From Nitrospinae bacterium CG11_big_fil_rev_8_21_14_0_20_45_15 (GTDB lineage Bacteria > Nitrospinota > Nitrospinia > Nitrospinales > VA-1): a DNA stretch of 64,000 nucleotides. The notes beneath the pieces are model-generated. The model was not told the DNA's origin. It saw only the letters and a list, made by a program, of their open reading frames with translations, and made no database searches. The stretch lies in NCBI GenBank assembly GCA_002787235.1, contig PCWG01000033.1, positions 62,438 through 126,437 of the forward strand. Direction: 5' to 3'. Both the position numbers and the translations under genes were made by a program. Shown here piece by piece: positions 1 through 64,000 of the stretch (position 1 is its first letter; each line of letters opens with the position of its first letter).

Positions 1-1385
1 CAGATGACCCTGGTGACAATACCCTCTCTGAACCTCAGTATATATGCAAATATGGAGACATGTTGTTTGTTTCTGATCGAGGCAACCATCGCGTTTTAGT
101 ATGGGATCAATTTCCTGAAGAAAACGGAGAACCGGCCAGTGTTGTACTCGGGCAGGAAGATTTTGCCGATTGTCTGGAGAATAGAGGAATCACCACTACT
201 CTGGACGAAATGACATCGGGTTTGGGTGACGAGAATCTTGAAGGTTTTACCATCAGTAAAGCAGAAGAAGACACCCTTTCACAGCCAGCCGGGCTTTCTG
301 TCATCGATGGAAAATTATATGTCGTAGACAGTGGTAACCATCGTGTTTTGCGTTGGCAGGGGTTGCCCAGTGAAGATGGTGAGCCTCCGCAAATGGTCTT
401 GGGACAAGACAATTTGGAAGACAATGAAGCAAACCGTCGTGGTTTTACCGGATCGGGTTCCCTGTTTTTCCCAATGGGAATTTGTTCTGGCGATGACCAG
501 CATGTTTTTGTAGCCGACAAGGACAATCATCGCGTTTTGATTTGGAACAAGATTCCTTTTGGCGACGGTTGGAACGCTGATGTCTGTGTCGGACAAGCTG
601 GAATGGATGAGCGAGAACCCAACAAGGGCGAATTCGATAATGTTTCAGCCGATTCCATGAGTTTTCCTATGGGCGTTGCCTGGGATGCGGAAGGGGAACG
701 ATTGATTGTTGTCGATCAAGGCAACAACCGTGTTTTGATCTGGAACAGACTGCCGAGAGAAAATGGTCAACCTGCTGATGTGGTTATCGGACAAAAGGAT
801 TTTGAAAGCAGATCCGTTAATATGGGGCTGGGTGCCGAACGAGCCAGTGCCTCAAGTTTGTATTGGCCTACTGACGTAGTTTTCGGAAAAACAGGCTTGT
901 TTGTATCCGATACTGCAAATAATCGAGTGTTGTATTGGAAGGAAATCCCCACCGAAAATGGTCAACCCGCAGACAAGGTATTTGGGCAAACCAATTTTAC
1001 AGATAACAAGCCCAACCGTTTTGGTCAGGCATCCAGTTCCACACTGAACGATCCTTACGGTTTATTTCTCGAAGAAGATCTGACTCGAGAAGACCTTGGG
1101 CTCGATGAATTGGAAGATGAAGATAGGGACGACTTTGAAGGTGATTCTCAGGAAGTTGCGAGAAGAGACGATGAAGAAGAGGAAACCTTATTTCGATTGT
1201 TTATTTGTGACCGGAGCAATTCTCGAATTGTTATCTGGAGAGAGTTCCCTGACAGTGCAGGAAAAGATGAAGCAGAAGATGAGGACGGGTTGGTGATAGA
1301 CCATCCGGATACTTTATTGGGAGATGACGACGATGATGACGATTACGATCCCGATTTGATTCCTGAAGAAGTTCCCGCTGTTTGA
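1..1385 (+). CDS. NHL-repeat beta-propeller protein, 5' end truncated by window edge; Asp/Glu-rich C-terminal tail
   Basis: The frame of ORF 60..1385 stays open to position 3 (DDPGDNTLSEPQYICKYGD precedes the listed Met and fits the repeat). Repeated D-x-x-N-[HNS]-R-[VI]-L-x-W blades (DRGNHRVLVW, DSGNHRVLRW, DKDNHRVLIW, DQGNNRVLIW, DTANNRVLYW, DRSNSRIVIW). Confidence 0.85.
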   Translation, partial: DDPGDNTLSEPQYICKYGDMLFVSDRGNHRVLVWDQFPEENGEPASVVLGQEDFADCLENRGITTTLDEMTSGLGDENLEGFTISKAEEDTLSQPAGLSVIDGKLYVVDSGNHRVLRWQGLPSEDGEPPQMVLGQDNLEDNEANRRGFTGSGSLFFPMGICSGDDQHVFVADKDNHRVLIWNKIPFGDGWNADVCVGQAGMDEREPNKGEFDNVSADSMSFPMGVAWDAEGERLIVVDQGNNRVLIWNRLPRENGQPADVVIGQKDFESRSVNMGLGAERASASSLYWPTDVVFGKTGLFVSDTANNRVLYWKEIPTENGQPADKVFGQTNFTDNKPNRFGQASSSTLNDPYGLFLEEDLTREDLGLDELEDEDRDDFEGDSQEVARRDDEEEETLFRLFICDRSNSRIVIWREFPDSAGKDEAEDEDGLVIDHPDTLLGDDDDDDDYDPDLIPEEVPAV

Positions 1386-1390
1386 ATAAA

Positions 1391-1430
1391 AAAAATACGG
1401 CGAGGGAATATCCTCGCCGTATTTTAATTT
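1391..1430. terminator. Bidirectional rho-independent terminator between convergent genes
   Basis: AATACGGCGAGG (1394-1405) / CCTCGCCGTATT (1412-1423) form a 12-bp stem with a 6-nt loop. An A-run lies upstream and a T-rich run downstream. Confidence 0.8.
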
Positions 1431-1575
1431 GTACCCTTTTGAACCAGGGCAAGCTCACTTGCGCTCATTGGTTCAGGCAACTCTTTCGGTATCAAAGTTG
1501 AAAACTGTTCTATATCTGAAAAGATCTACCCTCCAGGCAGAACCACTTCCTATTTCTAAATCACCTACGAGCTTT

Positions 1576-2148
1576 TTAAGCGTTTTCCTGAGTTGCAGAT
1601 TCATCATCTGGCGCACTACCTGAGGTTTGCCCGAATACATCGGCGATAATTTTATTGACCTCGTCATGGCCCAGAATATTGTAGACCGCATTTGCGGACT
1701 TGAAATGATTACTGGTGAATAAGCTCAGAACCTTTTTACTGGAATAACCTAGCATCATAAATTCGTGAGCATAGTTTACCGCGACGGTTCTCAGAGTCGT
1801 TTCGTCGGCGTCCTCGTCTCCTGTTGGGGGACCTGCATCCATAGAAGCTTCTTCCTGCACTTCATAGACGTAAATCAAATGCCAACCGAACTCTGTTTTT
1901 ACCGGGCCGACAACGTCGCCCTCTTCAGCTGAGAAAGCGGCAACTTCAAAGGGGCGTACCATGGAGCCTTTTCCAAACCAACCCAAATCGCCACCGCGTT
2001 TTTTGGATGGGCACTCGCTGAATTCTTCTGCGAGCTTGGAAAAATCTTCACCCTCGTCAATTTTTGCTTTCAACTCATCGGCTTTTTCTTTGGAACCCAC
2101 CAAGATATGTCTTGCTTGAACTTTTTTTGTTTTTCTTTCTTTTGACAT
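1576..2148 (-). CDS. Parvulin-type peptidyl-prolyl cis-trans isomerase (PpiC family) with an uncharacterised ~90-aa C-terminal extension
   Basis: The N-terminal 100 aa match the parvulin core (ARHILV...CPS.K.GGDLGWF..G.M...FE.AAF....G...GPV.T.FGWHLI.V). ATG at 2148. Confidence 0.85.
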   Translation of the reverse strand: MSKERKTKKVQARHILVGSKEKADELKAKIDEGEDFSKLAEEFSECPSKKRGGDLGWFGKGSMVRPFEVAAFSAEEGDVVGPVKTEFGWHLIYVYEVQEEASMDAGPPTGDEDADETTLRTVAVNYAHEFMMLGYSSKKVLSLFTSNHFKSANAVYNILGHDEVNKIIADVFGQTSGSAPDDESATQENA

Positions 2149-2186
2149 TATATTTTTTTACGAAAATACATCCGTGGTTTAGAGGT

Positions 2187-2930
2187 TTAATTCAACACTT
2201 GATTGGAATCGGCCTTTTCGTCGATTTCCATGACTTTTGAAGGTGCAGACTGCATCAGTTTTTCGCCCATGTCCTTGGCTTCCCGGTAACGTTTTTTTAG
2301 GATATCGAACAGATTGGGAATTGCTGCATTCATTGCCAAAACCATGTCATTTTTCTCAGGGTCCAACCGCGAATCTTCTTCCCCACGTTGATTCTCATCA
2401 AAGTAGTAAGTGTATTCCAGGATGGGAGGTGTCCCTGCATCATTGAGATCAACCTTGAAAAAGGTCAGTTTGAGATCTCTGTTTTTTTCACGGGGATCTA
2501 TGTTGTAAGAGTCTTCCGCGAAATATTTTTCATCATTGCAAGTGAATTTGATGGTTTCTTTGTTGCTTGGATACAATTCGATAAAGTTCATGTAGCGATC
2601 AGGCGTGAACTCAAGATAAGAGAGTGGATTCTTTTCGCCGTAGGCTTTTGCTTCCATCGCCCTTTGTTTGAAGAGTGTCATCAAATCGTCTGGGATTTCT
2701 TTTGTAAAGTTTTTTACAATTGCCAGATCGGTCGAAGACATTTTCGGCATGTTGGGTAGCGGGCGATGAGTTTTTTTGAAGTCCAGAATAAAAGAAATCC
2801 TGCGGTTTGCATCTTCTTCGCTCCGGAAAGACACCACCATGTATTCGTCGTCGGTGAAAGGATTTGTGAAATAGAAATCTTCAAGAATGTAAATCGTCTT
2901 GTAGTTTTCTTCCTCAAAACGGAACGTCAT
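2187..2930 (-). CDS. Hypothetical protein (247 aa), no recognisable domain
   Basis: Long ORF with ATG start, same strand and transcription direction as the flanking array and parvulin gene. Confidence 0.6.
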   Translation of the reverse strand: MTFRFEEENYKTIYILEDFYFTNPFTDDEYMVVSFRSEEDANRRISFILDFKKTHRPLPNMPKMSSTDLAIVKNFTKEIPDDLMTLFKQRAMEAKAYGEKNPLSYLEFTPDRYMNFIELYPSNKETIKFTCNDEKYFAEDSYNIDPREKNRDLKLTFFKVDLNDAGTPPILEYTYYFDENQRGEEDSRLDPEKNDMVLAMNAAIPNLFDILKKRYREAKDMGEKLMQSAPSKVMEIDEKADSNQVLN

Positions 2931-3037
2931 CAGAGAATTGGCCGCTTCCTGTGGGTTGATCTTACGATACGCTTCGATGGCCGGTCTCCTTATAAAAAAT
3001 GGGTTGAATACTCAGTTTGATTTTAAACTGCAAATTT

Positions 3038-3475
3038 CTACTGTTCTTCTGTCTCAATATTTCTAACAGCTCTTACGGCGTCTTTGGTTACGTCGAGTTC
3101 TTTATGGTTCAGATTGGCATGGCCGTAGCGATAGTAAAACACGATGGCACTGCCGTGGGGTCTTTCCTCTGAAGTCCATGTTGTGAATCCTCCACCGGGA
3201 GAAAATTCTGGCGGAATGAAAATATCAAAACGGTCCATATCACGGATGCTATGACCCTCGTCGTACAAGCTCTCGGCTTCTTCCAGTGTTGGTAAACGCC
3301 AATTTCGATAACCTGCAAATTTTTTCAAATTCAGGCTGCGTGTGTAGTCCTGAGAAGTGTACCAGTTGGTCCACTTACTCGTATCTTGATACGAGTCGGT
3401 TTGTTTCCACATCAAGTTTGTTTCGTTGTCGGTAACGGTTCCATCTCCGTTGTCTCTAAAACGTTTTGTTGCCAC
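3038..3475 (-). CDS. DUF1566 / Lcl C-terminal domain protein, single domain, no signal peptide
   Basis: Motifs DNGDGTVTD, LMW, FAGYRNWRLPTLEEAESLY, TTWTSE, RAVRNI. The listed ORF starts at a TTG (3505) with no RBS. GTG at 3475 is preceded by AGGAGA plus an 8-nt spacer, so that start is preferred. Confidence 0.85.
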   Translation of the reverse strand: MATKRFRDNGDGTVTDNETNLMWKQTDSYQDTSKWTNWYTSQDYTRSLNLKKFAGYRNWRLPTLEEAESLYDEGHSIRDMDRFDIFIPPEFSPGGGFTTWTSEERPHGSAIVFYYRYGHANLNHKELDVTKDAVRAVRNIETEEQ

Positions 3476-3520
3476 GTAAACTTTCTCCTGTCTTGTTCTG
3501 CCCAAGCGGGACTATCATTT

Positions 3521-3994
3521 TCAATCAGTATCGTCATTGAGATCTCTCACGATTCGAGTGGAACCGCGCGAGGGTCGATATATATCGTCGTAAGTCATGA
3601 CACCCTTGCGATAGCCAAACCGGAGGGCTTGGATTTTATTTCTGACATCTCCCGTCCAGCATAAAAAACCAAAACCTGGCTCAAATATTGAGTAGAGATG
3701 TGCTACTTGACCTTGATGGTCTTTATTGCTTTCGGTTTTGGTGTATAGACTTTTGGCTTCGAGAGCATTTGGGATTCTCCAGTTGCCAAAACCAAGGTGC
3801 CGTTTTTGATTGAGCTCTTCGACATAGGTGCGAACTTGAATCAGATTCATCCATTTACCGGTCATCTGCCAGGTGTCTTGTTTCAGCCACATGAGATTTC
3901 TTGCGCGGTCCATGATGATGCCTTCACCGGTATCCACAAATCGGACAGCTGTTTTCACAGCGTCAATGGGTGGTGTCGTTTCTTGTTCGCTCAT
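3521..3994 (-). CDS. DUF1566 / Lcl C-terminal domain protein, single domain, no signal peptide
   Basis: DTGEGIIMD, LMWLKQD, LGFGNWRIPNALEAKSLY, CWTGD, RIVRDL. ATG at 3994. Confidence 0.85.
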   Translation of the reverse strand: MSEQETTPPIDAVKTAVRFVDTGEGIIMDRARNLMWLKQDTWQMTGKWMNLIQVRTYVEELNQKRHLGFGNWRIPNALEAKSLYTKTESNKDHQGQVAHLYSIFEPGFGFLCWTGDVRNKIQALRFGYRKGVMTYDDIYRPSRGSTRIVRDLNDDTD

Positions 3995-4027
3995 AATAGT
4001 ATATTTTTAGGCATGGCATTAAGTCCT

Positions 4028-4912
4028 TTATTTTTTAATATCTCTTATAGCTCTGACGCCGTGGCTCCGCAGTCCCATTTTATGCCATTTGTAGTCGCCG
4101 TTGTACATCTGAAAACGGATGGCCAAGGTGCGGTCGGTACGGTGCATGGTTTTTGTCCAGCATGTTTGGGCCGACCCGGCGGGAAATGCCTTCACCAAAA
4201 AAACAACATCACCGTACTTGTCTGTGATGGGGCTTGAGGGGTCGTAGATGGATTGTACTTCTTTGCGAGTTGGCATCCGCCAATCCTGATGTCCCGCAAA
4301 CCGATTGTTGTTAAGGACATGCACCCATGTTTTGGCTTCTTCCCATGAAACCCATTTGTCGAGATCTATGTAGGAATCGTCGGCTTTCCACATGACCCCT
4401 TCTTCCCGGTCGGTGACGGTCCCGTCTCCGTTGTTGACAAAACGTTCTTCCTCGCCTTCCTCTGCGACTCTGACGATATTACGTACCAGTCTGAGGGCAC
4501 TGGGGAATCCACTATTTTCTTTAGCCAGCCAGAATTCATAGTCGGAACGGAGGTCGAAACCCATTGCGGCTTTAGCTCCACGGGTTTCGCTGGTCCAGGT
4601 GGAAAACCCGCACCCTGAACTGAAGATGGGGTCGAGGTGGATTTCACATCCTTCGACGTCGGAATTGCTGGATTCAGGGTCAAACAATGTACGGGCTTCG
4701 GTAGCGGTTGGAAATCGCCAATTATTATAGCCTGCAAATTTTTGCGAGTTCTTTTCCTGAACAAATTCCTGGCACTCGTGCCAGGTCATGAGCCGACCTT
4801 TTTCCAACCAGGTATCTTCCTTGGCCCACATGAGTTTGTGTACGGGATCAGAAATCGTGCCGTCGCCATTGTCTGTATATGGAATTTCTTTATTGGTTAA
4901 TTGTTCGTTCAT
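4028..4912 (-). CDS. DUF1566 / Lcl C-terminal domain protein with two tandem domains
   Basis: Two copies of the module (DNGDGTISD...FAGYNNWRFPTATEARTLF...STWTSE...RLVRNI, then NNGDGTVTD...FAGHQDWRMPTRKEVQSIY...RAIRDI). The listed start (4990) is a TTG inside the upstream gene, so ATG at 4912 is preferred. Confidence 0.85.
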   Translation of the reverse strand: MNEQLTNKEIPYTDNGDGTISDPVHKLMWAKEDTWLEKGRLMTWHECQEFVQEKNSQKFAGYNNWRFPTATEARTLFDPESSNSDVEGCEIHLDPIFSSGCGFSTWTSETRGAKAAMGFDLRSDYEFWLAKENSGFPSALRLVRNIVRVAEEGEEERFVNNGDGTVTDREEGVMWKADDSYIDLDKWVSWEEAKTWVHVLNNNRFAGHQDWRMPTRKEVQSIYDPSSPITDKYGDVVFLVKAFPAGSAQTCWTKTMHRTDRTLAIRFQMYNGDYKWHKMGLRSHGVRAIRDIKK

Positions 4913-4938
4913 GGTCCTGGGAAATTTTGAGGTTTGAG

Positions 4939-5448
4939 TCAATTGTGTTGACGAATTTGATCGTTCTTTTTCACAGGAGCTTTCCGACAAATGCGGACGG
5001 AACCAAAACTGTATTCATCGACTGATATCAGTTTTCCTTCGGAGTAATCAAACCGGGGGCGACGGGTAGACGTGTCTCCGGTTAACCATTGGGTTTTGAA
5101 GGAATTTTCTGGAAAGCATGAGTCGATGTGGATGGTGCCACCGCCTTTACAGCTATTGGTCAGGCTGGCTTGATACAAACTGGCGGCTTCATCGTATGTG
5201 GGCAAGCGCCAATCGTCGAATCCTCCAATTTTTCGCATGTTTTTTTTATCTGCGAATTCGCGAGCTTCATGCCAGTTTAAAAATTTTCCCTTATCCTGCC
5301 AGGAATCTTTTTTCAGCCAGTATAATTTAGTTACATTGTCAAAAATGACATGAGGTCCCTTTTCTACCCAGCGTTTGGGTTTACCGTCGTCTTCTTTTTT
5401 AACAGGGAGTTGCTCTGATTCTATTTTTACGGGGTGCTGTTCTGACAT
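4939..5448 (-). CDS. DUF1566 / Lcl C-terminal domain protein (divergent), no signal peptide
   Basis: LYWLKKDSW, W.EA, GGFDDWRLPTYDEAASLY, RICRKA. ATG at 5448 preceded by GAGG. Confidence 0.8.
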   Translation of the reverse strand: MSEQHPVKIESEQLPVKKEDDGKPKRWVEKGPHVIFDNVTKLYWLKKDSWQDKGKFLNWHEAREFADKKNMRKIGGFDDWRLPTYDEAASLYQASLTNSCKGGGTIHIDSCFPENSFKTQWLTGDTSTRRPRFDYSEGKLISVDEYSFGSVRICRKAPVKKNDQIRQHN

Positions 5449-5474
5449 TTTGATACCTCGTTATTTATGGTGTT

Positions 5475-5711
5475 TCAATCGCCGGTGTAGCCGATGTTCA
5501 CATTGCCTTCATCTACATTGACTATCACGGGGACTATGTATTTCCCGTCGGTGTATTCGAGAAGCGTTTTCATACCATGTTCATTGTTCTCAACGTTAAT
5601 ATAAATAAAAGAGCGATGTTGTTTTTTAAAATCGGCCACCGCCTTTTGCGTGTGAGGACAATCATTTTTACCAAATATCATAAAATGCGACATAGTTGTT
5701 TCGTGACCCAT
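5475..5711 (-). CDS. Glutaredoxin-like / thioredoxin-fold small protein with a single-Cys CPHT motif
   Basis: The 78-aa layout FGK.DCPHTQKA...(beta-alpha-beta)...VP.I is the Grx/NrdH-like arrangement. The second active-site Cys is replaced by Thr (TGT CCT CAC ACG read directly). Confidence 0.65.
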   Translation of the reverse strand: MGHETTMSHFMIFGKNDCPHTQKAVADFKKQHRSFIYINVENNEHGMKTLLEYTDGKYIVPVIVNVDEGNVNIGYTGD

Positions 5712-5732
5712 TGTTAAGACATTAGAAGTTTT

Positions 5733-6359
5733 CTAACGTGCAAATTTTTTGGAGTCCGTTCTCCATTCGGGTTCCCACTCGTCTCGTACCACGTCGCGTA
5801 CCAGGCGACAATGAGAATATTCGTTATCTTTGGCTTCCCAGACCCAGTTACCAGTCACATAACTGAACTTCATGGCATATTGAGGGTAATCGGGCTTTTC
5901 ATCATAAGTCCAGGTGTTGTGTCCACCGTTGGATTCAAATTCAGAATCAATATGAATTTCGGCACCATCTTTGTCATGGTTGGTTCGAACAAATGAGAAA
6001 AGTCCTTTTGCTTCATCGGAACCGCAGAGTCTCCAGTCGTCAAACCCGGCATAGTTCTCTTCATTCATTTTTTCGCAATAATCGTGGGCTTCGAACCATG
6101 TTATACCGTATTTATATTCTGCAAAAGAGTCTTTTTTAATCCACTGCAGAGATCTTTTGGTTTCCGTTACTGTGCCGTCGCCGTTGTCAACAAAGGTAGG
6201 AAGAGCTTCTTCTTCAGCTTCTTCTTCATCTTCTTCCTCTTCGCCCCATTCGTCTTCGCCAATAAATTCTTCATCGATGACTTCTTCTTCAATATCGTCT
6301 TCAGCGTCTTCGAAATCTTCAATCAGTTCTTCATTTTCAGTTTCTTCTGATTCGCTCAT
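5733..6359 (-). CDS. DUF1566 / Lcl C-terminal domain protein with a ~55-aa poly-acidic N-terminus
   Basis: The N-terminus is almost entirely E/D. It is followed by DNGDGTVTE, LQWIKKD, YAGFDDWRLCGSDEAKGLF, NTWTYDE, RLVRDV. Confidence 0.85.
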   Translation of the reverse strand: MSESEETENEELIEDFEDAEDDIEEEVIDEEFIGEDEWGEEEEDEEEAEEEALPTFVDNGDGTVTETKRSLQWIKKDSFAEYKYGITWFEAHDYCEKMNEENYAGFDDWRLCGSDEAKGLFSFVRTNHDKDGAEIHIDSEFESNGGHNTWTYDEKPDYPQYAMKFSYVTGNWVWEAKDNEYSHCRLVRDVVRDEWEPEWRTDSKKFAR

Positions 6360-6426
6360 TTTTTTTTCCGCTAGCAGGGGTGATGTGTTTGAGATTTTAA
6401 TTTTTCTGATTCAATTCAAAGCTTGA

Positions 6427-6861
6427 TTACAAATCGCGAACAAGCCGTGCTGATGTGCCGGTTGTGGACACACTTTGATCCACGCAAATTTCTTTTCCTG
6501 AGGGAAAGTAGCTTTTCCATGCGTAAGAATCGTATCTCGTTTCAGAGGACCATACGCTGGTTTCTCCACCGGATTGGTAATTGGATACGGAGCGCTTGGT
6601 TTTCTCTGGAAGGTTTAAGAAAAGTTTTCTGTAAAGCTCTTTGTGTTTCATGAAAATGCGCAGTTCACTTTTGGTTGGCAAACGCCAATCATTGTGTCCC
6701 AAATAGTTCTGCTCGTTGCATGCAAGACGGAAGCTGTTCGCTTCATCCCAGTTTAGCCATTTCCCCAATAATTGTCTGGAGTCTTTAAGGCTCCACTGCA
6801 AATCGTTCTCAATATCGTCTACGGTTCCATCTTTGTTAACTTTGAAAATTTCGTCTGTCAT
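6427..6861 (-). CDS. DUF1566 / Lcl C-terminal domain protein, single domain
   Basis: NKDGTVDD, LQWSLKD, W.EA, YLGHNDWRLPTKSELRIF, SVWSSET, RLVRDL. ATG at 6861. Confidence 0.85.
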   Translation of the reverse strand: MTDEIFKVNKDGTVDDIENDLQWSLKDSRQLLGKWLNWDEANSFRLACNEQNYLGHNDWRLPTKSELRIFMKHKELYRKLFLNLPEKTKRSVSNYQSGGETSVWSSETRYDSYAWKSYFPSGKEICVDQSVSTTGTSARLVRDL

Positions 6862-6963
6862 AAGGTCAGTTTCTTTAGCCCTAAAAGTTGGATTCCATGA
6901 TTTGGATGAAATTACACGGGGCAGGGATTTAAGTAATTACATAAACAAAATTTTTTATAACGA

Positions 6964-7458
6964 TCAACGCCATCCGCCGCCACGCGTGATGACGTCTTTA
7001 GGCTGTGGAATTGTCTTCTTTTTGTATTTTGTTGTATCCAGGACGCCCCGAACAAAGCGTACGCTATCGTTGAGATTGTCTTCAGTTTCCTTATGTCCCC
7101 CGGTGCCATTCCCAAAAGAAAAGCAATAGGCTGTCACATTGCCGCGGGCATGAGAGGTCCAGGTATTGTAGCCACAGCCTGGCGAAAAAGCTGAATCAAG
7201 ATGAACAACCATATCATACTTATCGAGGATTTCAGCGCGATCAAGATAGATACTGTAGGCCTCGTGTTTGTCTGGAAGTCGCCAGTCAGAATAACCTGCG
7301 AAAGATTCTTCATTTGTTTTTTTTAAAAGTTTCAATGCTTGTGGATATGTGATGAATTTTTTAAGTCTTAAAAAAGAGTCTTCTTGCATCCACATCAATG
7401 AGGTCAGGGAATCCGTTATTGTTCCATCCTTGTTGTCTATAAATCTTCCCGAAGTCAT
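6964..7458 (-). CDS. DUF1566 / Lcl C-terminal domain protein, single domain (first gene of the array)
   Basis: NKDGTITD, LMWMQED, FAGYSDWRLPDKHEAYSIY, NTWTSH, RFVRGV. The internal ATG at 7458 is preceded by GCAGGAGCACAG (good RBS). The listed start 7530 would add 24 non-homologous residues. Confidence 0.85.
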   Translation of the reverse strand: MTSGRFIDNKDGTITDSLTSLMWMQEDSFLRLKKFITYPQALKLLKKTNEESFAGYSDWRLPDKHEAYSIYLDRAEILDKYDMVVHLDSAFSPGCGYNTWTSHARGNVTAYCFSFGNGTGGHKETEDNLNDSVRFVRGVLDTTKYKKKTIPQPKDVITRGGGWR

Positions 7459-7575
7459 CTGTGCTCCTGCGTAAAATAAAAATCCCCTCGATTGGAACCG
7501 CAGTTCCTGCAAGGGATTCGTTTCAATCATTTGAGTCGGTTATTATCTCATATCTGGCGGGCAAAAGAAAAGGGC

Positions 7576-7608
7576 AAAAAAAAACCGGAAGGCCTTTCGG
7601 CCTCCCGG
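7576..7608 (-). terminator. Rho-independent terminator of the upstream secreted-protein gene; insulates the DUF1566 array
   Basis: Minus strand reads CCGGGAGGCC-GAAA-GGCCTTCCGG followed by a run of nine T (10-bp stem with one G-U pair, GAAA loop). Confidence 0.9.
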
Positions 7609-7625
7609 TCTTGTAAAAATTCTTC

Positions 7626-8114
7626 TTATCGATTGAGTTGGCTTGTTTGGCCAGCAGTCTGTGAGAAGAGACCGCGCTCGGTTCCTTCAGGTTGACCCAT
7701 ACCAGGCTCAATGTAGGTGCCAGGTTTAACATGATCCATGTGGTAATGGGTTTGGTAGCTTTTTCCAGAACCTTGATCGAGTTTCCAGTCATGACGATCG
7801 TTTCGTTGTCGCTGACAGTTAATCGAAATTGCTCCAGGACCTTCGTTTTTAAATGTTGAATTGCGTTGCAGAGCTCTTGCGAGGTAGTCCCCGGGAGCTA
7901 TAGTTGCTGTTTCGTCTGCGCCCCAACCGTAATCTTGAGGACCTAAATTAAATACGATCGTGGTTTCTTCGCTCTCGCTCAGGTTGTCCACTTTCCAAGA
8001 TGCATTCTCACAAGTTGAGGTGCCGCCTGGTTGCACTACGTTTACGTTGGCATTGGCCGTTGCTACGAACGCCAATACTGCTGATACCGCAAAAATGCCG
8101 ACCATCTTTTTCAT
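7626..8114 (-). CDS. Small secreted hypothetical protein (162 aa)
   Basis: N-terminal signal peptide MKKMVGIFAVSAVLAFVATANA. A strong terminator follows immediately. No recognisable domain. Confidence 0.7.
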   Translation of the reverse strand: MKKMVGIFAVSAVLAFVATANANVNVVQPGGTSTCENASWKVDNLSESEETTIVFNLGPQDYGWGADETATIAPGDYLARALQRNSTFKNEGPGAISINCQRQRNDRHDWKLDQGSGKSYQTHYHMDHVKPGTYIEPGMGQPEGTERGLFSQTAGQTSQLNR

Positions 8115-8459
8115 GTGTTGCTCCCCCTTTAACGGAAAGTTAAAAATTGGAACTATAAAAAGCTTAACCTCTAAACCTATAATTCCTTTTGATGGTTACC
8201 GCTAGTCCTAAAATACCAAAAAAATAGAAACAAGTCTAACCTTGAAAATAACTCTGTAAGGATTAATCCAGAACGCCTGATCCTATAATTATCCTTCTGG
8301 AATTTGAGAGAAAAATACCAAATTCATCAATAGAAGTCAAGATTTAAATCTTATGTTTAGATTGCTTTAAATAACTGTTTGATAAATAAATATATATCAT
8401 GTCTTTTCTTTGTGGCTCTGATTTGTCTTTTATTTATGGATCAAATTTATATTCTTGGA

Positions 8460-8855
8460 TCAGACACTGAACTTCAAGGAGGTCAGGCTGGCCAGACTCA
8501 GAGAGTTACGTAATTCTTTTTCGCCTTCTTCCGAGATGTTGTTGATAACCAGTTGTATGCTCCTCAGGTTCTTTAAGTTTTCGGCGGTCGCCAAATAGTG
8601 GGCTCCTTTATCGCTGATGTTGTTGGCGGCGAGATTCAAGGTGCGTAACTTGGTGAAGTGAGGTGAGTCTATGATGGCTTTGACTCCGTCGTCGCCGATA
8701 TCGTTTTGGGACAGGTCGAGTGCCCGAAGGTTGCTCAATTCTTCCCTTTGGGCCAATTCTTTCGCGCCGACCTCTCTAATATACTGGGCCTTCAAGTTGA
8801 GGACTTGTCCGTCTGAGCTCAATCTGTCTCTTAGCAAATCATCCATTCTTGACAT
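8460..8855 (-). CDS. Leucine-rich repeat protein, ribonuclease-inhibitor (RNI)-like repeats
   Basis: ~28-aa repeats: L.ALDLSQNDIGDDGVKAI, L.TLNLAANNISDKGAHYL, L.SIQLVINNISEEGEKEL. Confidence 0.75.
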   Translation of the reverse strand: MSRMDDLLRDRLSSDGQVLNLKAQYIREVGAKELAQREELSNLRALDLSQNDIGDDGVKAIIDSPHFTKLRTLNLAANNISDKGAHYLATAENLKNLRSIQLVINNISEEGEKELRNSLSLASLTSLKFSV

Positions 8856-9066
8856 TGGTTTTTATACCTTTTTTCTATTTGGTGATTTTTTAAAAAAACT
8901 CGCTTTATGGAGTTTTTAATACGCACTATGGGTAACGAATGTCTCGCAAAAGAATTGCAACCGTTTAATAGATTTGTCGTGCCGTTATGGGCTAATATTT
9001 GCGGTTGATGAAATTCAGGATTTAAATTTTTTGGGAAATTGTGCCTTATTTTGAACGGGCCGATAC

Positions 9067-9876
9067 TCAACCCAAACCTTCAATTTTTTTAGCCATAAAA
9101 CCGTACTCATCGTAACTTTCCCAGCCTTCCTGAAGCATTTTCTTTGTGTATTTGATCATTAAATTGGCTTGGGAATGGTTGGGGTTGATCTCGACTGTTT
9201 TCTTCAATAATTTCTGTGCTTTTTTGACGTCTTTGATTTCATCTCCATAATTGTCGATCTGTCTGGATTTATCGATCAAATCGGATGCCCATTTGTAATT
9301 CAAGTCGGCTATCTGTAAGGGAGCATTTTGGGAAACGTGTTCGACGATTTCTTCGTCGGCCTTCAATTTGTCTATCAATTCGAGGGCTAGCTCAAATTCT
9401 CGTATCGGGAGTCGGTAATCATCGTCGGTGACGTCTACGATGGATTCTCCGGCTTTGTGCGCGGAATGAAGGCCAACGGAACTGATGATTACTTTGGACT
9501 GGATGCCTGACATCAATTCGCTAAACAGGACTTCGCCCATGGCAAAATGGATAATGGATGCAAATTCTTGCTCGGTATCGTATTGCAGAGCTAATTCGAA
9601 TTGGGTTTTGGCACTTTGATGTTCACCCAAGTCCATATAAGCTTCGCCCAGATTGTAATAATTGAGACAGTTGTCGGGGTCTTCTTCGATTTGTTCGAGA
9701 AAGGTTTCGATCTGGGCTTCCAGGTCAAAGTCTTCCTCTTCCTCGTCTCCATCATCGACGCCATCATTCTCTTCGTCTTCTTCGGGCACGGCTTCGAGCT
9801 CTGATGTGGATTCGTCGGAAGGCGGAGTTACCTCGTTTTCATTTTCTTCTTCAGCGTCTTTATTTTTTTGATCCAT
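9067..9876 (-). CDS. Acidic hypothetical protein with TPR-like helical repeats
   Basis: D/E-rich N-terminus, then YYNLGEAYMDLGEHQSAKTQFELALQYD (TPR-like). ATG at 9876 is preceded by GGAG plus 7 nt; the listed start 9903 is an alternative. Overlaps the upstream gene by 17 nt. Confidence 0.6.
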   Translation of the reverse strand: MDQKNKDAEEENENEVTPPSDESTSELEAVPEEDEENDGVDDGDEEEEDFDLEAQIETFLEQIEEDPDNCLNYYNLGEAYMDLGEHQSAKTQFELALQYDTEQEFASIIHFAMGEVLFSELMSGIQSKVIISSVGLHSAHKAGESIVDVTDDDYRLPIREFELALELIDKLKADEEIVEHVSQNAPLQIADLNYKWASDLIDKSRQIDNYGDEIKDVKKAQKLLKKTVEINPNHSQANLMIKYTKKMLQEGWESYDEYGFMAKKIEGLG

Positions 9877-10510
9877 GGGTGTTCTCCGCCGCTTTTGCGG
9901 CATCTGTATTGCGTACGGGGCGAATCACGGTCAGGGAAAGTCCTGGCCCGCCTTTCATGCTCAAATAGGCTTTGCCTCGAATATAATTGAAGCCCCAAGC
10001 CATTTCTTTTTTGGTTTCGCTGGACCAAAAACAACAACTGGTGTAGCCAAAGATGGGATCCATGTGGATATTATTTTCTGTCCAATAATAATTCCATGGA
10101 ATACTTTTGTTTTCTTCGTAAAGACTTTCAAGCTCTGTGCGAGTGGGTAGACGCCAATCGTTGTGTCCTGCAAATTGATCCTGGTTCAACTGCTTCAGGA
10201 AGTCTTGCGCCATGTCCCAGTTGATCCATTTCTTCAATTCTTGATAGGAGTCGGTCTTTTTCCAAATGAGATTGGTTTTTTTGTCGAGAACCGTGCCATC
10301 GCCAATATCCTGATATCGCGTATCACCTGAGGGTGTCAGCTCTTCAAGGGGCTTGGTCATGGAAAGAATTTGCCCTTCGAAAAGTGGATCACCCGAGGGT
10401 GTGCTCGTATTTTCTCCTGCTAATGCCGTTGCTGCATATATCATCAGCATCAAGACAATTGGCAGGGAAAGAAGGGTTGCCTTGAATCGACTTTTTTTTA
10501 TAAGTGACAT
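9860..10510 (-). CDS. DUF1566 / Lcl C-terminal domain protein with N-terminal signal peptide (secreted paralog)
   Basis: Signal peptide KATLLSLPIVLMLMIYAATALA, then DIGDGTVLD, LIWKKTD, FAGHNDWRLPTRTELESLY, CCFWSSET, RPVRNT. Confidence 0.85.
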   Translation of the reverse strand: MSLIKKSRFKATLLSLPIVLMLMIYAATALAGENTSTPSGDPLFEGQILSMTKPLEELTPSGDTRYQDIGDGTVLDKKTNLIWKKTDSYQELKKWINWDMAQDFLKQLNQDQFAGHNDWRLPTRTELESLYEENKSIPWNYYWTENNIHMDPIFGYTSCCFWSSETKKEMAWGFNYIRGKAYLSMKGGPGLSLTVIRPVRNTDAAKAAENTHGSKK

Positions 10511-10534
10511 TCGTGTATTGCATTCATTCTGCGG

Positions 10535-11539
10535 TTAATCGTCTTGAGGAGCCCAGTCGGGTTCCCAGGAAAGGCAAATTCCTGTGGCATTTTTAAATTG
10601 CCCGGGTTCTTTGCCGTTGACACCCCATTTTGAAACAAAGTTCAATTCGGGGTCAAATTTTTGAATTCGATTGTTAAGGGTATCCACTACAAAAACGAAT
10701 CCATAGGGGTCTTCGGCAATTCCCATGGGGCAATTGAATTGTCCGTCACGTTTGCCGATTTCTCCTACAACTGTAAGAGAGTGTCCTTCACGATCGAATA
10801 ATTGCAGGCGATTCTGGCTTTTTTCAGAAACGAGGATGGATCCGTCTTTGCGAACGGCAATTCCTACGGGGAAGTTCAGGCGTCCTGTTTCAAAGCCGTA
10901 TTCTCCGAATTTGCTTTGGTATTGTCCGTCTTCGTTGAAGATCTGAATTCTCTGGTTGTCGCGGTCAGCAACGTAGATGTTGCCTTCTTTATCGAGGGCT
11001 ACACCGGCGGGGAATTTCATAAATCCATCAAAATTGCCAGCGACGCCGAATCCCATGAGGAATTCTCCCTCGTCGTCGTAACGTTTGATGAGATGATTGT
11101 TGGTGTCAACAACGAGAATGGTTCCCATGGCTTCTGCGATGATGCCTTCGGGCCAATAAAATTTTTCCTGTCCCCAACCTTCTTTGCCAAACTCCAATAT
11201 GAAATTGCCATCGGGATCAAATTTTTGAATTCGATGGCATCCCGTATCGGCAACCCAGATGTTTCCTTCGTGATCGACGGTAACCGCCGATGGGGTTTTA
11301 AACTCACCGGGACTGTAAGGGGCACGGGTTCCACCCGAGCGACCAAATGCCATGAGAAATTTCCCATTTCCGTCGAATTTCTGGATGCGGTCATTTCCTG
11401 AATCGGCCACCCAAACATACAGTTTGGAATGGTCTATTTTGAGTTCTTCGGGGCTTGCTTCGGGCAGGGTTTCTCCGAATTGTGCTACGTCCAAGCCGAC
11501 GTCAGACTCATCAACGAGTTCGGTATTTTCCTCAGTCAT
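10535..11539 (-). CDS. NHL-repeat six-bladed beta-propeller protein, no signal peptide
   Basis: Six repeats: DSGNDRIQKFD, DTGCHRIQKFD, DTNNHLIKRYD, DRDNQRIQIFN, EKSQNRLQLFD, DTLNNRIQKFD, each followed by G.F...FG..G...G.F..P.G. Confidence 0.9.
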   Translation of the reverse strand: MTEENTELVDESDVGLDVAQFGETLPEASPEELKIDHSKLYVWVADSGNDRIQKFDGNGKFLMAFGRSGGTRAPYSPGEFKTPSAVTVDHEGNIWVADTGCHRIQKFDPDGNFILEFGKEGWGQEKFYWPEGIIAEAMGTILVVDTNNHLIKRYDDEGEFLMGFGVAGNFDGFMKFPAGVALDKEGNIYVADRDNQRIQIFNEDGQYQSKFGEYGFETGRLNFPVGIAVRKDGSILVSEKSQNRLQLFDREGHSLTVVGEIGKRDGQFNCPMGIAEDPYGFVFVVDTLNNRIQKFDPELNFVSKWGVNGKEPGQFKNATGICLSWEPDWAPQDD

Positions 11540-11769
11540 ATATATCCATTTGAAATTGGGTAGATGATAGAAATATCCTAAGGGGATTTTGAGTCACGGT
11601 GTGATTCACCTTAAGAAAACTGGCCTTGATTGTTTTTAAGGACCGCTCTTTGCCAAAAGTAAAATACAGGTAGAGAGAGCGGGTTCTTTTAAAAATAGTT
11701 TTCTGAAATCTTTATATCTTATTTTAAAGAAACTATAGCCGGAATTTCTGAAATCGCAGAGATTTTTTT

Positions 11770-11801
11770 TCTGAAAAAGAAAAGGCCCCGCTCGGGGCCT
11801 T
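11770..11801 (-). terminator. Rho-independent terminator
   Basis: Minus strand reads AAGGCCCC-GAGC-GGGGCCTT followed by TTCTTTTTC. Confidence 0.85.
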
Positions 11802-11933
11802 GGGCTTCGGTTCACCAGAGCTCCACATCCCCGTCGCAGAGCCTTTCGGGATAAGCTGTTCCCCTAGCGGTTGCTTTCTTTCCCTGAGAACCGACCCTAA
11901 TAGGGCGAGCTCTCTAGTGAAAGGTATTCATTT

Positions 11934-12551
11934 TTATTTGATAAAAAATCCTTTGACGTCAAGAACCTGATATTCAAAGTCGCAGGCCTTTTGCAAATCT
12001 TCGAGTCGTTCATTCCAGTTGGTTTTGAAAAGTTCCAGACTTTCAGATTTTGGTTTTTTCTTCATCAACTCGACTTCTCTGAAAAGAGGCTTGACCAGAT
12101 TTTTATGAATCATTTGTACCGAATTGCGCAATTTGACAACACAATCTTTGGTTACCAGTTCTCTGGTGACACCATCGACTTTTTCGAGCAGTCGGAGGAA
12201 AGATTGGATCGTAGCCAATTGGGACATATAACTTTCTGACAAGCGGTGATCGTATTTCATCCCACAATCGATGTAGGCGGTCATCAGCCACATGCCGACA
12301 TGGTGGTCAAATTTCACAGAAAGGGTGATGAGTTTTTGCAGATAGTCGACTTCTCGTAAGTCTTCGTCTTCTTCTTCACCTTCTGCAAGTTCTTTGGCTG
12401 CTTTCTCTTTTTCTTTTTGAAGTTCGGCTTTAATGCTTTCCAACTCGCTCAAATCAGCGAGCGAATCTGCGGGGGTCTCTTCTGCCTTCTCCTGAGTTTC
12501 CTCCCCGGTGGCCTGTCCTTCTTCTTCTTTTTCTGTATCCTGTTCGCTCAA
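11934..12551 (-). CDS. Hypothetical protein with acidic coiled-coil N-terminus
   Basis: 205-aa ORF with ATG start. E/K-rich first 70 aa, no recognisable domain. Confidence 0.6.
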   Translation of the reverse strand: MSEQDTEKEEEGQATGEETQEKAEETPADSLADLSELESIKAELQKEKEKAAKELAEGEEEDEDLREVDYLQKLITLSVKFDHHVGMWLMTAYIDCGMKYDHRLSESYMSQLATIQSFLRLLEKVDGVTRELVTKDCVVKLRNSVQMIHKNLVKPLFREVELMKKKPKSESLELFKTNWNERLEDLQKACDFEYQVLDVKGFFIK

Positions 12552-12675
12552 AGGGAAATCTCCTCTAAAGACCTTATTAAATAATAACCGCCATATTTTG
12601 GTTTGATCGTAATTATATATAGAATGGCGGAGTATAAATTATATTGCAACGGCCTGTCAAGTTTTGCCGAAGACC

Positions 12676-13548
12676 TTATTTGCAGGTTTGCGATTCGAGG
12701 TAATCTATAACAGCACCATCATTGTTGGTTCTTATGGTCTCGTTGGCCTGAGCTTTCACCTCAGGCAGGGCGTTGCCAACGGCGACGGAATGTCCTGCTA
12801 CTTGAAACATATCCAAATCGTTCAGATAGTCTCCAAAAACAGTCACTTGTGATAAGGGAATGTTCAACAGCTTTGCCAGTTTCACAACAGCGTGCCCTTT
12901 GGTAGCTTTTTTATTATAGGTTTGTAACCAGTAATAACCGTCATTGTAGAGATCTTTAGCAAAATACATTGCGAGTTGTTCGGGATATTTTTCTTTCAAT
13001 GCAAGGTAAATGGGTTCCAGAGTGGAGAATCGATCGATCAAAAGAAATCCAGATATAGACTCTTTTTCTGTGAAGGTGAATTGTTGGGTCTGGCAGAGGC
13101 GTCCATCTCCATTCAAGCTGTCCAGATAGGCTTGTGCTCCGGGATTGCTTGCGCTCCGGTAGTAAAGCAAATGTTGATCGGCTACGGTATAGATAAATGG
13201 GTCGAGCTGGATGGGCTCGACTATTTTCAACATATCTTTAACGATGTCAGCACTGATAAATTCGGATCCGCCAAGGTCTTTCCCGGTTGTCAGGTCGCTT
13301 AGAAAGACTCCGTTGAATAGAATAACTGGAAGTTTCAGTTTGAGTCCTTTTAACAAAGGGAGTGCAGACTCCTGGCTTCTTGCTGTGGCGATGGTGAATT
13401 GCAGACCACGGTCGATCATGTGATTGAGACGCTGAAGGGAAGAGGGGGATAATTTCCCCTGGTCGTCAAGTAACGTTCCATCGAGATCAGAAATGAATAA
13501 TCTGTCTTTTGATAGTGTATGGTAGTTTTGAGCTGTATTCTGGATCAT
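12676..13548 (-). CDS. HAD-superfamily hydrolase, Cof-type (subfamily IIB) phosphatase
   Basis: FISDLDGTLL (motif I), TIATAR (motif II), a cap region, GDYLNDLDMF (motif IV). Confidence 0.85.
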   Translation of the reverse strand: MIQNTAQNYHTLSKDRLFISDLDGTLLDDQGKLSPSSLQRLNHMIDRGLQFTIATARSQESALPLLKGLKLKLPVILFNGVFLSDLTTGKDLGGSEFISADIVKDMLKIVEPIQLDPFIYTVADQHLLYYRSASNPGAQAYLDSLNGDGRLCQTQQFTFTEKESISGFLLIDRFSTLEPIYLALKEKYPEQLAMYFAKDLYNDGYYWLQTYNKKATKGHAVVKLAKLLNIPLSQVTVFGDYLNDLDMFQVAGHSVAVGNALPEVKAQANETIRTNNDGAVIDYLESQTCK

Positions 13549-13672
13549 GTAAATAGAATTTTTTCTGGTTTGAGTGGATGCTGATTTGCTTCTGTAAGGA
13601 TGCGGCCCAAGATTATACTAAAGTTTAGATTTAATCTGATAATTCACTTGAAAAATACGGAGAGCTGATCTC

Positions 13673-14479
13673 ATGCATTCATTTGAAAGTCTTAATATAA
13701 TAAGAAGAGCGTCTGCCTTTCTTTTGGCAATTATGATATTGTTGGTGTCCAGTTTTACGGTGAATTCGGTACAGGCGAAGGGATTTGATTTTTCCGAATG
13801 GGACAGTATCCTGAAGGAAAATGTTTCCACAAAGATCATTCGGGAAATTCCCCTCAATGTATTGGACTATAAGAAGTTAAAGTACAATTCGCAATTGAAA
13901 AATTTATTGCAACGTTTGGAAAATACGGATATATCTAATTTAAAGAAGCGTGAAGAAGTTTTGGCATTTTGGATCAATGTTTATAATATTCTTGCGGTGA
14001 AAATGGTGCTGGATCATTATCCCGTGAAAAGCATCAAAGATATTGGGAGTATTTTTAGATCTGTTTGGAAGAGGCCTGCGGGCAAGGTTGCTGGCGAGGA
14101 AAGGACTTTAAACGACATTGAGCATGAGATTCTCAGAAAAATGGGGGAGCCTCGCATTCATGCCGCTATTGTTTGCGCTTCGGTCAGTTGTCCTGATTTA
14201 TCAAAGACGGTGTTTGTTCCCGAAACGTTGGATGCACAACTCGATTGGCAGATGAAAGTGTTTGTTCATAACTCTGCCAAGGGACTTGTCATTGACCGTG
14301 AGGGCAAACGAGTTCAGCTATCCGCTATATTTAAATGGTTTGCTGAAGATTTTAAATCTAAAGGCGGGGTGCTTTCTTTTGTAGGGGCCTACCTTTCTCC
14401 AGAGGACAATAAGTTTATCAATCGTCCTGACACCGAAATTTCGTATTTTGATTACGATTGGGGTTTGAATGAACGTTGA
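13673..14479 (+). CDS. DUF547 domain protein with signal peptide
   Basis: FWINVYNILAVKMVLDHYPVKSIKDI ... TLNDIEHEILR ... EPRIHAAIVCASVSCPDL is the DUF547 signature. Hydrophobic N-terminal leader. Confidence 0.8.
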   Translation: MHSFESLNIIRRASAFLLAIMILLVSSFTVNSVQAKGFDFSEWDSILKENVSTKIIREIPLNVLDYKKLKYNSQLKNLLQRLENTDISNLKKREEVLAFWINVYNILAVKMVLDHYPVKSIKDIGSIFRSVWKRPAGKVAGEERTLNDIEHEILRKMGEPRIHAAIVCASVSCPDLSKTVFVPETLDAQLDWQMKVFVHNSAKGLVIDREGKRVQLSAIFKWFAEDFKSKGGVLSFVGAYLSPEDNKFINRPDTEISYFDYDWGLNER

Positions 14480-14511
14480 TCTTCTCTGAATAAAATAATA
14501 AGGAGTGTACA

Positions 14512-15315
14512 TTGTTTTTTCAATCCGCATTGTGGGATGGCAGGAAACACTATCTGGATCGCATGACTTTGCGTGATCTGGTGAAGGCCTATTTTGCTTA
14601 TCCTGCGATCAGAGTTTATTTGTTTTTATCAGTCATTGGTGTGGCACTGGCACTGCACTGGATGGAGTCCTGGACTTCTGTATTCATCGTCATCGCTGTC
14701 ACTCCTATGCTTTACGCCCTGTCCTGGTATTTGTTGCATCGTTTTGTTTTGCACGGGCGTTTTCTTTATAAATCGCCGCGCACGGCGGCACTTTGGAAGC
14801 GCATCCATTTCGATCATCACCAGGACCCCAATGATCTGGAGGTTTTATTCGGTGCTTTGCCGACCACGTTGCCTACCATTCTGGCGATTACTTTGCCTGC
14901 AGGTTGGTTGATAGCAGGGCCCGCAGGAGCGGCGGCCGGGATGGCTATGGGTATGTGGGTCACCTGTTTTTATGAGTTTTGCCATTGTATTCAGCACTTG
15001 GCTTATACTCCGCGACTGCCTCTGCTCAAAAACATGAAGAAATTGCACATGGCACATCATTTTCACAATGAGCAAGGCAACTACGGCATCACCAATTTTT
15101 TCTGGGATCGTCTTTTAAATACTTTTTATTCGAGCGCAGGAGAGGTTTTGCGTAGCTCGACGGTGTTTAACTTAGGCTATGTCAGTGCTGAATATAAGCA
15201 CTTTCCCTGGGTGGCTCACTTGTCCGGGCTGGATGTGGAAAAGGGAGAGGAAAAAAATCCCCCCGAACCTCTGGCTCCTGCTGGAACCGAGGTTGAGAGG
15301 GGAGTGGCGAACTGA
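14512..15315 (+). CDS. Fatty acid hydroxylase / sterol desaturase-family membrane protein
   Basis: Histidine boxes HRFVLHG, HFDHHQDP, HMAHHFHNE. Multiple TM segments. TTG start preceded by AAGGAG plus 6 nt. Confidence 0.8.
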   Translation: MFFQSALWDGRKHYLDRMTLRDLVKAYFAYPAIRVYLFLSVIGVALALHWMESWTSVFIVIAVTPMLYALSWYLLHRFVLHGRFLYKSPRTAALWKRIHFDHHQDPNDLEVLFGALPTTLPTILAITLPAGWLIAGPAGAAAGMAMGMWVTCFYEFCHCIQHLAYTPRLPLLKNMKKLHMAHHFHNEQGNYGITNFFWDRLLNTFYSSAGEVLRSSTVFNLGYVSAEYKHFPWVAHLSGLDVEKGEEKNPPEPLAPAGTEVERGVAN

Positions 15316-15342
15316 AATACGAACCTGGGAGGGGATTGTTTT

Positions 15343-16524
15343 TCAGTCCGCGTGTTTTCTTAAAAAGGTTGGGATGTCGAAGTTGACAGCCGAAGCAGAG
15401 TATTCTTCAGGATTGTCTTCCCGGATAGCGTTTGCAAGGCTCTTCAAGTGCTTGTAAGGAGACGTATGTTCCTTCGCAGGCTGGGGAGTCTTGTTGTTTT
15501 CCATAGAGATTGCAGATTTTACGGACTCGGGGTTTGCGACCGGTATCTGTTCTTTTGATGACAGTGAATCGAACCCTGTGGCAATGACGGTCACCCGGAT
15601 TTGTCCGTCCATCGTCTCGTCGATCACCGATCCAAAAATGATATGAGCGTCTTCGTGTGCGCTGTTTTGTATCAGCATTGAAGCCTCGTTGACCTCAAGC
15701 AAGCTCATGTCCTCCCCACCTGTGATATTGATGAGGATGCCACGCGCACCTTCCACCGTTGCTTCATCCAGTAAGGGGCTGGAGATGGCTTTTTGGGCCG
15801 CTTCGATCGCCCGGTTTTCTCCCGCCGCAGTTCCACTTCCCATCAAGGCTTTGCCCATATCGCACATGATGGTTTTCACATCTGCAAAATCGAGGTTGAT
15901 GAGGCCTGGAATAACGATCAAATCGGAAATACTGCACACTGCTTGTTTCAGGACATCATCTACAATGCCAAAGGCACCCGTAAGAGAAGTTTGTTTGCCG
16001 ACAAAACTGAGCAATTTTTGATTGGGGATGACGATCAAGGTGTCGACGGCTTTTTCCAACTCCTTGATTCCTTCTTCAGCCTGACGAATTCTACGTTTGC
16101 CTTCAAACAAAAAAGGTTTTGTAACAACTCCAACCGTTAAGGCACCCGATTCTTTCGCGATTCGCGCGATGATTGGCGCACCCCCGGTTCCTGTGCCGCC
16201 GCCCATGCCAGCGGTGATGAATACCATGTCCGCTCCTTCAAGAGCTTCCCGGATCTGGTCTTCGCTTTCAAGTGCCGCACGTTCGCCAATTTCAGGATTG
16301 GAACCGGCTCCCAGACCTCGGGTCAGTTCACAGCCTACCTGTATCTTGCCAGGGCATTTAGAAGCTTCCAGCGATTGGATGTCCGTGTTTGCTACCATGA
16401 ACTCTACACCGCGTATCTGGCTTCGGACCATGGAGTTGACAGCATTGGTGCCGCCACCGCCAACGCCGATGACCTTGATGCTGGCGGAGTACAGGTTTTC
16501 TGATTCAAATTCTATTAATGACAT
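15343..16524 (-). CDS. ftsZ: Cell division protein FtsZ
   Basis: [33 protein letters not shown] tubulin signature. Confidence 0.98.
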
Positions 16525-16544
16525 ATTTTACCCTCCCAGGTTGT

Positions 16545-17777
16545 TTAAAAAAAGTCTTCAGCCCAATCCTTCATACGACTGAAAATCTTATCGAATAGAT
16601 GACGTCCTTTTAGTTCTCTGATGGCACCGCTTTTGAAAGACCGTTGACCGTATTGCAAAAGCCCGGTACTGGTGGCATACATCGGGCTGTTGACAACGTC
16701 GATGAGGCCTCCAAGGTGCATGGGGGATCCGATGCGCACGGGGAGTTGAAAAACCTCCTCCGCAAGATCAGCCATTCCCTTCATATTTGCGGCACCTCCG
16801 GTCAAAACGACTCCTGATGAGATGAGGTCGCGATAACCGGAATTACTGACTTCGTTGTTCATGATTTCAAACATCTCGCGTGCGCGCAGTTCGATGATTT
16901 CACTCAAAATCTGGCGTGATATTCTCCTTGGTTCGCGTCCACCGACGCTGGGAACCTCAATCATTTCATCCTCACCGACTTGCGACGAAAGAGCGCATCC
17001 GTACTTGTGCTTCACCTTTTCGGCTTCTTCATTAGGCGTTCTCAAACCGATGGCGATGTCGTTGGTCATTTGCGACCCTGCGATGGTCAAGACGGAGGTG
17101 TGTTTGATTGAGCCTTGATAGAAAATCGCCAGATCAGACGTTCCACCGCCGATATCGATCAACAAGGCACCGAGTTCTTTTTCGTCCGCAGACAAAACCG
17201 ATTCGCTCGATGCGAGTTGTTCGAGAACGATATCCTGAACTTCCAGACCTGCCTTGTTGACGCAACGGACAATGTTTTGGGCAGACGTTACGGCGGCGGT
17301 CACAATATGCACCTTTGCCTCAAGACGCACTCCCGACATACCCAACGGAGTTTTAATGCCGTCCTGATCGTCCACAATAAATTCTTGCGGGAGTACGTGG
17401 ATGACCTCTCGATCGAGTGGAATAGCGATGGCCTTGGCCGCTTCGATCACTCGATCAATGTCCTTCTGGTGGACTTCTTTTCCCTTGACCGCAATGATCC
17501 CGTGACTGTTCAAACTGTTGATGTGACCGCCTGCGATGCCAACGAAAACAGAATCGATTTCACAACCCGCCATCAATTCCGCCTCTTCCACGGCACTCTT
17601 GATGGATTCGACAGTTGCGTCGATATTCACCACGACACCCTTTCGCAGACCGCGAGACGGGTATTGTCCGAGACCAATGATGTCAATTTCGCCGTGGGCT
17701 CCCATCTCGCCGATGATGCACACGATTTTGGTAGTACCAATGTCGAGACCGACCAGATATTGTTCATGTTTGGCCAT
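16545..17777 (-). CDS. ftsA: Cell division protein FtsA
   Basis: Actin-like ATPase motifs ([17 protein letters not shown]). Position between ftsQ and ftsZ. Confidence 0.97.
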
Positions 17778-17794
17778 GCATTTTTTCCTTTAAA

Positions 17795-18682
17795 TTAGGC
17801 TTTGCCTGCCGTTTTTGCCAAGCCTTGTTTCATTTTTACAATCACGCGGTCTTCATATGACAGATCAAATAAAGCCGCATTTTTTTTATCATTTTCCATT
17901 GCGTCGAGAACGACCAGAAATTTTTGTATGCCTTCGGAGAGATGGCCAAGATCGGCGATCAGGTGTAGCTCCGTATCACGAGTGATAAATTGAATGCGTT
18001 TTTCCCCGGTAAATTCAGCGTTGACGATTGGGTTGTTTTTGAAAAAGGGCAATTGATTGAAATAATTCATTGTTTGTAATCCCAGAATCATTTCATCAGT
18101 GGCTATCGAATTCCCCAATTGAGCTTTGACAGAACGGTTGCCGGATACCATAGGCAAATCTTTATAAATTGGAGAATCGGCTTCCAGCAAGACTCCAAAA
18201 TTATCCATCACATAAACTCGGTCTAACTGAATACGCGCAAAAGGTGTTCGTTGTTTGATGTCGAAACGAATGGTATTGGGGAATGCTCTGGCCGCCGAAA
18301 CGCTAAGAGCCCAGGGACGTTCTGCCAATCGATTTGCAATTTCTTTTAGATCCAGAATGAAAATATTTTTCCCTTTGATGGGGCCCACTTGTTTGAGCAG
18401 TTCTGCATCACTGACCTTGTCCAGCCCCTGAAAATGAACGTTCTGAACTGAAAAATAGGGCGATTCCGTCAGGAAAAGATAGCTGTAATATAGAGATCCT
18501 GCAATGACTGCAGTTATCAAAGTTTTCTTAAAGCAACTCTTCAGGAAATGAGTTTTGTTTTTCCACGCAAGGCGGTCATGGCTGGACTGTTTTTCTCCAG
18601 ACTTTTTCACCAGCTTGCGAGGGGTGCTTAATTTTCCCAGAGTCGCTGTCGCGGGATGATTTTCAAACAGGGCAAGGTTCAT
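17795..18682 (-). CDS. ftsQ: Cell division protein FtsQ (POTRA domain)
   Basis: Single TM followed by a POTRA-like region (VQNVHFQGLDKVSDAELL). ATGA overlap with ddl. Synteny. Confidence 0.9.
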   Translation of the reverse strand: MNLALFENHPATATLGKLSTPRKLVKKSGEKQSSHDRLAWKNKTHFLKSCFKKTLITAVIAGSLYYSYLFLTESPYFSVQNVHFQGLDKVSDAELLKQVGPIKGKNIFILDLKEIANRLAERPWALSVSAARAFPNTIRFDIKQRTPFARIQLDRVYVMDNFGVLLEADSPIYKDLPMVSGNRSVKAQLGNSIATDEMILGLQTMNYFNQLPFFKNNPIVNAEFTGEKRIQFITRDTELHLIADLGHLSEGIQKFLVVLDAMENDKKNAALFDLSYEDRVIVKMKQGLAKTAGKA

Positions 18683-19605
18683 TGTATTTGAGCCTCCGGG
18701 TAATCGAGTTGCGCAGTCGTTAAAATTTCCAGTGCCAGTGCGTCGAATTCAATTCCCGCCGCACGCGCGCCCATGGGAAGAAGGCTGGTGGGAGTCATAC
18801 CCGGTATTGTATTCATTTCCAGTACATAAGGAGTGCCGGTCGAATCCAGAATGACGTCGATTCTCGGCAGACCTCTGCCTTGCAGGGCCTGAAAAACTTT
18901 AATGGAAACTTCCTCGCAGGCGGTCTTTTCTTCAGCGGTCAATACTGCCGGGCATATGTATTGAGTATCTCCTGAAGTGTATTTTGCCGAATAATCGTAG
19001 AACTCAGATTTTGGACGAATCTCTACGATAGGTAGAGGTTGCGACTGATTCATGCCAATGGCCAACAGACGGCCTGCTATAAACTGTTCAACCAGCACTT
19101 CATCGGAATATCTGAAAGCGTCTTTCACTGCGTCGTTCCAACCTTCCTCCGATTTGACAATATGAATTCCCAGACTGGAACCTTGCCGGTTGGGTTTGAC
19201 GACGAGGGGGAAGTCCAGCGTTCTTGTAGCAGGGTTTCCCTTGCGTAATATCTGATAGGCCGGTGTAGGGATACCATTGCTGATAAATATTTCTTTTGAT
19301 TTGATCTTATCGTAGGCCAAAGCACTTCCCAATACTCCAGAACCTGTGTAGGGAATTCGGGCGTATTCAAGCAAACCCTGAATAGTGCCGTCTTCCCCAT
19401 ACGTTCCATGAAGAGCCAGAAAAGCCAACTCGATGTTGTTCACTTTCAATTCATTTGCAATGTCGTAACCCACATCCATCTCCTGGACATTGATCCCTTT
19501 TCGTCGTAAAGCCGAGGCCACAGCTTTCCCTGTAATCAGGGAGATCTCCCGTTCAGAGGATAAGCCGCCCATAAGTACCCCTACTTTTTTGTTACTGATA
19601 TCCAT
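18679..19605 (-). CDS. ddl: D-alanine--D-alanine ligase
   Basis: KVGVLMGGLSSEREISL..., ATP-grasp motifs, LEMNTIPGMT. The ATG at 19605 (MDISNKKVG...) is preferred over the listed 19674 start, which adds 23 non-homologous residues. Confidence 0.95.
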   Translation of the reverse strand: MDISNKKVGVLMGGLSSEREISLITGKAVASALRRKGINVQEMDVGYDIANELKVNNIELAFLALHGTYGEDGTIQGLLEYARIPYTGSGVLGSALAYDKIKSKEIFISNGIPTPAYQILRKGNPATRTLDFPLVVKPNRQGSSLGIHIVKSEEGWNDAVKDAFRYSDEVLVEQFIAGRLLAIGMNQSQPLPIVEIRPKSEFYDYSAKYTSGDTQYICPAVLTAEEKTACEEVSIKVFQALQGRGLPRIDVILDSTGTPYVLEMNTIPGMTPTSLLPMGARAAGIEFDALALEILTTAQLDYPEAQIQ

Positions 19606-19741
19606 CAACGAAAAACTCCCGTGCAAATTGAATACAGGTCCGCAACCAGCCTCAGGTCTGCAGGCTGGTGGCAAGGGAGGGGGGCCCTTGTATGCGGACT
19701 TATAATTGAAAAAGGTATCAATACATATTGAGTCGTCATCG

Positions 19742-20665
19742 TTATTCTCCGGCCACTACCAATTCCAGTTCCAGTTCAACCCCTGTTTTTTCCTTTACTT
19801 CTTCCTTGATAAGACGGATCAGCTTTAAAACGTCAGTGGCTTTTGCTCCGCCCTTGTTCACAATAAAATTTGCGTGTTTGATAGACACCCCTGCCGAACC
19901 AATCGTTTTACCTTTGAGTCCTGCAGATTCTATGAGTCTGCCTGCGGTGTCACCTTCTGGATTTTTGAATACCGATCCAGAATTGGGAACTGTCAAAGGT
20001 TGGCGTGAGCTTCGCTTGGCAAGATGCTCGTCCATGGTATTTTGAATCTCCACCGCGTCGCCTTTTTCCAATTCGATTTCGCCTTCGATGAGGAGGCCGT
20101 GACCGGCAGGGAACTGGGTCTTTCTGTAATTGAAGATCAATTGATCCCGCTTCAATTTTTCGATTTCCCCTCGGGTTGTCAGGCGCGTGATTGAGCGCGT
20201 GACCTGACCGATATCAACCCCTTCAGCACCTGCGTTCATCGTCCAGGCACCACCCAGAGAACCAGGAATGCCAACGAGATGTTCGATTCCTGTCAAAGAG
20301 TAACGTGCCGCATACTTAGCGAGATAGGAGAGTTTGACTCCGGCCTGAACCTTGATGACCGCCTTTTCTTTTCCATCGATTGATTTATAGAACAAAGGGC
20401 GACTGACTGTTTTGAATCCCTCTTTGAGCGAAACGACAATGCCGCGAATTCCTGAATCACGTGCCAGAAGATTCGTGCCTTCTCCCAAAAAGAACAGAGG
20501 TGCCGTCCCTTTATTTTTCAGGATGGTTTGCAGGTCTGCAATGTCTTTGGGAAGTATGAAAACATCAGCAGGGCCTCCAATTCGCAAGGACGTGTGATCG
20601 GACATCAACTCGTCGGTTCTCACTTCGCCCTGAATTTTTTGCAGCCACAGATAAGAAGGGTTCAT
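19742..20665 (-). CDS. murB: UDP-N-acetylenolpyruvoylglucosamine reductase
   Basis: HTSLRIGGPADVF, FAD-binding fold, GSVFKNP. Start uncertain. ATG at 20665 gives the usual ~307 aa. The listed ATG at 20797 (351 aa) overlaps murC by 7 nt and cannot be excluded. Confidence 0.93.
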   Translation of the reverse strand: MNPSYLWLQKIQGEVRTDELMSDHTSLRIGGPADVFILPKDIADLQTILKNKGTAPLFFLGEGTNLLARDSGIRGIVVSLKEGFKTVSRPLFYKSIDGKEKAVIKVQAGVKLSYLAKYAARYSLTGIEHLVGIPGSLGGAWTMNAGAEGVDIGQVTRSITRLTTRGEIEKLKRDQLIFNYRKTQFPAGHGLLIEGEIELEKGDAVEIQNTMDEHLAKRSSRQPLTVPNSGSVFKNPEGDTAGRLIESAGLKGKTIGSAGVSIKHANFIVNKGGAKATDVLKLIRLIKEEVKEKTGVELELELVVAGE

Positions 20666-20790
20666 AGTTTTGCTCTGATAAAGTTTGCGTCCCAGAACGA
20701 CTATTTCTGCGCCCAAAGAAGTGGGTCGGGTCACTTTGGATAAAGCTCCGCTGGGGGTCAAATAAATTAATTTTCGTTTCCAAGGTTCGC

Positions 20791-22209
20791 TTAGCATAAG
20801 GACTCTTTCCTGAGACTGGGTTCATCGCCTTTTAAAGGCAGGGTGGGATTGAAATACATTTCGGCCAATTTCCATACGTTGCCTGCGCCCAAGGTAGCTG
20901 TTACCCTTCTTGGAGCCTGGTTTGCTCGTAACAAATCAACGACATTTTCAAAATTATCTATGTACTCAACATTTTTATGACCGTGGCGGCGAATGCCTTC
21001 CATCATGACTTTTGAATTCACCTGAGGGATTTTCTTTTCCCCGGCTGGGTAAATATCCGTGACAATCAAGCGATCGGCATCATTGAATGCCGTCCAGAAA
21101 TCTTCCATCAAAGCCTGTGTTCGGGAATAGCGGTGCGGTTGGAAAACGACCGTCAGCTCTCTATCGGGCCAAACCTCTTTGGCGGCTCGCAAAGTCGCGC
21201 GAATTTCGGCAGGATGATGCCCGTAGTCGTCCATCCAGATGAGTTCATCGGTTTCGCTGATGATTTCAAATCTTCTTTGAACACCCACAAATTTTTTGAG
21301 CGAGTTTGCGATTGTTTGGAAATCGATATTCAACTCCATTCCAACAGCCACTGCCGCCAGCGTGTTGCAGGCATTGTGTCGACCCGCCGCACCCGACTGT
21401 ATCCTGCCAAGTTCACGCCCCTGATAGTAAACGCTGAAATGAGTTTGCATACCGTCTATGACAATGTCTTTGGCAAGGTAATCGGCCTGTCCTGAAAGGC
21501 CATAAGTGATATAGCGTTTTTCAATTCTAGGAATCAGCGATTGAATATTGGGGTCATCCAGACAAAGGATTGCGGCTCCATAAAATGGAATCTTGTTAAT
21601 GAAAGTCAGAAAGGTGTCCTTCATGCGCTCCAGAGTCTTGTAAAATTCCATATGCTCTTCATCCAGCGTAGTCACGACCGCAATCGTGGGCGACAGGTGA
21701 AGGAACGAACCATCGCTTTCATCGGCCTCGGCAACAAGAAACTCACTTTGTCCCAGTTTGGCGTTACCGCCACATTGTTTGAGACGTCCACCCACAACCA
21801 CCGTAGGGTCAAGATTTCCTTCAGCTAAAGCCGCCGCGATAAGCGATGTGGTTGTGGTTTTGCCGTGAGTGCCTGCGACAGCAATTCCGTATTTCATGCG
21901 CATGAGCTCGGCCAGCATTTCAGCCCTTGGAATCACCGGGATCATTCTTTTACGCGCATTCACAGCTTCTGGATTGTCGGCTTTGACCGCACTGGAAACC
22001 ACTACCACTTGTGCGTTACGCACATTTTCAGAATCGTGACCCAAACGAATGCACGCGCCAATATCTCTCAAATGGCGAGTGGCCTGGCTTTCGGCGATAT
22101 CGGAACCCGATACGTCGAAACCTTGATTGATGAGGACTTCAGCGATTCCGCTCATGCCAGAACCTCCAATCCCGATAAAGTGAATGCGTTGGGTTTTACC
22201 TAAAAACAT
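20791..22209 (-). CDS. murC: UDP-N-acetylmuramate--L-alanine ligase
   Basis: IHFIGIGGSGMSGIAEVL, GTHGKTTTTS Mur ligase P-loop. Synteny. Confidence 0.97.
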   Translation of the reverse strand: MFLGKTQRIHFIGIGGSGMSGIAEVLINQGFDVSGSDIAESQATRHLRDIGACIRLGHDSENVRNAQVVVVSSAVKADNPEAVNARKRMIPVIPRAEMLAELMRMKYGIAVAGTHGKTTTTSLIAAALAEGNLDPTVVVGGRLKQCGGNAKLGQSEFLVAEADESDGSFLHLSPTIAVVTTLDEEHMEFYKTLERMKDTFLTFINKIPFYGAAILCLDDPNIQSLIPRIEKRYITYGLSGQADYLAKDIVIDGMQTHFSVYYQGRELGRIQSGAAGRHNACNTLAAVAVGMELNIDFQTIANSLKKFVGVQRRFEIISETDELIWMDDYGHHPAEIRATLRAAKEVWPDRELTVVFQPHRYSRTQALMEDFWTAFNDADRLIVTDIYPAGEKKIPQVNSKVMMEGIRRHGHKNVEYIDNFENVVDLLRANQAPRRVTATLGAGNVWKLAEMYFNPTLPLKGDEPSLRKESLC

Positions 22210-22239
22210 GACAGCTCATTTTTCTTTGATACCTGGTTT

Positions 22240-23349
22240 TTATGCATTTGATTTTTTTGTTTTTTTAATCAATTCCATGCAAATTTCACGAACATTTTTA
22301 GTGGCTTCTCTATTGCCCAGGCGATAACTGTTGGATTCGATTTCTTCGAGATGCCCCGCGTCCGCCATTGCATTTTTAATCGATTGAGCCAGCTTCTCTC
22401 CGCTCAGTTCTGCATCGAGAATCATTTCTGCCGCATTGGCAGATTCCAGAAGACGCGCGTTTTTTTCCTGATGATTGTGCGCGGCATGAGGGAAAGGAAT
22501 CAGGATCGACATTTTTCCACAGGCGGTGATTTCTGCCAGAGTGGTTGCTCCCGCTCTGCAAATGATCAGAGAGGCAGAGCGGTAACAGCTGTCAACATCG
22601 TCAATGAAGGGGCGAACATCGGCACCCGCAAAGCCCTCTGCTGAATAACGCTTTTGGATATCAGCAAAATCTTTTTCTCCGGTTTGATGAATGATATGTA
22701 TTTTTTCTTTTTCATCTCCCAGTTTTCCCAAGGCGGCAATCATCGCTATATTTATGGAGTGCGCTCCCTGACTTCCACCCAGTACCAGAATGCAAAACTT
22801 GTCTGTCCGCCGTTTCGGAGCCAATTCTCTGGGGATGCAAAATTCTTCGCGGATCATATTCCCCGTGGTGACAACTTTATCGGCAGGGAAATGAGAGGAA
22901 GATTCTTTGAACGAAACGGCAACCTTGTCTGCAATTTTCCCTAACCATCGGTTTGTCATCCCCGGTATGGAATTCTGTTCGTGAATAAGGATAGGAATCC
23001 GCAATGCCCAGGCAGAAAGGGCAACCGGACCGGACGCATAACCTCCAACACCCACCACCAGATCAGGACTTTTCTGTAGGAGAAAACAGGTCGATTGCAG
23101 AATTCCCATTGGCAATTTGAACAGAGAAGTCCATCGTTGAATCCCTTTTTTACCCATGATTCCAGAGGTCATGATGGTCTTCAAATCCCATCCCATTTTG
23201 GGAATGACTTTGGACTCCAGTCCCTGTTTGGATCCGACGAATGTGATTTCAATATCCATGTCCAGTTTTTCCAGTTCGTTTGCCAGAGCGATTGCAGGAA
23301 ACAAGTGCCCTCCTGTACCGCCTCCAGCAATGACAACGCGAATATTCAT
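22240..23349 (-). CDS. murG: Undecaprenyldiphospho-muramoylpentapeptide beta-N-acetylglucosaminyltransferase
   Basis: IAGGGTGGHLFPAIALA, GGSQGA. Synteny. Confidence 0.97.
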   Translation of the reverse strand: MNIRVVIAGGGTGGHLFPAIALANELEKLDMDIEITFVGSKQGLESKVIPKMGWDLKTIMTSGIMGKKGIQRWTSLFKLPMGILQSTCFLLQKSPDLVVGVGGYASGPVALSAWALRIPILIHEQNSIPGMTNRWLGKIADKVAVSFKESSSHFPADKVVTTGNMIREEFCIPRELAPKRRTDKFCILVLGGSQGAHSINIAMIAALGKLGDEKEKIHIIHQTGEKDFADIQKRYSAEGFAGADVRPFIDDVDSCYRSASLIICRAGATTLAEITACGKMSILIPFPHAAHNHQEKNARLLESANAAEMILDAELSGEKLAQSIKNAMADAGHLEEIESNSYRLGNREATKNVREICMELIKKTKKSNA

Positions 23350-23360
23350 CTCTTGAATAA

Positions 23361-24473
23361 TTACTTCTTGACCGGATGTTGCGAAATATTCAGCAAAACA
23401 CCCGCACTCATCATCAATACCACCAGCGACGATCCCCCCATGCTAATGAAGGGAAGCGTCAAACCTTTGGTTGGCAAAAGACCGATCGCCACACCCATGT
23501 TGATGAAGGCCTGTATGCCGATCAGTAATGTAATGCCCACGGCAACATGTGCGCCGAAAGGATCTTTTGCATTGAGTGCGGCGGCAAAACCTCTCCATAT
23601 AAAAGTTCCAAATAAAATAACGATGAACACGGCACCGATGAATCCGAGCTCTTCTCCAATGACAGAGAAAATAAAATCGGTGTGAGCTTCAGGCAGATAA
23701 AATAATTTCTGACTGCCATCACCCAGACCCACACCCCAAATTCCGCCGCGCCCAAAAGCGTAAAAAGATTGAATGGCTTGAAACCCGGTATCAGAAGGAT
23801 CTTGCCAGGGATCCAAAAATGCGAAAATACGGCGCATGCGATATTCCGCTCCAGTCACAGCAGAAATCACCAGAGGAATCACAGCCAAAAAGGAGTAAGC
23901 CAGAAAGCGGGTACGAATTCCCGCAATGAAAAGCATGAGCAATGCAACGACGCCGATGATTAAGGCGGTTCCAAAATCGGGTTGAAATAAAATAGGGACA
24001 AAGAAAAATCCCAGAACAATGACATTGGGCAAATACCCGTAGGCAAAATTTTTCAATTGATCGGAACGTTTCACCAGCGACTTTGCAATGAATATGATGA
24101 TGGCGATTTTTGCAATTTCTGACGGTTGAAAATTGGCACCGCCTAGAGTGAGCCATCTCCGCGCTCCTCCTACCTCTTTGCCTAATCCGGGAATCATTAC
24201 GGCGATCAGTAAAAGAAACGCACCAAACAAAATGGGGTATGCAAATTTTTCCAAAAGACGGTAATCCATGGAACGTGTGATTCTCAAGGCAATGAAACCG
24301 ATGAAGACCCAAAGCATTTGGCGTTTGAGAAAATAATAAGGGTCATTGTATTTTTCTCCTGCAACAACCGCGCTGGAGCTGTAAACCATGACCACGCCAA
24401 TAATGATCAGAAGGCCGACGACACAGCCCAGGATCGGATCACTGGTTTGATGACGAGAAGTGGAATCATTCAT
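23361..24473 (-). CDS. ftsW: Peptidoglycan glycosyltransferase FtsW (SEDS family)
   Basis: Ten-TM SEDS profile (QPSEIAKI, PEAHTDFIFS, GLLPTKGLTLPFISMGGSS). ATG at 24473 is preceded by GGAGGAAGAAGAATCCA. The listed start 24638 overlaps murD. Confidence 0.95.
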   Translation of the reverse strand: MNDSTSRHQTSDPILGCVVGLLIIIGVVMVYSSSAVVAGEKYNDPYYFLKRQMLWVFIGFIALRITRSMDYRLLEKFAYPILFGAFLLLIAVMIPGLGKEVGGARRWLTLGGANFQPSEIAKIAIIIFIAKSLVKRSDQLKNFAYGYLPNVIVLGFFFVPILFQPDFGTALIIGVVALLMLFIAGIRTRFLAYSFLAVIPLVISAVTGAEYRMRRIFAFLDPWQDPSDTGFQAIQSFYAFGRGGIWGVGLGDGSQKLFYLPEAHTDFIFSVIGEELGFIGAVFIVILFGTFIWRGFAAALNAKDPFGAHVAVGITLLIGIQAFINMGVAIGLLPTKGLTLPFISMGGSSLVVLMMSAGVLLNISQHPVKK

Positions 24474-24525
24474 TGGATTCTTCTTCCTCCCGCAGTGATG
24501 TGCATTATTGGTTGTGAGTCCATTT

Positions 24526-25860
24526 TCATAGATTGTTAACGAGGGTTTTGAATAGAGACCCGCGTTCCTCATAATTTTTGAACATATCCTGACTCGCACA
24601 AGCAGGTGCGAGTAAAACGGTGTCACCTGCTTTTGCATGGCTCACTGCTATTTTCAAAGCATCCTCAAGGCTGTCGGCTTCTTCGCTGGCAGGGGAACCG
24701 TTGAGAAAATTTCTTATGATTCCCCGAGCTTCTCCAAAAAGAACGAGGTGCCGGACCTTTTGCTTGAGTAACGGGAGCATTGCAGAAAAATCTCCCTGTT
24801 TGTCTCTGCCGCCGAGCATGAGCACGATCGGTTTTTCAATTGCAAGAAGTGACTTGCAGGTAGCACCTACGTTGGTGGCCTTGGAATCGTTTATGAAATC
24901 GATTCCATTGAAAGTGCGCACCCATTCCATACGATGTTCGAGTCCGTTGAAATTGCACAAAGCATCTGCCAGCACGCTGACCGAAATATTCAAGGGTGCT
25001 GTTAAAGCGATTGCGGCAAGTGCATTCTCGACAAGCAAGCGCAAGGGGAACGCGATTTCCTGATGCTTGCAAATGACTTCTTCGCGTCCCTGAAATTTTA
25101 GAATGATCTCACCGTTTCTTAAGTAAGCACCGTCCCCGCCTTCGTGCTGGGCTCCAAAAAATAGTTTTTGAGAACGTTTTCCGCAACTGAGCTTCACTGT
25201 TTCCGGGGCATCCAGATTGGCGACAAAATAATCGGACTCGCTTTGTTGAGTTGCAATGCGTTCTTTCATCGCATGATAGTTTGCCGAGGTTTTATGTCGG
25301 TCGAGATGGTCGGGAGTGATGTTTAAAATTCCGGCTACATACGGTTTGAACGTGGTCACCGTTTCCAATTGGAAACTGGAAATTTCCAGAACGATGAATT
25401 CTGCAGTTCCTTTTTCGATCAGTTCTATAAAGGGAGTGCCTAGATTCCCGCCTACATGAACGGTGCGTCCATCTGCACGAAGAATGTTCCCGACCAGAGT
25501 CGTGACGGTAGATTTCCCGTTGGAGCCTGTGATGGCGATGATCGGCGTTTTGTTGAAACGAAAGGCCAATTCAATTTCACCGATGATTTCTATTCCACGT
25601 TCACGAAATTCATCGAGAAAGGGCGCGTCTACGGGGACACCCGGACTCAATACGATCAAATCTGCATTCTTCCCAGGCGCAGAATTGTCAAATTGAAGTT
25701 CGATCGCCGGATTTAATCCTGCGATCACTTCAGGCAGACTGTGTTCGGGGCGCGCATCAGTGAGTAAAACCTGCGCTCCGCGTGTGACAAGGAAACTTGC
25801 GGTCGCAAGACCAGATTTCCCCATGCCAACAACGCTTATATTTTTCCCGGAAAGATGCAT
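24526..25860 (-). CDS. murD: UDP-N-acetylmuramoylalanine--D-glutamate ligase
   Basis: VVGMGKSGLA, GSNGKSTV. ATG at 25860 (MHLSGKNISVVG) lies just after the mraY stop. The listed start 25959 lies inside mraY. Confidence 0.96.
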   Translation of the reverse strand: MHLSGKNISVVGMGKSGLATASFLVTRGAQVLLTDARPEHSLPEVIAGLNPAIELQFDNSAPGKNADLIVLSPGVPVDAPFLDEFRERGIEIIGEIELAFRFNKTPIIAITGSNGKSTVTTLVGNILRADGRTVHVGGNLGTPFIELIEKGTAEFIVLEISSFQLETVTTFKPYVAGILNITPDHLDRHKTSANYHAMKERIATQQSESDYFVANLDAPETVKLSCGKRSQKLFFGAQHEGGDGAYLRNGEIILKFQGREEVICKHQEIAFPLRLLVENALAAIALTAPLNISVSVLADALCNFNGLEHRMEWVRTFNGIDFINDSKATNVGATCKSLLAIEKPIVLMLGGRDKQGDFSAMLPLLKQKVRHLVLFGEARGIIRNFLNGSPASEEADSLEDALKIAVSHAKAGDTVLLAPACASQDMFKNYEERGSLFKTLVNNL

Positions 25861-25865
25861 TATTT

Positions 25866-26966
25866 TTATCTCAACTTGAGCGTGCTCAAACCAATCATTG
25901 CCAGTACAGCGGCAATGATCCAGAAACGGACGATGACTTTGGGCTCGGCCCAGCCGCATTGTTCAAAGTGATGATGAATCGGTGCCATCTTAAAAAAACG
26001 TTTGCCTTTGCCTTCTCTGCTCTTGGTGTATTTGTAGTAGCCAACCTGAATGATGACGGAGAGTGCTTCGATCACAAAAATCCCACCGACCAGAATGAGG
26101 AGCAGTTCGTGTTTGGAGATGACCGCGATGGTTCCCAAAGCACCACCCAGTGACAGAGAACCCACATCCCCCATGAATATTTGAGCGGGGTAGGCGTTGT
26201 ACCAAAGGAATCCCAGACTGGCACCAACAAGAGCGGAACAGAGGACCGCGAGTTCTCCCGCACCCTTGATATGCTGGATTTGCAGGTACTCCGCGAACTT
26301 AAAGTGACCACAAAGATAAACGATTGCGGTGTATGCCAGTGTTGCAATGATGACGGGGCCAATGGCCAAACCATCCAGCCCATCTGTCAAGTTGACGGCG
26401 TTGGATGTTCCTACGATGATGAAAACAATGAATAGCAAATAAGTCCAACCCAGGTCGGGCTGAAATGATTTAAAAAAGGGAGCTTGCAGTGTGGTTGCGT
26501 ATCCGGTTCGCGTGTCATCGAAGTAGACGATGTAGATACCGATCACGAGGCTAAGAACCACTTGCAGGGCAAATTTGGATTTTACAGACAGTCCTTTACC
26601 ACTTCTCAACTTGATTGTGTCATCGGCTAAGCCAATGCATCCAAATCCGAGGGCTGCAAATAAGGCCAGCCAGATGTATGCATTGGAGAGATCGGACCAC
26701 AGCAGAGTGGACAGCCCGAAAGTGAACAGGATAAACACGCCGCCCATTGTGGGGGTGCCTGATTTGACGTGATGCTGTTCGGGGCCATCGGAACGAATTT
26801 TTTCCCCAATCTGCAATTTTTGCAGAAGAGAAATCATGTATCGGCCCAGAAGCAGACTGAGACCCAAGGCAGTGACACCGGAATAAGCAGAGCGAAACGA
26901 AATGTATTTAAAAACATTGAAAATCGAGAGGTCGCTCGCCAGAGGATAAAAGATATGATAAAGCAT
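25866..26966 (-). CDS. mraY: Phospho-N-acetylmuramoyl-pentapeptide transferase
   Basis: KSGTPTMGG, NAVNLTDGLDGLA, MGDVGSLSLGG. Confidence 0.98.
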   Translation of the reverse strand: MLYHIFYPLASDLSIFNVFKYISFRSAYSGVTALGLSLLLGRYMISLLQKLQIGEKIRSDGPEQHHVKSGTPTMGGVFILFTFGLSTLLWSDLSNAYIWLALFAALGFGCIGLADDTIKLRSGKGLSVKSKFALQVVLSLVIGIYIVYFDDTRTGYATTLQAPFFKSFQPDLGWTYLLFIVFIIVGTSNAVNLTDGLDGLAIGPVIIATLAYTAIVYLCGHFKFAEYLQIQHIKGAGELAVLCSALVGASLGFLWYNAYPAQIFMGDVGSLSLGGALGTIAVISKHELLLILVGGIFVIEALSVIIQVGYYKYTKSREGKGKRFFKMAPIHHHFEQCGWAEPKVIVRFWIIAAVLAMIGLSTLKLR

Positions 26967-26968
26967 GA

Positions 26969-28381
26969 TTAGAGCACGGCCTCCTGAAAATAATTTTCGA
27001 GCACCCGCTCCATCCTTGCCCCGCGAGAACCTTTAACAAGAACGCAGTCTCCCGTCTTCACATGATCCTTTAAAAATGCAGTGACCGCATGGATGTCATT
27101 AAAAGCTGAAACATGATCGATCGGCATCCCTTCTTTCAGCGCGGCTTCGGCTGTGAGGGCGGGGATTGCTCCAACGGTCACTAAAAAATCAATTTTTAAT
27201 CGGGCAATTTCCTTGCCCAGCCTGGAATGTTCTGATCGCGAAAGATCGGACAGCTCAAGCATTTCCCCCATCACGAAAAATTTTCTTCCTGAAGTTTGAA
27301 AACCTTCCAGCGTTTTGATTGCTTCGCGCATGGATTGAGGGTTTGCATTGTAGGCATCGTTGATGAATGCAACGCCATCCCTTTCAAAATATTCCTGTCT
27401 TTGCGGGGGGAGCTGGCATCGTCCCAGACCGGACTTCATTTCTTCCGGTTTCATGCCCAAAGCACTACCGACGGCAAAAGCAGTCAGCGCGTTATAAATG
27501 TTGAAACGGCCCAAGAAGGGCAACTCCACATCCAGTGTTTGCCCTTGCATGTGAAGTTTGAAGTCGTAACCTTGTTTGGCGTGCGGGCGAATATTGTCCG
27601 CCCAAATATCGGCGGGATTGTTGATGCCGATGGTGATTTTTTTTGCCGTCAGATTTTGTGCCAATTCTAAAACCAGCGGATCGTCGGCATTGACAACGGC
27701 AAGATCCTGAGGGCGCAAAGCTTCAAATAATTCCCCTTTCGCGCGTTGAACATTTTTTAAAGTTTTCAACTGTTCGAGATGAGCGGGAGAAATATTGGTG
27801 ATGAGTCCGATGTCAGGCCGGGCGATTTCTGCCAGACGTTTGATTTCACCTTCTGCGCTCATTCCCATTTCCAGTACGGCAATTTCGTGATCTTCTTCCA
27901 ATTCCATCAGGGTCAAAGGCAGGCCAATGTGATTGTTCAGGTTGCCTTGATTTTTTAGAGTTTTGAATTTTTCTCCAACCACGGCGGCGATCATTTCCTT
28001 GGCACTGGATTTGCCATTGGTCCCGGTGACAGCAACAACGCGGATGTTTGAGAGTTCTCTTATTTTTTGAGCCAGCTTTTGCAATGCCGTCAAGGTGTCC
28101 TTGACGCGTATGAAGAAGGTAGAATGGATGCCGCTGGGGCCTGCCGGAAGGGGGGGGATGTCGCAGTCTCCCGACAGGACGATCCCAGCGGCTTTATTCT
28201 TCAATACCTCAGATATAAAATCATGGCCATCAAAACGGTCTCCCCGCAAACAGAAGAACAGGTTGCCCTCTGCCATTGTTCGTGAATTTATGGAGACTCC
28301 ACTAAATCGGATGTTGGGCGTTCCCGACAGCAGTTCGCCATCCATCATTGTTGTGATTTCTCCAGCACTCGCAGAGATCAT
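26969..28381 (-). CDS. murF: UDP-N-acetylmuramoyl-tripeptide--D-alanyl-D-alanine ligase
   Basis: VTGTNGKSS Mur ligase P-loop, DAYNANP. 4-nt overlap with murE. Confidence 0.96.
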   Translation of the reverse strand: MISASAGEITTMMDGELLSGTPNIRFSGVSINSRTMAEGNLFFCLRGDRFDGHDFISEVLKNKAAGIVLSGDCDIPPLPAGPSGIHSTFFIRVKDTLTALQKLAQKIRELSNIRVVAVTGTNGKSSAKEMIAAVVGEKFKTLKNQGNLNNHIGLPLTLMELEEDHEIAVLEMGMSAEGEIKRLAEIARPDIGLITNISPAHLEQLKTLKNVQRAKGELFEALRPQDLAVVNADDPLVLELAQNLTAKKITIGINNPADIWADNIRPHAKQGYDFKLHMQGQTLDVELPFLGRFNIYNALTAFAVGSALGMKPEEMKSGLGRCQLPPQRQEYFERDGVAFINDAYNANPQSMREAIKTLEGFQTSGRKFFVMGEMLELSDLSRSEHSRLGKEIARLKIDFLVTVGAIPALTAEAALKEGMPIDHVSAFNDIHAVTAFLKDHVKTGDCVLVKGSRGARMERVLENYFQEAVL

Positions 28382-29940
28382 GATTCGACCCTTTCGCGTA
28401 TGGCTTGAGCGGAAACTTTTCGATCGTCAAAATTTATTTTTTCAGTGCCAATGATTTGATAGTCTTCGTGACCTTTGCCTGCAATGAGAATCAAATCTCC
28501 AGTTTTTGCAAGACCGATGGCTTTGAAAATGGCGGATTTTCGATCAATGCATATTTCATAATCGTCGCCTTCTCTGGCATCTTCAGGCAAACCGGTAAGG
28601 ATGTCGTCAATGATGCTTTGAGGCTCTTCCCGGCGCGGGTTGTCTGAGGTGATGATGGCATAATCGCTCAATTCCAAGGCGACCTGTCCCATCAATTCTC
28701 GTTTTCCCCTGTCACGATTTCCCCCGCAACCGAAAACAACGATCAGCCGATTTTTAGTAACGGCACGCGCCGCATGCAGGGCTTTACTCAAGGCATCGTC
28801 GGTATGCGCATAATCGACGATGACCGCAAAGTCCTGCCCCAGATTTATGGATTCAAAGCGACCGGGAACGCTTCCCAAAGATCGAATGCCTTTGACAATG
28901 TCTGCCAATACGAGGCCTTGCAAAAACGCGACTGCAGTTGCGGTCAGCAGATTGTGTACATTGTGCAAACCTAACAATGAGGTATCGATTGCGACGTTTC
29001 CCGATGGCGTCTTCAGGTCGAAGGAAGTTCCCTTGTCTGAAAGTCGGACGTTCTCAGCAAAAATATCTGCCGGTGAATGGATCCCTATAGAGAGACGCTC
29101 CATGGACAGTTCGTTGAAAATTTCTTTGCCTGCGGGATCGTCAATATTAAGCACAGCCTTTTTGACGTGATTGTTTCCGAATAAAAGTTTTTTCGCGTTT
29201 TTGTAATCGTCCATGGTTTCGTGGAAATCCAAATGGTCGCGAGTCAAGTTAGTGAAAACTCCAACTTCAATATTCAATCCAAAGGCTCTTTTTAGAATAA
29301 GAGCGTGTGATGAAATTTCCAAGAAGCAGTGCTCAATGTTTTGATCGGCCATTTCCCCGAGCATGCGATTCAAGTCAGAAGACTCGGGAGTTGTGAATGA
29401 GGCCGGGAATATTTTCCCACCGTAACGATAATTGATGGTTCCAAGAACACCCGTTTTTTTGTCTGCCGCATTGAAAATGGATTCCAGTAAATAACTGGTT
29501 GTAGTCTTGCCGTTAGACCCCGTGATGCCGGTCAACTTCAATCGATCGGATGGACTTGCATAAAATTCATTGGAAAACTGGGCCAATGCGGCTCTGGCAT
29601 CTGCGACATGGATAAAAGTCGGATGATCTTCACGAGTTTCGAAATTTGAGGCGGGATGTTCTGATACGATAGCGGTTGCACCCCGCGCCACAGCCTCTTC
29701 AATGAATTTTGATCCATCCTGCGACAAACCGGAAACCGCAACAAATACATTGCCAGGCTGAATCCGACGAGAGTCGTATTCCACACCGGTAATCTCGCGC
29801 TCCAAATCTCCACTAAAACCAAGTAGTTTGGTTTTGCGTGTTAAATGTGAAATGGGATATCGGGTTTGCATGGCTGTTTTTTGGGTTGGATTTTCCTCAA
29901 CCGTTGACAATGCGTTTTCCGTTTCGATCAGGGTATTCAT
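28378..29940 (-). CDS. murE: UDP-N-acetylmuramoyl-L-alanyl-D-glutamate--2,6-diaminopimelate ligase
   Basis: ITGSNGKTTT, DYAHTDDAL, GCGGNRDRGKR (DNPR-type meso-DAP motif SDNPR present). Confidence 0.96.
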   Translation of the reverse strand: MNTLIETENALSTVEENPTQKTAMQTRYPISHLTRKTKLLGFSGDLEREITGVEYDSRRIQPGNVFVAVSGLSQDGSKFIEEAVARGATAIVSEHPASNFETREDHPTFIHVADARAALAQFSNEFYASPSDRLKLTGITGSNGKTTTSYLLESIFNAADKKTGVLGTINYRYGGKIFPASFTTPESSDLNRMLGEMADQNIEHCFLEISSHALILKRAFGLNIEVGVFTNLTRDHLDFHETMDDYKNAKKLLFGNNHVKKAVLNIDDPAGKEIFNELSMERLSIGIHSPADIFAENVRLSDKGTSFDLKTPSGNVAIDTSLLGLHNVHNLLTATAVAFLQGLVLADIVKGIRSLGSVPGRFESINLGQDFAVIVDYAHTDDALSKALHAARAVTKNRLIVVFGCGGNRDRGKRELMGQVALELSDYAIITSDNPRREEPQSIIDDILTGLPEDAREGDDYEICIDRKSAIFKAIGLAKTGDLILIAGKGHEDYQIIGTEKINFDDRKVSAQAIRERVES

Positions 29941-31682
29941 TACGCACGATCCAAAATGAAAACTTGTTCTTTGCTTGATGGAACGTTCAAATATCTCAGT
30001 ACTTGTTTTGCAATCTTATGGAAAACAGGCGCGGCAACTGTTCCCCCCCAATGCTTTTCTTTGGGTTCGTCAATCATGACGAGTATTGCCAGACGAGGTG
30101 ATTCGGCTGGGACAAATCCTATAAATGATGCGATGTACCCAGTTTCTGAATAGCTCTTGGTTTCAGGGTCCATTTTTTGAGCAGTCCCTGTTTTTCCTGC
30201 GACATCGTAGCCTTCGAGTATGGCGTTTTTCCCAGTACCGTCTTTGACCGCTGATTTGAGTATGTCGGTCATTTTTTTACTGGCTTTCGGTGAGATAGCT
30301 CTTTTGATCGCTCGTGAAGGAAAAACCTTGATTTCTTTCCCATCCTTCATGATGGCTTGTGCGATCTTGGGTTGCATGAGGCGCCCACCGTTGGCAATGG
30401 CACTCAATGCCGAAACCATTTGCAATGGAGTGACGCCAATTTCCTGACCAAATGAAATGGATGCGATGGAACGTTGTGACCACTCTTCAAGAGATTTCAA
30501 TTGGCCACCCGACTCGCCCGGTAAATCGACGCCGGTTTTTTCACCAAAGCCGAATCGTTTGATGTAATCGTAGAAGTTTTCTTCCCCAAGCTTTTGGGCG
30601 ACTTTTACAGAACCAATGTTGCTTGACTTGGCAATAATTTCCTTGAGGCTGAGGTCACCAAATCTATGATTGGCAGCTTCTCGAATGTAGGTTCTCCCGA
30701 ATTTGAAGCTCCCATTTTCACAAAAAAAAGTTTCTTCAGGCTGAATCATGCCTTTATCGAGAATTGCCGATGCGACGATGGGTTTGAAGATAGAACCCGG
30801 CTCATAAGAGCTGGACACAACGTGGTTGGTCCAGGTAGAAGGCTTGTACGACATGTACTGATTGGGATTGAATCCCGGTATGTTCGCCAGAGCGAGTATC
30901 TCTCCGCTATAGGGATCCATGACGACCGCAAAACCTGACTTCGCGTGAAATTTCTCTACCTGTTCGCGCAAGTGAAGTTCTGTCGTAAATTGGATCACTT
31001 CGTCAATTGTTAGCCTGACATCCCGACTGCCTTTATTTGCGTTTGCCGAGTCAAAAGAGGAGACCGATCGACCCCGTGCATCCTTCTCCATAATTTTTAA
31101 CTGGGTGAATCCTTTTAGGTAGGAGTGATGACGCAATTCAACCCCCGAAAGACCCTGATTGTCCATCCCCACAAAACCAATCACACTGGATGCCAACTCG
31201 CGCTTGGGATAAAAACGCTTGTGTTCCATTACAAAGTTGATGCCCGCGAGACCCAACTGACGTACATTTTCAGCTTCAGCAAAAGTGCATTTACGCTTGA
31301 TCCAGACGAATTGTTTTTTTGAGGAAATTTTCTTTCGCAAGGAAGCAAGATCCAAACCCAGGCTTTTCGAAAGAGCCTGAGCTGTTTTTTCTTTGTCAAA
31401 AATTATTTGAGGAGATGCATAGATAGATTCAGTTTCCAGATTGGTTGCCAGAGGCGTCCCATTCCGGTCTAAAATTTGCCCGCGTCCGTAGTCGATTTTT
31501 ACAGTTAATTGATATTGCTTTTCTGATTGAGCCGAAAGAATATCGTGCTGACTTATTTGCAGGTAAGACAGCCTGACGCAAAGCGCGAGAGCGAACACAG
31601 CGAAAAAAGAAAATATTATCCCGAGCCGAGAGGTGAAGCTCTCAGGCATATCGGAATTACTAGCTGTCTTCTTTTTTGACAT
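29940..31682 (-). CDS. ftsI: Peptidoglycan D,D-transpeptidase FtsI (PBP3)
   Basis: N-terminal TM, PBP dimerisation domain, SxxK (GSIFKP), SSN, KTGT motifs. Confidence 0.96.
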   Translation of the reverse strand: MSKKKTASNSDMPESFTSRLGIIFSFFAVFALALCVRLSYLQISQHDILSAQSEKQYQLTVKIDYGRGQILDRNGTPLATNLETESIYASPQIIFDKEKTAQALSKSLGLDLASLRKKISSKKQFVWIKRKCTFAEAENVRQLGLAGINFVMEHKRFYPKRELASSVIGFVGMDNQGLSGVELRHHSYLKGFTQLKIMEKDARGRSVSSFDSANANKGSRDVRLTIDEVIQFTTELHLREQVEKFHAKSGFAVVMDPYSGEILALANIPGFNPNQYMSYKPSTWTNHVVSSSYEPGSIFKPIVASAILDKGMIQPEETFFCENGSFKFGRTYIREAANHRFGDLSLKEIIAKSSNIGSVKVAQKLGEENFYDYIKRFGFGEKTGVDLPGESGGQLKSLEEWSQRSIASISFGQEIGVTPLQMVSALSAIANGGRLMQPKIAQAIMKDGKEIKVFPSRAIKRAISPKASKKMTDILKSAVKDGTGKNAILEGYDVAGKTGTAQKMDPETKSYSETGYIASFIGFVPAESPRLAILVMIDEPKEKHWGGTVAAPVFHKIAKQVLRYLNVPSSKEQVFILDRA

Positions 31683-31688
31683 GGGATT

Positions 31689-32006
31689 TTATTTTAAAAA
31701 TATGGTGACCAACTGTGGAGCCGTAGGCTCTTTCATCCCTAAACGCCCCAATGCAATGGATCGGACTCTGGAAAGCGAGCGTAAGCTTTCCACTTCGAGC
31801 TTGAGACGTTGATTTATTTTGAGGAGTTTTTTCCTCTCCGTAGCATGAGCCTGATAATCATAAGACTGCTGAATCATTTTTACATTGGACCAGACAAAGG
31901 CCATGGCACCGGTTCCAAACAAAATGAAAAAACCCAAAGCGATTCTTATTTCGCGCGCGGACAGGCGGAATTGACTTTTTGCCAAACGACGCCATTTGCT
32001 AGACAT
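31689..32006 (-). CDS. ftsL: Cell division protein FtsL
   Basis: Small bitopic protein (TM plus coiled coil) between rsmH and ftsI. 8-nt overlap with rsmH. Confidence 0.85.
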   Translation of the reverse strand: MSSKWRRLAKSQFRLSAREIRIALGFFILFGTGAMAFVWSNVKMIQQSYDYQAHATERKKLLKINQRLKLEVESLRSLSRVRSIALGRLGMKEPTAPQLVTIFLK

Positions 32007-32934
32007 AAACCCTTTCTGCTACTCGTAATTTCGAGCTGGCTGATCTTGAATTGCGATCGATTTCTTCTTGCGAGGGGCGAATAGGGCGACGAGTCAACAC
32101 TCGCAAGGTTTGTTTTTTATTGCAGACGCAAACGGGAATTTTGGGTGGACAGATGCAGTCACACTCCTCTTCCCGAAAAAAATTCTTAACAATCCGATCT
32201 TCCAACGAGTGGAAGGAAATAACGGCAACGCGAGCTGCCGCGTCGAGGAATTCCAAAGAATCCCTCAACGCGATTTTTAAATTTTGCAGCTCGTTGTTTA
32301 CTGCAATGCGCAATGCCTGGAAGGTGCGGGTTGCGGGGTGGATTCTGGCATGCCGGGATGCAGGCATCACGGCTGATATGAGGTTTGCTAGTTGTAGCGT
32401 GGAGGTTAGAGGATTTTTGCTTTGCGCTTTGCGTATCTCCCGCACAATTCGTTTGTAATTTTTTTCTTCTCCGTAATCTCTAATAATGTCTTGCAATTCT
32501 TTATCACTGGAATTTTCCAATATATCCTTAGCAGTTAACCCGCATTCAGGGTTCATTCTCATGTCCAGAGGACCATCGAAACGGAAACTGAACCCTCGCT
32601 CAGGAACATCCAATTGCCTTGAAGAAACTCCCAGGTCCAAAATCAGTCCCTGTATTTTGTCTATTCCGTTTTGACGGAGTAATTTTGCAATCTCACCGAA
32701 GTTTCCGCGAGCATAGGCCACCCGATCCCGATACGGCTCCAATCTTTCCTGAGCACGTTTGAGCGCATAGGGATCTTGGTCAATCCCAAGAACCTTCACA
32801 TCAGGATTCGAATTTTCCAGAATATATTGCGTATGACCCCCATCCCCCAATGTGGCGTCCACGACCCATCCCTCTCTTGCAGAGATTAAATAACGAAGTG
32901 CTTCTTCCTTTAAAACTGACTGGTGATATTCCAT
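31999..32934 (-). CDS. rsmH: 16S rRNA (cytosine1402-N4)-methyltransferase
   Basis: DATLGDGGH, GIDQDP, DLGVSS, SFHSLEDR motifs. Confidence 0.97.
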   Translation of the reverse strand: MEYHQSVLKEEALRYLISAREGWVVDATLGDGGHTQYILENSNPDVKVLGIDQDPYALKRAQERLEPYRDRVAYARGNFGEIAKLLRQNGIDKIQGLILDLGVSSRQLDVPERGFSFRFDGPLDMRMNPECGLTAKDILENSSDKELQDIIRDYGEEKNYKRIVREIRKAQSKNPLTSTLQLANLISAVMPASRHARIHPATRTFQALRIAVNNELQNLKIALRDSLEFLDAAARVAVISFHSLEDRIVKNFFREEECDCICPPKIPVCVCNKKQTLRVLTRRPIRPSQEEIDRNSRSASSKLRVAERVYV

Positions 32935-33008
32935 GGGCCTTGCCGAATAAAAACATCGCGATGGAATATGCTGACTCGAACTTTTTTAATAGTCGTCATT
33001 GACTTTTA

Positions 33009-33413
33009 CTAATCCTCATCTTGCTCAGCTTCCAGCCATCGCTGTTTAGACCAGATTTCAAATGACTCCAACATGCCGACAAGAACGATTTCACCCTGAA
33101 CATCAATTTCAGCAGTGTCTCTTTGGTTTGCAGGTATCAAAAGCTTGCCCGATTTGATTTCAACCTCGACGGCCCTGGAAACAATTTTGCGAATTTTTTT
33201 ACGGTCATCATTATTTGTCGTATCTAAATCTTGCAAACGCTCTTTGTTGCGCGCCCATTCCTTTTGAGGAAATACGATCAAATATCCATTCATGTAGGTC
33301 ATGACCAACTGAGAAGTACATTCCTTCTCCAAGACACTGCGGAATTTCACAGGAACGTTGAAGCGGCCTTTATCATCCAGGCTCGTCTGATATGTCCCTA
33401 AAAAACCGTTCAT
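33009..33413 (-). CDS. mraZ: Transcriptional regulator MraZ
   Basis: F.G.....LD.KGR...P..FR (two SpoVT-AbrB-like halves). First gene of the dcw cluster. Confidence 0.95.
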   Translation of the reverse strand: MNGFLGTYQTSLDDKGRFNVPVKFRSVLEKECTSQLVMTYMNGYLIVFPQKEWARNKERLQDLDTTNNDDRKKIRKIVSRAVEVEIKSGKLLIPANQRDTAEIDVQGEIVLVGMLESFEIWSKQRWLEAEQDED

Positions 33414-33425
33414 GGAATTTGAAAC

Positions 33426-33522
33426 CCTTTCGCTACAAGAATAGTCACTTTAAAAACCGTTCATGAAAATTACGATCCGTTTGCTACAGTACTAACCACT
33501 TTGTGACACTTTATGACAGATA
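33426..33522 (-). promoter_or_regulatory. Candidate MraZ operator: two sets of 10-bp-phased direct repeats with AAAGTG[G/T/A] cores
   Basis: Minus strand 33522->33484 reads TATCTGT-CAT-AAAGTGT-CAC-AAAGTGG-TTA-GTACTGT-AG. A second set, AAAGTGA-CTA-TTCTTGT-AGC-GAAAGGG, lies at 33451->33426. The two sets form a ~26-nt imperfect direct repeat (period 51). Confidence 0.6.
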
Positions 33523-33547
33523 CTAGCATATTCGCGACACTTGTCAA
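33520..33547 (-). promoter_or_regulatory. Sigma-70-like promoter upstream of mraZ (Pmra candidate)
   Basis: Minus strand: TTGACA (33547-33542), 16 nt, TAGTAT (33525-33520). The phased repeats begin at the -10 element. Confidence 0.55.
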
Positions 33548-33935
33548 TGTAAAATCAATTAAATCTGTTCTTTGGATATTTTTATTTTTGATGATCTTTG
33601 AGATGGGGATTTCTGTTTTATGTATATAAAGGAAACAATTGATTCATTGATCTTAAAAAAATGAAGCGCAATTGTTGCTCGGATGCCGGTGTTGGATTGC
33701 TGAAACGAAGCAAAAATCAATGCTTTTGGAAGGGTGGAGGTTGGGAAAAAAACCTTGAAGCGAAATAATAAAATATGATCCGACTTGGGCAGGCTCATCC
33801 CACGCGGCAGGGCTGGAACCCGGGGGGATTCAAAACTACGGAATTGCTTTGACAAGATGAAATTTGCAGTGATATCATTAATACGATCCTTAATCACTTT
33901 GATCTCATTAACTTTCTTGCAAGGCTCTCCATCGC

Positions 33936-34427
33936 ATGAACCATAAAAAAATTAAATTTATTGTAGGCAGTTTGTTGATTGTTGGCGCGATTGGTTATTT
34001 GATCAGTGCTAGCATCAGTAGCACTTCCCAATACTTTTTCACCGTGGAAGAGTTGGCGGCACAAAAAGTTTCATTTGAAGGCGAAGGACTCAAGATAAAA
34101 GGCAATGTTGTCAATGGCTCGATTCAGAGAGATCCTAATGATTCTCTTAAGGTACGGTTTTCAATAGAAGAGAATAAGTCTCACTTGAATGTGGTTTATC
34201 AAGGTATTACCCCGGACATGTTTCTGGATGGGGGAGAAGTGGTGGTTGAAGGGACTCTGGATTCCACGGGGCTCTTTCACGCCAATGTTTTGATGACCAG
34301 TTGTCCTTCCAAATATGAAGCGGAAAAGGAAGCGGGAAAAATGCACCCAGGAGAAATTCCTCTCAACGGTGGCAGTAAGGGGATGGATCTCAATAAAACC
34401 GCACCTCCGGTTAAAACCACGATATAA
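33936..34427 (+). CDS. ccmE: Cytochrome c-type biogenesis haem chaperone CcmE, CxxxY variant
   Basis: N-terminal TM plus an OB-fold (V.G.V......F...D.......V.Y.GI.PD.F..G..VV.EG). The haem-binding site reads VLMTSCPSKY (Cys123 at 34302-34304) where canonical CcmE has H-x-x-x-Y. Confidence 0.9.
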   Translation: MNHKKIKFIVGSLLIVGAIGYLISASISSTSQYFFTVEELAAQKVSFEGEGLKIKGNVVNGSIQRDPNDSLKVRFSIEENKSHLNVVYQGITPDMFLDGGEVVVEGTLDSTGLFHANVLMTSCPSKYEAEKEAGKMHPGEIPLNGGSKGMDLNKTAPPVKTTI

Positions 34428-34566
34428 TAAAACGTCTTTTGATGGTTGGGCTATGCTTGACAGGAAAGAGGGTTTTGTGGCTGAAGACGGCCTTGAAATC
34501 AGATGATCCTGTAAACAGCGTTGTATATTAAGACGTGCTTATAAAAAAAATCGGATACTAAAAAAA

Positions 34567-36579
34567 ATGAATGAAATTGGCGAATTTGCGTTGATGATCG
34601 CCTTGGCGACCTCGTTGTACGGTTGTGTGACTTATGTAATGGCCGCAAGAGGAAACCGGGTTGATTTGTATTTGAGTGCTGAAAAAATTCCCTTTATTTT
34701 ATCTGCCTGTGTGATTGTTGCCTCGGCGGCTTTGTTGCGTGGGCTTTTGATGGATGATTTCAGTCTTCAATACGTGTGGGCTTACTCTAACCGCGATTTA
34801 GACACCTTCTACAAAATTTCCTCTTTTTGGGGCGGGCAAAAAGGTTCGTTATTATTTTGGACCCTTCTTTTAACCTGCTATACGCTTGTTGTCCATATCC
34901 AAAATAGAAAAAGGAACGCGATGGTTGTTCCTTATGCAATGGTCGTGCTGATGGCGATCACTACCTTTTTTTTAGTTCTGCTGAATTTTTCTACCAATCC
35001 TTTTGAGGTGATCCCGGTTCCGCCAGAGGATGGTCGCGGTCTCAACCCGCTTCTGCAAAACTACTGGATGGTTATTCATCCGCCCACTTTGTATTTGGGA
35101 TATGTCGGATTTACGGTTCCCTTTGCGTTTGCGATGGCGGCACTCATCTGCAAAAATCTGGATGATAGCTGGATTCGTCTGACACGGAAATGGACCCTGG
35201 TATCCTGGTTCTTCCTTTGCATGGGCAATCTGTTCGGCGCGCAATGGGCCTATCTTGAATTGGGCTGGGGTGGTTATTGGGCCTGGGACCCGGTTGAGAA
35301 TGCGGCGTTCATGCCATTGCTTGTTGCAACGGCATATCTGCACTCGGTTATGATTCAGGAAAAGAAAGACATGATGAAGGTGTGGAACATGTCTCTTGTT
35401 CTGCTAACTTTTGTGATGACTATTTTTGGAACTTTCATCACCCGAAGCGGTTTGATTCAATCCGTTCATACCTTTGATGAAGCAACTCTTGGATATTATT
35501 TTTTAGCGTTTTTAGGGGTGATCATTGCTATTTGCGTGGGGCTTATTTTATCGCGCCTGCCGCTCCTCAAAAGTAAAAATGAGCTGGATTCTTTTCTATC
35601 CCGCGAAAGCAGTTTTCTTTTCAACAATCTGTTATTGCTGGGGATCTGTTTTGCTACCTTCTGGGGTACGATTTTCCCCATCATTTCTGAAGCGGTGCGC
35701 GGGGTTAAAATCACTGTAGGCCCGCCATTTTATAATCAGGTCAACGTTCCTATTGGCTTGGCACTTCTGGCTTTGATTGGTATTGGTCCCATTATTGCCT
35801 GGCGCAAGGCAACCTGGTCTAACCTCAAGAAAAACTTTCTCAAGCCTTTGTTGGCCGGTCTTCTGGCGGCAGGGGCATTGTTCCCGTTTCTTCCTTTAGG
35901 AAATCGCTCGGAAATTTACTCTTATATAACGTTTGTGTTGTGTGTGTTTGTTATGACGACCATCCTTATCGAGTTTTTTAAGGGGACGGTTGCCCGCAAG
36001 AGTTTGCATGATGAAAAGCTGATCGAAGCGTTGGGGTCCCTGGTGTGGCGAAGCAAGTCGCGCTACGGTGGGTACATCGTTCATATTGGGGTGGTTTTGA
36101 TTTTTGCCGGGATAGCGGGTTCTCAATCCTATGGTGCGCATACGGAAAAACGAATGAAGATCGGTGAAAGCGTCGTCGTTAAAGATTTCACCTTCACCTA
36201 TGAACGATTGGGATTCATTGAAGAAAACGCAACGAAGACGCGCGCTATTGCACAGGTGGGTGTTTATAAGGATGGGAAAAGGGTGTGGACGGGCCAACCT
36301 GAAAAGGAATTTTATAAAGGACAGAATCAGCCTGTCTCGGAGGTCGACGTTCTTTCGACCTGGCAACAGGATTTGTATTTGATATTGGCGGATTTTACCG
36401 AAGATGAATCTGCGACCATAAAGGTTTACGTCAATCCGATGGTGAGCTGGATATGGATGGGTGGCTGGGTCATCGCTTTTGGAACGCTGGTTTCGGTATG
36501 GCCCGACAGGTTGGAACAGCGTCGCCGATTGGAGCGAATGAAAATCCAGTCTGCGGTATTCTCTCCGGCTCAGGAATAA
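34567..36579 (+). CDS. ccmF: Cytochrome c-type biogenesis protein CcmF (haem lyase subunit)
   Basis: 670 aa, multi-TM, WGGYWAWDPVEN tryptophan-rich motif. Confidence 0.95.
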   Translation: MNEIGEFALMIALATSLYGCVTYVMAARGNRVDLYLSAEKIPFILSACVIVASAALLRGLLMDDFSLQYVWAYSNRDLDTFYKISSFWGGQKGSLLFWTLLLTCYTLVVHIQNRKRNAMVVPYAMVVLMAITTFFLVLLNFSTNPFEVIPVPPEDGRGLNPLLQNYWMVIHPPTLYLGYVGFTVPFAFAMAALICKNLDDSWIRLTRKWTLVSWFFLCMGNLFGAQWAYLELGWGGYWAWDPVENAAFMPLLVATAYLHSVMIQEKKDMMKVWNMSLVLLTFVMTIFGTFITRSGLIQSVHTFDEATLGYYFLAFLGVIIAICVGLILSRLPLLKSKNELDSFLSRESSFLFNNLLLLGICFATFWGTIFPIISEAVRGVKITVGPPFYNQVNVPIGLALLALIGIGPIIAWRKATWSNLKKNFLKPLLAGLLAAGALFPFLPLGNRSEIYSYITFVLCVFVMTTILIEFFKGTVARKSLHDEKLIEALGSLVWRSKSRYGGYIVHIGVVLIFAGIAGSQSYGAHTEKRMKIGESVVVKDFTFTYERLGFIEENATKTRAIAQVGVYKDGKRVWTGQPEKEFYKGQNQPVSEVDVLSTWQQDLYLILADFTEDESATIKVYVNPMVSWIWMGGWVIAFGTLVSVWPDRLEQRRRLERMKIQSAVFSPAQE

Positions 36580-36588
36580 AGAAAAAAT

Positions 36589-37134
36589 ATGTTTACTAAA
36601 AATATAGAGCCTGTGCAAGCGTCGGTTCCTCGTGCATTGTTTGGCGGGAAAGGTTTTTGCAATGGGATGATTGTTCTGTTGTTTGTTTTTTTGAGTGTTT
36701 TTCCTGTGAACAAAGCGCACTCTTCGGCAATGCTGGCCGATCTGGAAAACGCGCTCATGTGTACCTGTGATGACAAGTGCGGAAAAGTTCTTGGCAATTG
36801 CACTTGTGACTCCTCCGATAAAATTCGCATGGGATTTGCGGCGCAATTGGAATCGGGGCTAACCGTTCAGCAAATCATAAAAGAGCAGGTCGCTAAATAT
36901 GGTGAATCTGTATTATCTTCTCCCACCAAGACAGGGTTCAATATCACCGCTTGGGTAACCCCTTTCATTGCAATTGTTGCCGGTGGTTTTGGAATCCGCA
37001 AAGTCGTTCAAAGCTGGGCTGGAAAGAAGCAAGGCAAGGACGCTTCCGAGGACGATAAGAGTGCTGTTGAACCGACCGCGCCGACAAAGTATTCCAGCAA
37101 ATTGCAGGATGAATTGGATAAATTAGACTCCTAG
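36589..37134 (+). CDS. CcmH/NrfF-family protein with atypical Cys-rich motif
   Basis: Architecture matches CcmH (leader, Cys motif, ...G.T..QI....V..YGESVL..P...GFN..AW..P, C-terminal TM). The motif is C-T-C-DDK-C-GKVLGN-C-T-C instead of LRCxxC. Confidence 0.65.
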   Translation: MFTKNIEPVQASVPRALFGGKGFCNGMIVLLFVFLSVFPVNKAHSSAMLADLENALMCTCDDKCGKVLGNCTCDSSDKIRMGFAAQLESGLTVQQIIKEQVAKYGESVLSSPTKTGFNITAWVTPFIAIVAGGFGIRKVVQSWAGKKQGKDASEDDKSAVEPTAPTKYSSKLQDELDKLDS

Positions 37135-37135
37135 A

Positions 37136-37453
37136 ATGAACCTAGTCCATTTAGTTGAATTATTATTATTGGTGACGATTCTGATCGTTATTGGTTTGCC
37201 CTTATTTGGTAAACTTCCCCGGAATATTCTGTTTGCTCCGGTCGATCCTGCAAACGAGGAATTCAAACACCTTTTGGTGCGCAAGGAAGAAGTTTTGCTC
37301 GCGATTAAGGATCTTGAATTTGACTGGAAGACAGATAAGGTTTCGGCCAATGACTATTCTGAAATGAAGGGCAAGCTGGAAGGCGAGGCGATGAAGTTAC
37401 TGGAACGCCTTGATCAGCTCGAAAAAGAAGGGAAAAAACGCAAGAAGAATTGA
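37136..37453 (+). CDS. Small single-TM / coiled-coil protein; possible CcmI-like N-terminal module
   Basis: ATG lies 1 nt after the ccmH-like stop. N-terminal TM, then a charged helix (LEFDWKTDKVSANDYSEMKGKLEGEA) resembling the membrane-proximal part of CcmI/CycH. Weak assignment. Confidence 0.4.
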   Translation: MNLVHLVELLLLVTILIVIGLPLFGKLPRNILFAPVDPANEEFKHLLVRKEEVLLAIKDLEFDWKTDKVSANDYSEMKGKLEGEAMKLLERLDQLEKEGKKRKKN

Positions 37454-37711
37454 TTTGTCTGGAACGATTGCCGGGTGAAGTAGCGACCCTGTGACGTTGG
37501 CAATGAATCTTGCAGAAGTTTTTTTTAGTTTATTGAGTTGCCTTTGGCGTCATCTGTACAAAACATATCATCATGGCAGTCTTTGTAAATTCACACAGAA
37601 TCATGCGGCCTGCCATATAGGGCGCGATGGCTTTGGCCCGTTTTGTTGTGTTTTTTCCTCTTTAACGCGTTCTTTTTTTCAGTAGCCTGCAGGTTGATTG
37701 ACTCCTTTTTT

Positions 37712-38455
37712 ATGACGCTATCCCCATCATCTACCGTTGAGCCCGCAATCGAAGTCAAAAACATTTGCAAAAGTTTTGGATTTCGTCGTGCCGTTTCCAA
37801 TTTGAGTTTTGAAGTGCAACGAGGTGAATTTCTCACCATTTTTGGTGCCAACGGAGCGGGTAAGACGACACTTCTGAATATCCTTTCAGGGCGCACGCGT
37901 CCGAGTTCAGGCACGGCCAAAGTTGCTGGCTTTGATGTTACAGAAGCCAATCCAAAGATGAGAAAAGAGATCGGTGTTATCTCACATGCGACCTGTCTTT
38001 ATCCCGATTTGTCGCCACTGGAGAATCTGGAATTCTATGCTAAGATGTACGGTTTGGATCGGCCAGAAGAGTGTGCTGAGAAAGCTGTTGAAGGTGCCGG
38101 ACTGAAAAAACGCAGACACGATCCCGTTCGTACTTTTTCGAGAGGCATGTTGCAACGGCTCACGATCGCGCGGGCGACTTTGCATCAGCCGTCGATTCTT
38201 TTTCTGGATGAGCCTTTTACAGGTCTGGATCCTCTGGCTTCCGGTGCGCTGAAGGATTATTTGCGCTCATTGCATACTGACCAGCGAACGCTATTGATGA
38301 CAACGCACGATATCAGCTGTGGTTTGGAGATGGGGGATCATATCGCAGTGCAAATTGATGGACGCTTTGCGTTGATGGAACCCAATAATGGTCTCGATCC
38401 TGTTGCGTTTGAAAGCCGATACATGAATTTGATCACTGGAGGCAAAGAAGGCTAG
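37712..38455 (+). CDS. ccmA: Haem exporter ATP-binding protein CcmA
   Basis: Walker A GANGAGKTTLL, signature SRGMLQRL, Walker B ILFLDEP. ATG at 37712 is preferred over the listed 37643. Confidence 0.88.
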   Translation: MTLSPSSTVEPAIEVKNICKSFGFRRAVSNLSFEVQRGEFLTIFGANGAGKTTLLNILSGRTRPSSGTAKVAGFDVTEANPKMRKEIGVISHATCLYPDLSPLENLEFYAKMYGLDRPEECAEKAVEGAGLKKRRHDPVRTFSRGMLQRLTIARATLHQPSILFLDEPFTGLDPLASGALKDYLRSLHTDQRTLLMTTHDISCGLEMGDHIAVQIDGRFALMEPNNGLDPVAFESRYMNLITGGKEG

Positions 38456-38490
38456 ATACGTTCTAAGGAACGTTTTGCCTGTGACAGACT

Positions 38491-39171
38491 ATGCGGGAAT
38501 ACCTCAACCAAATCATTGCCATCGTCCGCAAAGACTTTTTGACCGAGATGAAGACTCGGGAGTTGTTCAGTTCCATGTTTGTCTTTGCGGTTCTGGTTAT
38601 CATAATTTTCATTTTTACAGTGGATCTTAGCATCACACGATCCAACGAAGTGGGGCCGGGAGTGATGTGGGTTGCAATATTCTTTTCCGGTGCGATCGGG
38701 CTCAACCGTTCCTTTATGCTGGAAAAGGAAAACGGATGCATGCAAGGATTACTGCTGACTCCTGCCGACCGCACAGCGATTTACTTCGGGAAGCTGATAA
38801 GTAATCTGGGGTTTCTCACGTTAATGGAAGCGTTTATTCTTCCTGTATTCATGGTTTTTTTCAATATCGACCTTTTGCCGCATTTCTTCCCACTGCTTTT
38901 AGTGATATTCTTGGGGACATTGGGTTTTTGTGCTATCGGAACTTTGTTGGCGTCACTTGCCGCCAATCTCAAAACACGAGACATCATGCTTCCCATCTTG
39001 CTCTACCCGTTGATGGTTCCCATTGCCATTGCATCGGTGCGGATGACAGGGAAGATTTTGGCGGGCGAACCACTTTCGGAAATGTTGAACTGGATGGGCC
39101 TTGTTTTGTGTTTTGACATTATTTTTACCGGCACCGCCGTTATGACCATCGACCATATTTTAGAGGAGTGA
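38491..39171 (+). CDS. ccmB: Haem exporter membrane protein CcmB
   Basis: Six-TM CcmB profile immediately after ccmA. Confidence 0.88.
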   Translation: MREYLNQIIAIVRKDFLTEMKTRELFSSMFVFAVLVIIIFIFTVDLSITRSNEVGPGVMWVAIFFSGAIGLNRSFMLEKENGCMQGLLLTPADRTAIYFGKLISNLGFLTLMEAFILPVFMVFFNIDLLPHFFPLLLVIFLGTLGFCAIGTLLASLAANLKTRDIMLPILLYPLMVPIAIASVRMTGKILAGEPLSEMLNWMGLVLCFDIIFTGTAVMTIDHILEE

Positions 39172-39175
39172 TCTC

Positions 39176-39322
39176 ATGGGTCAACTCGGTTTTCTTTTTG
39201 TTGCCAACCTGTGTGTTTGGGGTGGTATATTTTTTTACATCTTGACCCTTAAAAAACGGCAAGCCGCTATGGAGAAAGACCTGCTTTTGTTAAAAGAAGA
39301 AAGTGGAAAGGACGGCGATTGA
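39176..39322 (+). CDS. ccmD: CcmD-family small membrane protein (48 aa; below the ORF-track cutoff)
   Basis: My own translation: MGQLGFLFVANLCVWGGIFFYILTLKKRQAAMEKDLLLLKEESGKDGD. One TM followed by a basic/coiled tail, as in alternative-type CcmD. The TGA overlaps the ccmC ATG (TGATG). Confidence 0.7.
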   Translation: MGQLGFLFVANLCVWGGIFFYILTLKKRQAAMEKDLLLLKEESGKDGD

Positions 39323-40038
39323 TGGCAGAGGAAAATAGTTCGAAGGAAATCTCTTCCAGCCCCGGCGGATTGTTCTGGCTCACTGCGGGCACCATGCTTG
39401 CGGCATTGATTGCCATATACCTTTGGGTTCCTACTGAGAAAAACGAAGGCATTGTTCAGCGGATCATGTATTTTCATATCCCCTGCGCCTGGCTGGCGTT
39501 CTTCGCATTTTTTATTGTCTTCGTGTCCAGCATCCTTTTTCTGTGGAAGAAAGAACGCGAGTGGGACATCTACGCACATTGTTCCGCTGAGATTGGCGTT
39601 GTGTTTTGTTCCCTTGTGCTCGTTACCGGTCCTATCTGGGCCAGACCTATCTGGGGTGTCTGGTGGGTTTGGGATGCGCGTCTCACCTCAACGCTGGTTC
39701 TATGGTTGATTTATATTGCTTACCTCATGTTGCGTGGTCAAACCGAGGCAGAATCGACTCGTGCCAGGTATGCCGCAGTGGTGGGTATTGTTGGTTTTCT
39801 TGACATCCCCCTGATTCATTTTTCTGTGCTGTGGTGGCGAACTTTTCATCCGAAACCCAAAGTCATTTCAGCAGAAGGCCTGGGACAAGGGATGGACCCT
39901 TCCATGCTTGCAACTTTGTGTATCTCATTAGCGGCGTTCACCTTGCTTTATTGTCTCTTGATGGGACGACGCGTAGCGTTAGAAAGAACGAAGGATGAAA
40001 TCGACCGTCTCAAAAGAGAAAAACTCTATTCCTCTTAA
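39322..40038 (+). CDS. ccmC: Haem exporter / haem-handling protein CcmC
   Basis: WGVWWVWDARLTS tryptophan-rich motif, six TM segments. ATG at 39322 (the listed start 39319 is TTG). Confidence 0.93.
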   Translation: MAEENSSKEISSSPGGLFWLTAGTMLAALIAIYLWVPTEKNEGIVQRIMYFHIPCAWLAFFAFFIVFVSSILFLWKKEREWDIYAHCSAEIGVVFCSLVLVTGPIWARPIWGVWWVWDARLTSTLVLWLIYIAYLMLRGQTEAESTRARYAAVVGIVGFLDIPLIHFSVLWWRTFHPKPKVISAEGLGQGMDPSMLATLCISLAAFTLLYCLLMGRRVALERTKDEIDRLKREKLYSS

Positions 40039-40627
40039 AAAATACAGTGCCTTGTTCGGCATTCTGTTTTTGGGTTCCCTGTTATTTTTTTTTGAGCATT
40101 TCAACGAGGAACCTTTTTTAACAGAAGATGTCGCTGGTCGTCCTCAATACGATCAAGAGAGAGCGGAAATAGGGTACAAGGCACCGCAATTCACTTTGCG
40201 CAATCTGGAAAACAATCGCATCAACCTTTCCGATTTTGCTGGAAAAGTTGTGATTCTGAATTTCTGGGCGACCTGGTGCGCTCCCTGCCGGGTAGAGATG
40301 CCTGCCTTTGAAACTTTGTACCGTCGTTATCGTTCTGAGGGTTTGGTTCTTTTGGCAATCAGCATTGACAAGGGCGGGATTGAAACAGTGAAAGATTTTG
40401 TGCAAGAGAGAAAATTTTCTTTTCCTATTTTGATGGATAGCGACGGGACGGTTGAGCGGATGTATCCCTCTTTCTCTATACCGACCACTTATGTTATCGA
40501 CAGGACCGGGCATATTGCTGTGCGAGTAGATGGGGCAAAGAATTGGGAATCGAAAGAAACTTTTGAAGCCGTAGAATATTTACTGGGAATTCGCTCCGAA
40601 ACAGGGCTACCCACTGAGGAAAAATAA
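39995..40627 (+). CDS. TlpA/ResA/CcmG-like periplasmic thiol:disulfide oxidoreductase
   Basis: Signal anchor plus a thioredoxin fold with FWATWCAPC. Last gene of the ccm cluster, with a 44-nt overlap with ccmC. Confidence 0.88.
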   Translation: MKSTVSKEKNSIPLKKYSALFGILFLGSLLFFFEHFNEEPFLTEDVAGRPQYDQERAEIGYKAPQFTLRNLENNRINLSDFAGKVVILNFWATWCAPCRVEMPAFETLYRRYRSEGLVLLAISIDKGGIETVKDFVQERKFSFPILMDSDGTVERMYPSFSIPTTYVIDRTGHIAVRVDGAKNWESKETFEAVEYLLGIRSETGLPTEEK

Positions 40628-40629
40628 AA

Positions 40630-41052
40630 ATGTCAGAAACACAGAAAGTATTGGCGGCGAACCAATCATTTTATCACGCGTTCAATCGTCAGGACCTTGA
40701 TCTCATGATACAAACATGGGCGTCGAGAGCCGATGATATTTGCGTTCATCCGGGATGGACTCCATTGTTGGGACCCAACGCCATTGTTGAAAGTTGGGAA
40801 GGTATCTTTGAGTCTGGCGAAGGGTTGGAAATCGAGTTGTCCGATGTCAGGGTAGAAATTTCGGATGAACTGGCCTGGGTGCGTTGCCGTGAAAATCTGT
40901 TTTCTCTTTCTGCTTCCGGCGTTCATGCTTCCCGTGTATTTGCAACGAACCTGTTCCGAAAAATCGACGGACGCTGGCAGATGATTTTGCATCATGCCTC
41001 CTCATTGCCACAAGAAATGCCTTTGGATTCTTTGTCGCATGACGAAGAATAA
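40630..41052 (+). CDS. SnoaL-like / NTF2-fold protein (DUF4440-type)
   Basis: ANQSFYHAFNRQDLDLM...W......CVHPG......G...I...W..IF......I......V.......AWV...E.....ATNLFRK.DGRW.M..HHAS. Confidence 0.75.
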   Translation: MSETQKVLAANQSFYHAFNRQDLDLMIQTWASRADDICVHPGWTPLLGPNAIVESWEGIFESGEGLEIELSDVRVEISDELAWVRCRENLFSLSASGVHASRVFATNLFRKIDGRWQMILHHASSLPQEMPLDSLSHDEE

Positions 41053-41159
41053 TTTTCGCGCAATTTGCAGATATCCTTAAAAAATTTGATAGTGGATCGC
41101 GTTAGAAGCAACTTTTTTAATGCAATCTCAGCGTAAGGTTTTCGTATTTAAATTTTTTT

Positions 41160-42584
41160 ATGTTATTCAATTCCCTCACTTTCCTCGTTTTTTTCGCGGT
41201 CGTTTTATTTTTTCATTACAGCGTTAGCTCATGGCGATTGCAGAAAACGATTCTTCTGATCGCGAGTTATATTTTTTACGCGGCGTGGAACCCTCCCTTC
41301 ATTGCTTTATTATGGCTTTCAACCTTGGTCGACTGGTTTGTTGCGAAGGCGTTAGGCACTGAAGAAGCCCCTGCAAAGCGTCGTCTGTTACTGGCCGTTA
41401 GTCTGATCGTCAATCTGGGTTTGCTTGGATTTTTTAAATACGGCGAATTTTTACTCGAAAATTTCATCACATTGGCTAACTTCGCCGGATTTCAGTATGC
41501 GCCAGCCACACTGGATATCATTCTTCCCGTTGGCATTTCGTTTTATACTTTCCAAACACTGTCCTATACGCTGGACGTCTACTTCAAGAAAACGCCTCGT
41601 TGCGATTCTTTTCTCGACTACGCATTGTACGTCACCTTTTTTCCGCAGTTGGTTGCCGGGCCGATCGTCAGGTCGGAAGATTTTCTGCCACAATGTCGGG
41701 AGCCCAAACGCGCGAATCGCGATCAATTTGGATGGGGTCTTTATTTTATGACTCTGGGACTGTTTCAGAAGGTGGTGCTGGCAGACGGTTTGCTTTCCTC
41801 CTCTGTCGACAAAGTATTTGGATTCACAGGTGACTCGATATTCATGCTGGATGCGTGGCTGGGATTGTTGGCATTTTCCGGGCAAATATTTTTTGATTTT
41901 TCCGGCTACTCGACTTGTGCGATTGGCACGGCACTTTGTCTTGGCTTTATTTTGCCCGACAACTTTCGCTCGCCTTATTTCTCCGTTGGATTTTCAGATT
42001 TCTGGCGACGCTGGCACATGAGTCTGTCGAGCTGGTTGCGCGATTATTTGTATATTCCATTGGGTGGGAACAGAGTGGGCACGGTGCGTTCTCTGTTCAA
42101 TCTCATGTTCACCATGTTTCTCGGCGGACTGTGGCACGGTGCTTCCTGGACATTCATTGCGTGGGGTGTTTTGCACGGCTCCTATCTTGTTGTGGAACAT
42201 TTGTTGAGGCAGAGCTATTCAAAGCTACAATGGATAAAAACGAGAGCCGGACGTTTCATGCTTGCCGGTGTCACCTTTTTTCTTGTGAATATTGCCTGGG
42301 TCTTTTTCCGGTCAGGAAATTTTTCTACAGCGTGGATGATGATGGGATCGTTGTTTGATTTTTCCGGTGCAGGCGACCCACTGTTATCGACTCTGGAAAT
42401 CATTGAGGTGACTCTGGTAATCAGTGTGTTGCTGGTCTCTCATTGGTATTTGCATGAGAAACGACTTGAGCATGTGATACAAGACATGGCTTCCTGGTGG
42501 GTAGTGACCCTTTGGACAGGTATGGTCATTGGATTGACTCTGATGCAGGGAGGGGCGAATGCCTTCATCTACTTCCAGTTTTAA
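41160..42584 (+). CDS. MBOAT-family membrane-bound O-acyltransferase (AlgI/DltB/PatA-like)
   Basis: GISFYTFQ, FFPQLVAGPI, FWRRWHMSLS.WLRDYLYIPLGGNR, GLWHGA (catalytic His region). Confidence 0.9.
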   Translation: MLFNSLTFLVFFAVVLFFHYSVSSWRLQKTILLIASYIFYAAWNPPFIALLWLSTLVDWFVAKALGTEEAPAKRRLLLAVSLIVNLGLLGFFKYGEFLLENFITLANFAGFQYAPATLDIILPVGISFYTFQTLSYTLDVYFKKTPRCDSFLDYALYVTFFPQLVAGPIVRSEDFLPQCREPKRANRDQFGWGLYFMTLGLFQKVVLADGLLSSSVDKVFGFTGDSIFMLDAWLGLLAFSGQIFFDFSGYSTCAIGTALCLGFILPDNFRSPYFSVGFSDFWRRWHMSLSSWLRDYLYIPLGGNRVGTVRSLFNLMFTMFLGGLWHGASWTFIAWGVLHGSYLVVEHLLRQSYSKLQWIKTRAGRFMLAGVTFFLVNIAWVFFRSGNFSTAWMMMGSLFDFSGAGDPLLSTLEIIEVTLVISVLLVSHWYLHEKRLEHVIQDMASWWVVTLWTGMVIGLTLMQGGANAFIYFQF

Positions 42585-43650
42585 GACTTACGATTTAAAG
42601 CGAATTTATCCCAAACATCACTGGGTCGCGTTGGCCCTGTGGACGGCCCTGTTCAGCTCTGTATTGATCGGCGGTTGGGAACTCTATGTGCGAAGCCTGC
42701 AATATGCGCCCACCTTGAACGACTCCAAAGACCTGTGGGCCAGTCGCAGGACGGTTATAGACAGTGAACCGAAGCGTACCGTTCTCATCGGGTCTTCACG
42801 CATGTTGTTCGATCTGGATATGGATGTTTACGAAAAAGAGACAGGCGACCGACCCGTGCAATTGTCTACGGTAGGAACCAACCCCGGCCTGTATCTGGAA
42901 GATCTGGCCAATCATCCTGACTATTCAGGAACCGTGATTGTTGGAGTTGTTCCCGGATTATTTTTTGCTCCCGGAGGTCCACCTGTGACAAGCCCGAGCG
43001 AACATTTAAAACGGTATCAGACCTGGAGCCCGACTCAAAAATTCAGTCATCAAGTATCTATGATTATCGAAAAGTGGTTTGCATTTTTGAATGAGAGCGA
43101 TTTGACGTTGACGCAGTTATTGTTGAATCTGAAACTTCCCAATCGTGAAAAAGTTCATGGCCCGCCCGAACTTCCGCCTTATTTTCATGAAGTGGATGAA
43201 GAGCGGCAGGGGGGGATGACCGAATTTGCGGCAAAGAACACCGCCTTGCAAAAACGCATTCAGCAAATTTGGATTCCATTATTTACCCCGCCACCGCCGC
43301 CAAAGGGGCAAACCCAGGAGCAGGCGAAAGTAGAGTTCGGTAAATTTGTGGAAGCGAACCTTCAAAAAACAAAAGCGAACGTGGATAGAATCATGGAAAA
43401 AGGAGGGCGGGTGATCTTTGTTCGTTTGCCTTCTACGGGTAAGTTACGCGAAATGGAAAATACCTTCACGCCACGCGAACATTTTTGGGATCGAATATTA
43501 AAAACAACCAAGGCACCGGGAATCCATTTTGAAGACTACGAAGCATTGCGAGGTTTTGATTGCCCTGAATGGTCCCATCTTAACAGGCAAGATGCCACAG
43601 AATTCACAAAACGTCTGATGCCTGTACTGAAGGAATTGATAAGGAAATGA
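42559..43650 (+). CDS. Hypothetical membrane-anchored protein; possible acyl-transfer partner of the MBOAT
   Basis: ATG with a GGAGG RBS inside the last 26 nt of the MBOAT gene. N-terminal TM. VLIGSSRML resembles the DltD/SGNH-type G-S-S nucleophile block. Assignment is weak. Confidence 0.5.
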   Translation: MPSSTSSFKTYDLKRIYPKHHWVALALWTALFSSVLIGGWELYVRSLQYAPTLNDSKDLWASRRTVIDSEPKRTVLIGSSRMLFDLDMDVYEKETGDRPVQLSTVGTNPGLYLEDLANHPDYSGTVIVGVVPGLFFAPGGPPVTSPSEHLKRYQTWSPTQKFSHQVSMIIEKWFAFLNESDLTLTQLLLNLKLPNREKVHGPPELPPYFHEVDEERQGGMTEFAAKNTALQKRIQQIWIPLFTPPPPPKGQTQEQAKVEFGKFVEANLQKTKANVDRIMEKGGRVIFVRLPSTGKLREMENTFTPREHFWDRILKTTKAPGIHFEDYEALRGFDCPEWSHLNRQDATEFTKRLMPVLKELIRK

Positions 43651-43783
43651 GGGGAATGTCTCAGTCAGACTTTAACACTGAGATGAATGGAAAATTTTTC
43701 TAAAGAACTCATCGAAGGCAACTCACCGGCCCTTAGGATTTAAGGACCGGATAGAAGTGAACAGATTTAGAGAGCGGCCTTAT

Positions 43784-44584
43784 TCAAGCTGACTTTGTAG
43801 TAGAATCAGCAGGGGCCGTTTCTTCAGATGTCAACTTTGCAAGTGATGGATCGGAGGGTTTTGAAGACTCCGGTGCTTCTGGAAAATCTGCTCCAAGGGC
43901 ACTCAAGGGTTTCAATACCGAACCGAACTGATCTCGAATGAATGTCAGCAAATCACCCAGCGATCTTAAAATGGGTTCAGAGCTTTTAAATTGTGCGGCC
44001 TGATTTTTAAACTCAGAAGTGACGACCGCCGCGGCCAAAGCTTGAAGGTTACGCACTTTAGGATAGTCTGCCTGAGTGACTTCCGCGTCGCTTTGAGGCA
44101 AATCAATATTCCCCGCTGTTTGTATATCTGTAGAGCTTTGGCTGGAAACCGAAACAGTTTGAGAAACGGTTTTGCTCAAAGCGATGTTTATATCTTGAAC
44201 AGTACCCATCGATTTCGCTAAATCCTGAGCCGATTCTTGCAGATTAATATCTGCACCGGAAAAGAATTTTTCTACGATGGGTGCAATTTTTCCACTCAGC
44301 TCCTGTATTGCCGCAAGTTCGTTATCGGTCAAATCGCCTTGAACTGACATAGAATATTGCGATGCGGCGGTGGCTGTGCTTGAAATTGCTGAAACGGAAG
44401 AACTGTCTTTATAGTTATCTTGCCCTTGTGTTCCCTCGTAGGTATCCGCATTTTGAAAAGATAACGTGACAACATCCCCTTCCTGGGTTTTGAGTTCCAT
44501 CGCCGTTGAAAATTGGGCATTGGAACTCAAAGTGAATTGTCTGGAATCTATTAATGCTTTGTCTACGGCGACTTCTGTAAGCAT
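43784..44584 (-). CDS. Hypothetical Ser/Thr/Gln-rich protein
   Basis: 266-aa ORF with ATG start. No recognisable domain. Confidence 0.5.
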   Translation of the reverse strand: MLTEVAVDKALIDSRQFTLSSNAQFSTAMELKTQEGDVVTLSFQNADTYEGTQGQDNYKDSSSVSAISSTATAASQYSMSVQGDLTDNELAAIQELSGKIAPIVEKFFSGADINLQESAQDLAKSMGTVQDINIALSKTVSQTVSVSSQSSTDIQTAGNIDLPQSDAEVTQADYPKVRNLQALAAAVVTSEFKNQAAQFKSSEPILRSLGDLLTFIRDQFGSVLKPLSALGADFPEAPESSKPSDPSLAKLTSEETAPADSTTKSA

Positions 44585-44729
44585 GATGTTTAGCCCCCTG
44601 GGCTCTCCTATTAGTTTTTGTTGTTACATGATTTATCGGGTTTTGAAAAAAAAAACATTAGCAAAAAGATAATTTTTACAATGCTATCTAAGTTAACTTA
44701 ATATAATTGGTTTTCTAGTTTTTAAAGAA

Positions 44730-45413
44730 ATGGGTGGATTTTTTTTGAAAAAAAATTATAGTACTGATATGTCTAAAAAGCCCACAACTTATAGCGAGTT
44801 TGAACAGATTCGCGATTCTTTATTAAAGAAAGCGATTAAGTATTTTCGTGATAACAGCGATTTGAACGACGAAATGCTTCTGCAGGATTTGATAAAGGAA
44901 ACGCGTCAGCAATTTGATAAATTGGAGGGGTTATACAAAGGCAGTACCTCCGACAGTGGCGTGACAAAAAAGAGGTTGAAGCGTAAGGATCGTTTGCTTC
45001 GAAAAGAACATGTGGGGCGATACTTTTTAAGGCTTATGGAGCACGAGCTTAGGGAAGCAGGAATACATCAAAGCCTTATTCCGGTGTTCGCTAACTCCAT
45101 TCATTACTTGGCGGGCGAAGAAAACATAGGTTTGTGGACGGATAAAATCAATCGCCTGATGGAGTTTGGAGAAAAAAAGGGGGCTGATTACGAAACGATT
45201 TTAGATAGCAAGCCAGGAAAAATGATCAGTCGTGAGATCATGTCCACCTATAAAAAAGAAATTGAGAAGTCTCCAAGTTTCGCTAAGAAAATGAAGAATA
45301 ATCTGGATGAGGCCTTGGTGAAGGCGATCAACCCGGATGTCGATGGCGATGTGGATATTGAGGCCGCTGTGGAAAAAGCCTACAGCGAGTTTATCAAACG
45401 TTTGGATTCATAG
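44730..45413 (+). CDS. Hypothetical protein
   Basis: 227-aa ORF (an alternative ATG at 44769). No recognisable domain. Confidence 0.5.
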   Translation: MGGFFLKKNYSTDMSKKPTTYSEFEQIRDSLLKKAIKYFRDNSDLNDEMLLQDLIKETRQQFDKLEGLYKGSTSDSGVTKKRLKRKDRLLRKEHVGRYFLRLMEHELREAGIHQSLIPVFANSIHYLAGEENIGLWTDKINRLMEFGEKKGADYETILDSKPGKMISREIMSTYKKEIEKSPSFAKKMKNNLDEALVKAINPDVDGDVDIEAAVEKAYSEFIKRLDS

Positions 45414-45429
45414 TCGGATTTCTATCCAA

Positions 45430-45969
45430 CTAAAAAGGAAGTTGTGTATCTTTGATGCATGGCAGGAGCTGGTCTTTTTCGGAAAGCACAGGATTTTCAA
45501 GTGGCCAGTCGATTTTGATTTCAGGATCGTTCCATAGAATACCTCCCTCACCTGCAGGTGAATAGTAATTCGAGCATTTGTAAAGAAATTCTGCCTCTTC
45601 GCTCAGTACACAAAAGCCATGAGCAAAGCCTTCGGGAATAAACATTTGCAGATTATTTTCTGCCGATAGTCTGGTTCCAAACCATTTGCCGAAATTTGGT
45701 GATTTTTTGCGCAAATCTACTGCAACGTCGAAAACTTCCCCGCGAATCACCCGCACCAATTTCGCTTGCGGGTAGTCTGTTTGAAAATGCAGACCTCTTA
45801 ATATACCCTTCTTGGAAAGAGAATGATTGTCCTGCACAAAATCACAAAGAATCCCGGCATCAGCGCATTTTCGTTTCGAGAAACTTTCAAAGAGATAGCC
45901 TCGCTCATCACGGAAAATCCTTGGTTCAATTAAAATAATGCCGGCCAGGGGTGTGGGTATAATTTTCAT
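45430..45969 (-). CDS. rfbC: dTDP-4-dehydrorhamnose 3,5-epimerase
   Basis: F.DERG.F.E.F, RGLHFQ, KLVRV..G.VFDV.VD.R, GFAHGF cupin motifs. Confidence 0.93.
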   Translation of the reverse strand: MKIIPTPLAGIILIEPRIFRDERGYLFESFSKRKCADAGILCDFVQDNHSLSKKGILRGLHFQTDYPQAKLVRVIRGEVFDVAVDLRKKSPNFGKWFGTRLSAENNLQMFIPEGFAHGFCVLSEEAEFLYKCSNYYSPAGEGGILWNDPEIKIDWPLENPVLSEKDQLLPCIKDTQLPF

Positions 45970-46297
45970 AATGGATTGCAGGTTTAAGCGATTGATCCGT
46001 TACTATAATGAATGAGAAAAGGTTATACCCAAATCATTCAAATGGGTCAAGGCGGATGACATGAGTGGGAATAAGTGTTTTCTATTATTGTTTTAATGTT
46101 TCAATGGATGTTTGGGATATCATGGTTTACTTTCAGAACAACGGCCTAGCCTATCGCATTCTGTATTGATTTGAAATGAATTTTGGCAGTTTCCCATGAT
46201 TTTGGTATGATTCTCCCCTTGCCAGATTCTTTTTAGGGCTTGGTATCGATTCTTTTGGATTTATAAAAATTTCAGGAAACTTTTGCGAGAGAACTAA

Positions 46298-47032
46298 ATG
46301 AAGATAATTCCTGCTGTTGATATTAAAAATGGCAAATGTGTACGTCTTGTTCAAGGCAAGGCCGATCAAGAAACGGTGTACTCCGACGACCCTGTATCCA
46401 TGGCCCAAAAGTGGGATGACGAGGGCGCGGGATTGATTCATATTGTGGATCTGGATGGTGCTTTTGAAGGCCAGCCTGCAAACGCAGAGATCATAAAAAG
46501 CATTATTTATCATAGCTCGGCAGATATACAGGTTGGGGGAGGAATCCGCACTCTCTCTGCAATTGAAGGCTACATCAAAGCAGGTGCGTATCAGGTTATT
46601 CTAGGCACCATCGCCCAGAAAGATCCTGCTTTTGTAGAATCGGCGTGCAAGGAGTTCCCCGGTCGTATCACAATTGGCATTGACGCACGCGATGGCAACG
46701 TCGCCATCAAAGGATGGGTAGAAGTTTCCTCAAAAAAAGCTTTTGACCTGGCCCGGGAGCTTGAAGCCCTTGGCGCATCACGCTTTATTTTTACCGACAT
46801 CAGCCGGGACGGTATGTTGGAAGGGCCCAATTTGAAAAGCGTGAGAGAATTCGCACAAAACGTCAATGTTCCGGTGATTGCATCGGGAGGAGTCGGTAAT
46901 TTAAAACACATTGAGGATTTGATGGCTCTGGAGGACGATGGTGTTGCCGGAGTGATCGTAGGCAAAGCTTTGTACGATCAAACGATCACTTTTCAAGATG
47001 CTGTCAAATTAACCCGGAAACAGGAAAATTAA
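46298..47032 (+). CDS. hisA: 1-(5-phosphoribosyl)-5-[(5-phosphoribosylamino)methylideneamino]imidazole-4-carboxamide isomerase
   Basis: MKIIPAVDIKNGKCVRL.QG, HIVDLDGA, GGGIR, DISRDGML.G. Adjacent to hisF. Confidence 0.95.
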   Translation: MKIIPAVDIKNGKCVRLVQGKADQETVYSDDPVSMAQKWDDEGAGLIHIVDLDGAFEGQPANAEIIKSIIYHSSADIQVGGGIRTLSAIEGYIKAGAYQVILGTIAQKDPAFVESACKEFPGRITIGIDARDGNVAIKGWVEVSSKKAFDLARELEALGASRFIFTDISRDGMLEGPNLKSVREFAQNVNVPVIASGGVGNLKHIEDLMALEDDGVAGVIVGKALYDQTITFQDAVKLTRKQEN

Positions 47033-47038
47033 AAAAAC

Positions 47039-47875
47039 ATGTTAGCTCGACGAATTATTCCTTGTCTCGATGTCAAAGACGGTCGTGTTGTCAAAGGTGT
47101 GAATTTTGTCAATCTGGTAGATGCGGGCGATCCGGTTCAAATAGCTTCGGCTTACGAAAAAGAAGGTGCCGACGAATTGGTTTTTCTTGACATCACGGCT
47201 TCGCACGAAAAACGCGATATTATTTTCGATGTGGTACGCGAAACAGCAGAGAAAGTTTTTATGCCGTTGACAGTGGGAGGTGGCGTGAGAACTTTGGACG
47301 ATATTCGTAATTTGCTACGATCAGGAGCGGATAAGGTCGCAATCAATACTGCCGCAGTGCATGATCCAGAATTTGTTCAGCAAGCGGCAAGGCGTTTTGG
47401 AAGCCAGTGCATAGTGGTTGCCATTGATGCACGCCGGGTTTTGAAGGATGAATCGCCGTCAGCGCAAACTTTTGACTGGAGTAACAAACATCCCGAATTG
47501 TTTTTAAAAGAAGGAGAAGATTTTCCTTTGTGGCAGGTGTACACGCATGGGGGAAGAAAATCGACAGGCATTCATGTGATTCGTTGGGCGAAACAGATGC
47601 AGGATTTTGGAGCGGGCGAAATATTGTTGACCAGTATGGATTGTGATGGCGTCAAACAGGGATATGACAATGAATTGAATGCAACCGTTTCCCAGAAAAT
47701 TGATATCCCTTTGATTGCGTCTGGAGGAGTGGGAAACCTGGAGCATTTATATGATGGTATCCAAAAAGGTCTGGCAGATGCTGTTTTAGCGGCTTCAATA
47801 TTTCATTTTAAAGAGCACACCATCAGTGAAGCAAAAAGTTATTTGCACAAAAGAGGGGTCTGCGTTCGCCCCTAA
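47039..47875 (+). CDS. hisF: Imidazole glycerol phosphate synthase cyclase subunit HisF
   Basis: [53 protein letters not shown]. Contains a ~25-aa insertion relative to compact HisF before the YTHGGRK strand. Confidence 0.95.
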
Positions 47876-48807
47876 GCCACACCGCAGGAGTCCAGAGTCA
47901 ATGACTTGGTGTTACTATCCATCGTGGCCTTGATTCCCAAGGGGAGAGTCCACATCTCCTCACCATGGCCGATAGGCGCATTGATCAAAACAGGATAAGA
48001 ATATTCCGCGAAAATTTCTTCAATGATATGCTCAAGCGGACCATCTGTTTCATTTGCAGGTCGGCAACCTATCATTTCTCCCAGAATAACGCCCTTCAGG
48101 TTTTTTAACTTGCCCGCCTGTTTCAATTGCCATAACATTCCGTCAAGTTTGTAAAAAGGTTCATTCACATCCTCAATCAGCAAAATTTTGTTATCCGTTT
48201 TGATTTCATGCGGAGTTCTTAACGACCGGCAGAGAAGAGTAAGACAGCCGCCTGCCAATTCACCCTTGGCAGACCCCGGGCGAATGACTTGAATCTGGCG
48301 AGCCGTCATTTGCTTGGCTGAGGCTTTGCCCATCAAAATATCGGCGAATGATTTTTGAGATTTTCTCATCTCCGCTCTTCCAAAACTTCCTGCTACCATT
48401 GGGCCGTGAAAGGTGTGCAAGGCACATTTTTGATTCAAAAAAATATGCAAGGCGGTTGTATCACTGGAACCTACAAAAACTTTTGGATTATCGCGGATCA
48501 CCTTCGAAGTCAAAAGCGGCAGGATACGATTGGAACCATAACCCCCGCGCGCACAAAATATTCCTTTGATATCAGAATCCGCAAACATAGTCATCAAGTC
48601 GAAAGCACGTTCGGAATCGTTTCCCGCCATGGTCCGCTTTTTGTTTCCGATATTTTGACTTAAGACGGGATCGAATCCCATGCTTTTTATGACCTTCAAT
48701 CCTTTTTCCAAGTCATCAGAGTTTATAGCCCCTGCAGGAGCTATGATGCCGATGCGATCACCTTTTTTTAATTTTTTGGGTTTGTTTAATGATATTATTT
48801 TTGGCAT
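47872..48807 (-). CDS. LD-carboxypeptidase (peptidase S66, LdcA/MccF-like)
   Basis: [29 protein letters not shown] (Ser nucleophile block), C-terminal His/Glu region. Its stop codon overlaps the hisF stop. Confidence 0.88.
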
Positions 48808-48831
48808 CTCGAATTAATAAGGGAAATCGAA

Positions 48832-49605
48832 ATGACCCCCTTCAATAGATATGAAAATGAAAATTCTATAGGAGCCGTTATTCAGGCAAGAATAGGCTCC
48901 GTCCGAAGTCCTGGTAAAGTCCTGCACTCATTTGCAGGGTTCACTATAATAGAACATATTGTTAAACGGATTCAACTGATTAAGGAATTTTCCCTTGTTG
49001 CGTTAGCCATTCCAAGTTCTGAAAAAGAAGAACTCCTAGCTAAAGCAGGATCGCAAGCGGGTGCAATCATTGTGCGAGGTTCGGAAGAAGATGTTCTCAG
49101 CCGTTATATTTTAGCGGGAGAGCAGTTGGGAGTTCCTTATCTTGCGCGTATCTGTGGCGATTGCCCCTGGGTCGATTTAACTTTGGCCAGAGAATTAGCA
49201 CAATGTGCATTGGCAGGTAAAGCAGACTATATCGTAACAACCGACCCGATCCCTTTGGGAACCGGTTTGGAAATTATCAGTCTTTCGGCATTAAAGAGAA
49301 TTGATAAACTTGCCAGCGAACCTCGGTATCGGGAACATGTGACAACTTATATTCACGACCACCCCGATCAATTTGAGCGTTCTTTCATATCTGCACCCGA
49401 GTATCTTCGTAACAACAACTGTCGCCTGACGGTGGATACAGAGGACGATCTCCGATTTCAAGACAGCCTGATGGCTAGTCTGAATACTCAGGAAGCTCAC
49501 ACTATAGAATTGCCAGAAATTCTAACACATCTCAAATCCCATCCCGAACTGCTTCATATCAATGCCCATGTCCTTCAGAAAGATTGGCGCATTTCCCCTG
49601 AATAA
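48832..49605 (+). CDS. SpsF-like cytidylyltransferase-fold protein (sugar nucleotide / glycan modification)
   Basis: IGAVIQARIGSVRSPGKVL...G..IIEH...R, RGSEEDVLSRY, TTDP.P.G...E is the SpsF/acylneuraminate cytidylyltransferase-like pattern. Confidence 0.7.
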   Translation: MTPFNRYENENSIGAVIQARIGSVRSPGKVLHSFAGFTIIEHIVKRIQLIKEFSLVALAIPSSEKEELLAKAGSQAGAIIVRGSEEDVLSRYILAGEQLGVPYLARICGDCPWVDLTLARELAQCALAGKADYIVTTDPIPLGTGLEIISLSALKRIDKLASEPRYREHVTTYIHDHPDQFERSFISAPEYLRNNNCRLTVDTEDDLRFQDSLMASLNTQEAHTIELPEILTHLKSHPELLHINAHVLQKDWRISPE

Positions 49606-49620
49606 TTTTTGCAATAGAAC

Positions 49621-49648
49621 TAAAGTTTAAAGATTTTCAACCGTTATC
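49621..49648 (+). promoter_or_regulatory. Sigma-28 (FliA)-like promoter candidate for the first flagellin gene
   Basis: TAAAGTTT (49621-49628) is a perfect -35. After 11 nt, ACCGTTAT matches GCCGATAA at 5/8. Implies a ~320-nt leader. Confidence 0.45.
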
Positions 49649-49685
49649 AACAATTAAGGGGGCGAATGCCCTGTATTGATAACGG
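49641..49685 (+). repeat. Nested inverted repeat (10-bp outer stem, 4-bp inner GGGC/GCCC stem)
   Basis: CCGTTATCAA (49641-49650) pairs with TTGATAACGG (49676-49685). Inner hairpin GGGC-GAAT-GCCC at 49660-49671. Confidence 0.8.
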
Positions 49686-49728
49686 GGAACACAAAGAGGG
49701 CAGATGTTGAAATAATTAAAATTATAAA

Positions 49729-49904
49729 TTCGGATTGATTCAAAAGCGGAACTGCCTAAGGCCGCTCAAACAAAAGAGGGCAGGGGCGTAGCAGATGTGA
49801 TTTTCAGGAATAAAAGAACGTGAATAAATGTTTTCGGATTGATTCCGAGGCGGAACTGCCAGATGCCGCCAAAATTAAAGAAGGCAGGGGCGTAGCAGAT
49901 GTAA
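49729..49904 (+). repeat. Tandem direct repeat: two 72-nt copies (period 104 nt, 60/72 identical), plus a degenerate partial copy at ~49686-49710
   Basis: Copy A 49729-49800 and copy B 49833-49904 both read ttcggattgattc..gcggaactgcc....gccgc..aaa..aaaga.ggcaggggcgtagcagatgt.a. Confidence 0.9.
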
Positions 49905-49976
49905 AGAATTAAGAATGAAAACAAAAATACGATTTTGAAGTATATTTTTTCTAACTCTATGGTGGAGGATTAGGAG

Positions 49977-50834
49977 ATGCCAGTAAGAATTTTTAATAAT
50001 ATTCCCTCGTTGAATGCCCAGAGAATTTTGGGTATCAACAATGATCGACTTTCTACGTCGATCGAACGAATTTCATCAGGAATAAGGATCAACCGCGGTG
50101 CCGACGATGCCGCTGGTCTCGCCATTTCTGAAGGTTTGCGTTCCGATATTCGTGCTTTGCGTCAGGCGTCTAGAAATGCAAACGATGGAATTTCCCTCAT
50201 CAACGTAGCAGAAGGTGCTCTCAACGAACAAGGCAGTATCCTCATTCGTTTACGTGAGCTAGCCTCCCAGGCCTCGACCGGAACCGTTGGCTCGACTGAG
50301 CGAGCTACGATCCAATTGGAATTCAATCAGCTTCGTAACGAAGTTGACCGAATAGCGGTTACAACTGAATTCAACGGTCAGAAACTTGTGGATGGTTCAC
50401 TTGCTTCGAGTGTTGCAACTTCCAGTCAAATTCTCGTTCAGGTGGGGATCGATAACGGCGCGGACAGCCGTATTAACCTCAATCAACAGATTGATCTTTC
50501 TTCCATAACCCAAACAGGTTTGAGCATTGATTCGATCTCCGTATCAACAGCCGCAGCGGCATTGACGGCATTGGATACTATCAACACCGCCATCACCACA
50601 GTCACACAAAACCGTGGAAAGGTGGGTGCTGTGCAAAACCGACTGACGCGATCCATCGCTAATCTTGGCGTAACGATCGAAAACCTTTCGGCCGCTGAAT
50701 CTGCAATCAGAGATGCAGATATTGCGGAGGAAATTGCCTTGTTGACCCGAAACCAGATTCTGGTTCAATCTTCGACAGCAATGGTCGGGCAAGCTAATCT
50801 GATTCCGCAATCCATTCTCCAGCTCTTGGCCTAA
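49977..50834 (+). CDS. Flagellin (short, D0/D1-only type), paralog 1
   Basis: N-terminus MPVRIFNNIPSLNAQR...RISSG.RINRGADDAAGLAISE. C-terminus LTRNQILVQSSTAMVGQANLIPQSILQLL. RBS GGAGGATTAGGAG. Confidence 0.96.
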   Translation: MPVRIFNNIPSLNAQRILGINNDRLSTSIERISSGIRINRGADDAAGLAISEGLRSDIRALRQASRNANDGISLINVAEGALNEQGSILIRLRELASQASTGTVGSTERATIQLEFNQLRNEVDRIAVTTEFNGQKLVDGSLASSVATSSQILVQVGIDNGADSRINLNQQIDLSSITQTGLSIDSISVSTAAAALTALDTINTAITTVTQNRGKVGAVQNRLTRSIANLGVTIENLSAAESAIRDADIAEEIALLTRNQILVQSSTAMVGQANLIPQSILQLLA

Positions 50835-50886
50835 AGCCAGGGGTTTGGGGTTGCCTCATCAAAGGTTTAGGTGAGGGGGTGCTGTT

Positions 50887-51735
50887 ATGGTTAGCTTGAT
50901 TACCAATATGTCTTCTCTGAACGCCCAGAGAAACTTTGAAGCCAATGCTGAAAAGGTTGCTAACTCGATAAGAGTTGTTGCGGGTGGTGAAAGGATTGGT
51001 AAAGTATCGGACGATGCGGCGGGACTTGCAATTTCGGAGTCTCTGCGGTCAGATATAAGAGGTCTTCGGCAGGCGGCAAGAAATGTTAGCGATGGGATTT
51101 CATTAGTTCATACCGTCGAGGCATCTCTTGGGATTAATTCTAATATATTGATTCGCCTGCGAGAACTCGCCACACAGTCCGTCAATGGCGCGATAGGTAG
51201 CAATGAAAGACAATCGATCCAGCTGGAATTTTCTCAACTTCGCACTGAATTGGATCGCGTAGCAGGTTCGGCACAGTTCAACGGCATCAAGTTGCTTGAT
51301 GGAACTTTATCCAGTGCTTCGGCGGTTGACATCAATATTCAATTAGGTCTTGATGGCAGGTCGCAAAGCCGCATCGATTTAAATGCGGAACTGGATTTAA
51401 AAAGTTTAGACTCTTTTGGATTGGGATTGTCTACACTTACCGTTTCAAATGAGGCGGGTGCATTGTCGGCAATGACTGCAGTTGAAAATGCAATTGATAC
51501 GGTCGTTAAGGTCAGAGGCAACGTAGGAGCGGTTCAAAACCGTTTGGAACTAACATTAAAGAACCTGGGCTCGACTACTGAAAATCTTGTGCAAGCCGAT
51601 TCGACGATCCGAGATGCTGACATGGCAGAAGAAATTGCACTTTTAACCAGGAACCAAATTTTGACCGAGGCCGCCAGTGCTATGGTGAGCCAAAGTAATT
51701 TGATCCCACAAAATTTGATACAGATTTTAAAATAA
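50887..51735 (+). CDS. Flagellin, paralog 2 (divergent)
   Basis: MVSLITNMSSLNAQRNF..., DDAAGLAISESLRSD, LTRNQILTEAASAMVSQSNLIPQNLIQIL. Lies 52 nt after paralog 1. Confidence 0.95.
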   Translation: MVSLITNMSSLNAQRNFEANAEKVANSIRVVAGGERIGKVSDDAAGLAISESLRSDIRGLRQAARNVSDGISLVHTVEASLGINSNILIRLRELATQSVNGAIGSNERQSIQLEFSQLRTELDRVAGSAQFNGIKLLDGTLSSASAVDINIQLGLDGRSQSRIDLNAELDLKSLDSFGLGLSTLTVSNEAGALSAMTAVENAIDTVVKVRGNVGAVQNRLELTLKNLGSTTENLVQADSTIRDADMAEEIALLTRNQILTEAASAMVSQSNLIPQNLIQILK

Positions 51736-51852
51736 AAAAGAAGGTTCTAAAGGCACTCTAATTCTCCTTATTATATAAACTCCTCAAATGATTATTTCCC
51801 CTTGGGAAAATGATATCACTACGCGCCTGCGTATTTTTTTTACCCTCCCTCC

Positions 51853-51879
51853 TAAAGTAAGCTCCACTTCCTCCGATAT
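51853..51879 (+). promoter_or_regulatory. Sigma-28-like promoter for flagellin paralog 3
   Basis: TAAA (51853-51856), 15 nt, TCCGATAT (51872-51879), compared with consensus TAAA-N15-GCCGATAA. Implies a ~250-nt leader. Confidence 0.55.
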
Positions 51880-51963
51880 AGCTCATTGAGGACGATAGTA
51901 GCTAAAATCTTAAATAAAAAAATAAACAGGAGGGCTTGGAGTAACTGAAGTAAAAGCAGTAAA

Positions 51964-52133
51964 GGCGAGAAAATGGATTTTTCGCCTACGGGTTAAAGCT
52001 TGGAGGCTTGTTTTGGCATGGAGGTCAAAACAAATAACCCACAGACATCTCAAGGAAATTTCTAACCGTTCGGGTAAGTAGATCAAATCTAATCACCTTG
52101 ATATTTTTAGAAATTTCCACACATCACGGAGGA
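51964..52133 (+). promoter_or_regulatory. Structured flagellin leader with GGA motifs in hairpin loops and in the SD (CsrA-type site pattern)
   Basis: Hairpin 51964-51986 (9-bp stem, loop ATGGA). Hairpin 52010-52031 (GTTTTG/CAAAAC, loop GCATGGAGGT). Weak hairpin 51996-52009 (loop TTGGAG). A 9-bp long-range stem GGAAATTTC (52054-62) / GAAATTTCC (52110-18). SD GGAGGA at 52128-52133. Confidence 0.5.
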
Positions 52134-52137
52134 TAAA

Positions 52138-52995
52138 ATGCCAGTAAGAATCTTCAATAACATCCCATCTCTGAACGCCCAAAGATTTTTGGGTATCAAC
52201 AACGATCGTTTAGCTCAATCTGTAGAGCGAATTTCATCCGGTATTCGAATCAATAGAGGTGCCGACGATGCAGCAGGTCTCGCCATTTCAGAAGGATTGC
52301 GATCTGACATTCGTGCTCTAAAACAGGCTGTACGAAACGCCAACGACGGTATTTCTCTTATCAATACAACTGAGGGAGCACTCAACGAGCAAGCGGGTAT
52401 TCTGATCCGTCTTCGCGAGCTGTCTTCTCAAGCAGCAACAGGAACCGTAGGCTCGACCGAGCGTCAGACAATACAATTAGAGTTCAACGCACTGCGAAAT
52501 GAAATCGATCGTATCTCTACGACGACAGCATTCAATGGTCAAAAATTGGTCGATGGCTCTTTAGCATCAAGCGTTGCTTCTACAAGCCAAACCTTTATCC
52601 AGATTGGTTTGGACAGCGGTTCGGACAGTCGTATCAATCTCAACGAGCAGATCAATTTAGGATCCATCACTCAAACAGGACTGGGCATTGATACGTTGAG
52701 TGTCAGTACTGCCGCAGGCGCATTGACTGCTTTGGATACGATCAACACTGCGTTGACGACGGTTACGCAGGGTCGAGGTAAAGTGGGTGCGGTTCAGAAT
52801 CGATTGGTTCGATCCATTGCTAACCTTGGCGTAACGGTAGAGAATCTATCTTCAGCAGAATCATCCATTCGAGATGCCGATATTGCTGAAGAAATCGCTT
52901 TGTTGACCCGAAATCAGATCCTGGTTCAAGCGTCAACATCGATGGTGGGACAAGCCAACTTGATTCCCCAGTCAGTATTACAGCTACTCGGTTAA
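52138..52995 (+). CDS. Flagellin, paralog 3
   Basis: Near-identical termini to paralog 1 (MPVRIFNNIPSLNAQRFLG... LIPQSVLQLLG). Confidence 0.96.
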   Translation: MPVRIFNNIPSLNAQRFLGINNDRLAQSVERISSGIRINRGADDAAGLAISEGLRSDIRALKQAVRNANDGISLINTTEGALNEQAGILIRLRELSSQAATGTVGSTERQTIQLEFNALRNEIDRISTTTAFNGQKLVDGSLASSVASTSQTFIQIGLDSGSDSRINLNEQINLGSITQTGLGIDTLSVSTAAGALTALDTINTALTTVTQGRGKVGAVQNRLVRSIANLGVTVENLSSAESSIRDADIAEEIALLTRNQILVQASTSMVGQANLIPQSVLQLLG

Positions 52996-53060
52996 GATAA
53001 AATATAAAATCTCCCGGGTGATCTCGCCCGGGAGGTTGAAGTTTCACCAATTTGTAGAAC

Positions 53061-53099
53061 AAAAGCGTCCCCGTTTAAGCTGGGACGCTTTTTTCTTTT
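53061..53099 (+). terminator. Rho-independent terminator after flagellin paralog 3
   Basis: AAAAGCGTCCC (53061-71) / GGGACGCTTTT (53082-92) followed by TTCTTTT. An extra 8-bp hairpin CTCCCGGG/CCCGGGAG lies at 53011-53034. Confidence 0.85.
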
Positions 53100-53184
53100 A
53101 AATTCATTTCCCCGTAATATCCCCGCCAATACTGGGTTTCCAGCCCCTTTGTTTCTGCTAAAAAATCTATTTTAAAAATAAGTG

Positions 53185-53212
53185 TAAAGGTAAAATTCCA
53201 AATTCCCGATAA
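53185..53212 (+). promoter_or_regulatory. Sigma-28-like promoter for flagellin paralog 4
   Basis: TAAA (53185-88), 16 nt, CCCGATAA (53205-12). Implies a ~155-nt leader. Confidence 0.5.
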
Positions 53213-53315
53213 ATGGTTCATGTGGCGAGATGTCGTCACGAGATGTTTGCTACTCCAAGCAATTTACTCCAAGCATTTTGTTTATTTTTTAGAAGTAATC
53301 GGTACTCATTTGATT

Positions 53316-53329
53316 CAGCAAGGATGCTG
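53316..53329 (+). promoter_or_regulatory. Leader hairpin presenting AGGA in a tetraloop (CsrA-type site candidate)
   Basis: CAGCA-AGGA-TGCTG, 46 nt upstream of the ATG. The SD region AAGGAGGATAAGGAAAC (53358-53374) carries three more GGA. Confidence 0.45.
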
Positions 53330-53374
53330 GATCGGGCTAATAGAAATTCCATTTATCAAGGAGGATAAGGAAAC

Positions 53375-54232
53375 ATGCCCATAAGAATATTTAACAACAT
53401 ACCCTCGTTGAATGCCCAAAGAATTTTGGGAGTCAACAACGATCGATTATCTCAATCGGTCGAAAGAATTTCGTCTGGTATTCGTATCAATCGGGGTGCT
53501 GACGATGCGGCAGGTCTGGCTATTTCGGAATCATTGCGTTCCGACATCCGCGCCCTGAAGCAGGCGGTGAGAAATGCCAATGACGGTATTTCTTTGATCA
53601 ATGTTACAGAAGGCGCGCTCAATGAACAGTCGGGTATTCTTATACGACTGCGAGAGCTGGCATCACAGGCCGCAACCGGTACGGTAGGTTCGACAGAGCG
53701 TGCAACGATCCAGTTGGAATTCGACGCACTCCGAAACGAAATCGATCGAATCGCGAATACCACAGAATTTAACGGTCAGAAATTGGTCGATGGTTCATTG
53801 TCCTCGTCGGTTGTTTCTTCGGGAGAAATTTTGATTCAGGTCGGAATCGATGCATCCAGCAATAGCCGGATCAGTCTCAATACAGAAATCAATCTCACAT
53901 CCATCACCCAAACAGGCTTGGGCATTGATTCATTATCGGTCACTACAGCGGCGGGAGCTTTAACCGCTTTGGACACAATGAACAACGCTATTTCCCAGGT
54001 CACACAAGGCCGAGGTAAAGTGGGTGCTGTTCAAAACAGATTGGTGAGAACAATCGCCAACCTGTCTGTCACAGTAGAGAACTTATCCGCAGCTGAATCG
54101 GCAATCCGTGATGCGGATATCGCCGAAGAAGTAGCCTTATTAACGCGAAATCAAATCCTGGTGCAGGCAGCAACGGCCATGGTGGGGCAGGCAAATCTGA
54201 TTCCACAATCCGTCTTGCAGCTTCTCCAGTAG
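53375..54232 (+). CDS. Flagellin, paralog 4
   Basis: MPIRIFNNIPSLNAQRILG... LIPQSVLQLLQ. Confidence 0.96.
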   Translation: MPIRIFNNIPSLNAQRILGVNNDRLSQSVERISSGIRINRGADDAAGLAISESLRSDIRALKQAVRNANDGISLINVTEGALNEQSGILIRLRELASQAATGTVGSTERATIQLEFDALRNEIDRIANTTEFNGQKLVDGSLSSSVVSSGEILIQVGIDASSNSRISLNTEINLTSITQTGLGIDSLSVTTAAGALTALDTMNNAISQVTQGRGKVGAVQNRLVRTIANLSVTVENLSAAESAIRDADIAEEVALLTRNQILVQAATAMVGQANLIPQSVLQLLQ

Positions 54233-54354
54233 TTACGTCTGAAAAGACTTTGGGTTAGCGTCTTTACGAGTTGGCTCGGACCGAAAACTGGCAGGGAAGC
54301 CAAAGTCTTTATGAAATAAATTCGGTATATAACTTTTCAGGGAGTACATAAGCA

Positions 54355-55209
54355 ATGGCACTTAGAATTTTTACCAATCTTTCTTCGTTGAGCGCGCAGA
54401 AGTCGCTAGAGTACAATCGCTCCCAATTGGGGAAATCTATATCAAGAATTGCCTCAGGTGAAAGAATTACCTCTAGTGCTGACGATGGTGCAGGTTTGGC
54501 TATTACAGAAAGTCTGCGATCAGATGTCCGAACTTTGAAACAAGGCGTCAGAAACATTGGGGATGGATTGTCCCTTGTTAATACGGCAGAAGGTGCCTTG
54601 AATGAACAATCTTCGATAATCATTAGACTACGCGAACTGGCTTCGCAATCAGCAACTGGAACGATTGGCCAAACTGAAAGAGAAACTCTTAATCTTGAAT
54701 TCACCGCACTTCGTTCTGAGTTGGATCGAATTGCAAATACAACCGAGTTCAATGGTCAAAAGTTAGTTGATGGAAGTCTGGCATCGGGCAGTCCCAGTGG
54801 TGAGCTGATCTTGCAGGTGGGATTGGATGCCGGGGATGCAAACCGGTTCAATTTAAATCAAGAACTGGATTTAACCGCTGTCACATCAGTTTCGCTGGGA
54901 ATCAACGATGATTCAATTTCTACAGGCGGTTCCGCTTTGACAGCACTGGGGGCTCTTACTGCCGCACTCGATAGTGTAATAAAAATTCGAGGTAGAGTCG
55001 GAGCGGTGACCAACCGTTTGGGCAATGCTTTGAACAATGCAAATTCGGCTATTGAAAATTTGAATTCAGCTGTATCGACAATTCGCGATGCGGATTTGGC
55101 TGAAGAAGTGGCCCAATTGACTAAAAATCAAATTCTCGTGCAAGCGGCTTCATCCATGGTGGGTCAAGCTAATTTGATTCCGCAGTCGGTTTTGACCTTG
55201 CTACAGTAG
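54355..55209 (+). CDS. Flagellin, paralog 5 (divergent)
   Basis: MALRIFTNLSSLSAQKSLE..., DDGAGLAITESLRSD, LTKNQILVQAASSMVGQANLIPQSVLTLLQ. Confidence 0.95.
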   Translation: MALRIFTNLSSLSAQKSLEYNRSQLGKSISRIASGERITSSADDGAGLAITESLRSDVRTLKQGVRNIGDGLSLVNTAEGALNEQSSIIIRLRELASQSATGTIGQTERETLNLEFTALRSELDRIANTTEFNGQKLVDGSLASGSPSGELILQVGLDAGDANRFNLNQELDLTAVTSVSLGINDDSISTGGSALTALGALTAALDSVIKIRGRVGAVTNRLGNALNNANSAIENLNSAVSTIRDADLAEEVAQLTKNQILVQAASSMVGQANLIPQSVLTLLQ

Positions 55210-55266
55210 TCATTAAATATAAATTGATGCGTTCATACGCATGAAAATAATCCGGAGAAAAGTACA

Positions 55267-55455
55267 ATGTTAGCTATCTTTCCTAAAGCATTTTCGGTAG
55301 GTTTTTCATCAAGATCAGCAGTTTATTCTTCCAGTTCCTCGGACATTGAAGGCAAAATGGATGGCCAAAATGTGCCCTGGTTTGTAAAGGGTGAATCCCA
55401 GGCGATTACGATGATTCCAGATGGTTCAAAGTTAGACGATAAAAAACCATCCTGA
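55267..55455 (+). CDS. Small hypothetical protein (62 aa) downstream of the flagellins
   Basis: ATG preceded by GGAG plus 9 nt. No homology recognised. May be non-coding. Confidence 0.25.
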   Translation: MLAIFPKAFSVGFSSRSAVYSSSSSDIEGKMDGQNVPWFVKGESQAITMIPDGSKLDDKKPS

Positions 55456-55644
55456 GAAAAATCAGCAAGCGGTTCCAATTCGGCTCATACGTTGATTTTA
55501 TAAAGCACGTTTGCCGGAAAAGAACCCGTCCACAAGCTGGAATGAAAAATTGACCAATCTACCGGGAATTTATATAAGCTGGAGGCTGAAAATTTTCCCC
55601 CTGCAGACTGACTCATTCAGTCGGTAGGATCTATCTTCTTAAGC

Positions 55645-55665
55645 GGGAGCCCCACAAGGGCTCCC
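55645..55665 (+). terminator. GC-rich hairpin, weak terminator candidate closing the flagellin region
   Basis: GGGAGCCC-CACAA-GGGCTCCC. The downstream T tract is interrupted (atgctttacaaactctttcttt). Confidence 0.35.
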
Positions 55666-55713
55666 ATGCTTTACAAACTCTTTCTTTAAATTTCATACCC
55701 AAGCATCTCGCCC

Positions 55714-56790
55714 ATGGCAACTTTGAAAGTTGGAATCATAGGATGTGGACGAATCGCCAGTATTTTAGAAGACGATCCGCTTCGAGGAAAACCCTGCACA
55801 CATGCAGGCGGGTTTTCCGCTCTACGAAACGCAAAAATTGTGGCCGCCTGTGATATTGATGCTGAAAGATTGAAAAAATTTGGCAAGCGATGGGGTGTGT
55901 CAGCACTCTATGAAAATTATGAAGAATTGCTTGCCAGCGAATCTATCGATGTTGTCTGTGTCTCTGCGTGGACACGTCTTCATGCTCCCATTACCATTGC
56001 CTCAGCCAGAGCAGGTGTTAAGGGAATTCTTTGTGAAAAACCGATTGCTTTAAATTTAAAAGAAGCGAGAGGTATGATAAAAGAATGCGAAAAAAATAAT
56101 GTCATCCTGACGATCAATCATGAGAGGCGTTGGGACCCCTTCTATCAACAAGCAAAAAAACTGATTCAGTCTGGAACAATTGGCGAACTTAAAACCATCA
56201 TAGGCTCGGCTCTAAGTTGGAAACCGCCAAAGGCATCGTTGAGTCTTTATGGCGGTGGCCCGATGTTTCACGATGGCACTCACCTTACGGATTTGTTGAC
56301 TTTCTTTTGTGGAAAGGTGGCTTGGGTTTCGGCCTGTGAAAAACGATCCCACGGTAAAAAATATATAGAAGAAACAGCGAGTGCCATGCTAGGTTTCAAA
56401 AACGGCGTGATCGGTTTTATTCAAGGGGGCGGGGAAAGAAACTATTTTAGTTTCGAATTGGATATTCAAGGCAGTGAAGGTCGGATTTTAATCGGTAATG
56501 GAGGGAGAGAACTTTTTGTTTCTCGTAAAAGCGGAAAATTCACAGGTTTCAGAGAGCTGACAAAAGTCCCTTTTCCTGAACCAAAAAAACAAGAGAGTCC
56601 GTTTATTGGTGGCGCGAAGGATGTGGTACAATGCATTCAGAAGGGGAAAGATAGCCTTTCCTCAGGTCGCGACGGTCTCGAAGCTTTGAAAATCATCGAC
56701 GCAATCTATCGATCCGCACAACAAGGCGGTAAAAGATTGACGATTCTTCCTGAGCGCAATCCGAACGCGAGACTTGACAACGCAAAATAA
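55714..56790 (+). CDS. Gfo/Idh/MocA-family NAD(P)-dependent oxidoreductase
   Basis: N-terminal Rossmann KVGIIGCGRIA, EKP motif (CEKPIAL), C-terminal alpha/beta domain. Confidence 0.88.
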   Translation: MATLKVGIIGCGRIASILEDDPLRGKPCTHAGGFSALRNAKIVAACDIDAERLKKFGKRWGVSALYENYEELLASESIDVVCVSAWTRLHAPITIASARAGVKGILCEKPIALNLKEARGMIKECEKNNVILTINHERRWDPFYQQAKKLIQSGTIGELKTIIGSALSWKPPKASLSLYGGGPMFHDGTHLTDLLTFFCGKVAWVSACEKRSHGKKYIEETASAMLGFKNGVIGFIQGGGERNYFSFELDIQGSEGRILIGNGGRELFVSRKSGKFTGFRELTKVPFPEPKKQESPFIGGAKDVVQCIQKGKDSLSSGRDGLEALKIIDAIYRSAQQGGKRLTILPERNPNARLDNAK

Positions 56791-56819
56791 GAATCCACGA
56801 GTGTCTCGTTTTCTATCAG

Positions 56820-57464
56820 ATGTCGACTCAGAAATTTCCCCTCATAGCAGTTCTCATTGTTTTAATCCTCACAAGTCTTTTTGCGAAAGTTTTTCTGACT
56901 TCGCGATATGAAATTGAAAAAGCCGATCTGCTGTTCGAGCAAAGTCAATGGGATGAATCATTGATTCGTTACGACCACGCTTTACGCTGGCGTCTTCCAT
57001 TTATTGATAGTCAGGAATATCCTGCGAAAAAGATGTGGGCCATTGCGGAAACTTTTGAGCGTGCGGGAGCATGGCAAAAAGCAATCGATGCCTATCGTTT
57101 GTTGCGCTCAGGATTTTACTCTACCCGTGGTTTGGGAATACCCGGTCCGGATTGGATAGATCAGTGCAATGAAAAGATAGCGATATTGATGATAAAGGGT
57201 CCGGGTGCCTTTCCAAGAGACAGCGAGATGTTTGCTGAGAAAAAGCAAATCGCGTTGGAACAGTTGACACGACCCAAACCACCTTATCTGGCCGGAACTC
57301 TGGCGGCTGAGCTGGGTTTCCTGGGATGGACTTCCTGCGTTTTAATTTTTATTTTTAAAGCAATTTCTCCCGAAGGAAAAATCGTAACGAAAAAAAAATA
57401 CATTTATGTTATCGCGTTTTCATTGAGCTATATTTCCTGGCTGTGGGGATTGACGGCGGCATAA
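56820..57464 (+). CDS. Hypothetical membrane protein (N- and C-terminal TM segments, TPR-like middle)
   Basis: 214-aa ORF. TM at residues ~7-27 and near the C-terminus. Confidence 0.55.
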   Translation: MSTQKFPLIAVLIVLILTSLFAKVFLTSRYEIEKADLLFEQSQWDESLIRYDHALRWRLPFIDSQEYPAKKMWAIAETFERAGAWQKAIDAYRLLRSGFYSTRGLGIPGPDWIDQCNEKIAILMIKGPGAFPRDSEMFAEKKQIALEQLTRPKPPYLAGTLAAELGFLGWTSCVLIFIFKAISPEGKIVTKKKYIYVIAFSLSYISWLWGLTAA

Positions 57465-57698
57465 AACTTTCCTTTTAAGAATTCTGTAACAGTTTTCTTC
57501 CTGATATTTCTATTCATCCATGCGCTTATCGTGGCGCGATTCTTCCGATACAGGGTCCTGAAAAATTAATAAAAATTAATTGAAAAAAATATTTTTCCTG
57601 TTGTATCTTTAGTTCAAGCTACTTGATAAACTGCTCTGCAGTACCATTTTCTTCGCATTACATTTGTATCTTCTACAGCATTCAACCTCTTGGAACAA

Positions 57699-58634
57699 AT
57701 GATAGAGATAGAGAATCTCAGTAAGGATTATGGTCCCCGGCGGGCGATTGATAATCTTTCCTTCCAGATAAATAAAGGTGAAGTCGTCGGATTTCTGGGC
57801 CCCAACGGCGCAGGCAAGTCCACGACCATGAACATCCTTGCCTGCATCATGCCACCCAGTTCAGGGACTGTCAGAATAGGTGGGCATGATGTTTTAGAGC
57901 AATCACTTGAAGCACGTAAAATCATTGGCTATTTGCCAGAGAACCCACCGTTGTATCCGGACATGGTTGTTGGCGAATATTTAAAGTTCACAGCTCTCCT
58001 GCGCCAAGTTCCCAGGCGCGAGGTTCGTGCCTCCGTCGAACATGTTTTGGAGGCGTGTTCTTTAAAGGATGTATCGGGGCGTATCATAGGTCGATTGTCA
58101 AAAGGCTATCAACAGCGCGTCGGTCTGGCACAGGCTATGATTCACAATCCCGACATTCTTATTCTGGACGAGCCCACTGTCGGACTCGACCCGATTCAAA
58201 TCATTGAAATTCGGAAATTGATTCAGACACTCGCCGAGTCTCATACCATCATTTTGAGTTCACACATCCTGCCTGAAATCACACAGATTTGCCGACGAGT
58301 CATCATCTTGAACGAAGGAAAAATCGCCGCAGTTGATTCTCTGGAAGGGCTCACGACCACATTGCGTAAGGGTGAACGCCTGTTTTTGAAAGTGCGAAAT
58401 GTGGAAGACGATATCGTAGATCAATTGCAAAATATACCCGGCATCCTCTCCGCTCAGGAAGAAGGGCCGGGAGAATACAGGGTAGATGCTGAATTGGATG
58501 CCAATCCGCAAGATGCCCTGGCAGAACTTTGCCTGAAGAGATCCTGGGGAATCGTTGAATTGAAGCGGACAGCACTATCGCTTGAAGATATTTTTCTCAA
58601 ACTCACTTTGGAAGAAAAGGAACCGGGAGAATGA
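57699..58634 (+). CDS. ABC transporter ATP-binding protein (GldA-like)
   Basis: Walker A GPNGAGKST, signature LSKGYQQRV, Walker B ILILDEP. ATG at 57699 (the listed start 57690 is TTG). Confidence 0.92.
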   Translation: MIEIENLSKDYGPRRAIDNLSFQINKGEVVGFLGPNGAGKSTTMNILACIMPPSSGTVRIGGHDVLEQSLEARKIIGYLPENPPLYPDMVVGEYLKFTALLRQVPRREVRASVEHVLEACSLKDVSGRIIGRLSKGYQQRVGLAQAMIHNPDILILDEPTVGLDPIQIIEIRKLIQTLAESHTIILSSHILPEITQICRRVIILNEGKIAAVDSLEGLTTTLRKGERLFLKVRNVEDDIVDQLQNIPGILSAQEEGPGEYRVDAELDANPQDALAELCLKRSWGIVELKRTALSLEDIFLKLTLEEKEPGE

Positions 58635-59398
58635 GAACAACATGGATCATTGCCAAAAGGGACATGGGTTCTTTTTTTGCGTCCCCTGTTTTTTATGTTA
58701 TCGCGACTGTATTTCTGTTCTTGCATAGTTTTACATTTTTGAATCTGCTGGATTCATTCAGCGGGCAAAGTTTTCAAGCCGAACGTTTTTTGGGGCAGGG
58801 GATGAGTTTGAGTCTCAATGAAATGGTTGTGGAGCCCATACTATTCAATATGGCGGTCACACTTTTGCTCATGATCCCCGTCATCACCATGCGTAGTTTC
58901 TCCGAGGAGAAAAAAAACAAGACACTGCCTCTTCTGCTGTCATCTCCCGTTCATTTGAAAGAAATCCTGTTGGGAAAATTTCTCGCTTGTACCGGGGTCG
59001 TGGCGATGATGATGTTGTTGTCATCCTATTCAGCAGGATTTTTAATCTTATTGGGCGAGCCTGAAATAAATCCTCTGCTGACAGGTTTGTTGGGAGTTTT
59101 TTTGATGTCGGCTTGTTTTGTCTCCCTTGGTTTGCTCGCGTCATCGCTGACGGAAAATCAAATCATCGCCGCCGTTCTCAGTTTTGGTTTGGCACTGTTT
59201 TTGTGGATCCTTGGGTGGGGTGTGGAGAATACCAGCAGTGGTTGGGGCGAAGTGGTGGCTTATATTTCAATTTTATCTCACCTTGTTCCTATGGTCCGTG
59301 GAGTTTTTGATACCAGCGATCTGATGTACTTTGCAACATTCATCTTCTTTGTTTTATTTTTGACTTATCGAGTTTTAGAATCGCAAAGGTGGCGGTAA
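58631..59398 (+). CDS. ABC-2 type permease (GldF-like)
   Basis: Six TM segments. ATGA overlap with the ATPase gene. Confidence 0.85.
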   Translation: MRTTWIIAKRDMGSFFASPVFYVIATVFLFLHSFTFLNLLDSFSGQSFQAERFLGQGMSLSLNEMVVEPILFNMAVTLLLMIPVITMRSFSEEKKNKTLPLLLSSPVHLKEILLGKFLACTGVVAMMMLLSSYSAGFLILLGEPEINPLLTGLLGVFLMSACFVSLGLLASSLTENQIIAAVLSFGLALFLWILGWGVENTSSGWGEVVAYISILSHLVPMVRGVFDTSDLMYFATFIFFVLFLTYRVLESQRWR

Positions 59399-59402
59399 AC
59401 GA

Positions 59403-60950
59403 ATGAAATTTTCTTCCTTGATCTTTTGTGGCGTCGCAATTTTAATGGGCGTGATTTCTGGATTTGTTTATTTTGTCGCGCCAGAAAAAAATATATGGGT
59501 CTATGGTGCCGGTGGATTTTCTTTAATTTCTGCAATTTATTTTATTTTTGCTGAGAGAAGGGTGATCCTTACTGCTATCAAATCACGAACGGGAATTCAT
59601 GGTGCGAATGCAGTAGTACTTTCTGCAATTGTTCTCGCGATTCTTGTATTTCTAAATCTGTTTGTTTACAGGCACAAATACCGATTTGATGTGACCGAAG
59701 GCGGAGTCTACACACTGGCTCCTCAAACAAAAAGGGTTGTCTCCACTCTGCCCAGAGAAGTCAGGGTGACTGCATTTTTTCAAGCCGACTCGCCCCAGGA
59801 AATTCCCTTTAGAATTCTAGCCGAGGGCTATGCGGAGTTGTCAGATAAAATTAAAATCAATTATGTAGACCCCGATAAAAATCCGGCGATCACAAAACAA
59901 TACGGCATCACAACGTATGGAAGTGTGGCTCTGGAAAGTGGCAAGCAAGAAACAAAAGTTACAAATCCTACAGAAGAAAATCTCACCAATGCCATCATCA
60001 AAGTGATTCGCGACGAACAAAAGACATTCTACTTTTTAACCGGTCACGGCGAAAAAGGAATCAACGATACAGAGGTGCAGGGTTACTCGGCAATGAGTGA
60101 GAAACTCAAAAAAGAGGGATATATTTTAAAAGAACTATTGCTTCTTCAAACCGGTCAAATACCGGAAGATGCGGATTTGTTGATCGTGGCGGGGCCGGTA
60201 AAACCAATTCTCCCCGAGGAAAGAAAACTCATAGAATCTTATCTCAATACAGGAGGGGCCGGTTTTTTTCTGCTCGATCCTCAAGTTGAAACTGGTTTGG
60301 AAGACTTTCTGCAGAGCTGGGGTGTGGCGTTGGAAAATGATGTGGTGCTTGATCCTTACTCAAAGCTATATGGAGGAGACGCGGCAGCCCCGGTTGTCAA
60401 TCAGTACGTATCTCATGAGATCACTCGCGATTTTGGGCTGGCAACCATTTTCCCGGTATTGCGTTCGGTTTCTTCTGTACCTGCGGAAGGATTTTTGTCG
60501 GAAGAAATTCTACTGACGGGTGATAACAGTTGGGCTGAATTCAACATTGACGCACGTCCTGTCCAATTCGATCCCGAACAGGATAAGAAAGGCCCCATAC
60601 CCGTGGCGGTGGTTTCATCGAAGTCGCATTCTCATGATGAAGAATCTCCTGATTCTGCGAATAACGATAAACACGCCAAACATGGGAAAATTGTGGTTGT
60701 GGGCGATTCGGATTTTGCAGGAAATAATTATTTGAATTTTTCAGGCAACGGGGATTTCTTTCTGAACACCGCTTCCTACCTGGCTGAAGAAGAGAATTTG
60801 ATTTCGATTCGTCCACGAGCCAGAAAAAATAGTCCTTTGCAATTGACCAGTGCGCAGGGCGGGGTCCTTTTCATCCTGTGCGTAATATTTTTCCCAGCGT
60901 GTGTCGCTTTGGCAGGGGTGGGTTCCTGGTGGAGGCGACGTCGTTTGTAA
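59403..60950 (+). CDS. GldG-like ABC-transporter auxiliary component
   Basis: N- and C-terminal TM anchors flank a large periplasmic domain (FYFLTGHGE, VVGDSDF). Position after the GldA/F-like pair. Confidence 0.8.
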   Translation: MKFSSLIFCGVAILMGVISGFVYFVAPEKNIWVYGAGGFSLISAIYFIFAERRVILTAIKSRTGIHGANAVVLSAIVLAILVFLNLFVYRHKYRFDVTEGGVYTLAPQTKRVVSTLPREVRVTAFFQADSPQEIPFRILAEGYAELSDKIKINYVDPDKNPAITKQYGITTYGSVALESGKQETKVTNPTEENLTNAIIKVIRDEQKTFYFLTGHGEKGINDTEVQGYSAMSEKLKKEGYILKELLLLQTGQIPEDADLLIVAGPVKPILPEERKLIESYLNTGGAGFFLLDPQVETGLEDFLQSWGVALENDVVLDPYSKLYGGDAAAPVVNQYVSHEITRDFGLATIFPVLRSVSSVPAEGFLSEEILLTGDNSWAEFNIDARPVQFDPEQDKKGPIPVAVVSSKSHSHDEESPDSANNDKHAKHGKIVVVGDSDFAGNNYLNFSGNGDFFLNTASYLAEEENLISIRPRARKNSPLQLTSAQGGVLFILCVIFFPACVALAGVGSWWRRRRL

Positions 60951-60955
60951 TCAAA

Positions 60956-62704
60956 ATGAAATTTAAGGAAACCTTTTATTTAGCCTGCCTTCTTGTTGGT
61001 ATTGCCGCCTATTATTTTGGAATAGAAAAACCCGCCGAAAAAGAAAAAATTCTCCAACAGGAACTGAGTTCCAATGTGCTGTCTTTTAAAAAAGATGATG
61101 TCCAAAAGATAGAATTGAAGGGAAATGACAGTTCCATTTTGCTTGCTAAAGCAAAATCGGAAAACTGGAATTTGCTGGAACCCGTTCAAGCCAAGGGTGA
61201 TCTGGATGCGATAAACCTTCTTCTTGCAAGGATGGAATCATTACAATTTACTCGGATTGTTGACGAGGCTCCTAAAGATCCCGAATTGTTTGGTTTGAAA
61301 AATCCTTTTTTAAAGACGACTTTATTTCTTTCTGATAATAATAAAAAAATAATTAATTTTGGTGACAATCCTCCAATAGGATCAGGTGTCTATCTTTCTA
61401 CCAGTGATAGTGATCGTGTTCTATTGTCAAATGATTCCAGAGATGATTTTATAAAATCTGTTTATGAATTGCGCGATAAAACGGTCCTTTCTTTTAATGA
61501 TAAAAAATTAAAAAAAATTAAAATAGAAGGCGAAGTAAAAACCATTCAGTTGGAAAAAGAGGGAGAAGGCTGGGAACTCATTCAGAAGGAGAAACACAAG
61601 GCCGATCTTTCTGCCGTTCAGCATCTGATTAATAATCTGAGGTTTCAAAAGATCAAACAATTTGTAGATGACCCCAATGAATTTACTGCTTCTGCAGGAT
61701 GGCTTTCTCCTTACCTGACGGTAACGCTTGAGCAGGAAGATGTTGCCAATTCTCTGCTTTTAATTGTTGGCAATGAAAGCGCAGACCAAGGGCGGTATGC
61801 TAGGACAAATCTTTCGGATCAAATTTTTATTTTGAGTTCTGCGGACATCGCCGATCTGGCTTTGGATTCTGTCAACTTGCTTGATAAAACGCTGGTCACT
61901 GTTCCCAGTTCGGAGATTTCGCAAATTGAATTTCAGGATTCGGAGTCCACAATTCGCCTGCAACGCAGTTCAAATGAACAGAGCAGCTGGCAAATCATTT
62001 CGCCGATTGAATCCAGAGCGGATGTTTTAACGATGAACAGTTTGCTTGCGGATTTACGCGAGGCAAGAATTTCAAATTTTGCTCAAACAACAATAGAGGA
62101 CCCAAAACTCTTTGGATTTGATCCGCCACAGCGGATTTTAAAAATCCGTTCCGGTCAAAAAGAATGGACACTGGAATTGGGGAATCAAAGTTTGGACAAG
62201 GAAATGTATTTTGCGCGTCGATCGGGGGAGTCGGCAGTGTTTAATATTTCGACGAGACTGGTGGAGAAGTTGTTTCGTTCTTTGCATGATTTGAGAGATC
62301 GAAAGTTGTTGAATTTTGAGACGGATGCCGTTCACCGGATTCGATGGGAATTCCCTCATCAGACACTGGAACTTGTTCAAACGGGTAAATTCTGGACACT
62401 CGAAAAGCCTGAGAGAATTGAAAAAATAAGGTCTTTTTTGGGGAATGAAGTCCTATGGACCTTGAAAACCATCGAGTATGACCAAAAGGTTGACAGCCCA
62501 GCCGCAAGTTCCTGGGTCGACACTCCGGCAGTGAAGCTGGAGATTTGGGATGAGAAGGCGACACTCATCGCTACTCTAAAAATGGGTGGACCCGAGGATG
62601 AGCAAGGGCGAGTCCTCGCTCAGGTCAATAACGACCCTCAAATATACCGTGTTTCAAAACGATTTCTGCAAGAACTTCCAAGCAGTCCCTCAAAGTTCAA
62701 GTAG
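60956..62704 (+). CDS. DUF4340-like periplasmic repeat protein
   Basis: N-terminal TM plus repeated beta-rich modules. This is the usual neighbour of GldG-like genes. ATG at 60956 lies 5 nt after the upstream stop (the listed start 60878 overlaps it). Confidence 0.7.
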   Translation: MKFKETFYLACLLVGIAAYYFGIEKPAEKEKILQQELSSNVLSFKKDDVQKIELKGNDSSILLAKAKSENWNLLEPVQAKGDLDAINLLLARMESLQFTRIVDEAPKDPELFGLKNPFLKTTLFLSDNNKKIINFGDNPPIGSGVYLSTSDSDRVLLSNDSRDDFIKSVYELRDKTVLSFNDKKLKKIKIEGEVKTIQLEKEGEGWELIQKEKHKADLSAVQHLINNLRFQKIKQFVDDPNEFTASAGWLSPYLTVTLEQEDVANSLLLIVGNESADQGRYARTNLSDQIFILSSADIADLALDSVNLLDKTLVTVPSSEISQIEFQDSESTIRLQRSSNEQSSWQIISPIESRADVLTMNSLLADLREARISNFAQTTIEDPKLFGFDPPQRILKIRSGQKEWTLELGNQSLDKEMYFARRSGESAVFNISTRLVEKLFRSLHDLRDRKLLNFETDAVHRIRWEFPHQTLELVQTGKFWTLEKPERIEKIRSFLGNEVLWTLKTIEYDQKVDSPAASSWVDTPAVKLEIWDEKATLIATLKMGGPEDEQGRVLAQVNNDPQIYRVSKRFLQELPSSPSKFK

Positions 62705-62930
62705 GTTAATTTCTGAATCCGAGTAGGGATATCTCCTGCTTTGGTAGATGATTTCTTGTTGGCCGCTGGCACTCTCCTATTCATACATGATATTGGAAGC
62801 ATAAATTATGCAATCCACAGTATCTTGTGCATTCGCTTTACTTTCGCTTATAATTTGGATTGAGCTTATTGGGTAAGATGTTGTTTTATTGCGAGATATT
62901 TTTAAAGCAGTATATTATGGTTTTTATGTC

Positions 62931-62959
62931 TTGACAGACACTATATGTAGTGGTAATTT
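62931..62959 (+). promoter_or_regulatory. Sigma-70-like promoter candidate inside the ORF-free region
   Basis: TTGACA (62931-36), 17 nt, TAATTT (62954-59). A second candidate is TTGTGC-N18-TATAAT, with its -10 at 62849-62854. Confidence 0.4.
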
Positions 62960-63419
62960 TTTTCACAGCATACAAGATAAAGGTTGTGTAGGATTTCAAT
63001 TTTCCAAATAAATTAGGAGGCGTTAGGGAATTTATTTCCTTAGTACAAATACATTTTGTGCGAACTCTCCAACTGGCGGGTTACTATAAAGAGGGTTTTC
63101 GTGGTAGGTAAGAAGGTGTGTCCCGGCGAGTAATTGTTATTATTTGACTGGATGCATTAGACTTAAAGTTCCCCTACTCAATCCCCACATGCACTGAGCG
63201 CCGGCCGAAACCCCGGAATGATCGGCTGAAGAATTCCTTCCAAGCGGCGTCCCGCGAAAACTCTTACACTGCTGAACGTATGTTCCTGCAGGGTAGTAGC
63301 CCGCTTCCTCTTTATTAAGACAAGCTCATTGTATGTACAGCTAACTCTTCCTTGCCTATAAGAACGGCATCATATATTCTGTGACTGACGGCTAACCTCA
63401 TTTTTTACTGGAAAGTATT

Positions 63420-63851
63420 TTGGAAAAAACGCAAAGTAAAAAGTGTCTTGTGGAAGGTTCGTTTATTCCCGGATACGCTCATTCTGGTGATGCCGGGGCA
63501 GATTTGTGTTCGGCGGTATCCGTGACAATTCCTGCGCGTGGCAAAGCCCTCGTTTCTACTGGCATTCGTATCGCTCTTCCTTCAGGGACTGTGGGGTTGA
63601 TCTGGCCGCGAAGTGGCCTGGCTGTGAGGGATGGCATTGACACGGGAGCCGGTGTTATCGATTCGGGTTATCGTGGCGAAGTGAAGGTTTTGTTGTTCAA
63701 TCATTCTGATACCGATTTTGAAATCGGGCAGGGTGATCGTATTGCTCAACTTTTAGCAGTCAAGTGCGAACAGCTTCAGTTTGAAAGTGTTGCAACTCTT
63801 GAAGCGACCGAGCGCGGTGATGGCGGATTCGGCTCCACAGGCAAGCGTTGA
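63420..63851 (+). CDS. dut: dUTP diphosphatase (dUTPase)
   Basis: AGADL, GLIWPRSGLA, GVIDSGYRGE, RIAQL, RGDGGFGSTG (motifs 1-5). TTG start as listed. Confidence 0.93.
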   Translation: MEKTQSKKCLVEGSFIPGYAHSGDAGADLCSAVSVTIPARGKALVSTGIRIALPSGTVGLIWPRSGLAVRDGIDTGAGVIDSGYRGEVKVLLFNHSDTDFEIGQGDRIAQLLAVKCEQLQFESVATLEATERGDGGFGSTGKR

Positions 63852-63896
63852 ATTAAGCTCGATTTAAGCAAAACTTTTCCCATTCAGGAGATCATT

Positions 63897-64000
63897 ATGG
63901 GTTTATTTGGAGATATGATTAGTAAATTGAAAGGTAGCGGTCCGTCCGAACCAAAGTCGGGAGTAACGGCGACGCCTTCTGATGAAGTCATCGGCAAGGG
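63897..64000 (+). CDS. Hypothetical protein, 3' end beyond window (MGLFGDMISKLKGSGPSEPKSGVTATPSDEVIGK...)
   Basis: ATG preceded by CAGGAGATCATT. The frame stays open to the window end. Confidence 0.5.
   Translation, partial: MGLFGDMISKLKGSGPSEPKSGVTATPSDEVIGK

Follow-up and report, generated by a model that had tools for sequence, protein, structure and literature searches.

We report that an array of genes for Lcl_C/DUF1566 domains in a Nitrospinaceae genome makes up, judging from sequence comparison, the bulk of what appears to be an ancient, Nitrospinaceae-specific operon and is not a fast-diversifying repertoire. In these marine, nitrite-oxidising Nitrospina bacteria, a lectin-like domain that is normally extracellular occurs in a leaderless, strictly conserved set with no described role. 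Our preferred reading, to which we assign a probability of about 0.45, is that the operon encodes cytoplasmic, non-enzymatic binding modules with fixed and distinct specificities, which probably act together. The initial annotation knew of no function for such a set, and our literature search likewise returned neither a described function nor any published work on the array; experiments or expression data on its genes were also absent from the literature and databases searched.

Composition of the array

The window, the whole 64,000-nucleotide stretch analysed, contains seven array genes, all on the minus strand between 3038 and 7458 and at the coordinates initially proposed. Together they encode eight Lcl_C/DUF1566 domains.

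6964..7458, minus strand: D7, first in the unit, one Lcl_C domain, 164 aa (Pfam 62.6 bits)
6427..6861, minus strand: D6, minimal one-domain Lcl_C protein, 144 aa (63.1 bits)
5733..6359, minus strand: D5, poly-acidic N-terminal tail (~55 aa) ahead of one Lcl_C domain, 208 aa (60 bits)
4939..5448, minus strand: D4, one Lcl_C domain and a basic C-terminal tail, 169 aa (49.4 bits)
4028..4912, minus strand: D3, two Lcl_C domains, 294 aa (134.9 bits in 2 stretches)
3521..3994, minus strand: D2, one Lcl_C domain, 157 aa (46.2 bits)
3038..3475, minus strand: D1, one Lcl_C domain, 145 aa, GTG start (71.7 bits)
9860..10510, minus strand: D8sp, eighth Lcl_C paralog with a signal-peptide-like N-terminus (82 bits)

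The family assignment was borne out, as every gene exceeds the gathering score of Pfam PF07603 Lcl_C (34.9 bits), the single-domain genes scoring 46-72 bits. A search of every stop-to-stop frame in the 64 kb, using a profile made from the domains of the window itself, matched only the seven array ORFs and 9860-10510. The latter, D8sp, had been overlooked; it lies apart from the leaderless set, as a gene of its own 2.4 kb upstream of the array, and its nearest window paralog is D1 (43% identity).

Start sites are preceded by AGGAG in both D7 (ATG) and D1 (GTG at 3475), and the array proteins stop 2-27 residues past the domain. The proposed two-domain structure of D3 holds, with two Pfam stretches whose halves are only 28% identical, so the duplication or fusion is old; the orthologous gene of N. 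gracilis 3/211 is NITGR_360077. The acidic tail described for D5 is also genuine, being kept in orthologs at 45-55 aa with 44-60% Asp/Glu, and it carries an EW.G..EWG motif. D7 has a conserved C-terminal tail of 26-27 aa, and D1 contains no cysteine. For D6, 133 homolog clusters were found; among the 120 matches listed, identity is 59-94% and near-complete homologs (query coverage >90%) measure 134-171 aa, mostly 145-147.

Proposed transcription unit and neighbouring genes

The unit runs D7-D6-D5-(glutaredoxin-like)-D4-D3-D2-D1-unk247-parvulin, and the gaps between these ten genes are 21-107 nt. Three of its members, together with the signals at its 5' end, are as follows.

7581..7612, minus strand: intrinsic terminator of the upstream gene 7626-8114 (14-bp stem with 8 G-C pairs, then a T9 run)
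7542..7547, minus strand: candidate -10 box GATAAT, with TGA in front (extended-10-like)
5475..5711, minus strand: glutaredoxin-like gene inside the array, 78 aa, CPHT motif (Pfam Glutaredoxin 30 bits)
2187..2930, minus strand: unk247, protein confined to Nitrospinota, in every case downstream of D1
1576..2148, minus strand: leaderless parvulin-type peptidyl-prolyl isomerase with a C-terminal extension of ~90 aa (Pfam Rotamase_3 91.8 bits), closing the unit

The terminator hairpin and T-run are kept in 27 Nitrospinaceae genomes and mark the 5' boundary of the array transcription unit. Directly after the T-run, a TAnAAT box occupies the same place in nearly all of the 27 aligned upstream regions, and its conservation suggests that it functions as the array promoter, which would drive everything from D7 to the parvulin. 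The array genes thus appear to form one operon with the glutaredoxin-like gene, unk247 and the parvulin, presumably read as a single transcript. A weak terminator-like site (1541-1525) follows the parvulin gene.

The glutaredoxin-like gene and the linked downstream genes at 2187-2930 and 1576-2148 had escaped the initial annotation. The first sits at the same array position in 31 genomes and scores 72.4 bits against NCBIfam NF041114 (cutoff 72). The parvulin, whose nearest small-protein NCBIfam match is PpiC, is syntenic in 30 genomes (dN/dS 0.065). unk247 has 94 homologs, of which every named one comes from Nitrospinota, and most carry PF02810. Its orthologs mostly combine a C-terminal SEC-C metal-binding motif with an N-terminal Cys cluster, both of which the window lineage has lost according to the alignment; its dN/dS is 0.054, and its AlphaFold2 model (pLDDT 83) gave no meaningful fold match in the PDB.

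Cellular location

To our knowledge, characterised Lcl_C/DUF1566 proteins are, with few exceptions, extracellular, and 106 of the 148 best profile matches retrieved have a hydrophobic N-terminus. Leaders were called by hydrophobicity alone (Kyte-Doolittle), as the 12-residue maximum within the first 60 residues of the longest possible ORFs, which makes the result independent of start-codon choice. No hydrophobic N-terminal segment was found in D1-D7 (maximum <=0.8), whereas D8sp reached 2.8 and the secreted-looking protein 7626-8114 reached 2.7. The same contrast holds among orthologs: for each array gene (27-35 orthologs) the number with a hydrophobic N-terminus was 0, or 1 owing to an artefactual upstream extension, against 23/23 and 24/24 for D8sp and 7626-8114. 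By this measure the array members lack Sec, Tat and lipoprotein leaders in the window and in its relatives, as had been claimed. Their description as cytosolic agrees with the missing export signals and with the cytoplasmic-type partners, namely unk247 with its SEC-C motif in most orthologs, the glutaredoxin-like protein and the leaderless parvulin; the location itself is deduced. Because export signals are missing and the glutaredoxin-like and leaderless parvulin genes are co-operonic, D1-D7 most likely act inside the cell.

Export without an N-terminal leader, followed by action outside the cytoplasm as in other Lcl_C proteins, seems improbable to us. Such a route could be flagellar or otherwise type III-like, type I secretion, vesicles, or a novel pathway with a dedicated chaperone/targeting pair formed by the SEC-C-motif protein and the parvulin. 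It would suit an overwhelmingly extracellular family, the secreted paralog and secreted-looking protein that adjoin the array, and the disordered N-terminal extensions of several members. In SecA, contact with SecB and the ribosome is made through the SEC-C motif, and the presence of this motif in most unk247 orthologs points the same way. However, the window lineage has lost this motif and all eight domains are nevertheless under purifying selection. Moreover, across ~30 genomes no secretion-system genes occur in or beside the unit, the array includes a glutaredoxin-family protein, and the C-terminal ends leave no room for the C-terminal domain used in type IX secretion.

Conservation and selection

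The array genes occur in the same order in ~30 Nitrospinaceae species, including the cultured N. gracilis and N. watsonii, within a 16-gene order that is identical in ~30 species; complete loci always have 8 genes and 9 domains. Family-wide synteny of this kind can partly stem from general collinearity. The array is widespread within the Nitrospinaceae, and no assigned function came with this distribution. In two divergent, rearranged genomes the locus is reduced to a block of D3, D2, D1, unk247 and the parvulin in unrelated surroundings, which shows that D4-D7 and the glutaredoxin-like gene can, by gene content, be dispensable, or at least unlinked, in some lineages.

Paralogs within the window are 24-43% identical in pairs, in line with the strong divergence first noted. 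In all 285 of 285 domains the nearest neighbour belongs to the same paralog group; identity averages 63-75% among orthologs within groups (D7 69%, D4 73%, D2 63%) and 28-42% between groups. Orthology is 1:1 in ~30 species, and dN/dS is 0.05-0.14 (D6 0.054, D5 0.078, D7 0.10, D4 0.12, D2 0.14), comparable to that of the parvulin. Gene conversion among the paralogs left no sign, and six independent metagenome contigs carry identical array DNA. The suggestion of a diversified recognition set stands only in a static sense: residues specific to each paralog are conserved, but the set itself is fixed and of ancient origin.

Variable proteins of the DUF1566 class are well established in diversity-generating retroelements (PMC5758913), and tandem paralogs that vary in their C-terminal halves bear a superficial resemblance to the targets of such elements, to gene-conversion cassettes, or to a set for recognising phages or mobile elements. 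An actively diversifying repertoire of any of these kinds is, for practical purposes, refuted by the low dN/dS, the 1:1 orthology and the identical contigs. A diversity-generating retroelement is excluded, as the 64 kb hold no reverse transcriptase and no repeat pair; nucleotide repeats shared by paralogs reach at most 45 nt, at 60-80% identity. Neither PADLOC nor a tblastn search of 50,697 phage genomes gave a match, and the locus lies in the core chromosome, adjoining the cell-division (dcw) gene cluster.

Fold and paralog-specific surfaces

The C-type-lectin-like fold initially proposed is supported by the AlphaFold2 model of D3 (pLDDT 84, pTM 0.71), whose best PDB match in Foldseek is 8q4e, the Lcl C-terminal domain, with probability 1.00. 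The pTM hints at a defined packing between the two modelled domains. Nine invariant residues coincide with those described as the fold core of DUF1566, and 21 positions are conserved within paralogs and differ between them, mostly in the domain's C-terminal half. C-type lectins bind ligand through this region, and it is also where diversity-generating retroelements vary their DUF1566-type targets. Each paralog may thus present its own fixed surface, concentrated there; the paralog-specific tails are conserved as well.

Enzymes or enzyme subunits related to the FGE-sulfatase/EgtB branch, the catalytic one within this fold superfamily, with the glutaredoxin-like protein as redox partner, are a very unlikely alternative. 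Several paralogs share an I-H-x-D and a G-C-G motif, a redox protein does sit within the array, and Foldseek lists the FGE-like folds EgtB, SenA, CarF and PorK below Lcl, yet these matches are weak (probability <=0.85, 0.44 for EgtB; TM-scores 0.18-0.26). There is no Pfam FGE-sulfatase match, the invariant residues belong to the fold core, D1, D3b and D6 lack His, Asp and Cys candidates, and the domain, at ~130 aa, is roughly half an FGE domain.

Proposed function

One-to-one orthologs, purifying selection and fixed order together imply that the copies are non-redundant. Under the preferred reading of cytoplasmic binding modules, the paralogs most likely cooperate, either as subunits of one hetero-oligomeric assembly or as a fixed panel of adaptors. 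The parvulin, presumably co-transcribed, plausibly assists folding of the invariant W-R-x-P motif, with unk247 and the glutaredoxin-like protein as possible accessory factors. We infer non-enzymatic binding, oligomerisation and this role of the parvulin.

The Lcl C-terminal domain is a stable, obligate trimer with interface residues R342 and F343 (PMC11162425). By alignment they match the two residues just ahead of the invariant Glu, positions that in the array vary between paralogs and are conserved within each. Eight cytoplasmic domains are not divisible into Lcl-like trimers.

Alternatively, and somewhat doubtfully, the members may be independent cytoplasmic adaptors or regulators with different targets and no common complex, the operon reflecting co-regulation and an ancestry of tandem duplication. 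Conserved surface residues and appendages differ from paralog to paralog, and the genomes with D1-D3 only are easier to explain if members act separately. Weighing against separate action are the conservation of exact order and number in ~30 species, the tight spacing behind a single conserved promoter, and the fact that the sole solved family member is an obligate oligomer.

Comparison with known systems

The nearest known protein is Lcl of Legionella pneumophila (C-terminal domain, PDB 8Q4E, PF07603), which belongs to the same Pfam family and is the top structural match. The motifs dWRLPTxxE and W-[TS]-S-E...R-x-V-R occur in both, the Arg-Glu salt-bridge pair among their residues, and neither has conserved disulfides or calcium-sugar motifs; no cysteine is conserved across the array paralogs, and the array domains contain no EPN/QPD/WND motif. 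Lcl differs in being a type II-secreted, surface-exposed adhesin with a collagen-like stalk and a strongly basic glycosaminoglycan-binding face, whereas the array comprises eight separate paralogous domains in one operon, without leader or collagen repeats. Because the array proteins are close to neutral or acidic in net charge, the way in which Lcl binds polyanions is not directly transferable to them.

DUF1566 variable proteins of diversity-generating retroelements (Legionella LdtA; category 'd'/CLec2, Wu et al. 2018) are also short, with little beyond one domain, and their inter-copy differences are likewise concentrated in its C-terminal part. The array lacks their reverse transcriptase, template/variable repeat pair and hypervariability, and LdtA is a surface lipoprotein while the array proteins are leaderless. 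DUF1566 lipoprotein and adhesin families of Leptospira and Bacteroidota (e.g. Lsa25), and giant Lcl_C repeat proteins, show a similar multi-copy expansion per genome; many public proteins contain multiple Lcl_C stretches, up to 18 per chain. Members of those families have a signal peptide or lipobox and serve as adhesins for the extracellular matrix, in contrast to separate leaderless genes, and the array scores only 22-23 bits against NCBIfam Lsa25 (cutoff 260). Phage tail-fibre and collagen-like proteins with a distal DUF1566 domain have the same fold, but the array has a core-chromosomal setting and no phage context. Finally, the hetero-oligomers Lsm1-7, CCT1-8 and proteasome alpha1-7, built from ancient paralogs, offer an analogy only: their fold and kingdom are unrelated, and a comparable assembly of the array proteins would be hypothetical. 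What they have in common with the array is a fixed number of ancient small-domain paralogs, each kept 1:1 under purifying selection.

Gene content and domain identity

Seven open reading frames, D7 to D1 in transcription order, lie exactly where the initial annotation had placed them, at 3038-7458 on the minus strand. The identity proposed for them is also upheld, as all seven score above the gathering threshold (34.9 bits) of Pfam PF07603 (Lcl_C, formerly DUF1566). The single-domain genes reach 46.2-72 bits, D3 134.9 bits over two matched stretches, and D8sp, a paralog upstream of the array with a signal-peptide-like N-terminus, 82 bits. D1-D7 consist of the Lcl_C domain and short tails; Pfam shows no other domain in them, and the collagen-like repeat stalk is absent. 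A profile of the window's nine domains, run against all stop-to-stop frames of the 64 kb, recovered D1-D7 and the D8sp gene (9860-10510) only. The count of seven genes and eight domains is correct, and such a concentration is far beyond chance.

Features of the Lcl_C locus and its surroundings in the window

7612-7581, minus strand: intrinsic terminator (GC-rich hairpin and T9 run) that ends the upstream gene 7626-8114
7547-7542, minus strand: candidate promoter box, TAnAAT (GATAAT), preceded by TG, directly after the terminator and before D7
6964-7458, minus strand: D7, single Lcl_C domain
6427-6861, minus strand: D6, single Lcl_C domain
5733-6359, minus strand: D5, single Lcl_C domain
5475-5711 (5466-5711 including TGA-AAC-ACC-TAA), minus strand: Grx-like gene, glutaredoxin family, CPHT motif (Pfam and NCBIfam)
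4939-5448, minus strand: D4, single Lcl_C domain
4028-4912, minus strand: D3, two Lcl_C domains
3521-3994, minus strand: D2, single Lcl_C domain
3038-3475, minus strand: D1, single Lcl_C domain
2187-2930, minus strand: unk247, a Nitrospinota-only family that always follows D1 (94 hits)
1576-2148, minus strand: parvulin, a leaderless prolyl isomerase with a C-terminal extension
15343-33413, minus strand: complete dcw cluster, mraZ to ftsZ
33936-40627, plus strand: cytochrome c maturation (ccm) cluster
49977-55209, plus strand: five flagellin genes in tandem, each of 282-285 aa, with Pfam Flagellin_N and Flagellin_C

Proposed transcription unit and genomic setting

In 27 Nitrospinaceae genomes the terminator hairpin, its T-run and the TAnAAT box match nearly base by base, and in the window the intergenic gaps from D7 to parvulin measure 21-107 nt. 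From these small gaps behind a conserved terminator and promoter box, we infer a single operon with the order D7 - D6 - D5 - Grx-like - D4 - D3 - D2 - D1 - unk247 - parvulin. A search for riboswitches or other RNA control returned 0 Rfam families and 0 tRNA within the 64 kb, and the window genes include no reverse transcriptase and no mobile-element gene. The unit shares its strand with the dcw cluster and lies about 8 kb beyond that cluster's ftsZ end. Elsewhere the window has an ordinary core-chromosome content, comprising dcw, cytochrome c maturation, histidine biosynthesis and the five flagellin genes. The latter share 52-85% pairwise identity and form a second paralog array within the window.

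The array is flanked by further leaderless interaction-repeat proteins at 60-1385 (plus strand), 8460-8855, 9067-9903, 10535-11539 and 11934-12551 (all minus strand). These include two NHL propellers, an RNI-type LRR protein and a TPR protein, several of them with long poly-acidic tails, and their repeats are of types usual in secreted or eukaryote-like proteins.

Absence of a hydrophobic leader

In the longest possible open reading frames of D1-D7, the Kyte-Doolittle 12-residue maximum within the first 60 residues is <=0.8, against 2.8 for D8sp and 2.7 for the adjacent gene 7626-8114, whose N-termini are both typically signal-peptide-like. Among orthologs of the array genes (27-35 per gene), 0 or 1 exceeds the hydrophobicity cut-off, the single case being an artefactual upstream extension; a hydrophobic N-terminus is present in 23/23 and 24/24 orthologs of the two secreted-looking genes, D8sp and 7626-8114. 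Signal peptides hidden by mis-called starts were ruled out by inspecting maximal and stop-to-stop frames in the window and about 30 orthologous loci. A search with D6 yielded 133 homolog clusters; among the 120 listed, which are all orthologs, identity ranges from 59 to 94%, and the near-complete homologs are 134-171 aa long, mostly 145-147, which leaves no room for a signal peptide. At the opposite end, D1-D7 stop 2-27 residues past the domain, and tails this short rule out a type IX secretion C-terminal domain. Judged by hydrophobicity only, D1-D7 and their orthologs are therefore leaderless, as the initial annotation had claimed.

The window paralog nearest to D1 is D8sp, at 43% identity, suggesting a common ancestry of this secreted copy and the leaderless array.

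Distribution, synteny and conservation

The exact D3 protein is encoded on 21 metagenome contigs, and in the six contigs fetched the whole array is 100% identical to the window. D3 relatives with 58-88% identity occur in 36 genomes; 35 of these bear a Nitrospinota, Nitrospinales, Nitrospinaceae or Nitrospina label, and one is a MAG labelled Nitrospirae. Protein orthologs were found in N. gracilis 3/211 (D3 ortholog NITGR_360077, annotated as hypothetical), N. watsonii, Ca. Nitrohelix vancouverensis, Ca. Nitronauta litoralis and Ca. Nitromaritima, where databases label them "DUF1566 domain-containing" or "hypothetical". The array occurs in essentially every Nitrospinaceae genome examined, cultured strains included. 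In the roughly 30 Nitrospinaceae genomes having enough flanking DNA, a survey found the same array and neighbours in identical order: ac205 - NHL - D8sp - TPR - LRR - sec162 - D7 - D6 - D5 - Grx - D4 - D3 - D2 - D1 - unk247 - parvulin. Each complete locus carries eight genes and nine domains, D8sp counted.

The suggested diversified recognition set, if read as an actively diversifying repertoire, did not survive this comparison. The window's paralogs share 24-43% identity; mean identity is 63-75% among orthologs of one paralog versus 28-42% between paralog groups, and the nearest neighbour falls inside its own paralog group for 285/285 domain sequences. Pairwise dN/dS (Nei-Gojobori, pairs with dS 0.05-1.0) is 0.05-0.14 for D1-D7, in the same range as parvulin (0.065) and the NHL protein (0.06). 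The longest nucleotide repeat common to paralogs is 45 nt, with 60-80% identity, at the WRLP-coding site; together with the grouping of all domains by paralog, this speaks against gene conversion. Because DUF1566 is an established class of variable proteins in diversity-generating retroelements (PMC5758913), a retroelement was a real possibility beforehand; it was rejected along with gene conversion, given the lack of a reverse transcriptase and of long repeats, the low dN/dS, the strict orthology and the six identical contigs. With 1:1 orthology, low dN/dS and such short shared repeats, active diversification, whether by gene conversion, diversifying selection or a retroelement, is effectively refuted. 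The array is fixed, and the nine Lcl_C paralogs of D1-D7 and D8sp are ancient, non-redundant, shared across Nitrospinaceae and subject to purifying selection.

Two divergent Nitrospinales genomes (CP070799.1, 10010-13440, and the MAG contig JBHHYO010000052.1, 4839-8202) have unrelated flanks and are missing D4-D7 at the locus, yet still hold D3, D2, D1, unk247 and parvulin together, in the MAG with the gene order D2-D3-D1. The retention of these five genes amid unrelated flanks argues that they are a functional core. The flanking repeat proteins, syntenic throughout Nitrospinaceae, are missing beside the D1-D3 module of these two genomes.

Fold, conserved residues and appendages

The proposed C-type-lectin-like fold was recovered in the AlphaFold2 model of D3, the sole array protein modelled (pLDDT 84, pTM 0.71). 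Its top Foldseek match, at probability 1.00, is the C-terminal domain of the Legionella pneumophila adhesin Lcl (8q4e_A; target-normalised TM-score 0.55, 129 aligned columns). Weaker matches are to C-type-lectin-like and FGE-like folds (PorK, EgtB, CarF, Bd2740, TvpA). In sequence searches of the PDB, a D3 ortholog profile found no match, and the paralog profile found 8q4e as its sole match (E = 0.0012).

Nine residues are invariant across the window's domains. Among them, W59, R60 and E66 (D1 numbering), identical in 9/9 domains, are profile-aligned to YSDWRLPTRFE of 8q4e, and this W-R...E set aligns to the Arg338-Glu344 salt bridge described for Lcl (PMC11162425). Thirteen alignment columns are universal, and 21 are strongly conserved within paralogs but different among them, most of these in the C-terminal half of the domain. 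The appendages are likewise maintained: the acidic N-terminal tail of D5 (6200-6359) keeps its length (45-55 aa), its composition and the Trp-containing motif (E/D)EW.G(E/K)(D/E)EWG, and the C-terminal tails of D7 (26-27 residues) and D4 (basic) are paralog-specific and conserved.

Accessory genes

The Grx-like protein, encoded between D5 and D4, matches the NCBIfam 'UXX-star selenoprotein family 1' marginally (72.4 bits against a cutoff of 72, profile positions 2-66 of 70). Its N-terminal CPHT motif is the Cys form of U-x-x-T, and in the window the gene ends with GYTGD followed by TGA-AAC-ACC-TAA, resembling the family's U-x-x-stop. A selenoprotein reading appears unlikely: the TGA-N-T-TAA pattern is real in the window, but TGA-x-x-stop is kept in 0/31 orthologs, 19 of the 31 ending in TAA or TAG, and for this reason the TGA is probably an ordinary stop and the pattern a coincidence.

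In most unk247 orthologs an N-terminal C-x4-C-x-C-x-H cluster (CTNPFCDCNH) is accompanied by a SEC-C (SecA-type) metal-binding motif at the C-terminus. The AlphaFold2 model of unk247 is confident (pLDDT 83); its Foldseek matches in the PDB, MHC class II chains at a TM-score of about 0.2 and an rmsd of about 15 Å, are meaningless. The SEC-C motif bears on one of the main rival explanations, in which D1-D7 would be exported without a leader, possibly with the involvement of the SEC-C-motif protein. Both motifs are lost in the window lineage and its closest relatives, and one subclade has lost the N-terminal cluster only. The Grx-like protein, parvulin and unk247 are all cytoplasmic-type proteins and therefore consistent with a cytoplasmic array.

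Interpretation and significance

We propose that the D1-D7 proteins would stay in the cytoplasm and act as binding modules rather than enzymes. A catalytic role is another main rival, and FGE-like folds do appear among the weaker matches of the D3 model; FGE-sulfatase/EgtB-type enzymes, however, belong to Pfam PF03781, which gave no match here at E <= 0.01, and the TM-scores of EgtB, SenA, CarF and PorK against the model are only 0.18-0.26. If D1-D7 are binding modules, the fixed and distinct surfaces of their C-terminal halves may give each paralog its own partner, or its own place in an assembly.

Ancient paralogs in fixed sets are a typical feature of hetero-oligomeric particles. Since, in addition, the Lcl domain is an obligate trimer (PMC11162425) and the pair of positions just ahead of the invariant Glu, which correspond to its interface residues, vary from paralog to paralog but are constant among the orthologs of each, a hetero-oligomer of paralogs appears attractive by analogy. 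A further main rival, that D1-D7 are independent adaptors, would also accommodate paralog-specific surfaces, and eight domains are poorly matched to simple Lcl-like trimers. More speculatively, the role of the parvulin may be to assist folding at the invariant W-R-x-P motif. To the reading that the locus encodes an unrecognised Nitrospinota-specific intracellular machine, either a hetero-oligomeric, eight-subunit lectin-like particle or scaffold, or else a set of proteins carried by a new leaderless export route with the SEC-C-motif protein and parvulin as dedicated factors, we give roughly a one-in-five chance.

Nitrospinaceae are the ocean's main nitrite oxidisers, and a large share of the genes peculiar to their lineage lacks an assigned role. 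The array pattern is robust, it was not to be expected of this fold, and the group that carries it is ecologically important. It bears the usual marks of an important cellular function, being near-universal in Nitrospinaceae, under parvulin-like purifying selection and a few kilobases from the dcw cluster. With a particle of the proposed kind, the Lcl_C/C-type-lectin-like fold would have its first cytoplasmic assembly of several subunits. Should D1-D7 assemble into a complex, or bind a polymer inside the cell, the known roles of the Lcl_C family would be extended, and the locus would serve as a lineage marker and, in N. gracilis and N. watsonii (e.g. NITGR_360077 and its neighbours), as a tractable target; export without a leader would instead indicate a new secretion route.

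Comparison with known systems

An anti-phage defence system was rejected, as PADLOC-DB models matched 0 families among all ten operon proteins. Phage origin was also rejected, with no tblastn match to phage genomes and a resemblance to phage DUF1566 proteins at the level of fold only. Our literature search found no paper on DUF1566 in Nitrospina or on the N. gracilis locus tags.

Canonical calcium-dependent C-type lectins have EPN/QPD and WND motifs and disulfides, whereas the window's domains contain none of these calcium-sugar motifs and no Cys conserved across paralogs, D1 lacking Cys altogether. Retroelement targets have a nearby reverse transcriptase, a template/variable repeat pair and a hypervariable C-terminal region; the array has neither of the first two, with no repeat >45 nt, and its C-terminal half is 79-85% conserved within orthogroups at a dN/dS of 0.05-0.14. 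The Lcl adhesin is surface-secreted, in contrast to D1-D7 and their orthologs, which have no hydrophobic N-terminal segment. It also has a strongly basic glycosaminoglycan-binding surface; by residue counts, most window paralogs contain roughly as many acidic residues (D+E) as basic ones (K+R), or more.

Almost all known occurrences of the Lcl_C fold are in extracellular adhesins, in phage fibres or in hypervariable receptors. The nine-domain profile matched 31,125 cluster representatives (E <= 0.001), the best-scoring being giant multi-repeat proteins; a hydrophobic N-terminus is present in 106/148 of the best-scoring matches retrieved, and the short leaderless matches among the best 150 of the 31,125 are Nitrospinota orthologs only. 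D1-D7 are bona fide members of PF07603 by score, by core residues and by the fold of the D3 model, but differ from its characterised members in that a secretion signal, collagen stalk, lipobox and retroelement-target hypervariability are all missing. What appears new here is that a known extracellular binding domain, its function in this setting inferred, forms, in one phylum, a fixed operon of several paralogs whose products appear to be cytoplasmic.

Follow-up and report, generated by a model that had tools for sequence, protein, structure and literature searches.

Flagellin is among the costliest proteins of a motile cell, and its synthesis is controlled post-transcriptionally by lineage-specific devices such as CsrA-FliW and FlbT-FlaF. 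The Nitrospinaceae, the main marine nitrite oxidisers, are barely tractable genetically. Here we analysed a 64,000-nt stretch of DNA of an uncultured Nitrospinaceae bacterium (the window, meaning that whole stretch) and compared its first flagellin gene, fla1, with related loci. On sequence comparison, the fla1 leader of Nitrospinaceae is best described as carrying a previously undescribed pseudoknot RNA family, present in two copies in the window. The module would provide a concrete, covariation-backed candidate regulatory RNA for motility in this family and a new RNA family for Rfam-type catalogues.

Several described systems resemble this leader in part. CsrA widely controls sigma-28 flagellin leaders, for example those of Bacillus hag and Campylobacter flaA (PMC4894983). 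The CsrA/FliW leaders of B. subtilis hag, C. jejuni flaA and B. burgdorferi flaB share with the fla1 leader a sigma-28 flagellin context, repeated structured elements and a GGA-rich Shine-Dalgarno (SD) region, and homeostatic translational control of flagellin would be expected in both. However, a CsrA/FliW site presents its ANGGA motif in the loop of a simple hairpin, whereas the fla1 unit combines a predicted pseudoknot with GGGC and its GGA is not positionally conserved; within this cluster it is the fla3 leader that has the CsrA/FliW-type architecture. Caulobacter FlbT/FlaF acting on the fljK 5' UTR offers a second likeness, a protein-dependent translational operator on one paralog of a multi-flagellin cluster. 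The fljK operator, however, is described as a stem-loop and not a pseudoknot, FlbT/FlaF is alphaproteobacterial, and there is no sequence relationship with the fla1 module.

Leader pseudoknots that serve as protein-binding translational operators are represented by E. coli rpsO/S15, the alpha operon/S4 and T4 gene 32. In these operators the start codon or SD is part of the pseudoknot or directly adjoins it, whereas the fla1 modules are duplicated and placed 75-230 nt upstream of the ATG. The preQ1-I, SAM-II/SAM-V and guanidine-III aptamers are compact 40-55-nt H-type pseudoknots in 5' UTRs, sometimes in tandem; their L1 is short, their A-rich L3 can line the minor groove of S1, and some of their unpaired nucleotides are invariant, all of which recalls the fla1 module. 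In contrast to these aptamers, the fla1 module has no Rfam match at E <= 10, leaves the SD outside the pseudoknot and is tied to one flagellin gene within one family of bacteria. Finally, flavivirus xrRNA1/2 are pseudoknotted modules that occur in duplicate within an untranslated region, where both are retained, but they belong to viral 3' UTRs and adopt a ring-like three-way-junction fold; exonuclease stalling by the fla1 modules is purely hypothetical.

The repeat-bearing leader and its syntenic relatives

The gene order in this part of the window is hisA, hisF, an S66 peptidase gene on the minus strand, a CTP_transf_3 cytidylyltransferase gene (48832-49605) and then a repeat-bearing intergenic region of 371 nt. 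Five tandem flagellin genes lie 3' of the repeats, starting at 49977, 50887, 52138, 53375 and 54355. Pfam Flagellin_N and Flagellin_C are recorded on a protein identical to Fla1, and the best named homologs of the upstream cytidylyltransferase come from Nitrospinae, Nitrospinaceae and Candidatus Nitrohelix.

49977 to 50834, plus strand: fla1, from the list of open reading frames, 285 aa, first of the five tandem flagellins and the gene downstream of the repeat leader

Pfam annotation of 20 neighbouring proteins pointed to cytochrome c maturation, sugar modification and ABC transport; csrA, fliW and flbT were not found among these 20, nor was any regulator gene or candidate binding protein. A minus-strand open reading frame across the repeats (49766-49924, 52 aa, TTG start) was treated as spurious.

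Relative loci were obtained via homologs of the cytidylyltransferase, and the identities given here are those of this neighbour protein. Synteny was preserved in all of the loci listed.

L008/L009: 88%
L007, Nitrospinaceae OFTM96: 73%
L010: 67%
L019, Candidatus Nitrohelix vancouverensis: 52%
L021: 51%
L023: 49%
L031: 47%
L025: 45%
L027: 44%
L028, Nitrospina sp.: 42%
L032: 40%, synteny kept, module absent

The two 72-nt copies with 60/72 identical positions that an earlier note had reported were confirmed. A repeat search delimited them as 49729-49798 and 49833-49902, each 70 nt long, 84% identical and spaced by 104 nt. The 20-mer GGCAGGGGCGTAGCAGATGT, common to both copies, occurs exactly twice in the 64 kb and was absent from 100 shuffles even with 3 mismatches permitted, so chance would not be expected to produce it. 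Tandem Repeats Finder did not report the pair, as would be expected with about two copies and divergent spacers. The intergenic region is 100% identical in six metagenome contigs encoding an identical flagellin; the repeat is therefore not an assembly artefact. Not every block singled out earlier retained its importance: the 13-mer ttcggattgattc is identical in both window copies but not conserved among relatives, being confined to the window strain, and with 2 mismatches its frequency in the window is at chance level.

Each repeat carries a predicted H-type pseudoknot

The earlier note had described a 5-bp hairpin maintained by a compensatory change in each copy, and a loop CTGCC that could pair with a GGCAG downstream. 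The hairpin arms lie where they had been placed, and the compensatory change was extended by covariation in relatives. The second complementarity is also present, and both pairings covary across about seven lineages. Since the 5' side of this second helix (S2) lies within the loop of the first (S1) and its 3' side lies beyond S1, the arrangement is an H-type pseudoknot. Judged by these pairings, each repeat carries an RNA module that is predicted to fold as an H-type pseudoknot with both helices covarying.

49745 to 49798, plus strand: pseudoknot module A, covariance-model match of 65.7 bits, E 2.8e-14
49745 to 49749 with 49762 to 49766, plus strand: module A S1, AGCGG / CCGCT
49752 to 49757 with 49778 to 49783, plus strand: module A S2, CTGCCT / GGGCAG, P=0.005 in the alignment-free test
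49767 to 49776 and 49784 to 49798, plus strand: module A A-rich L3 and tail GGGCGTAGCAGATGT
49833 to 49849, plus strand: accessory hairpin UUCGGA-UUGAU-UCCGAG directly 5' of module B, an RNAfold prediction
49849 to 49902, plus strand: pseudoknot module B, covariance-model match of 64.2 bits, E 6.7e-14
49849 to 49853 with 49866 to 49870, plus strand: module B S1, GGCGG / CCGCC
49856 to 49860 with 49883 to 49887, plus strand: module B S2, CTGCC / GGCAG, P=0.027 in the alignment-free test
49871 to 49880 and 49888 to 49902, plus strand: module B L3 and tail

The module spans about 54 nt. S1 comprises 5 bp of the form RGYGG/CCRCY, with the variants AGCGG/CCGCT, GGCGG/CCGCC, GACGG/CCGTT, GGTGG/CCACC and AGTGG/CCACT, and S2 joins the S1 loop to a segment abutting an invariant GGGC. 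The S2 sequences vary more widely and include CTGCC/GGCAG, TTGTCGG/CCGACAG, TGA(A)GAG/CTCTCA, CTGGG/CCCGG, CTGAGG/CCTCGG, CTGAA(A)GG/CCTTCAG and TCGAAGG/CCTTCGG. In all 15 copies from the window and its relatives, L1 measures 2-4 nt, L2 2-3 nt and the A-rich L3 9-11 nt. These lengths are sterically sufficient, with at least 1-2 nt needed for L1 to cross S2 and at least 3-4 nt for L3 to cross a 5-bp S1. The invariant unpaired nucleotides are AA in L1, the A's of L3 and GGGC. The accessory hairpin is degenerate 5' of module A; equivalents (TCGGAA/TTCCGA) stand 5' of both L007 modules, and it is not conserved in distant relatives.

Both helices covary among relatives

Pair counts were made on the 15 copies in a nearly ungapped alignment that was built by hand to the structure and is biased toward it. 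In this alignment 92.8% of the cells were paired, compared with 26-57% when the 3' partner was slid by 1-3 columns. Both sides changed in 8/12 pairs; cells changed on both sides numbered 37, versus 14.6 in shuffles, and the covariation score of 0.58 (0.23 in shuffles) was reached by 0/500. S1 was 98.7% paired with 3/5 pairs covarying, and its pair 3:23 was split between CG (8) and UA (7). S2 was 88.6% paired with 5/7 pairs covarying, and its pair 13:40 appeared in five forms (CG, AU, GC, GU and UA). Thirteen paired cells held G-U, which on the opposite strand would give A-C mismatches; this fits an RNA on the flagellin strand.

Because the pair-count alignment had been fitted by hand, we added an alignment-free test of S2. 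For each of 11 copies, we took the longest helix that the S1 loop can form with the stretch ending at GGGC and set it against 5,000 shuffles of the loop. The P values fell between 0.001 and 0.055, and the 11 copies held at least six different S2 sequences. S2 was also recovered independently by RNAalifold from an unedited MAFFT alignment. The 15 copies represent only about 6-7 independent lineages, and the derived ACGG/CCGT state common to the two L007 copies suggests gene conversion between them, so that independent events are fewer than changed cells.

The same data bear on a signal at the DNA level, either tandem sigma-54 promoters (GG-N10-GC in GGCAGGGGCGTAGCA) or phased transcription-factor sites. 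GGCAG-N6-TAGCA does match GG-N10-GC in both window copies, and a 104-bp period comes to about 10 helical turns. The -12 GC, however, is replaced by GT in copy A of L007 and by AA in both L010 copies and is missing from all distant orthologs, and a strict sigma-54 pattern search gave no match here. Spacings of 104, 106, 97 or 47 nt among the loci leave no helical phasing, and crossing compensatory pairs that include G-U are unexplained by recognition of duplex DNA. We therefore rejected both the sigma-54 promoter and the phased sites, and regard a DNA-level signal as highly improbable.

The module is confined to the fla1 leader and was duplicated twice

The module occupies the same place, between the CTP_transf_3 gene and fla1 within the leader, in ten syntenic loci with neighbour identities of 42-88%, for a total of 15 copies. 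In the close relatives, the promoter, both modules and a 30-nt ribosome-binding block are conserved while the remaining leader drifts; distant relatives have a single module with different stem sequences. The earlier view that the repeat is a functional RNA module duplicated within the fla1 leader is thus supported by a unit that recurs in relatives with both helices covarying and, as described below, by a sigma-28-type promoter upstream that puts it in a probable 5' UTR.

Two modules, with start-to-start spacings of 104, 106 and 97 nt, characterize the window clade, and most lineages have one. L027 holds two back-to-back modules with a 47-nt period, and their near identity indicates a separate recent duplication. 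By this comparison the module was duplicated twice independently, once in the window clade and once in L027.

The 15 copies served to build a covariance model, which found no further copy in the window and the ten loci (176 kb in total), other flagellin leaders included. L032 yielded no module even with filters off; its sigma-28 promoters are present and its ribosome-binding block is different, which suggests that the module is dispensable in some lineages. Strict-pattern scans of genome and metagenome collections, with patterns unable to catch divergent single-copy forms, returned OFTM96, one L010-like contig and chance matches in high-GC genomes. A search of Rfam 15 at E <= 10 over window positions 49300-50300 gave only snoRNA/DicF noise far below gathering, and the ten orthologous loci gave no gathering-level match; the families covered include preQ1, SAM-II/V, fluoride, guanidine, c-di-GMP and flg-Rhizobiales. 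Full-text literature searches found no description of the module.

The degenerate third copy proposed in the earlier note was retained in part.

49688 to 49707, plus strand: partial third-unit relic, L3 with the 3' strand of S2, joined to AGATGT, without S1, the S2 5' strand and GGGCGTAGC

This segment, made up of AACACAAAGAGGGCAG and GCAGATGT, aligns with the 3' half of the unit at a local score of 25, against a shuffle mean of 15, and the score was reached by 4/500 shuffles. It amounts to a weak relic: it is not kept in L007 or L010, and the covariance model did not match it. The array also remains unlike CRISPR, as had been said before. Where CRISPR has at least three near-identical repeats separated by unique spacers of similar length, there are here two 84% copies and the weak relic, and the spacer is homologous between species.

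Promoter and ribosome-binding block of the fla1 leader

Three further features frame the modules.

49621 to 49648, plus strand: sigma-28 (FliA)-type promoter of fla1, with -35 TAAAGTTT at 49621-49628, N12, and -10 CCGTTATC at 49641-49648
49659 to 49672, plus strand: 5'-proximal GC hairpin GGGC-GAAU-GCCC at the predicted transcript start
49945 to 49976, plus strand: ribosome-binding block UUUUUUCUAACUCUAUGGUGGAGGAUUAGGAG, with SD GGAGGA at 49964-49969

The promoter was assigned by motif, TAAAGTTT-N11-12-(G)CCGATAA ahead of a late flagellar gene, and the block is invariant in close relatives. The pattern TAAAG-N14-17-CCGWTA has 3 matches in the 64-kb window versus 0.13 expected, all of them on the plus strand and upstream of fla1, fla3 and fla4. 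It is present in most orthologous fla1 leaders, with close variants in L019 and L021. Given this sigma-28-type motif upstream, the repeats would lie within a 5' UTR of about 320 nt. Transcription probably starts at about 49655-49657 and would run through the modules to fla1. The stem of the 5'-proximal hairpin is invariant in the window, L008, L007 and L010, the third loop base being A, T, G or C; other orthologs have a different GC hairpin at this position, and the element may act as a 5' stabiliser.

The ribosome-binding block is identical in the window, L007 and L010 (30-nt consensus UUUC(U/C)AACUC(U)AUGGUGGAGGAUUAGG), and every ortholog that bears the motif has a nearly identical version, AACTC(T)ATGGTGGAGGATTAGG. 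In RNAfold predictions CUAACUCUA pairs with UGGAG..UUAG, a possible SD-sequestering hairpin of weak energy that offers no covariation to test. The SD lies 60-75 nt downstream of the pseudoknot across a poorly conserved AU-rich spacer, and no conserved expression platform joins the two. A consensus terminator scan found no terminator-like site between the modules and the fla1 ATG in the window. Intrinsic terminators or attenuators were rejected, the candidates being just weak AU-rich hairpins that are inconsistent among orthologs, with a decent one in L021 only. A leader peptide was likewise rejected: start-stop pairs directly after the tails, ATG-TGA (49795-49800) and ATG-TAA (49899-49904), occur in the window and copy A of L007 only, not in L010 or the distant orthologs.

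An alternative partner for the S1 5' strand

In RNAalifold and single-sequence folds, the S1 5' strand paired at its positions 2-4 not with the S1 3' strand but with the C-R-Y immediately after GGGC. This alternative 3-bp helix is mutually exclusive with S1, is 95.6% paired and contains one covarying pair (CG 8, UA 6, UG 1). The exclusive partners of the S1 5' strand hint at a conformational switch, which we kept as a lead only, because nearly all of its support comes from a single column, whose variation tracks the phylogenetic split also seen in S1. Read from the sequences, and with G-U allowed, pairing with the invariant GGUGG beside the SD is possible for all variants of the S1 3' strand.

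These observations are an opening for a small-molecule riboswitch or other ligand-gated switch, in which a ligand (for example c-di-GMP or a nucleotide-sugar of flagellin glycosylation) would stabilise the pseudoknot, the CCRCY strand would be released or sequestered and could pair with the GGUGG beside the SD, and having two copies would make the response sharper. The preQ1-I and SAM-II aptamers are likewise compact H-type pseudoknots in which certain unpaired nucleotides are invariant. The S1 5' strand has two exclusive partners, S1b (the S1 3' strand, 5 bp, 98.7%) and the C-R-Y tail (3 bp, as above), and all S1b variants keep the ability to pair with the SD block. Tandem aptamers are known from the glycine riboswitch. 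On the other side, a narrow, single-gene distribution is unusual for riboswitches, neither a conserved terminator nor a conserved platform beside the aptamer is present, the 3-bp helix has the single-column basis just described, and the module is without Rfam similarity; any ligand is pure speculation. We consider such a riboswitch unlikely. In its broader form, a new class of ligand- or signal-gated RNA switch in which the S1 5' strand alternates between the C-R-Y tail and the S1 3' strand, both compatible with the covariation, and so couples a cellular signal to fla1 translation, the proposal is similarly doubtful; if true, it would mean that selection built tandem versions twice independently for a sharper response.

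A docking site for a trans-acting regulator is favoured

The reading that we favour, with moderate confidence, is that the module is a cis-acting element of post-transcriptional control of fla1 and that its pseudoknot docks a trans-acting regulator. The sigma-28 promoter would give rise to a fla1 leader transcript of about 320 nt carrying the modules, which would act in cis on the fla1 mRNA through translation initiation, stability or both. The regulator, likely a protein, would most plausibly be a flagellin-homeostasis factor comparable to CsrA on hag/flaA or FlbT on fljK, and two module copies could provide higher occupancy or cooperativity. A docking site is suggested by the narrow, single-gene distribution and the invariance of specific unpaired nucleotides, together with flexible copy number and spacing, a duplication favoured twice and the lack of a conserved adjoining expression platform. 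We infer both the regulatory effect on fla1 and the nature of the effector from these features. Should a ligand or a new protein prove to be its binding partner, the module would represent a new mechanism of flagellin control.

Flexible arrangement can also be read in terms of intrinsic mRNA elements that need no trans factor. The modules might raise fla1 expression by blocking 5'-to-3' or endonucleolytic decay, as tandem exonuclease-resistant flavivirus pseudoknots do, or by acting as a ribosome standby or SD-like (GGGG) stabiliser. Stable, conserved pseudoknots stand upstream of a very highly expressed gene; a copy number of 1 or 2 with free spacing (47-106 nt) looks additive and position-tolerant, the G-rich tail GGGGC resembles a weak SD, and 5'-proximal hairpins are also present. 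But the invariant single-stranded GGGC and the A's of L1 and L3 suggest specific recognition and not bulk structure, the module is absent from the other sigma-28 flagellin leaders of the cluster, and the folding energy is unexceptional, with predicted z-scores of -0.2 to -1.9. Such an intrinsic role is somewhat less likely than a ligand-gated switch.

The fla3 leader carries a different, CsrA-like element

The fla3 leader has its own sigma-28 promoter (51853-51878) and a conserved multi-hairpin element at about 51964-52040, with (A/U)GGA in every apical loop and the SD ACGGAGGA. By sequence it has the look of a classic CsrA/Rsm target, and this GGA-loop architecture indicates that the clade probably has a CsrA-type regulator. 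A different conserved element in the fla3 leader also argues that the flagellin leaders of this clade are structured regulatory RNAs.

A further reading is that the fla1 modules are CsrA (Rsm) sites too, with dimers bridging one GGA per module and the GGA-rich SD block to repress fla1 translation and FliW relieving the repression. Sigma-28 flagellin leaders are widely under CsrA control (PMC4894983), the fla1 SD block GGUGGAGGAUUAGGAG contains several GGA motifs, every module has at least one GGA, and the neighbouring fla3 leader displays the textbook multi-GGA-loop architecture. The CsrA idea, raised in the earlier note along with conserved GGA motifs, was not supported for the modules, however. 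The GGA has no fixed structural position: it falls mostly at the S1/L1 junction, half buried in S1, and in other copies at the S2/L2 junction, and the S1/L1 junction of L028 reads GGGC with no GGA. What is conserved and covarying is the pseudoknot with GGGC and not an ANGGA loop, and the contrast with the fla3 element points to a different mode of recognition. We therefore think it improbable that the modules are CsrA sites, more so than either a ligand-gated switch or an intrinsic element. The GGA-rich SD block of fla1 could itself be a CsrA site.

Compared with the fla3 element, the predicted fla1 pseudoknot looks like a recognition element of another kind. The pseudoknot is limited to one of the five flagellin paralogs, and with the CsrA-like element in the fla3 leader the cluster would offer a natural system for the differential regulation of paralogous flagellins.

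A conserved RNA element in the fla3 leader

The leader of fla3, the third of five tandem flagellin genes, carries a conserved multi-hairpin RNA:

51853-52137, fla3 leader; RNA core at 51964-52040

The element comprises a covarying hairpin, GGCGAG-AAAAUGGAUUU-UUCGCC, and a closing helix, GGGUU/AACCC, inside which lie AAGCU-UGGA-GGCUU and GUUUUGGC-AUGGAG-GUCAAAAC. All apical loops contain (A/U)GGA, and the fla3 SD is ACGGAGGA. The element is kept in the syntenic loci of five Nitrospinaceae relatives (L007, which is close, and the distant L019, L021, L027 and L028), and it has no match in Rfam. Judged by its loops and SD, it looks like a putative CsrA/Rsm target.

Promoters of the flagellin cluster

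A pattern search of the 64-kb window for the sigma-28 pattern TAAAG-N14-17-CCGWTA returned exactly three matches versus 0.13 expected:

49621, + strand, sigma-28-type pattern upstream of fla1
51853-51878, + strand, sigma-28-type promoter of fla3 itself, in the fla3 leader
53185, + strand, sigma-28-type pattern upstream of fla4

The same search found no such pattern before fla2 or fla5. Because these genes also follow the preceding ones after short gaps (52 nt and 122 nt, respectively), they are probably co-transcribed with them. A perfect 10-bp inverted repeat, CCGTTATCAA / TTGATAACGG (49641-49650 / 49675-49684), overlaps the -10 of the fla1 promoter and surrounds the 5' GC hairpin; in L008, L007 and L010 it is retained only in part.

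Duplication, exchange and limit of the pseudoknot module

The pseudoknot module of the fla1 leader is doubled back to back in L027 (6846-6950); the period is 47 nt, and the two copies are almost identical. The other relatives of L027 have a single copy, and the duplication in L027 is an independent event. GCAGTACCA is repeated in this locus just 5' of the SD block, the ribosome-binding segment before the flagellin ATG. In the first stem of the module, both window copies have GCGG/CCGC and both L007 copies (7918-7971 and 8024-8077) have the derived state GACGG/CCGTT. This sharing, together with the similarity of the first L008 copy to window copy B, suggests gene conversion between the tandem copies. 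The syntenic locus L032 (GCA_024648695.1, 6748-7274) has a 527-nt fla1 leader with two sigma-28-like promoters and a different SD block, AAATTAGGTGGAGGCCTAAAATG; the module is absent from this leader, and L032 shows where the range of the motif ends.

Minimal start-stop ORFs directly follow the module tails in the window (ATG-TGA, 49795-49800; ATG-TAA, 49899-49904), 8 nt downstream of GGGG. They occur only in the window and in L007 copy A, and are missing from L010 and distant orthologs.

Other genes in the flagellin cluster

Distant relatives have flaG among the flagellin genes (L019, 10048-10386; L021, 10045-10389). Since the window (52996-53374) and L007 both have, at the matching place, nothing but 379 nt of intergenic DNA containing terminator-like hairpins, the gene appears to have been lost or moved in the window/L007 clade. 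A small ORF lies just 3' of the fifth flagellin gene:

55267-55455, + strand, 62-aa ORF

Genes of similar size are called at this position in L007 (62 aa) and in L019 and L021 (66 aa).
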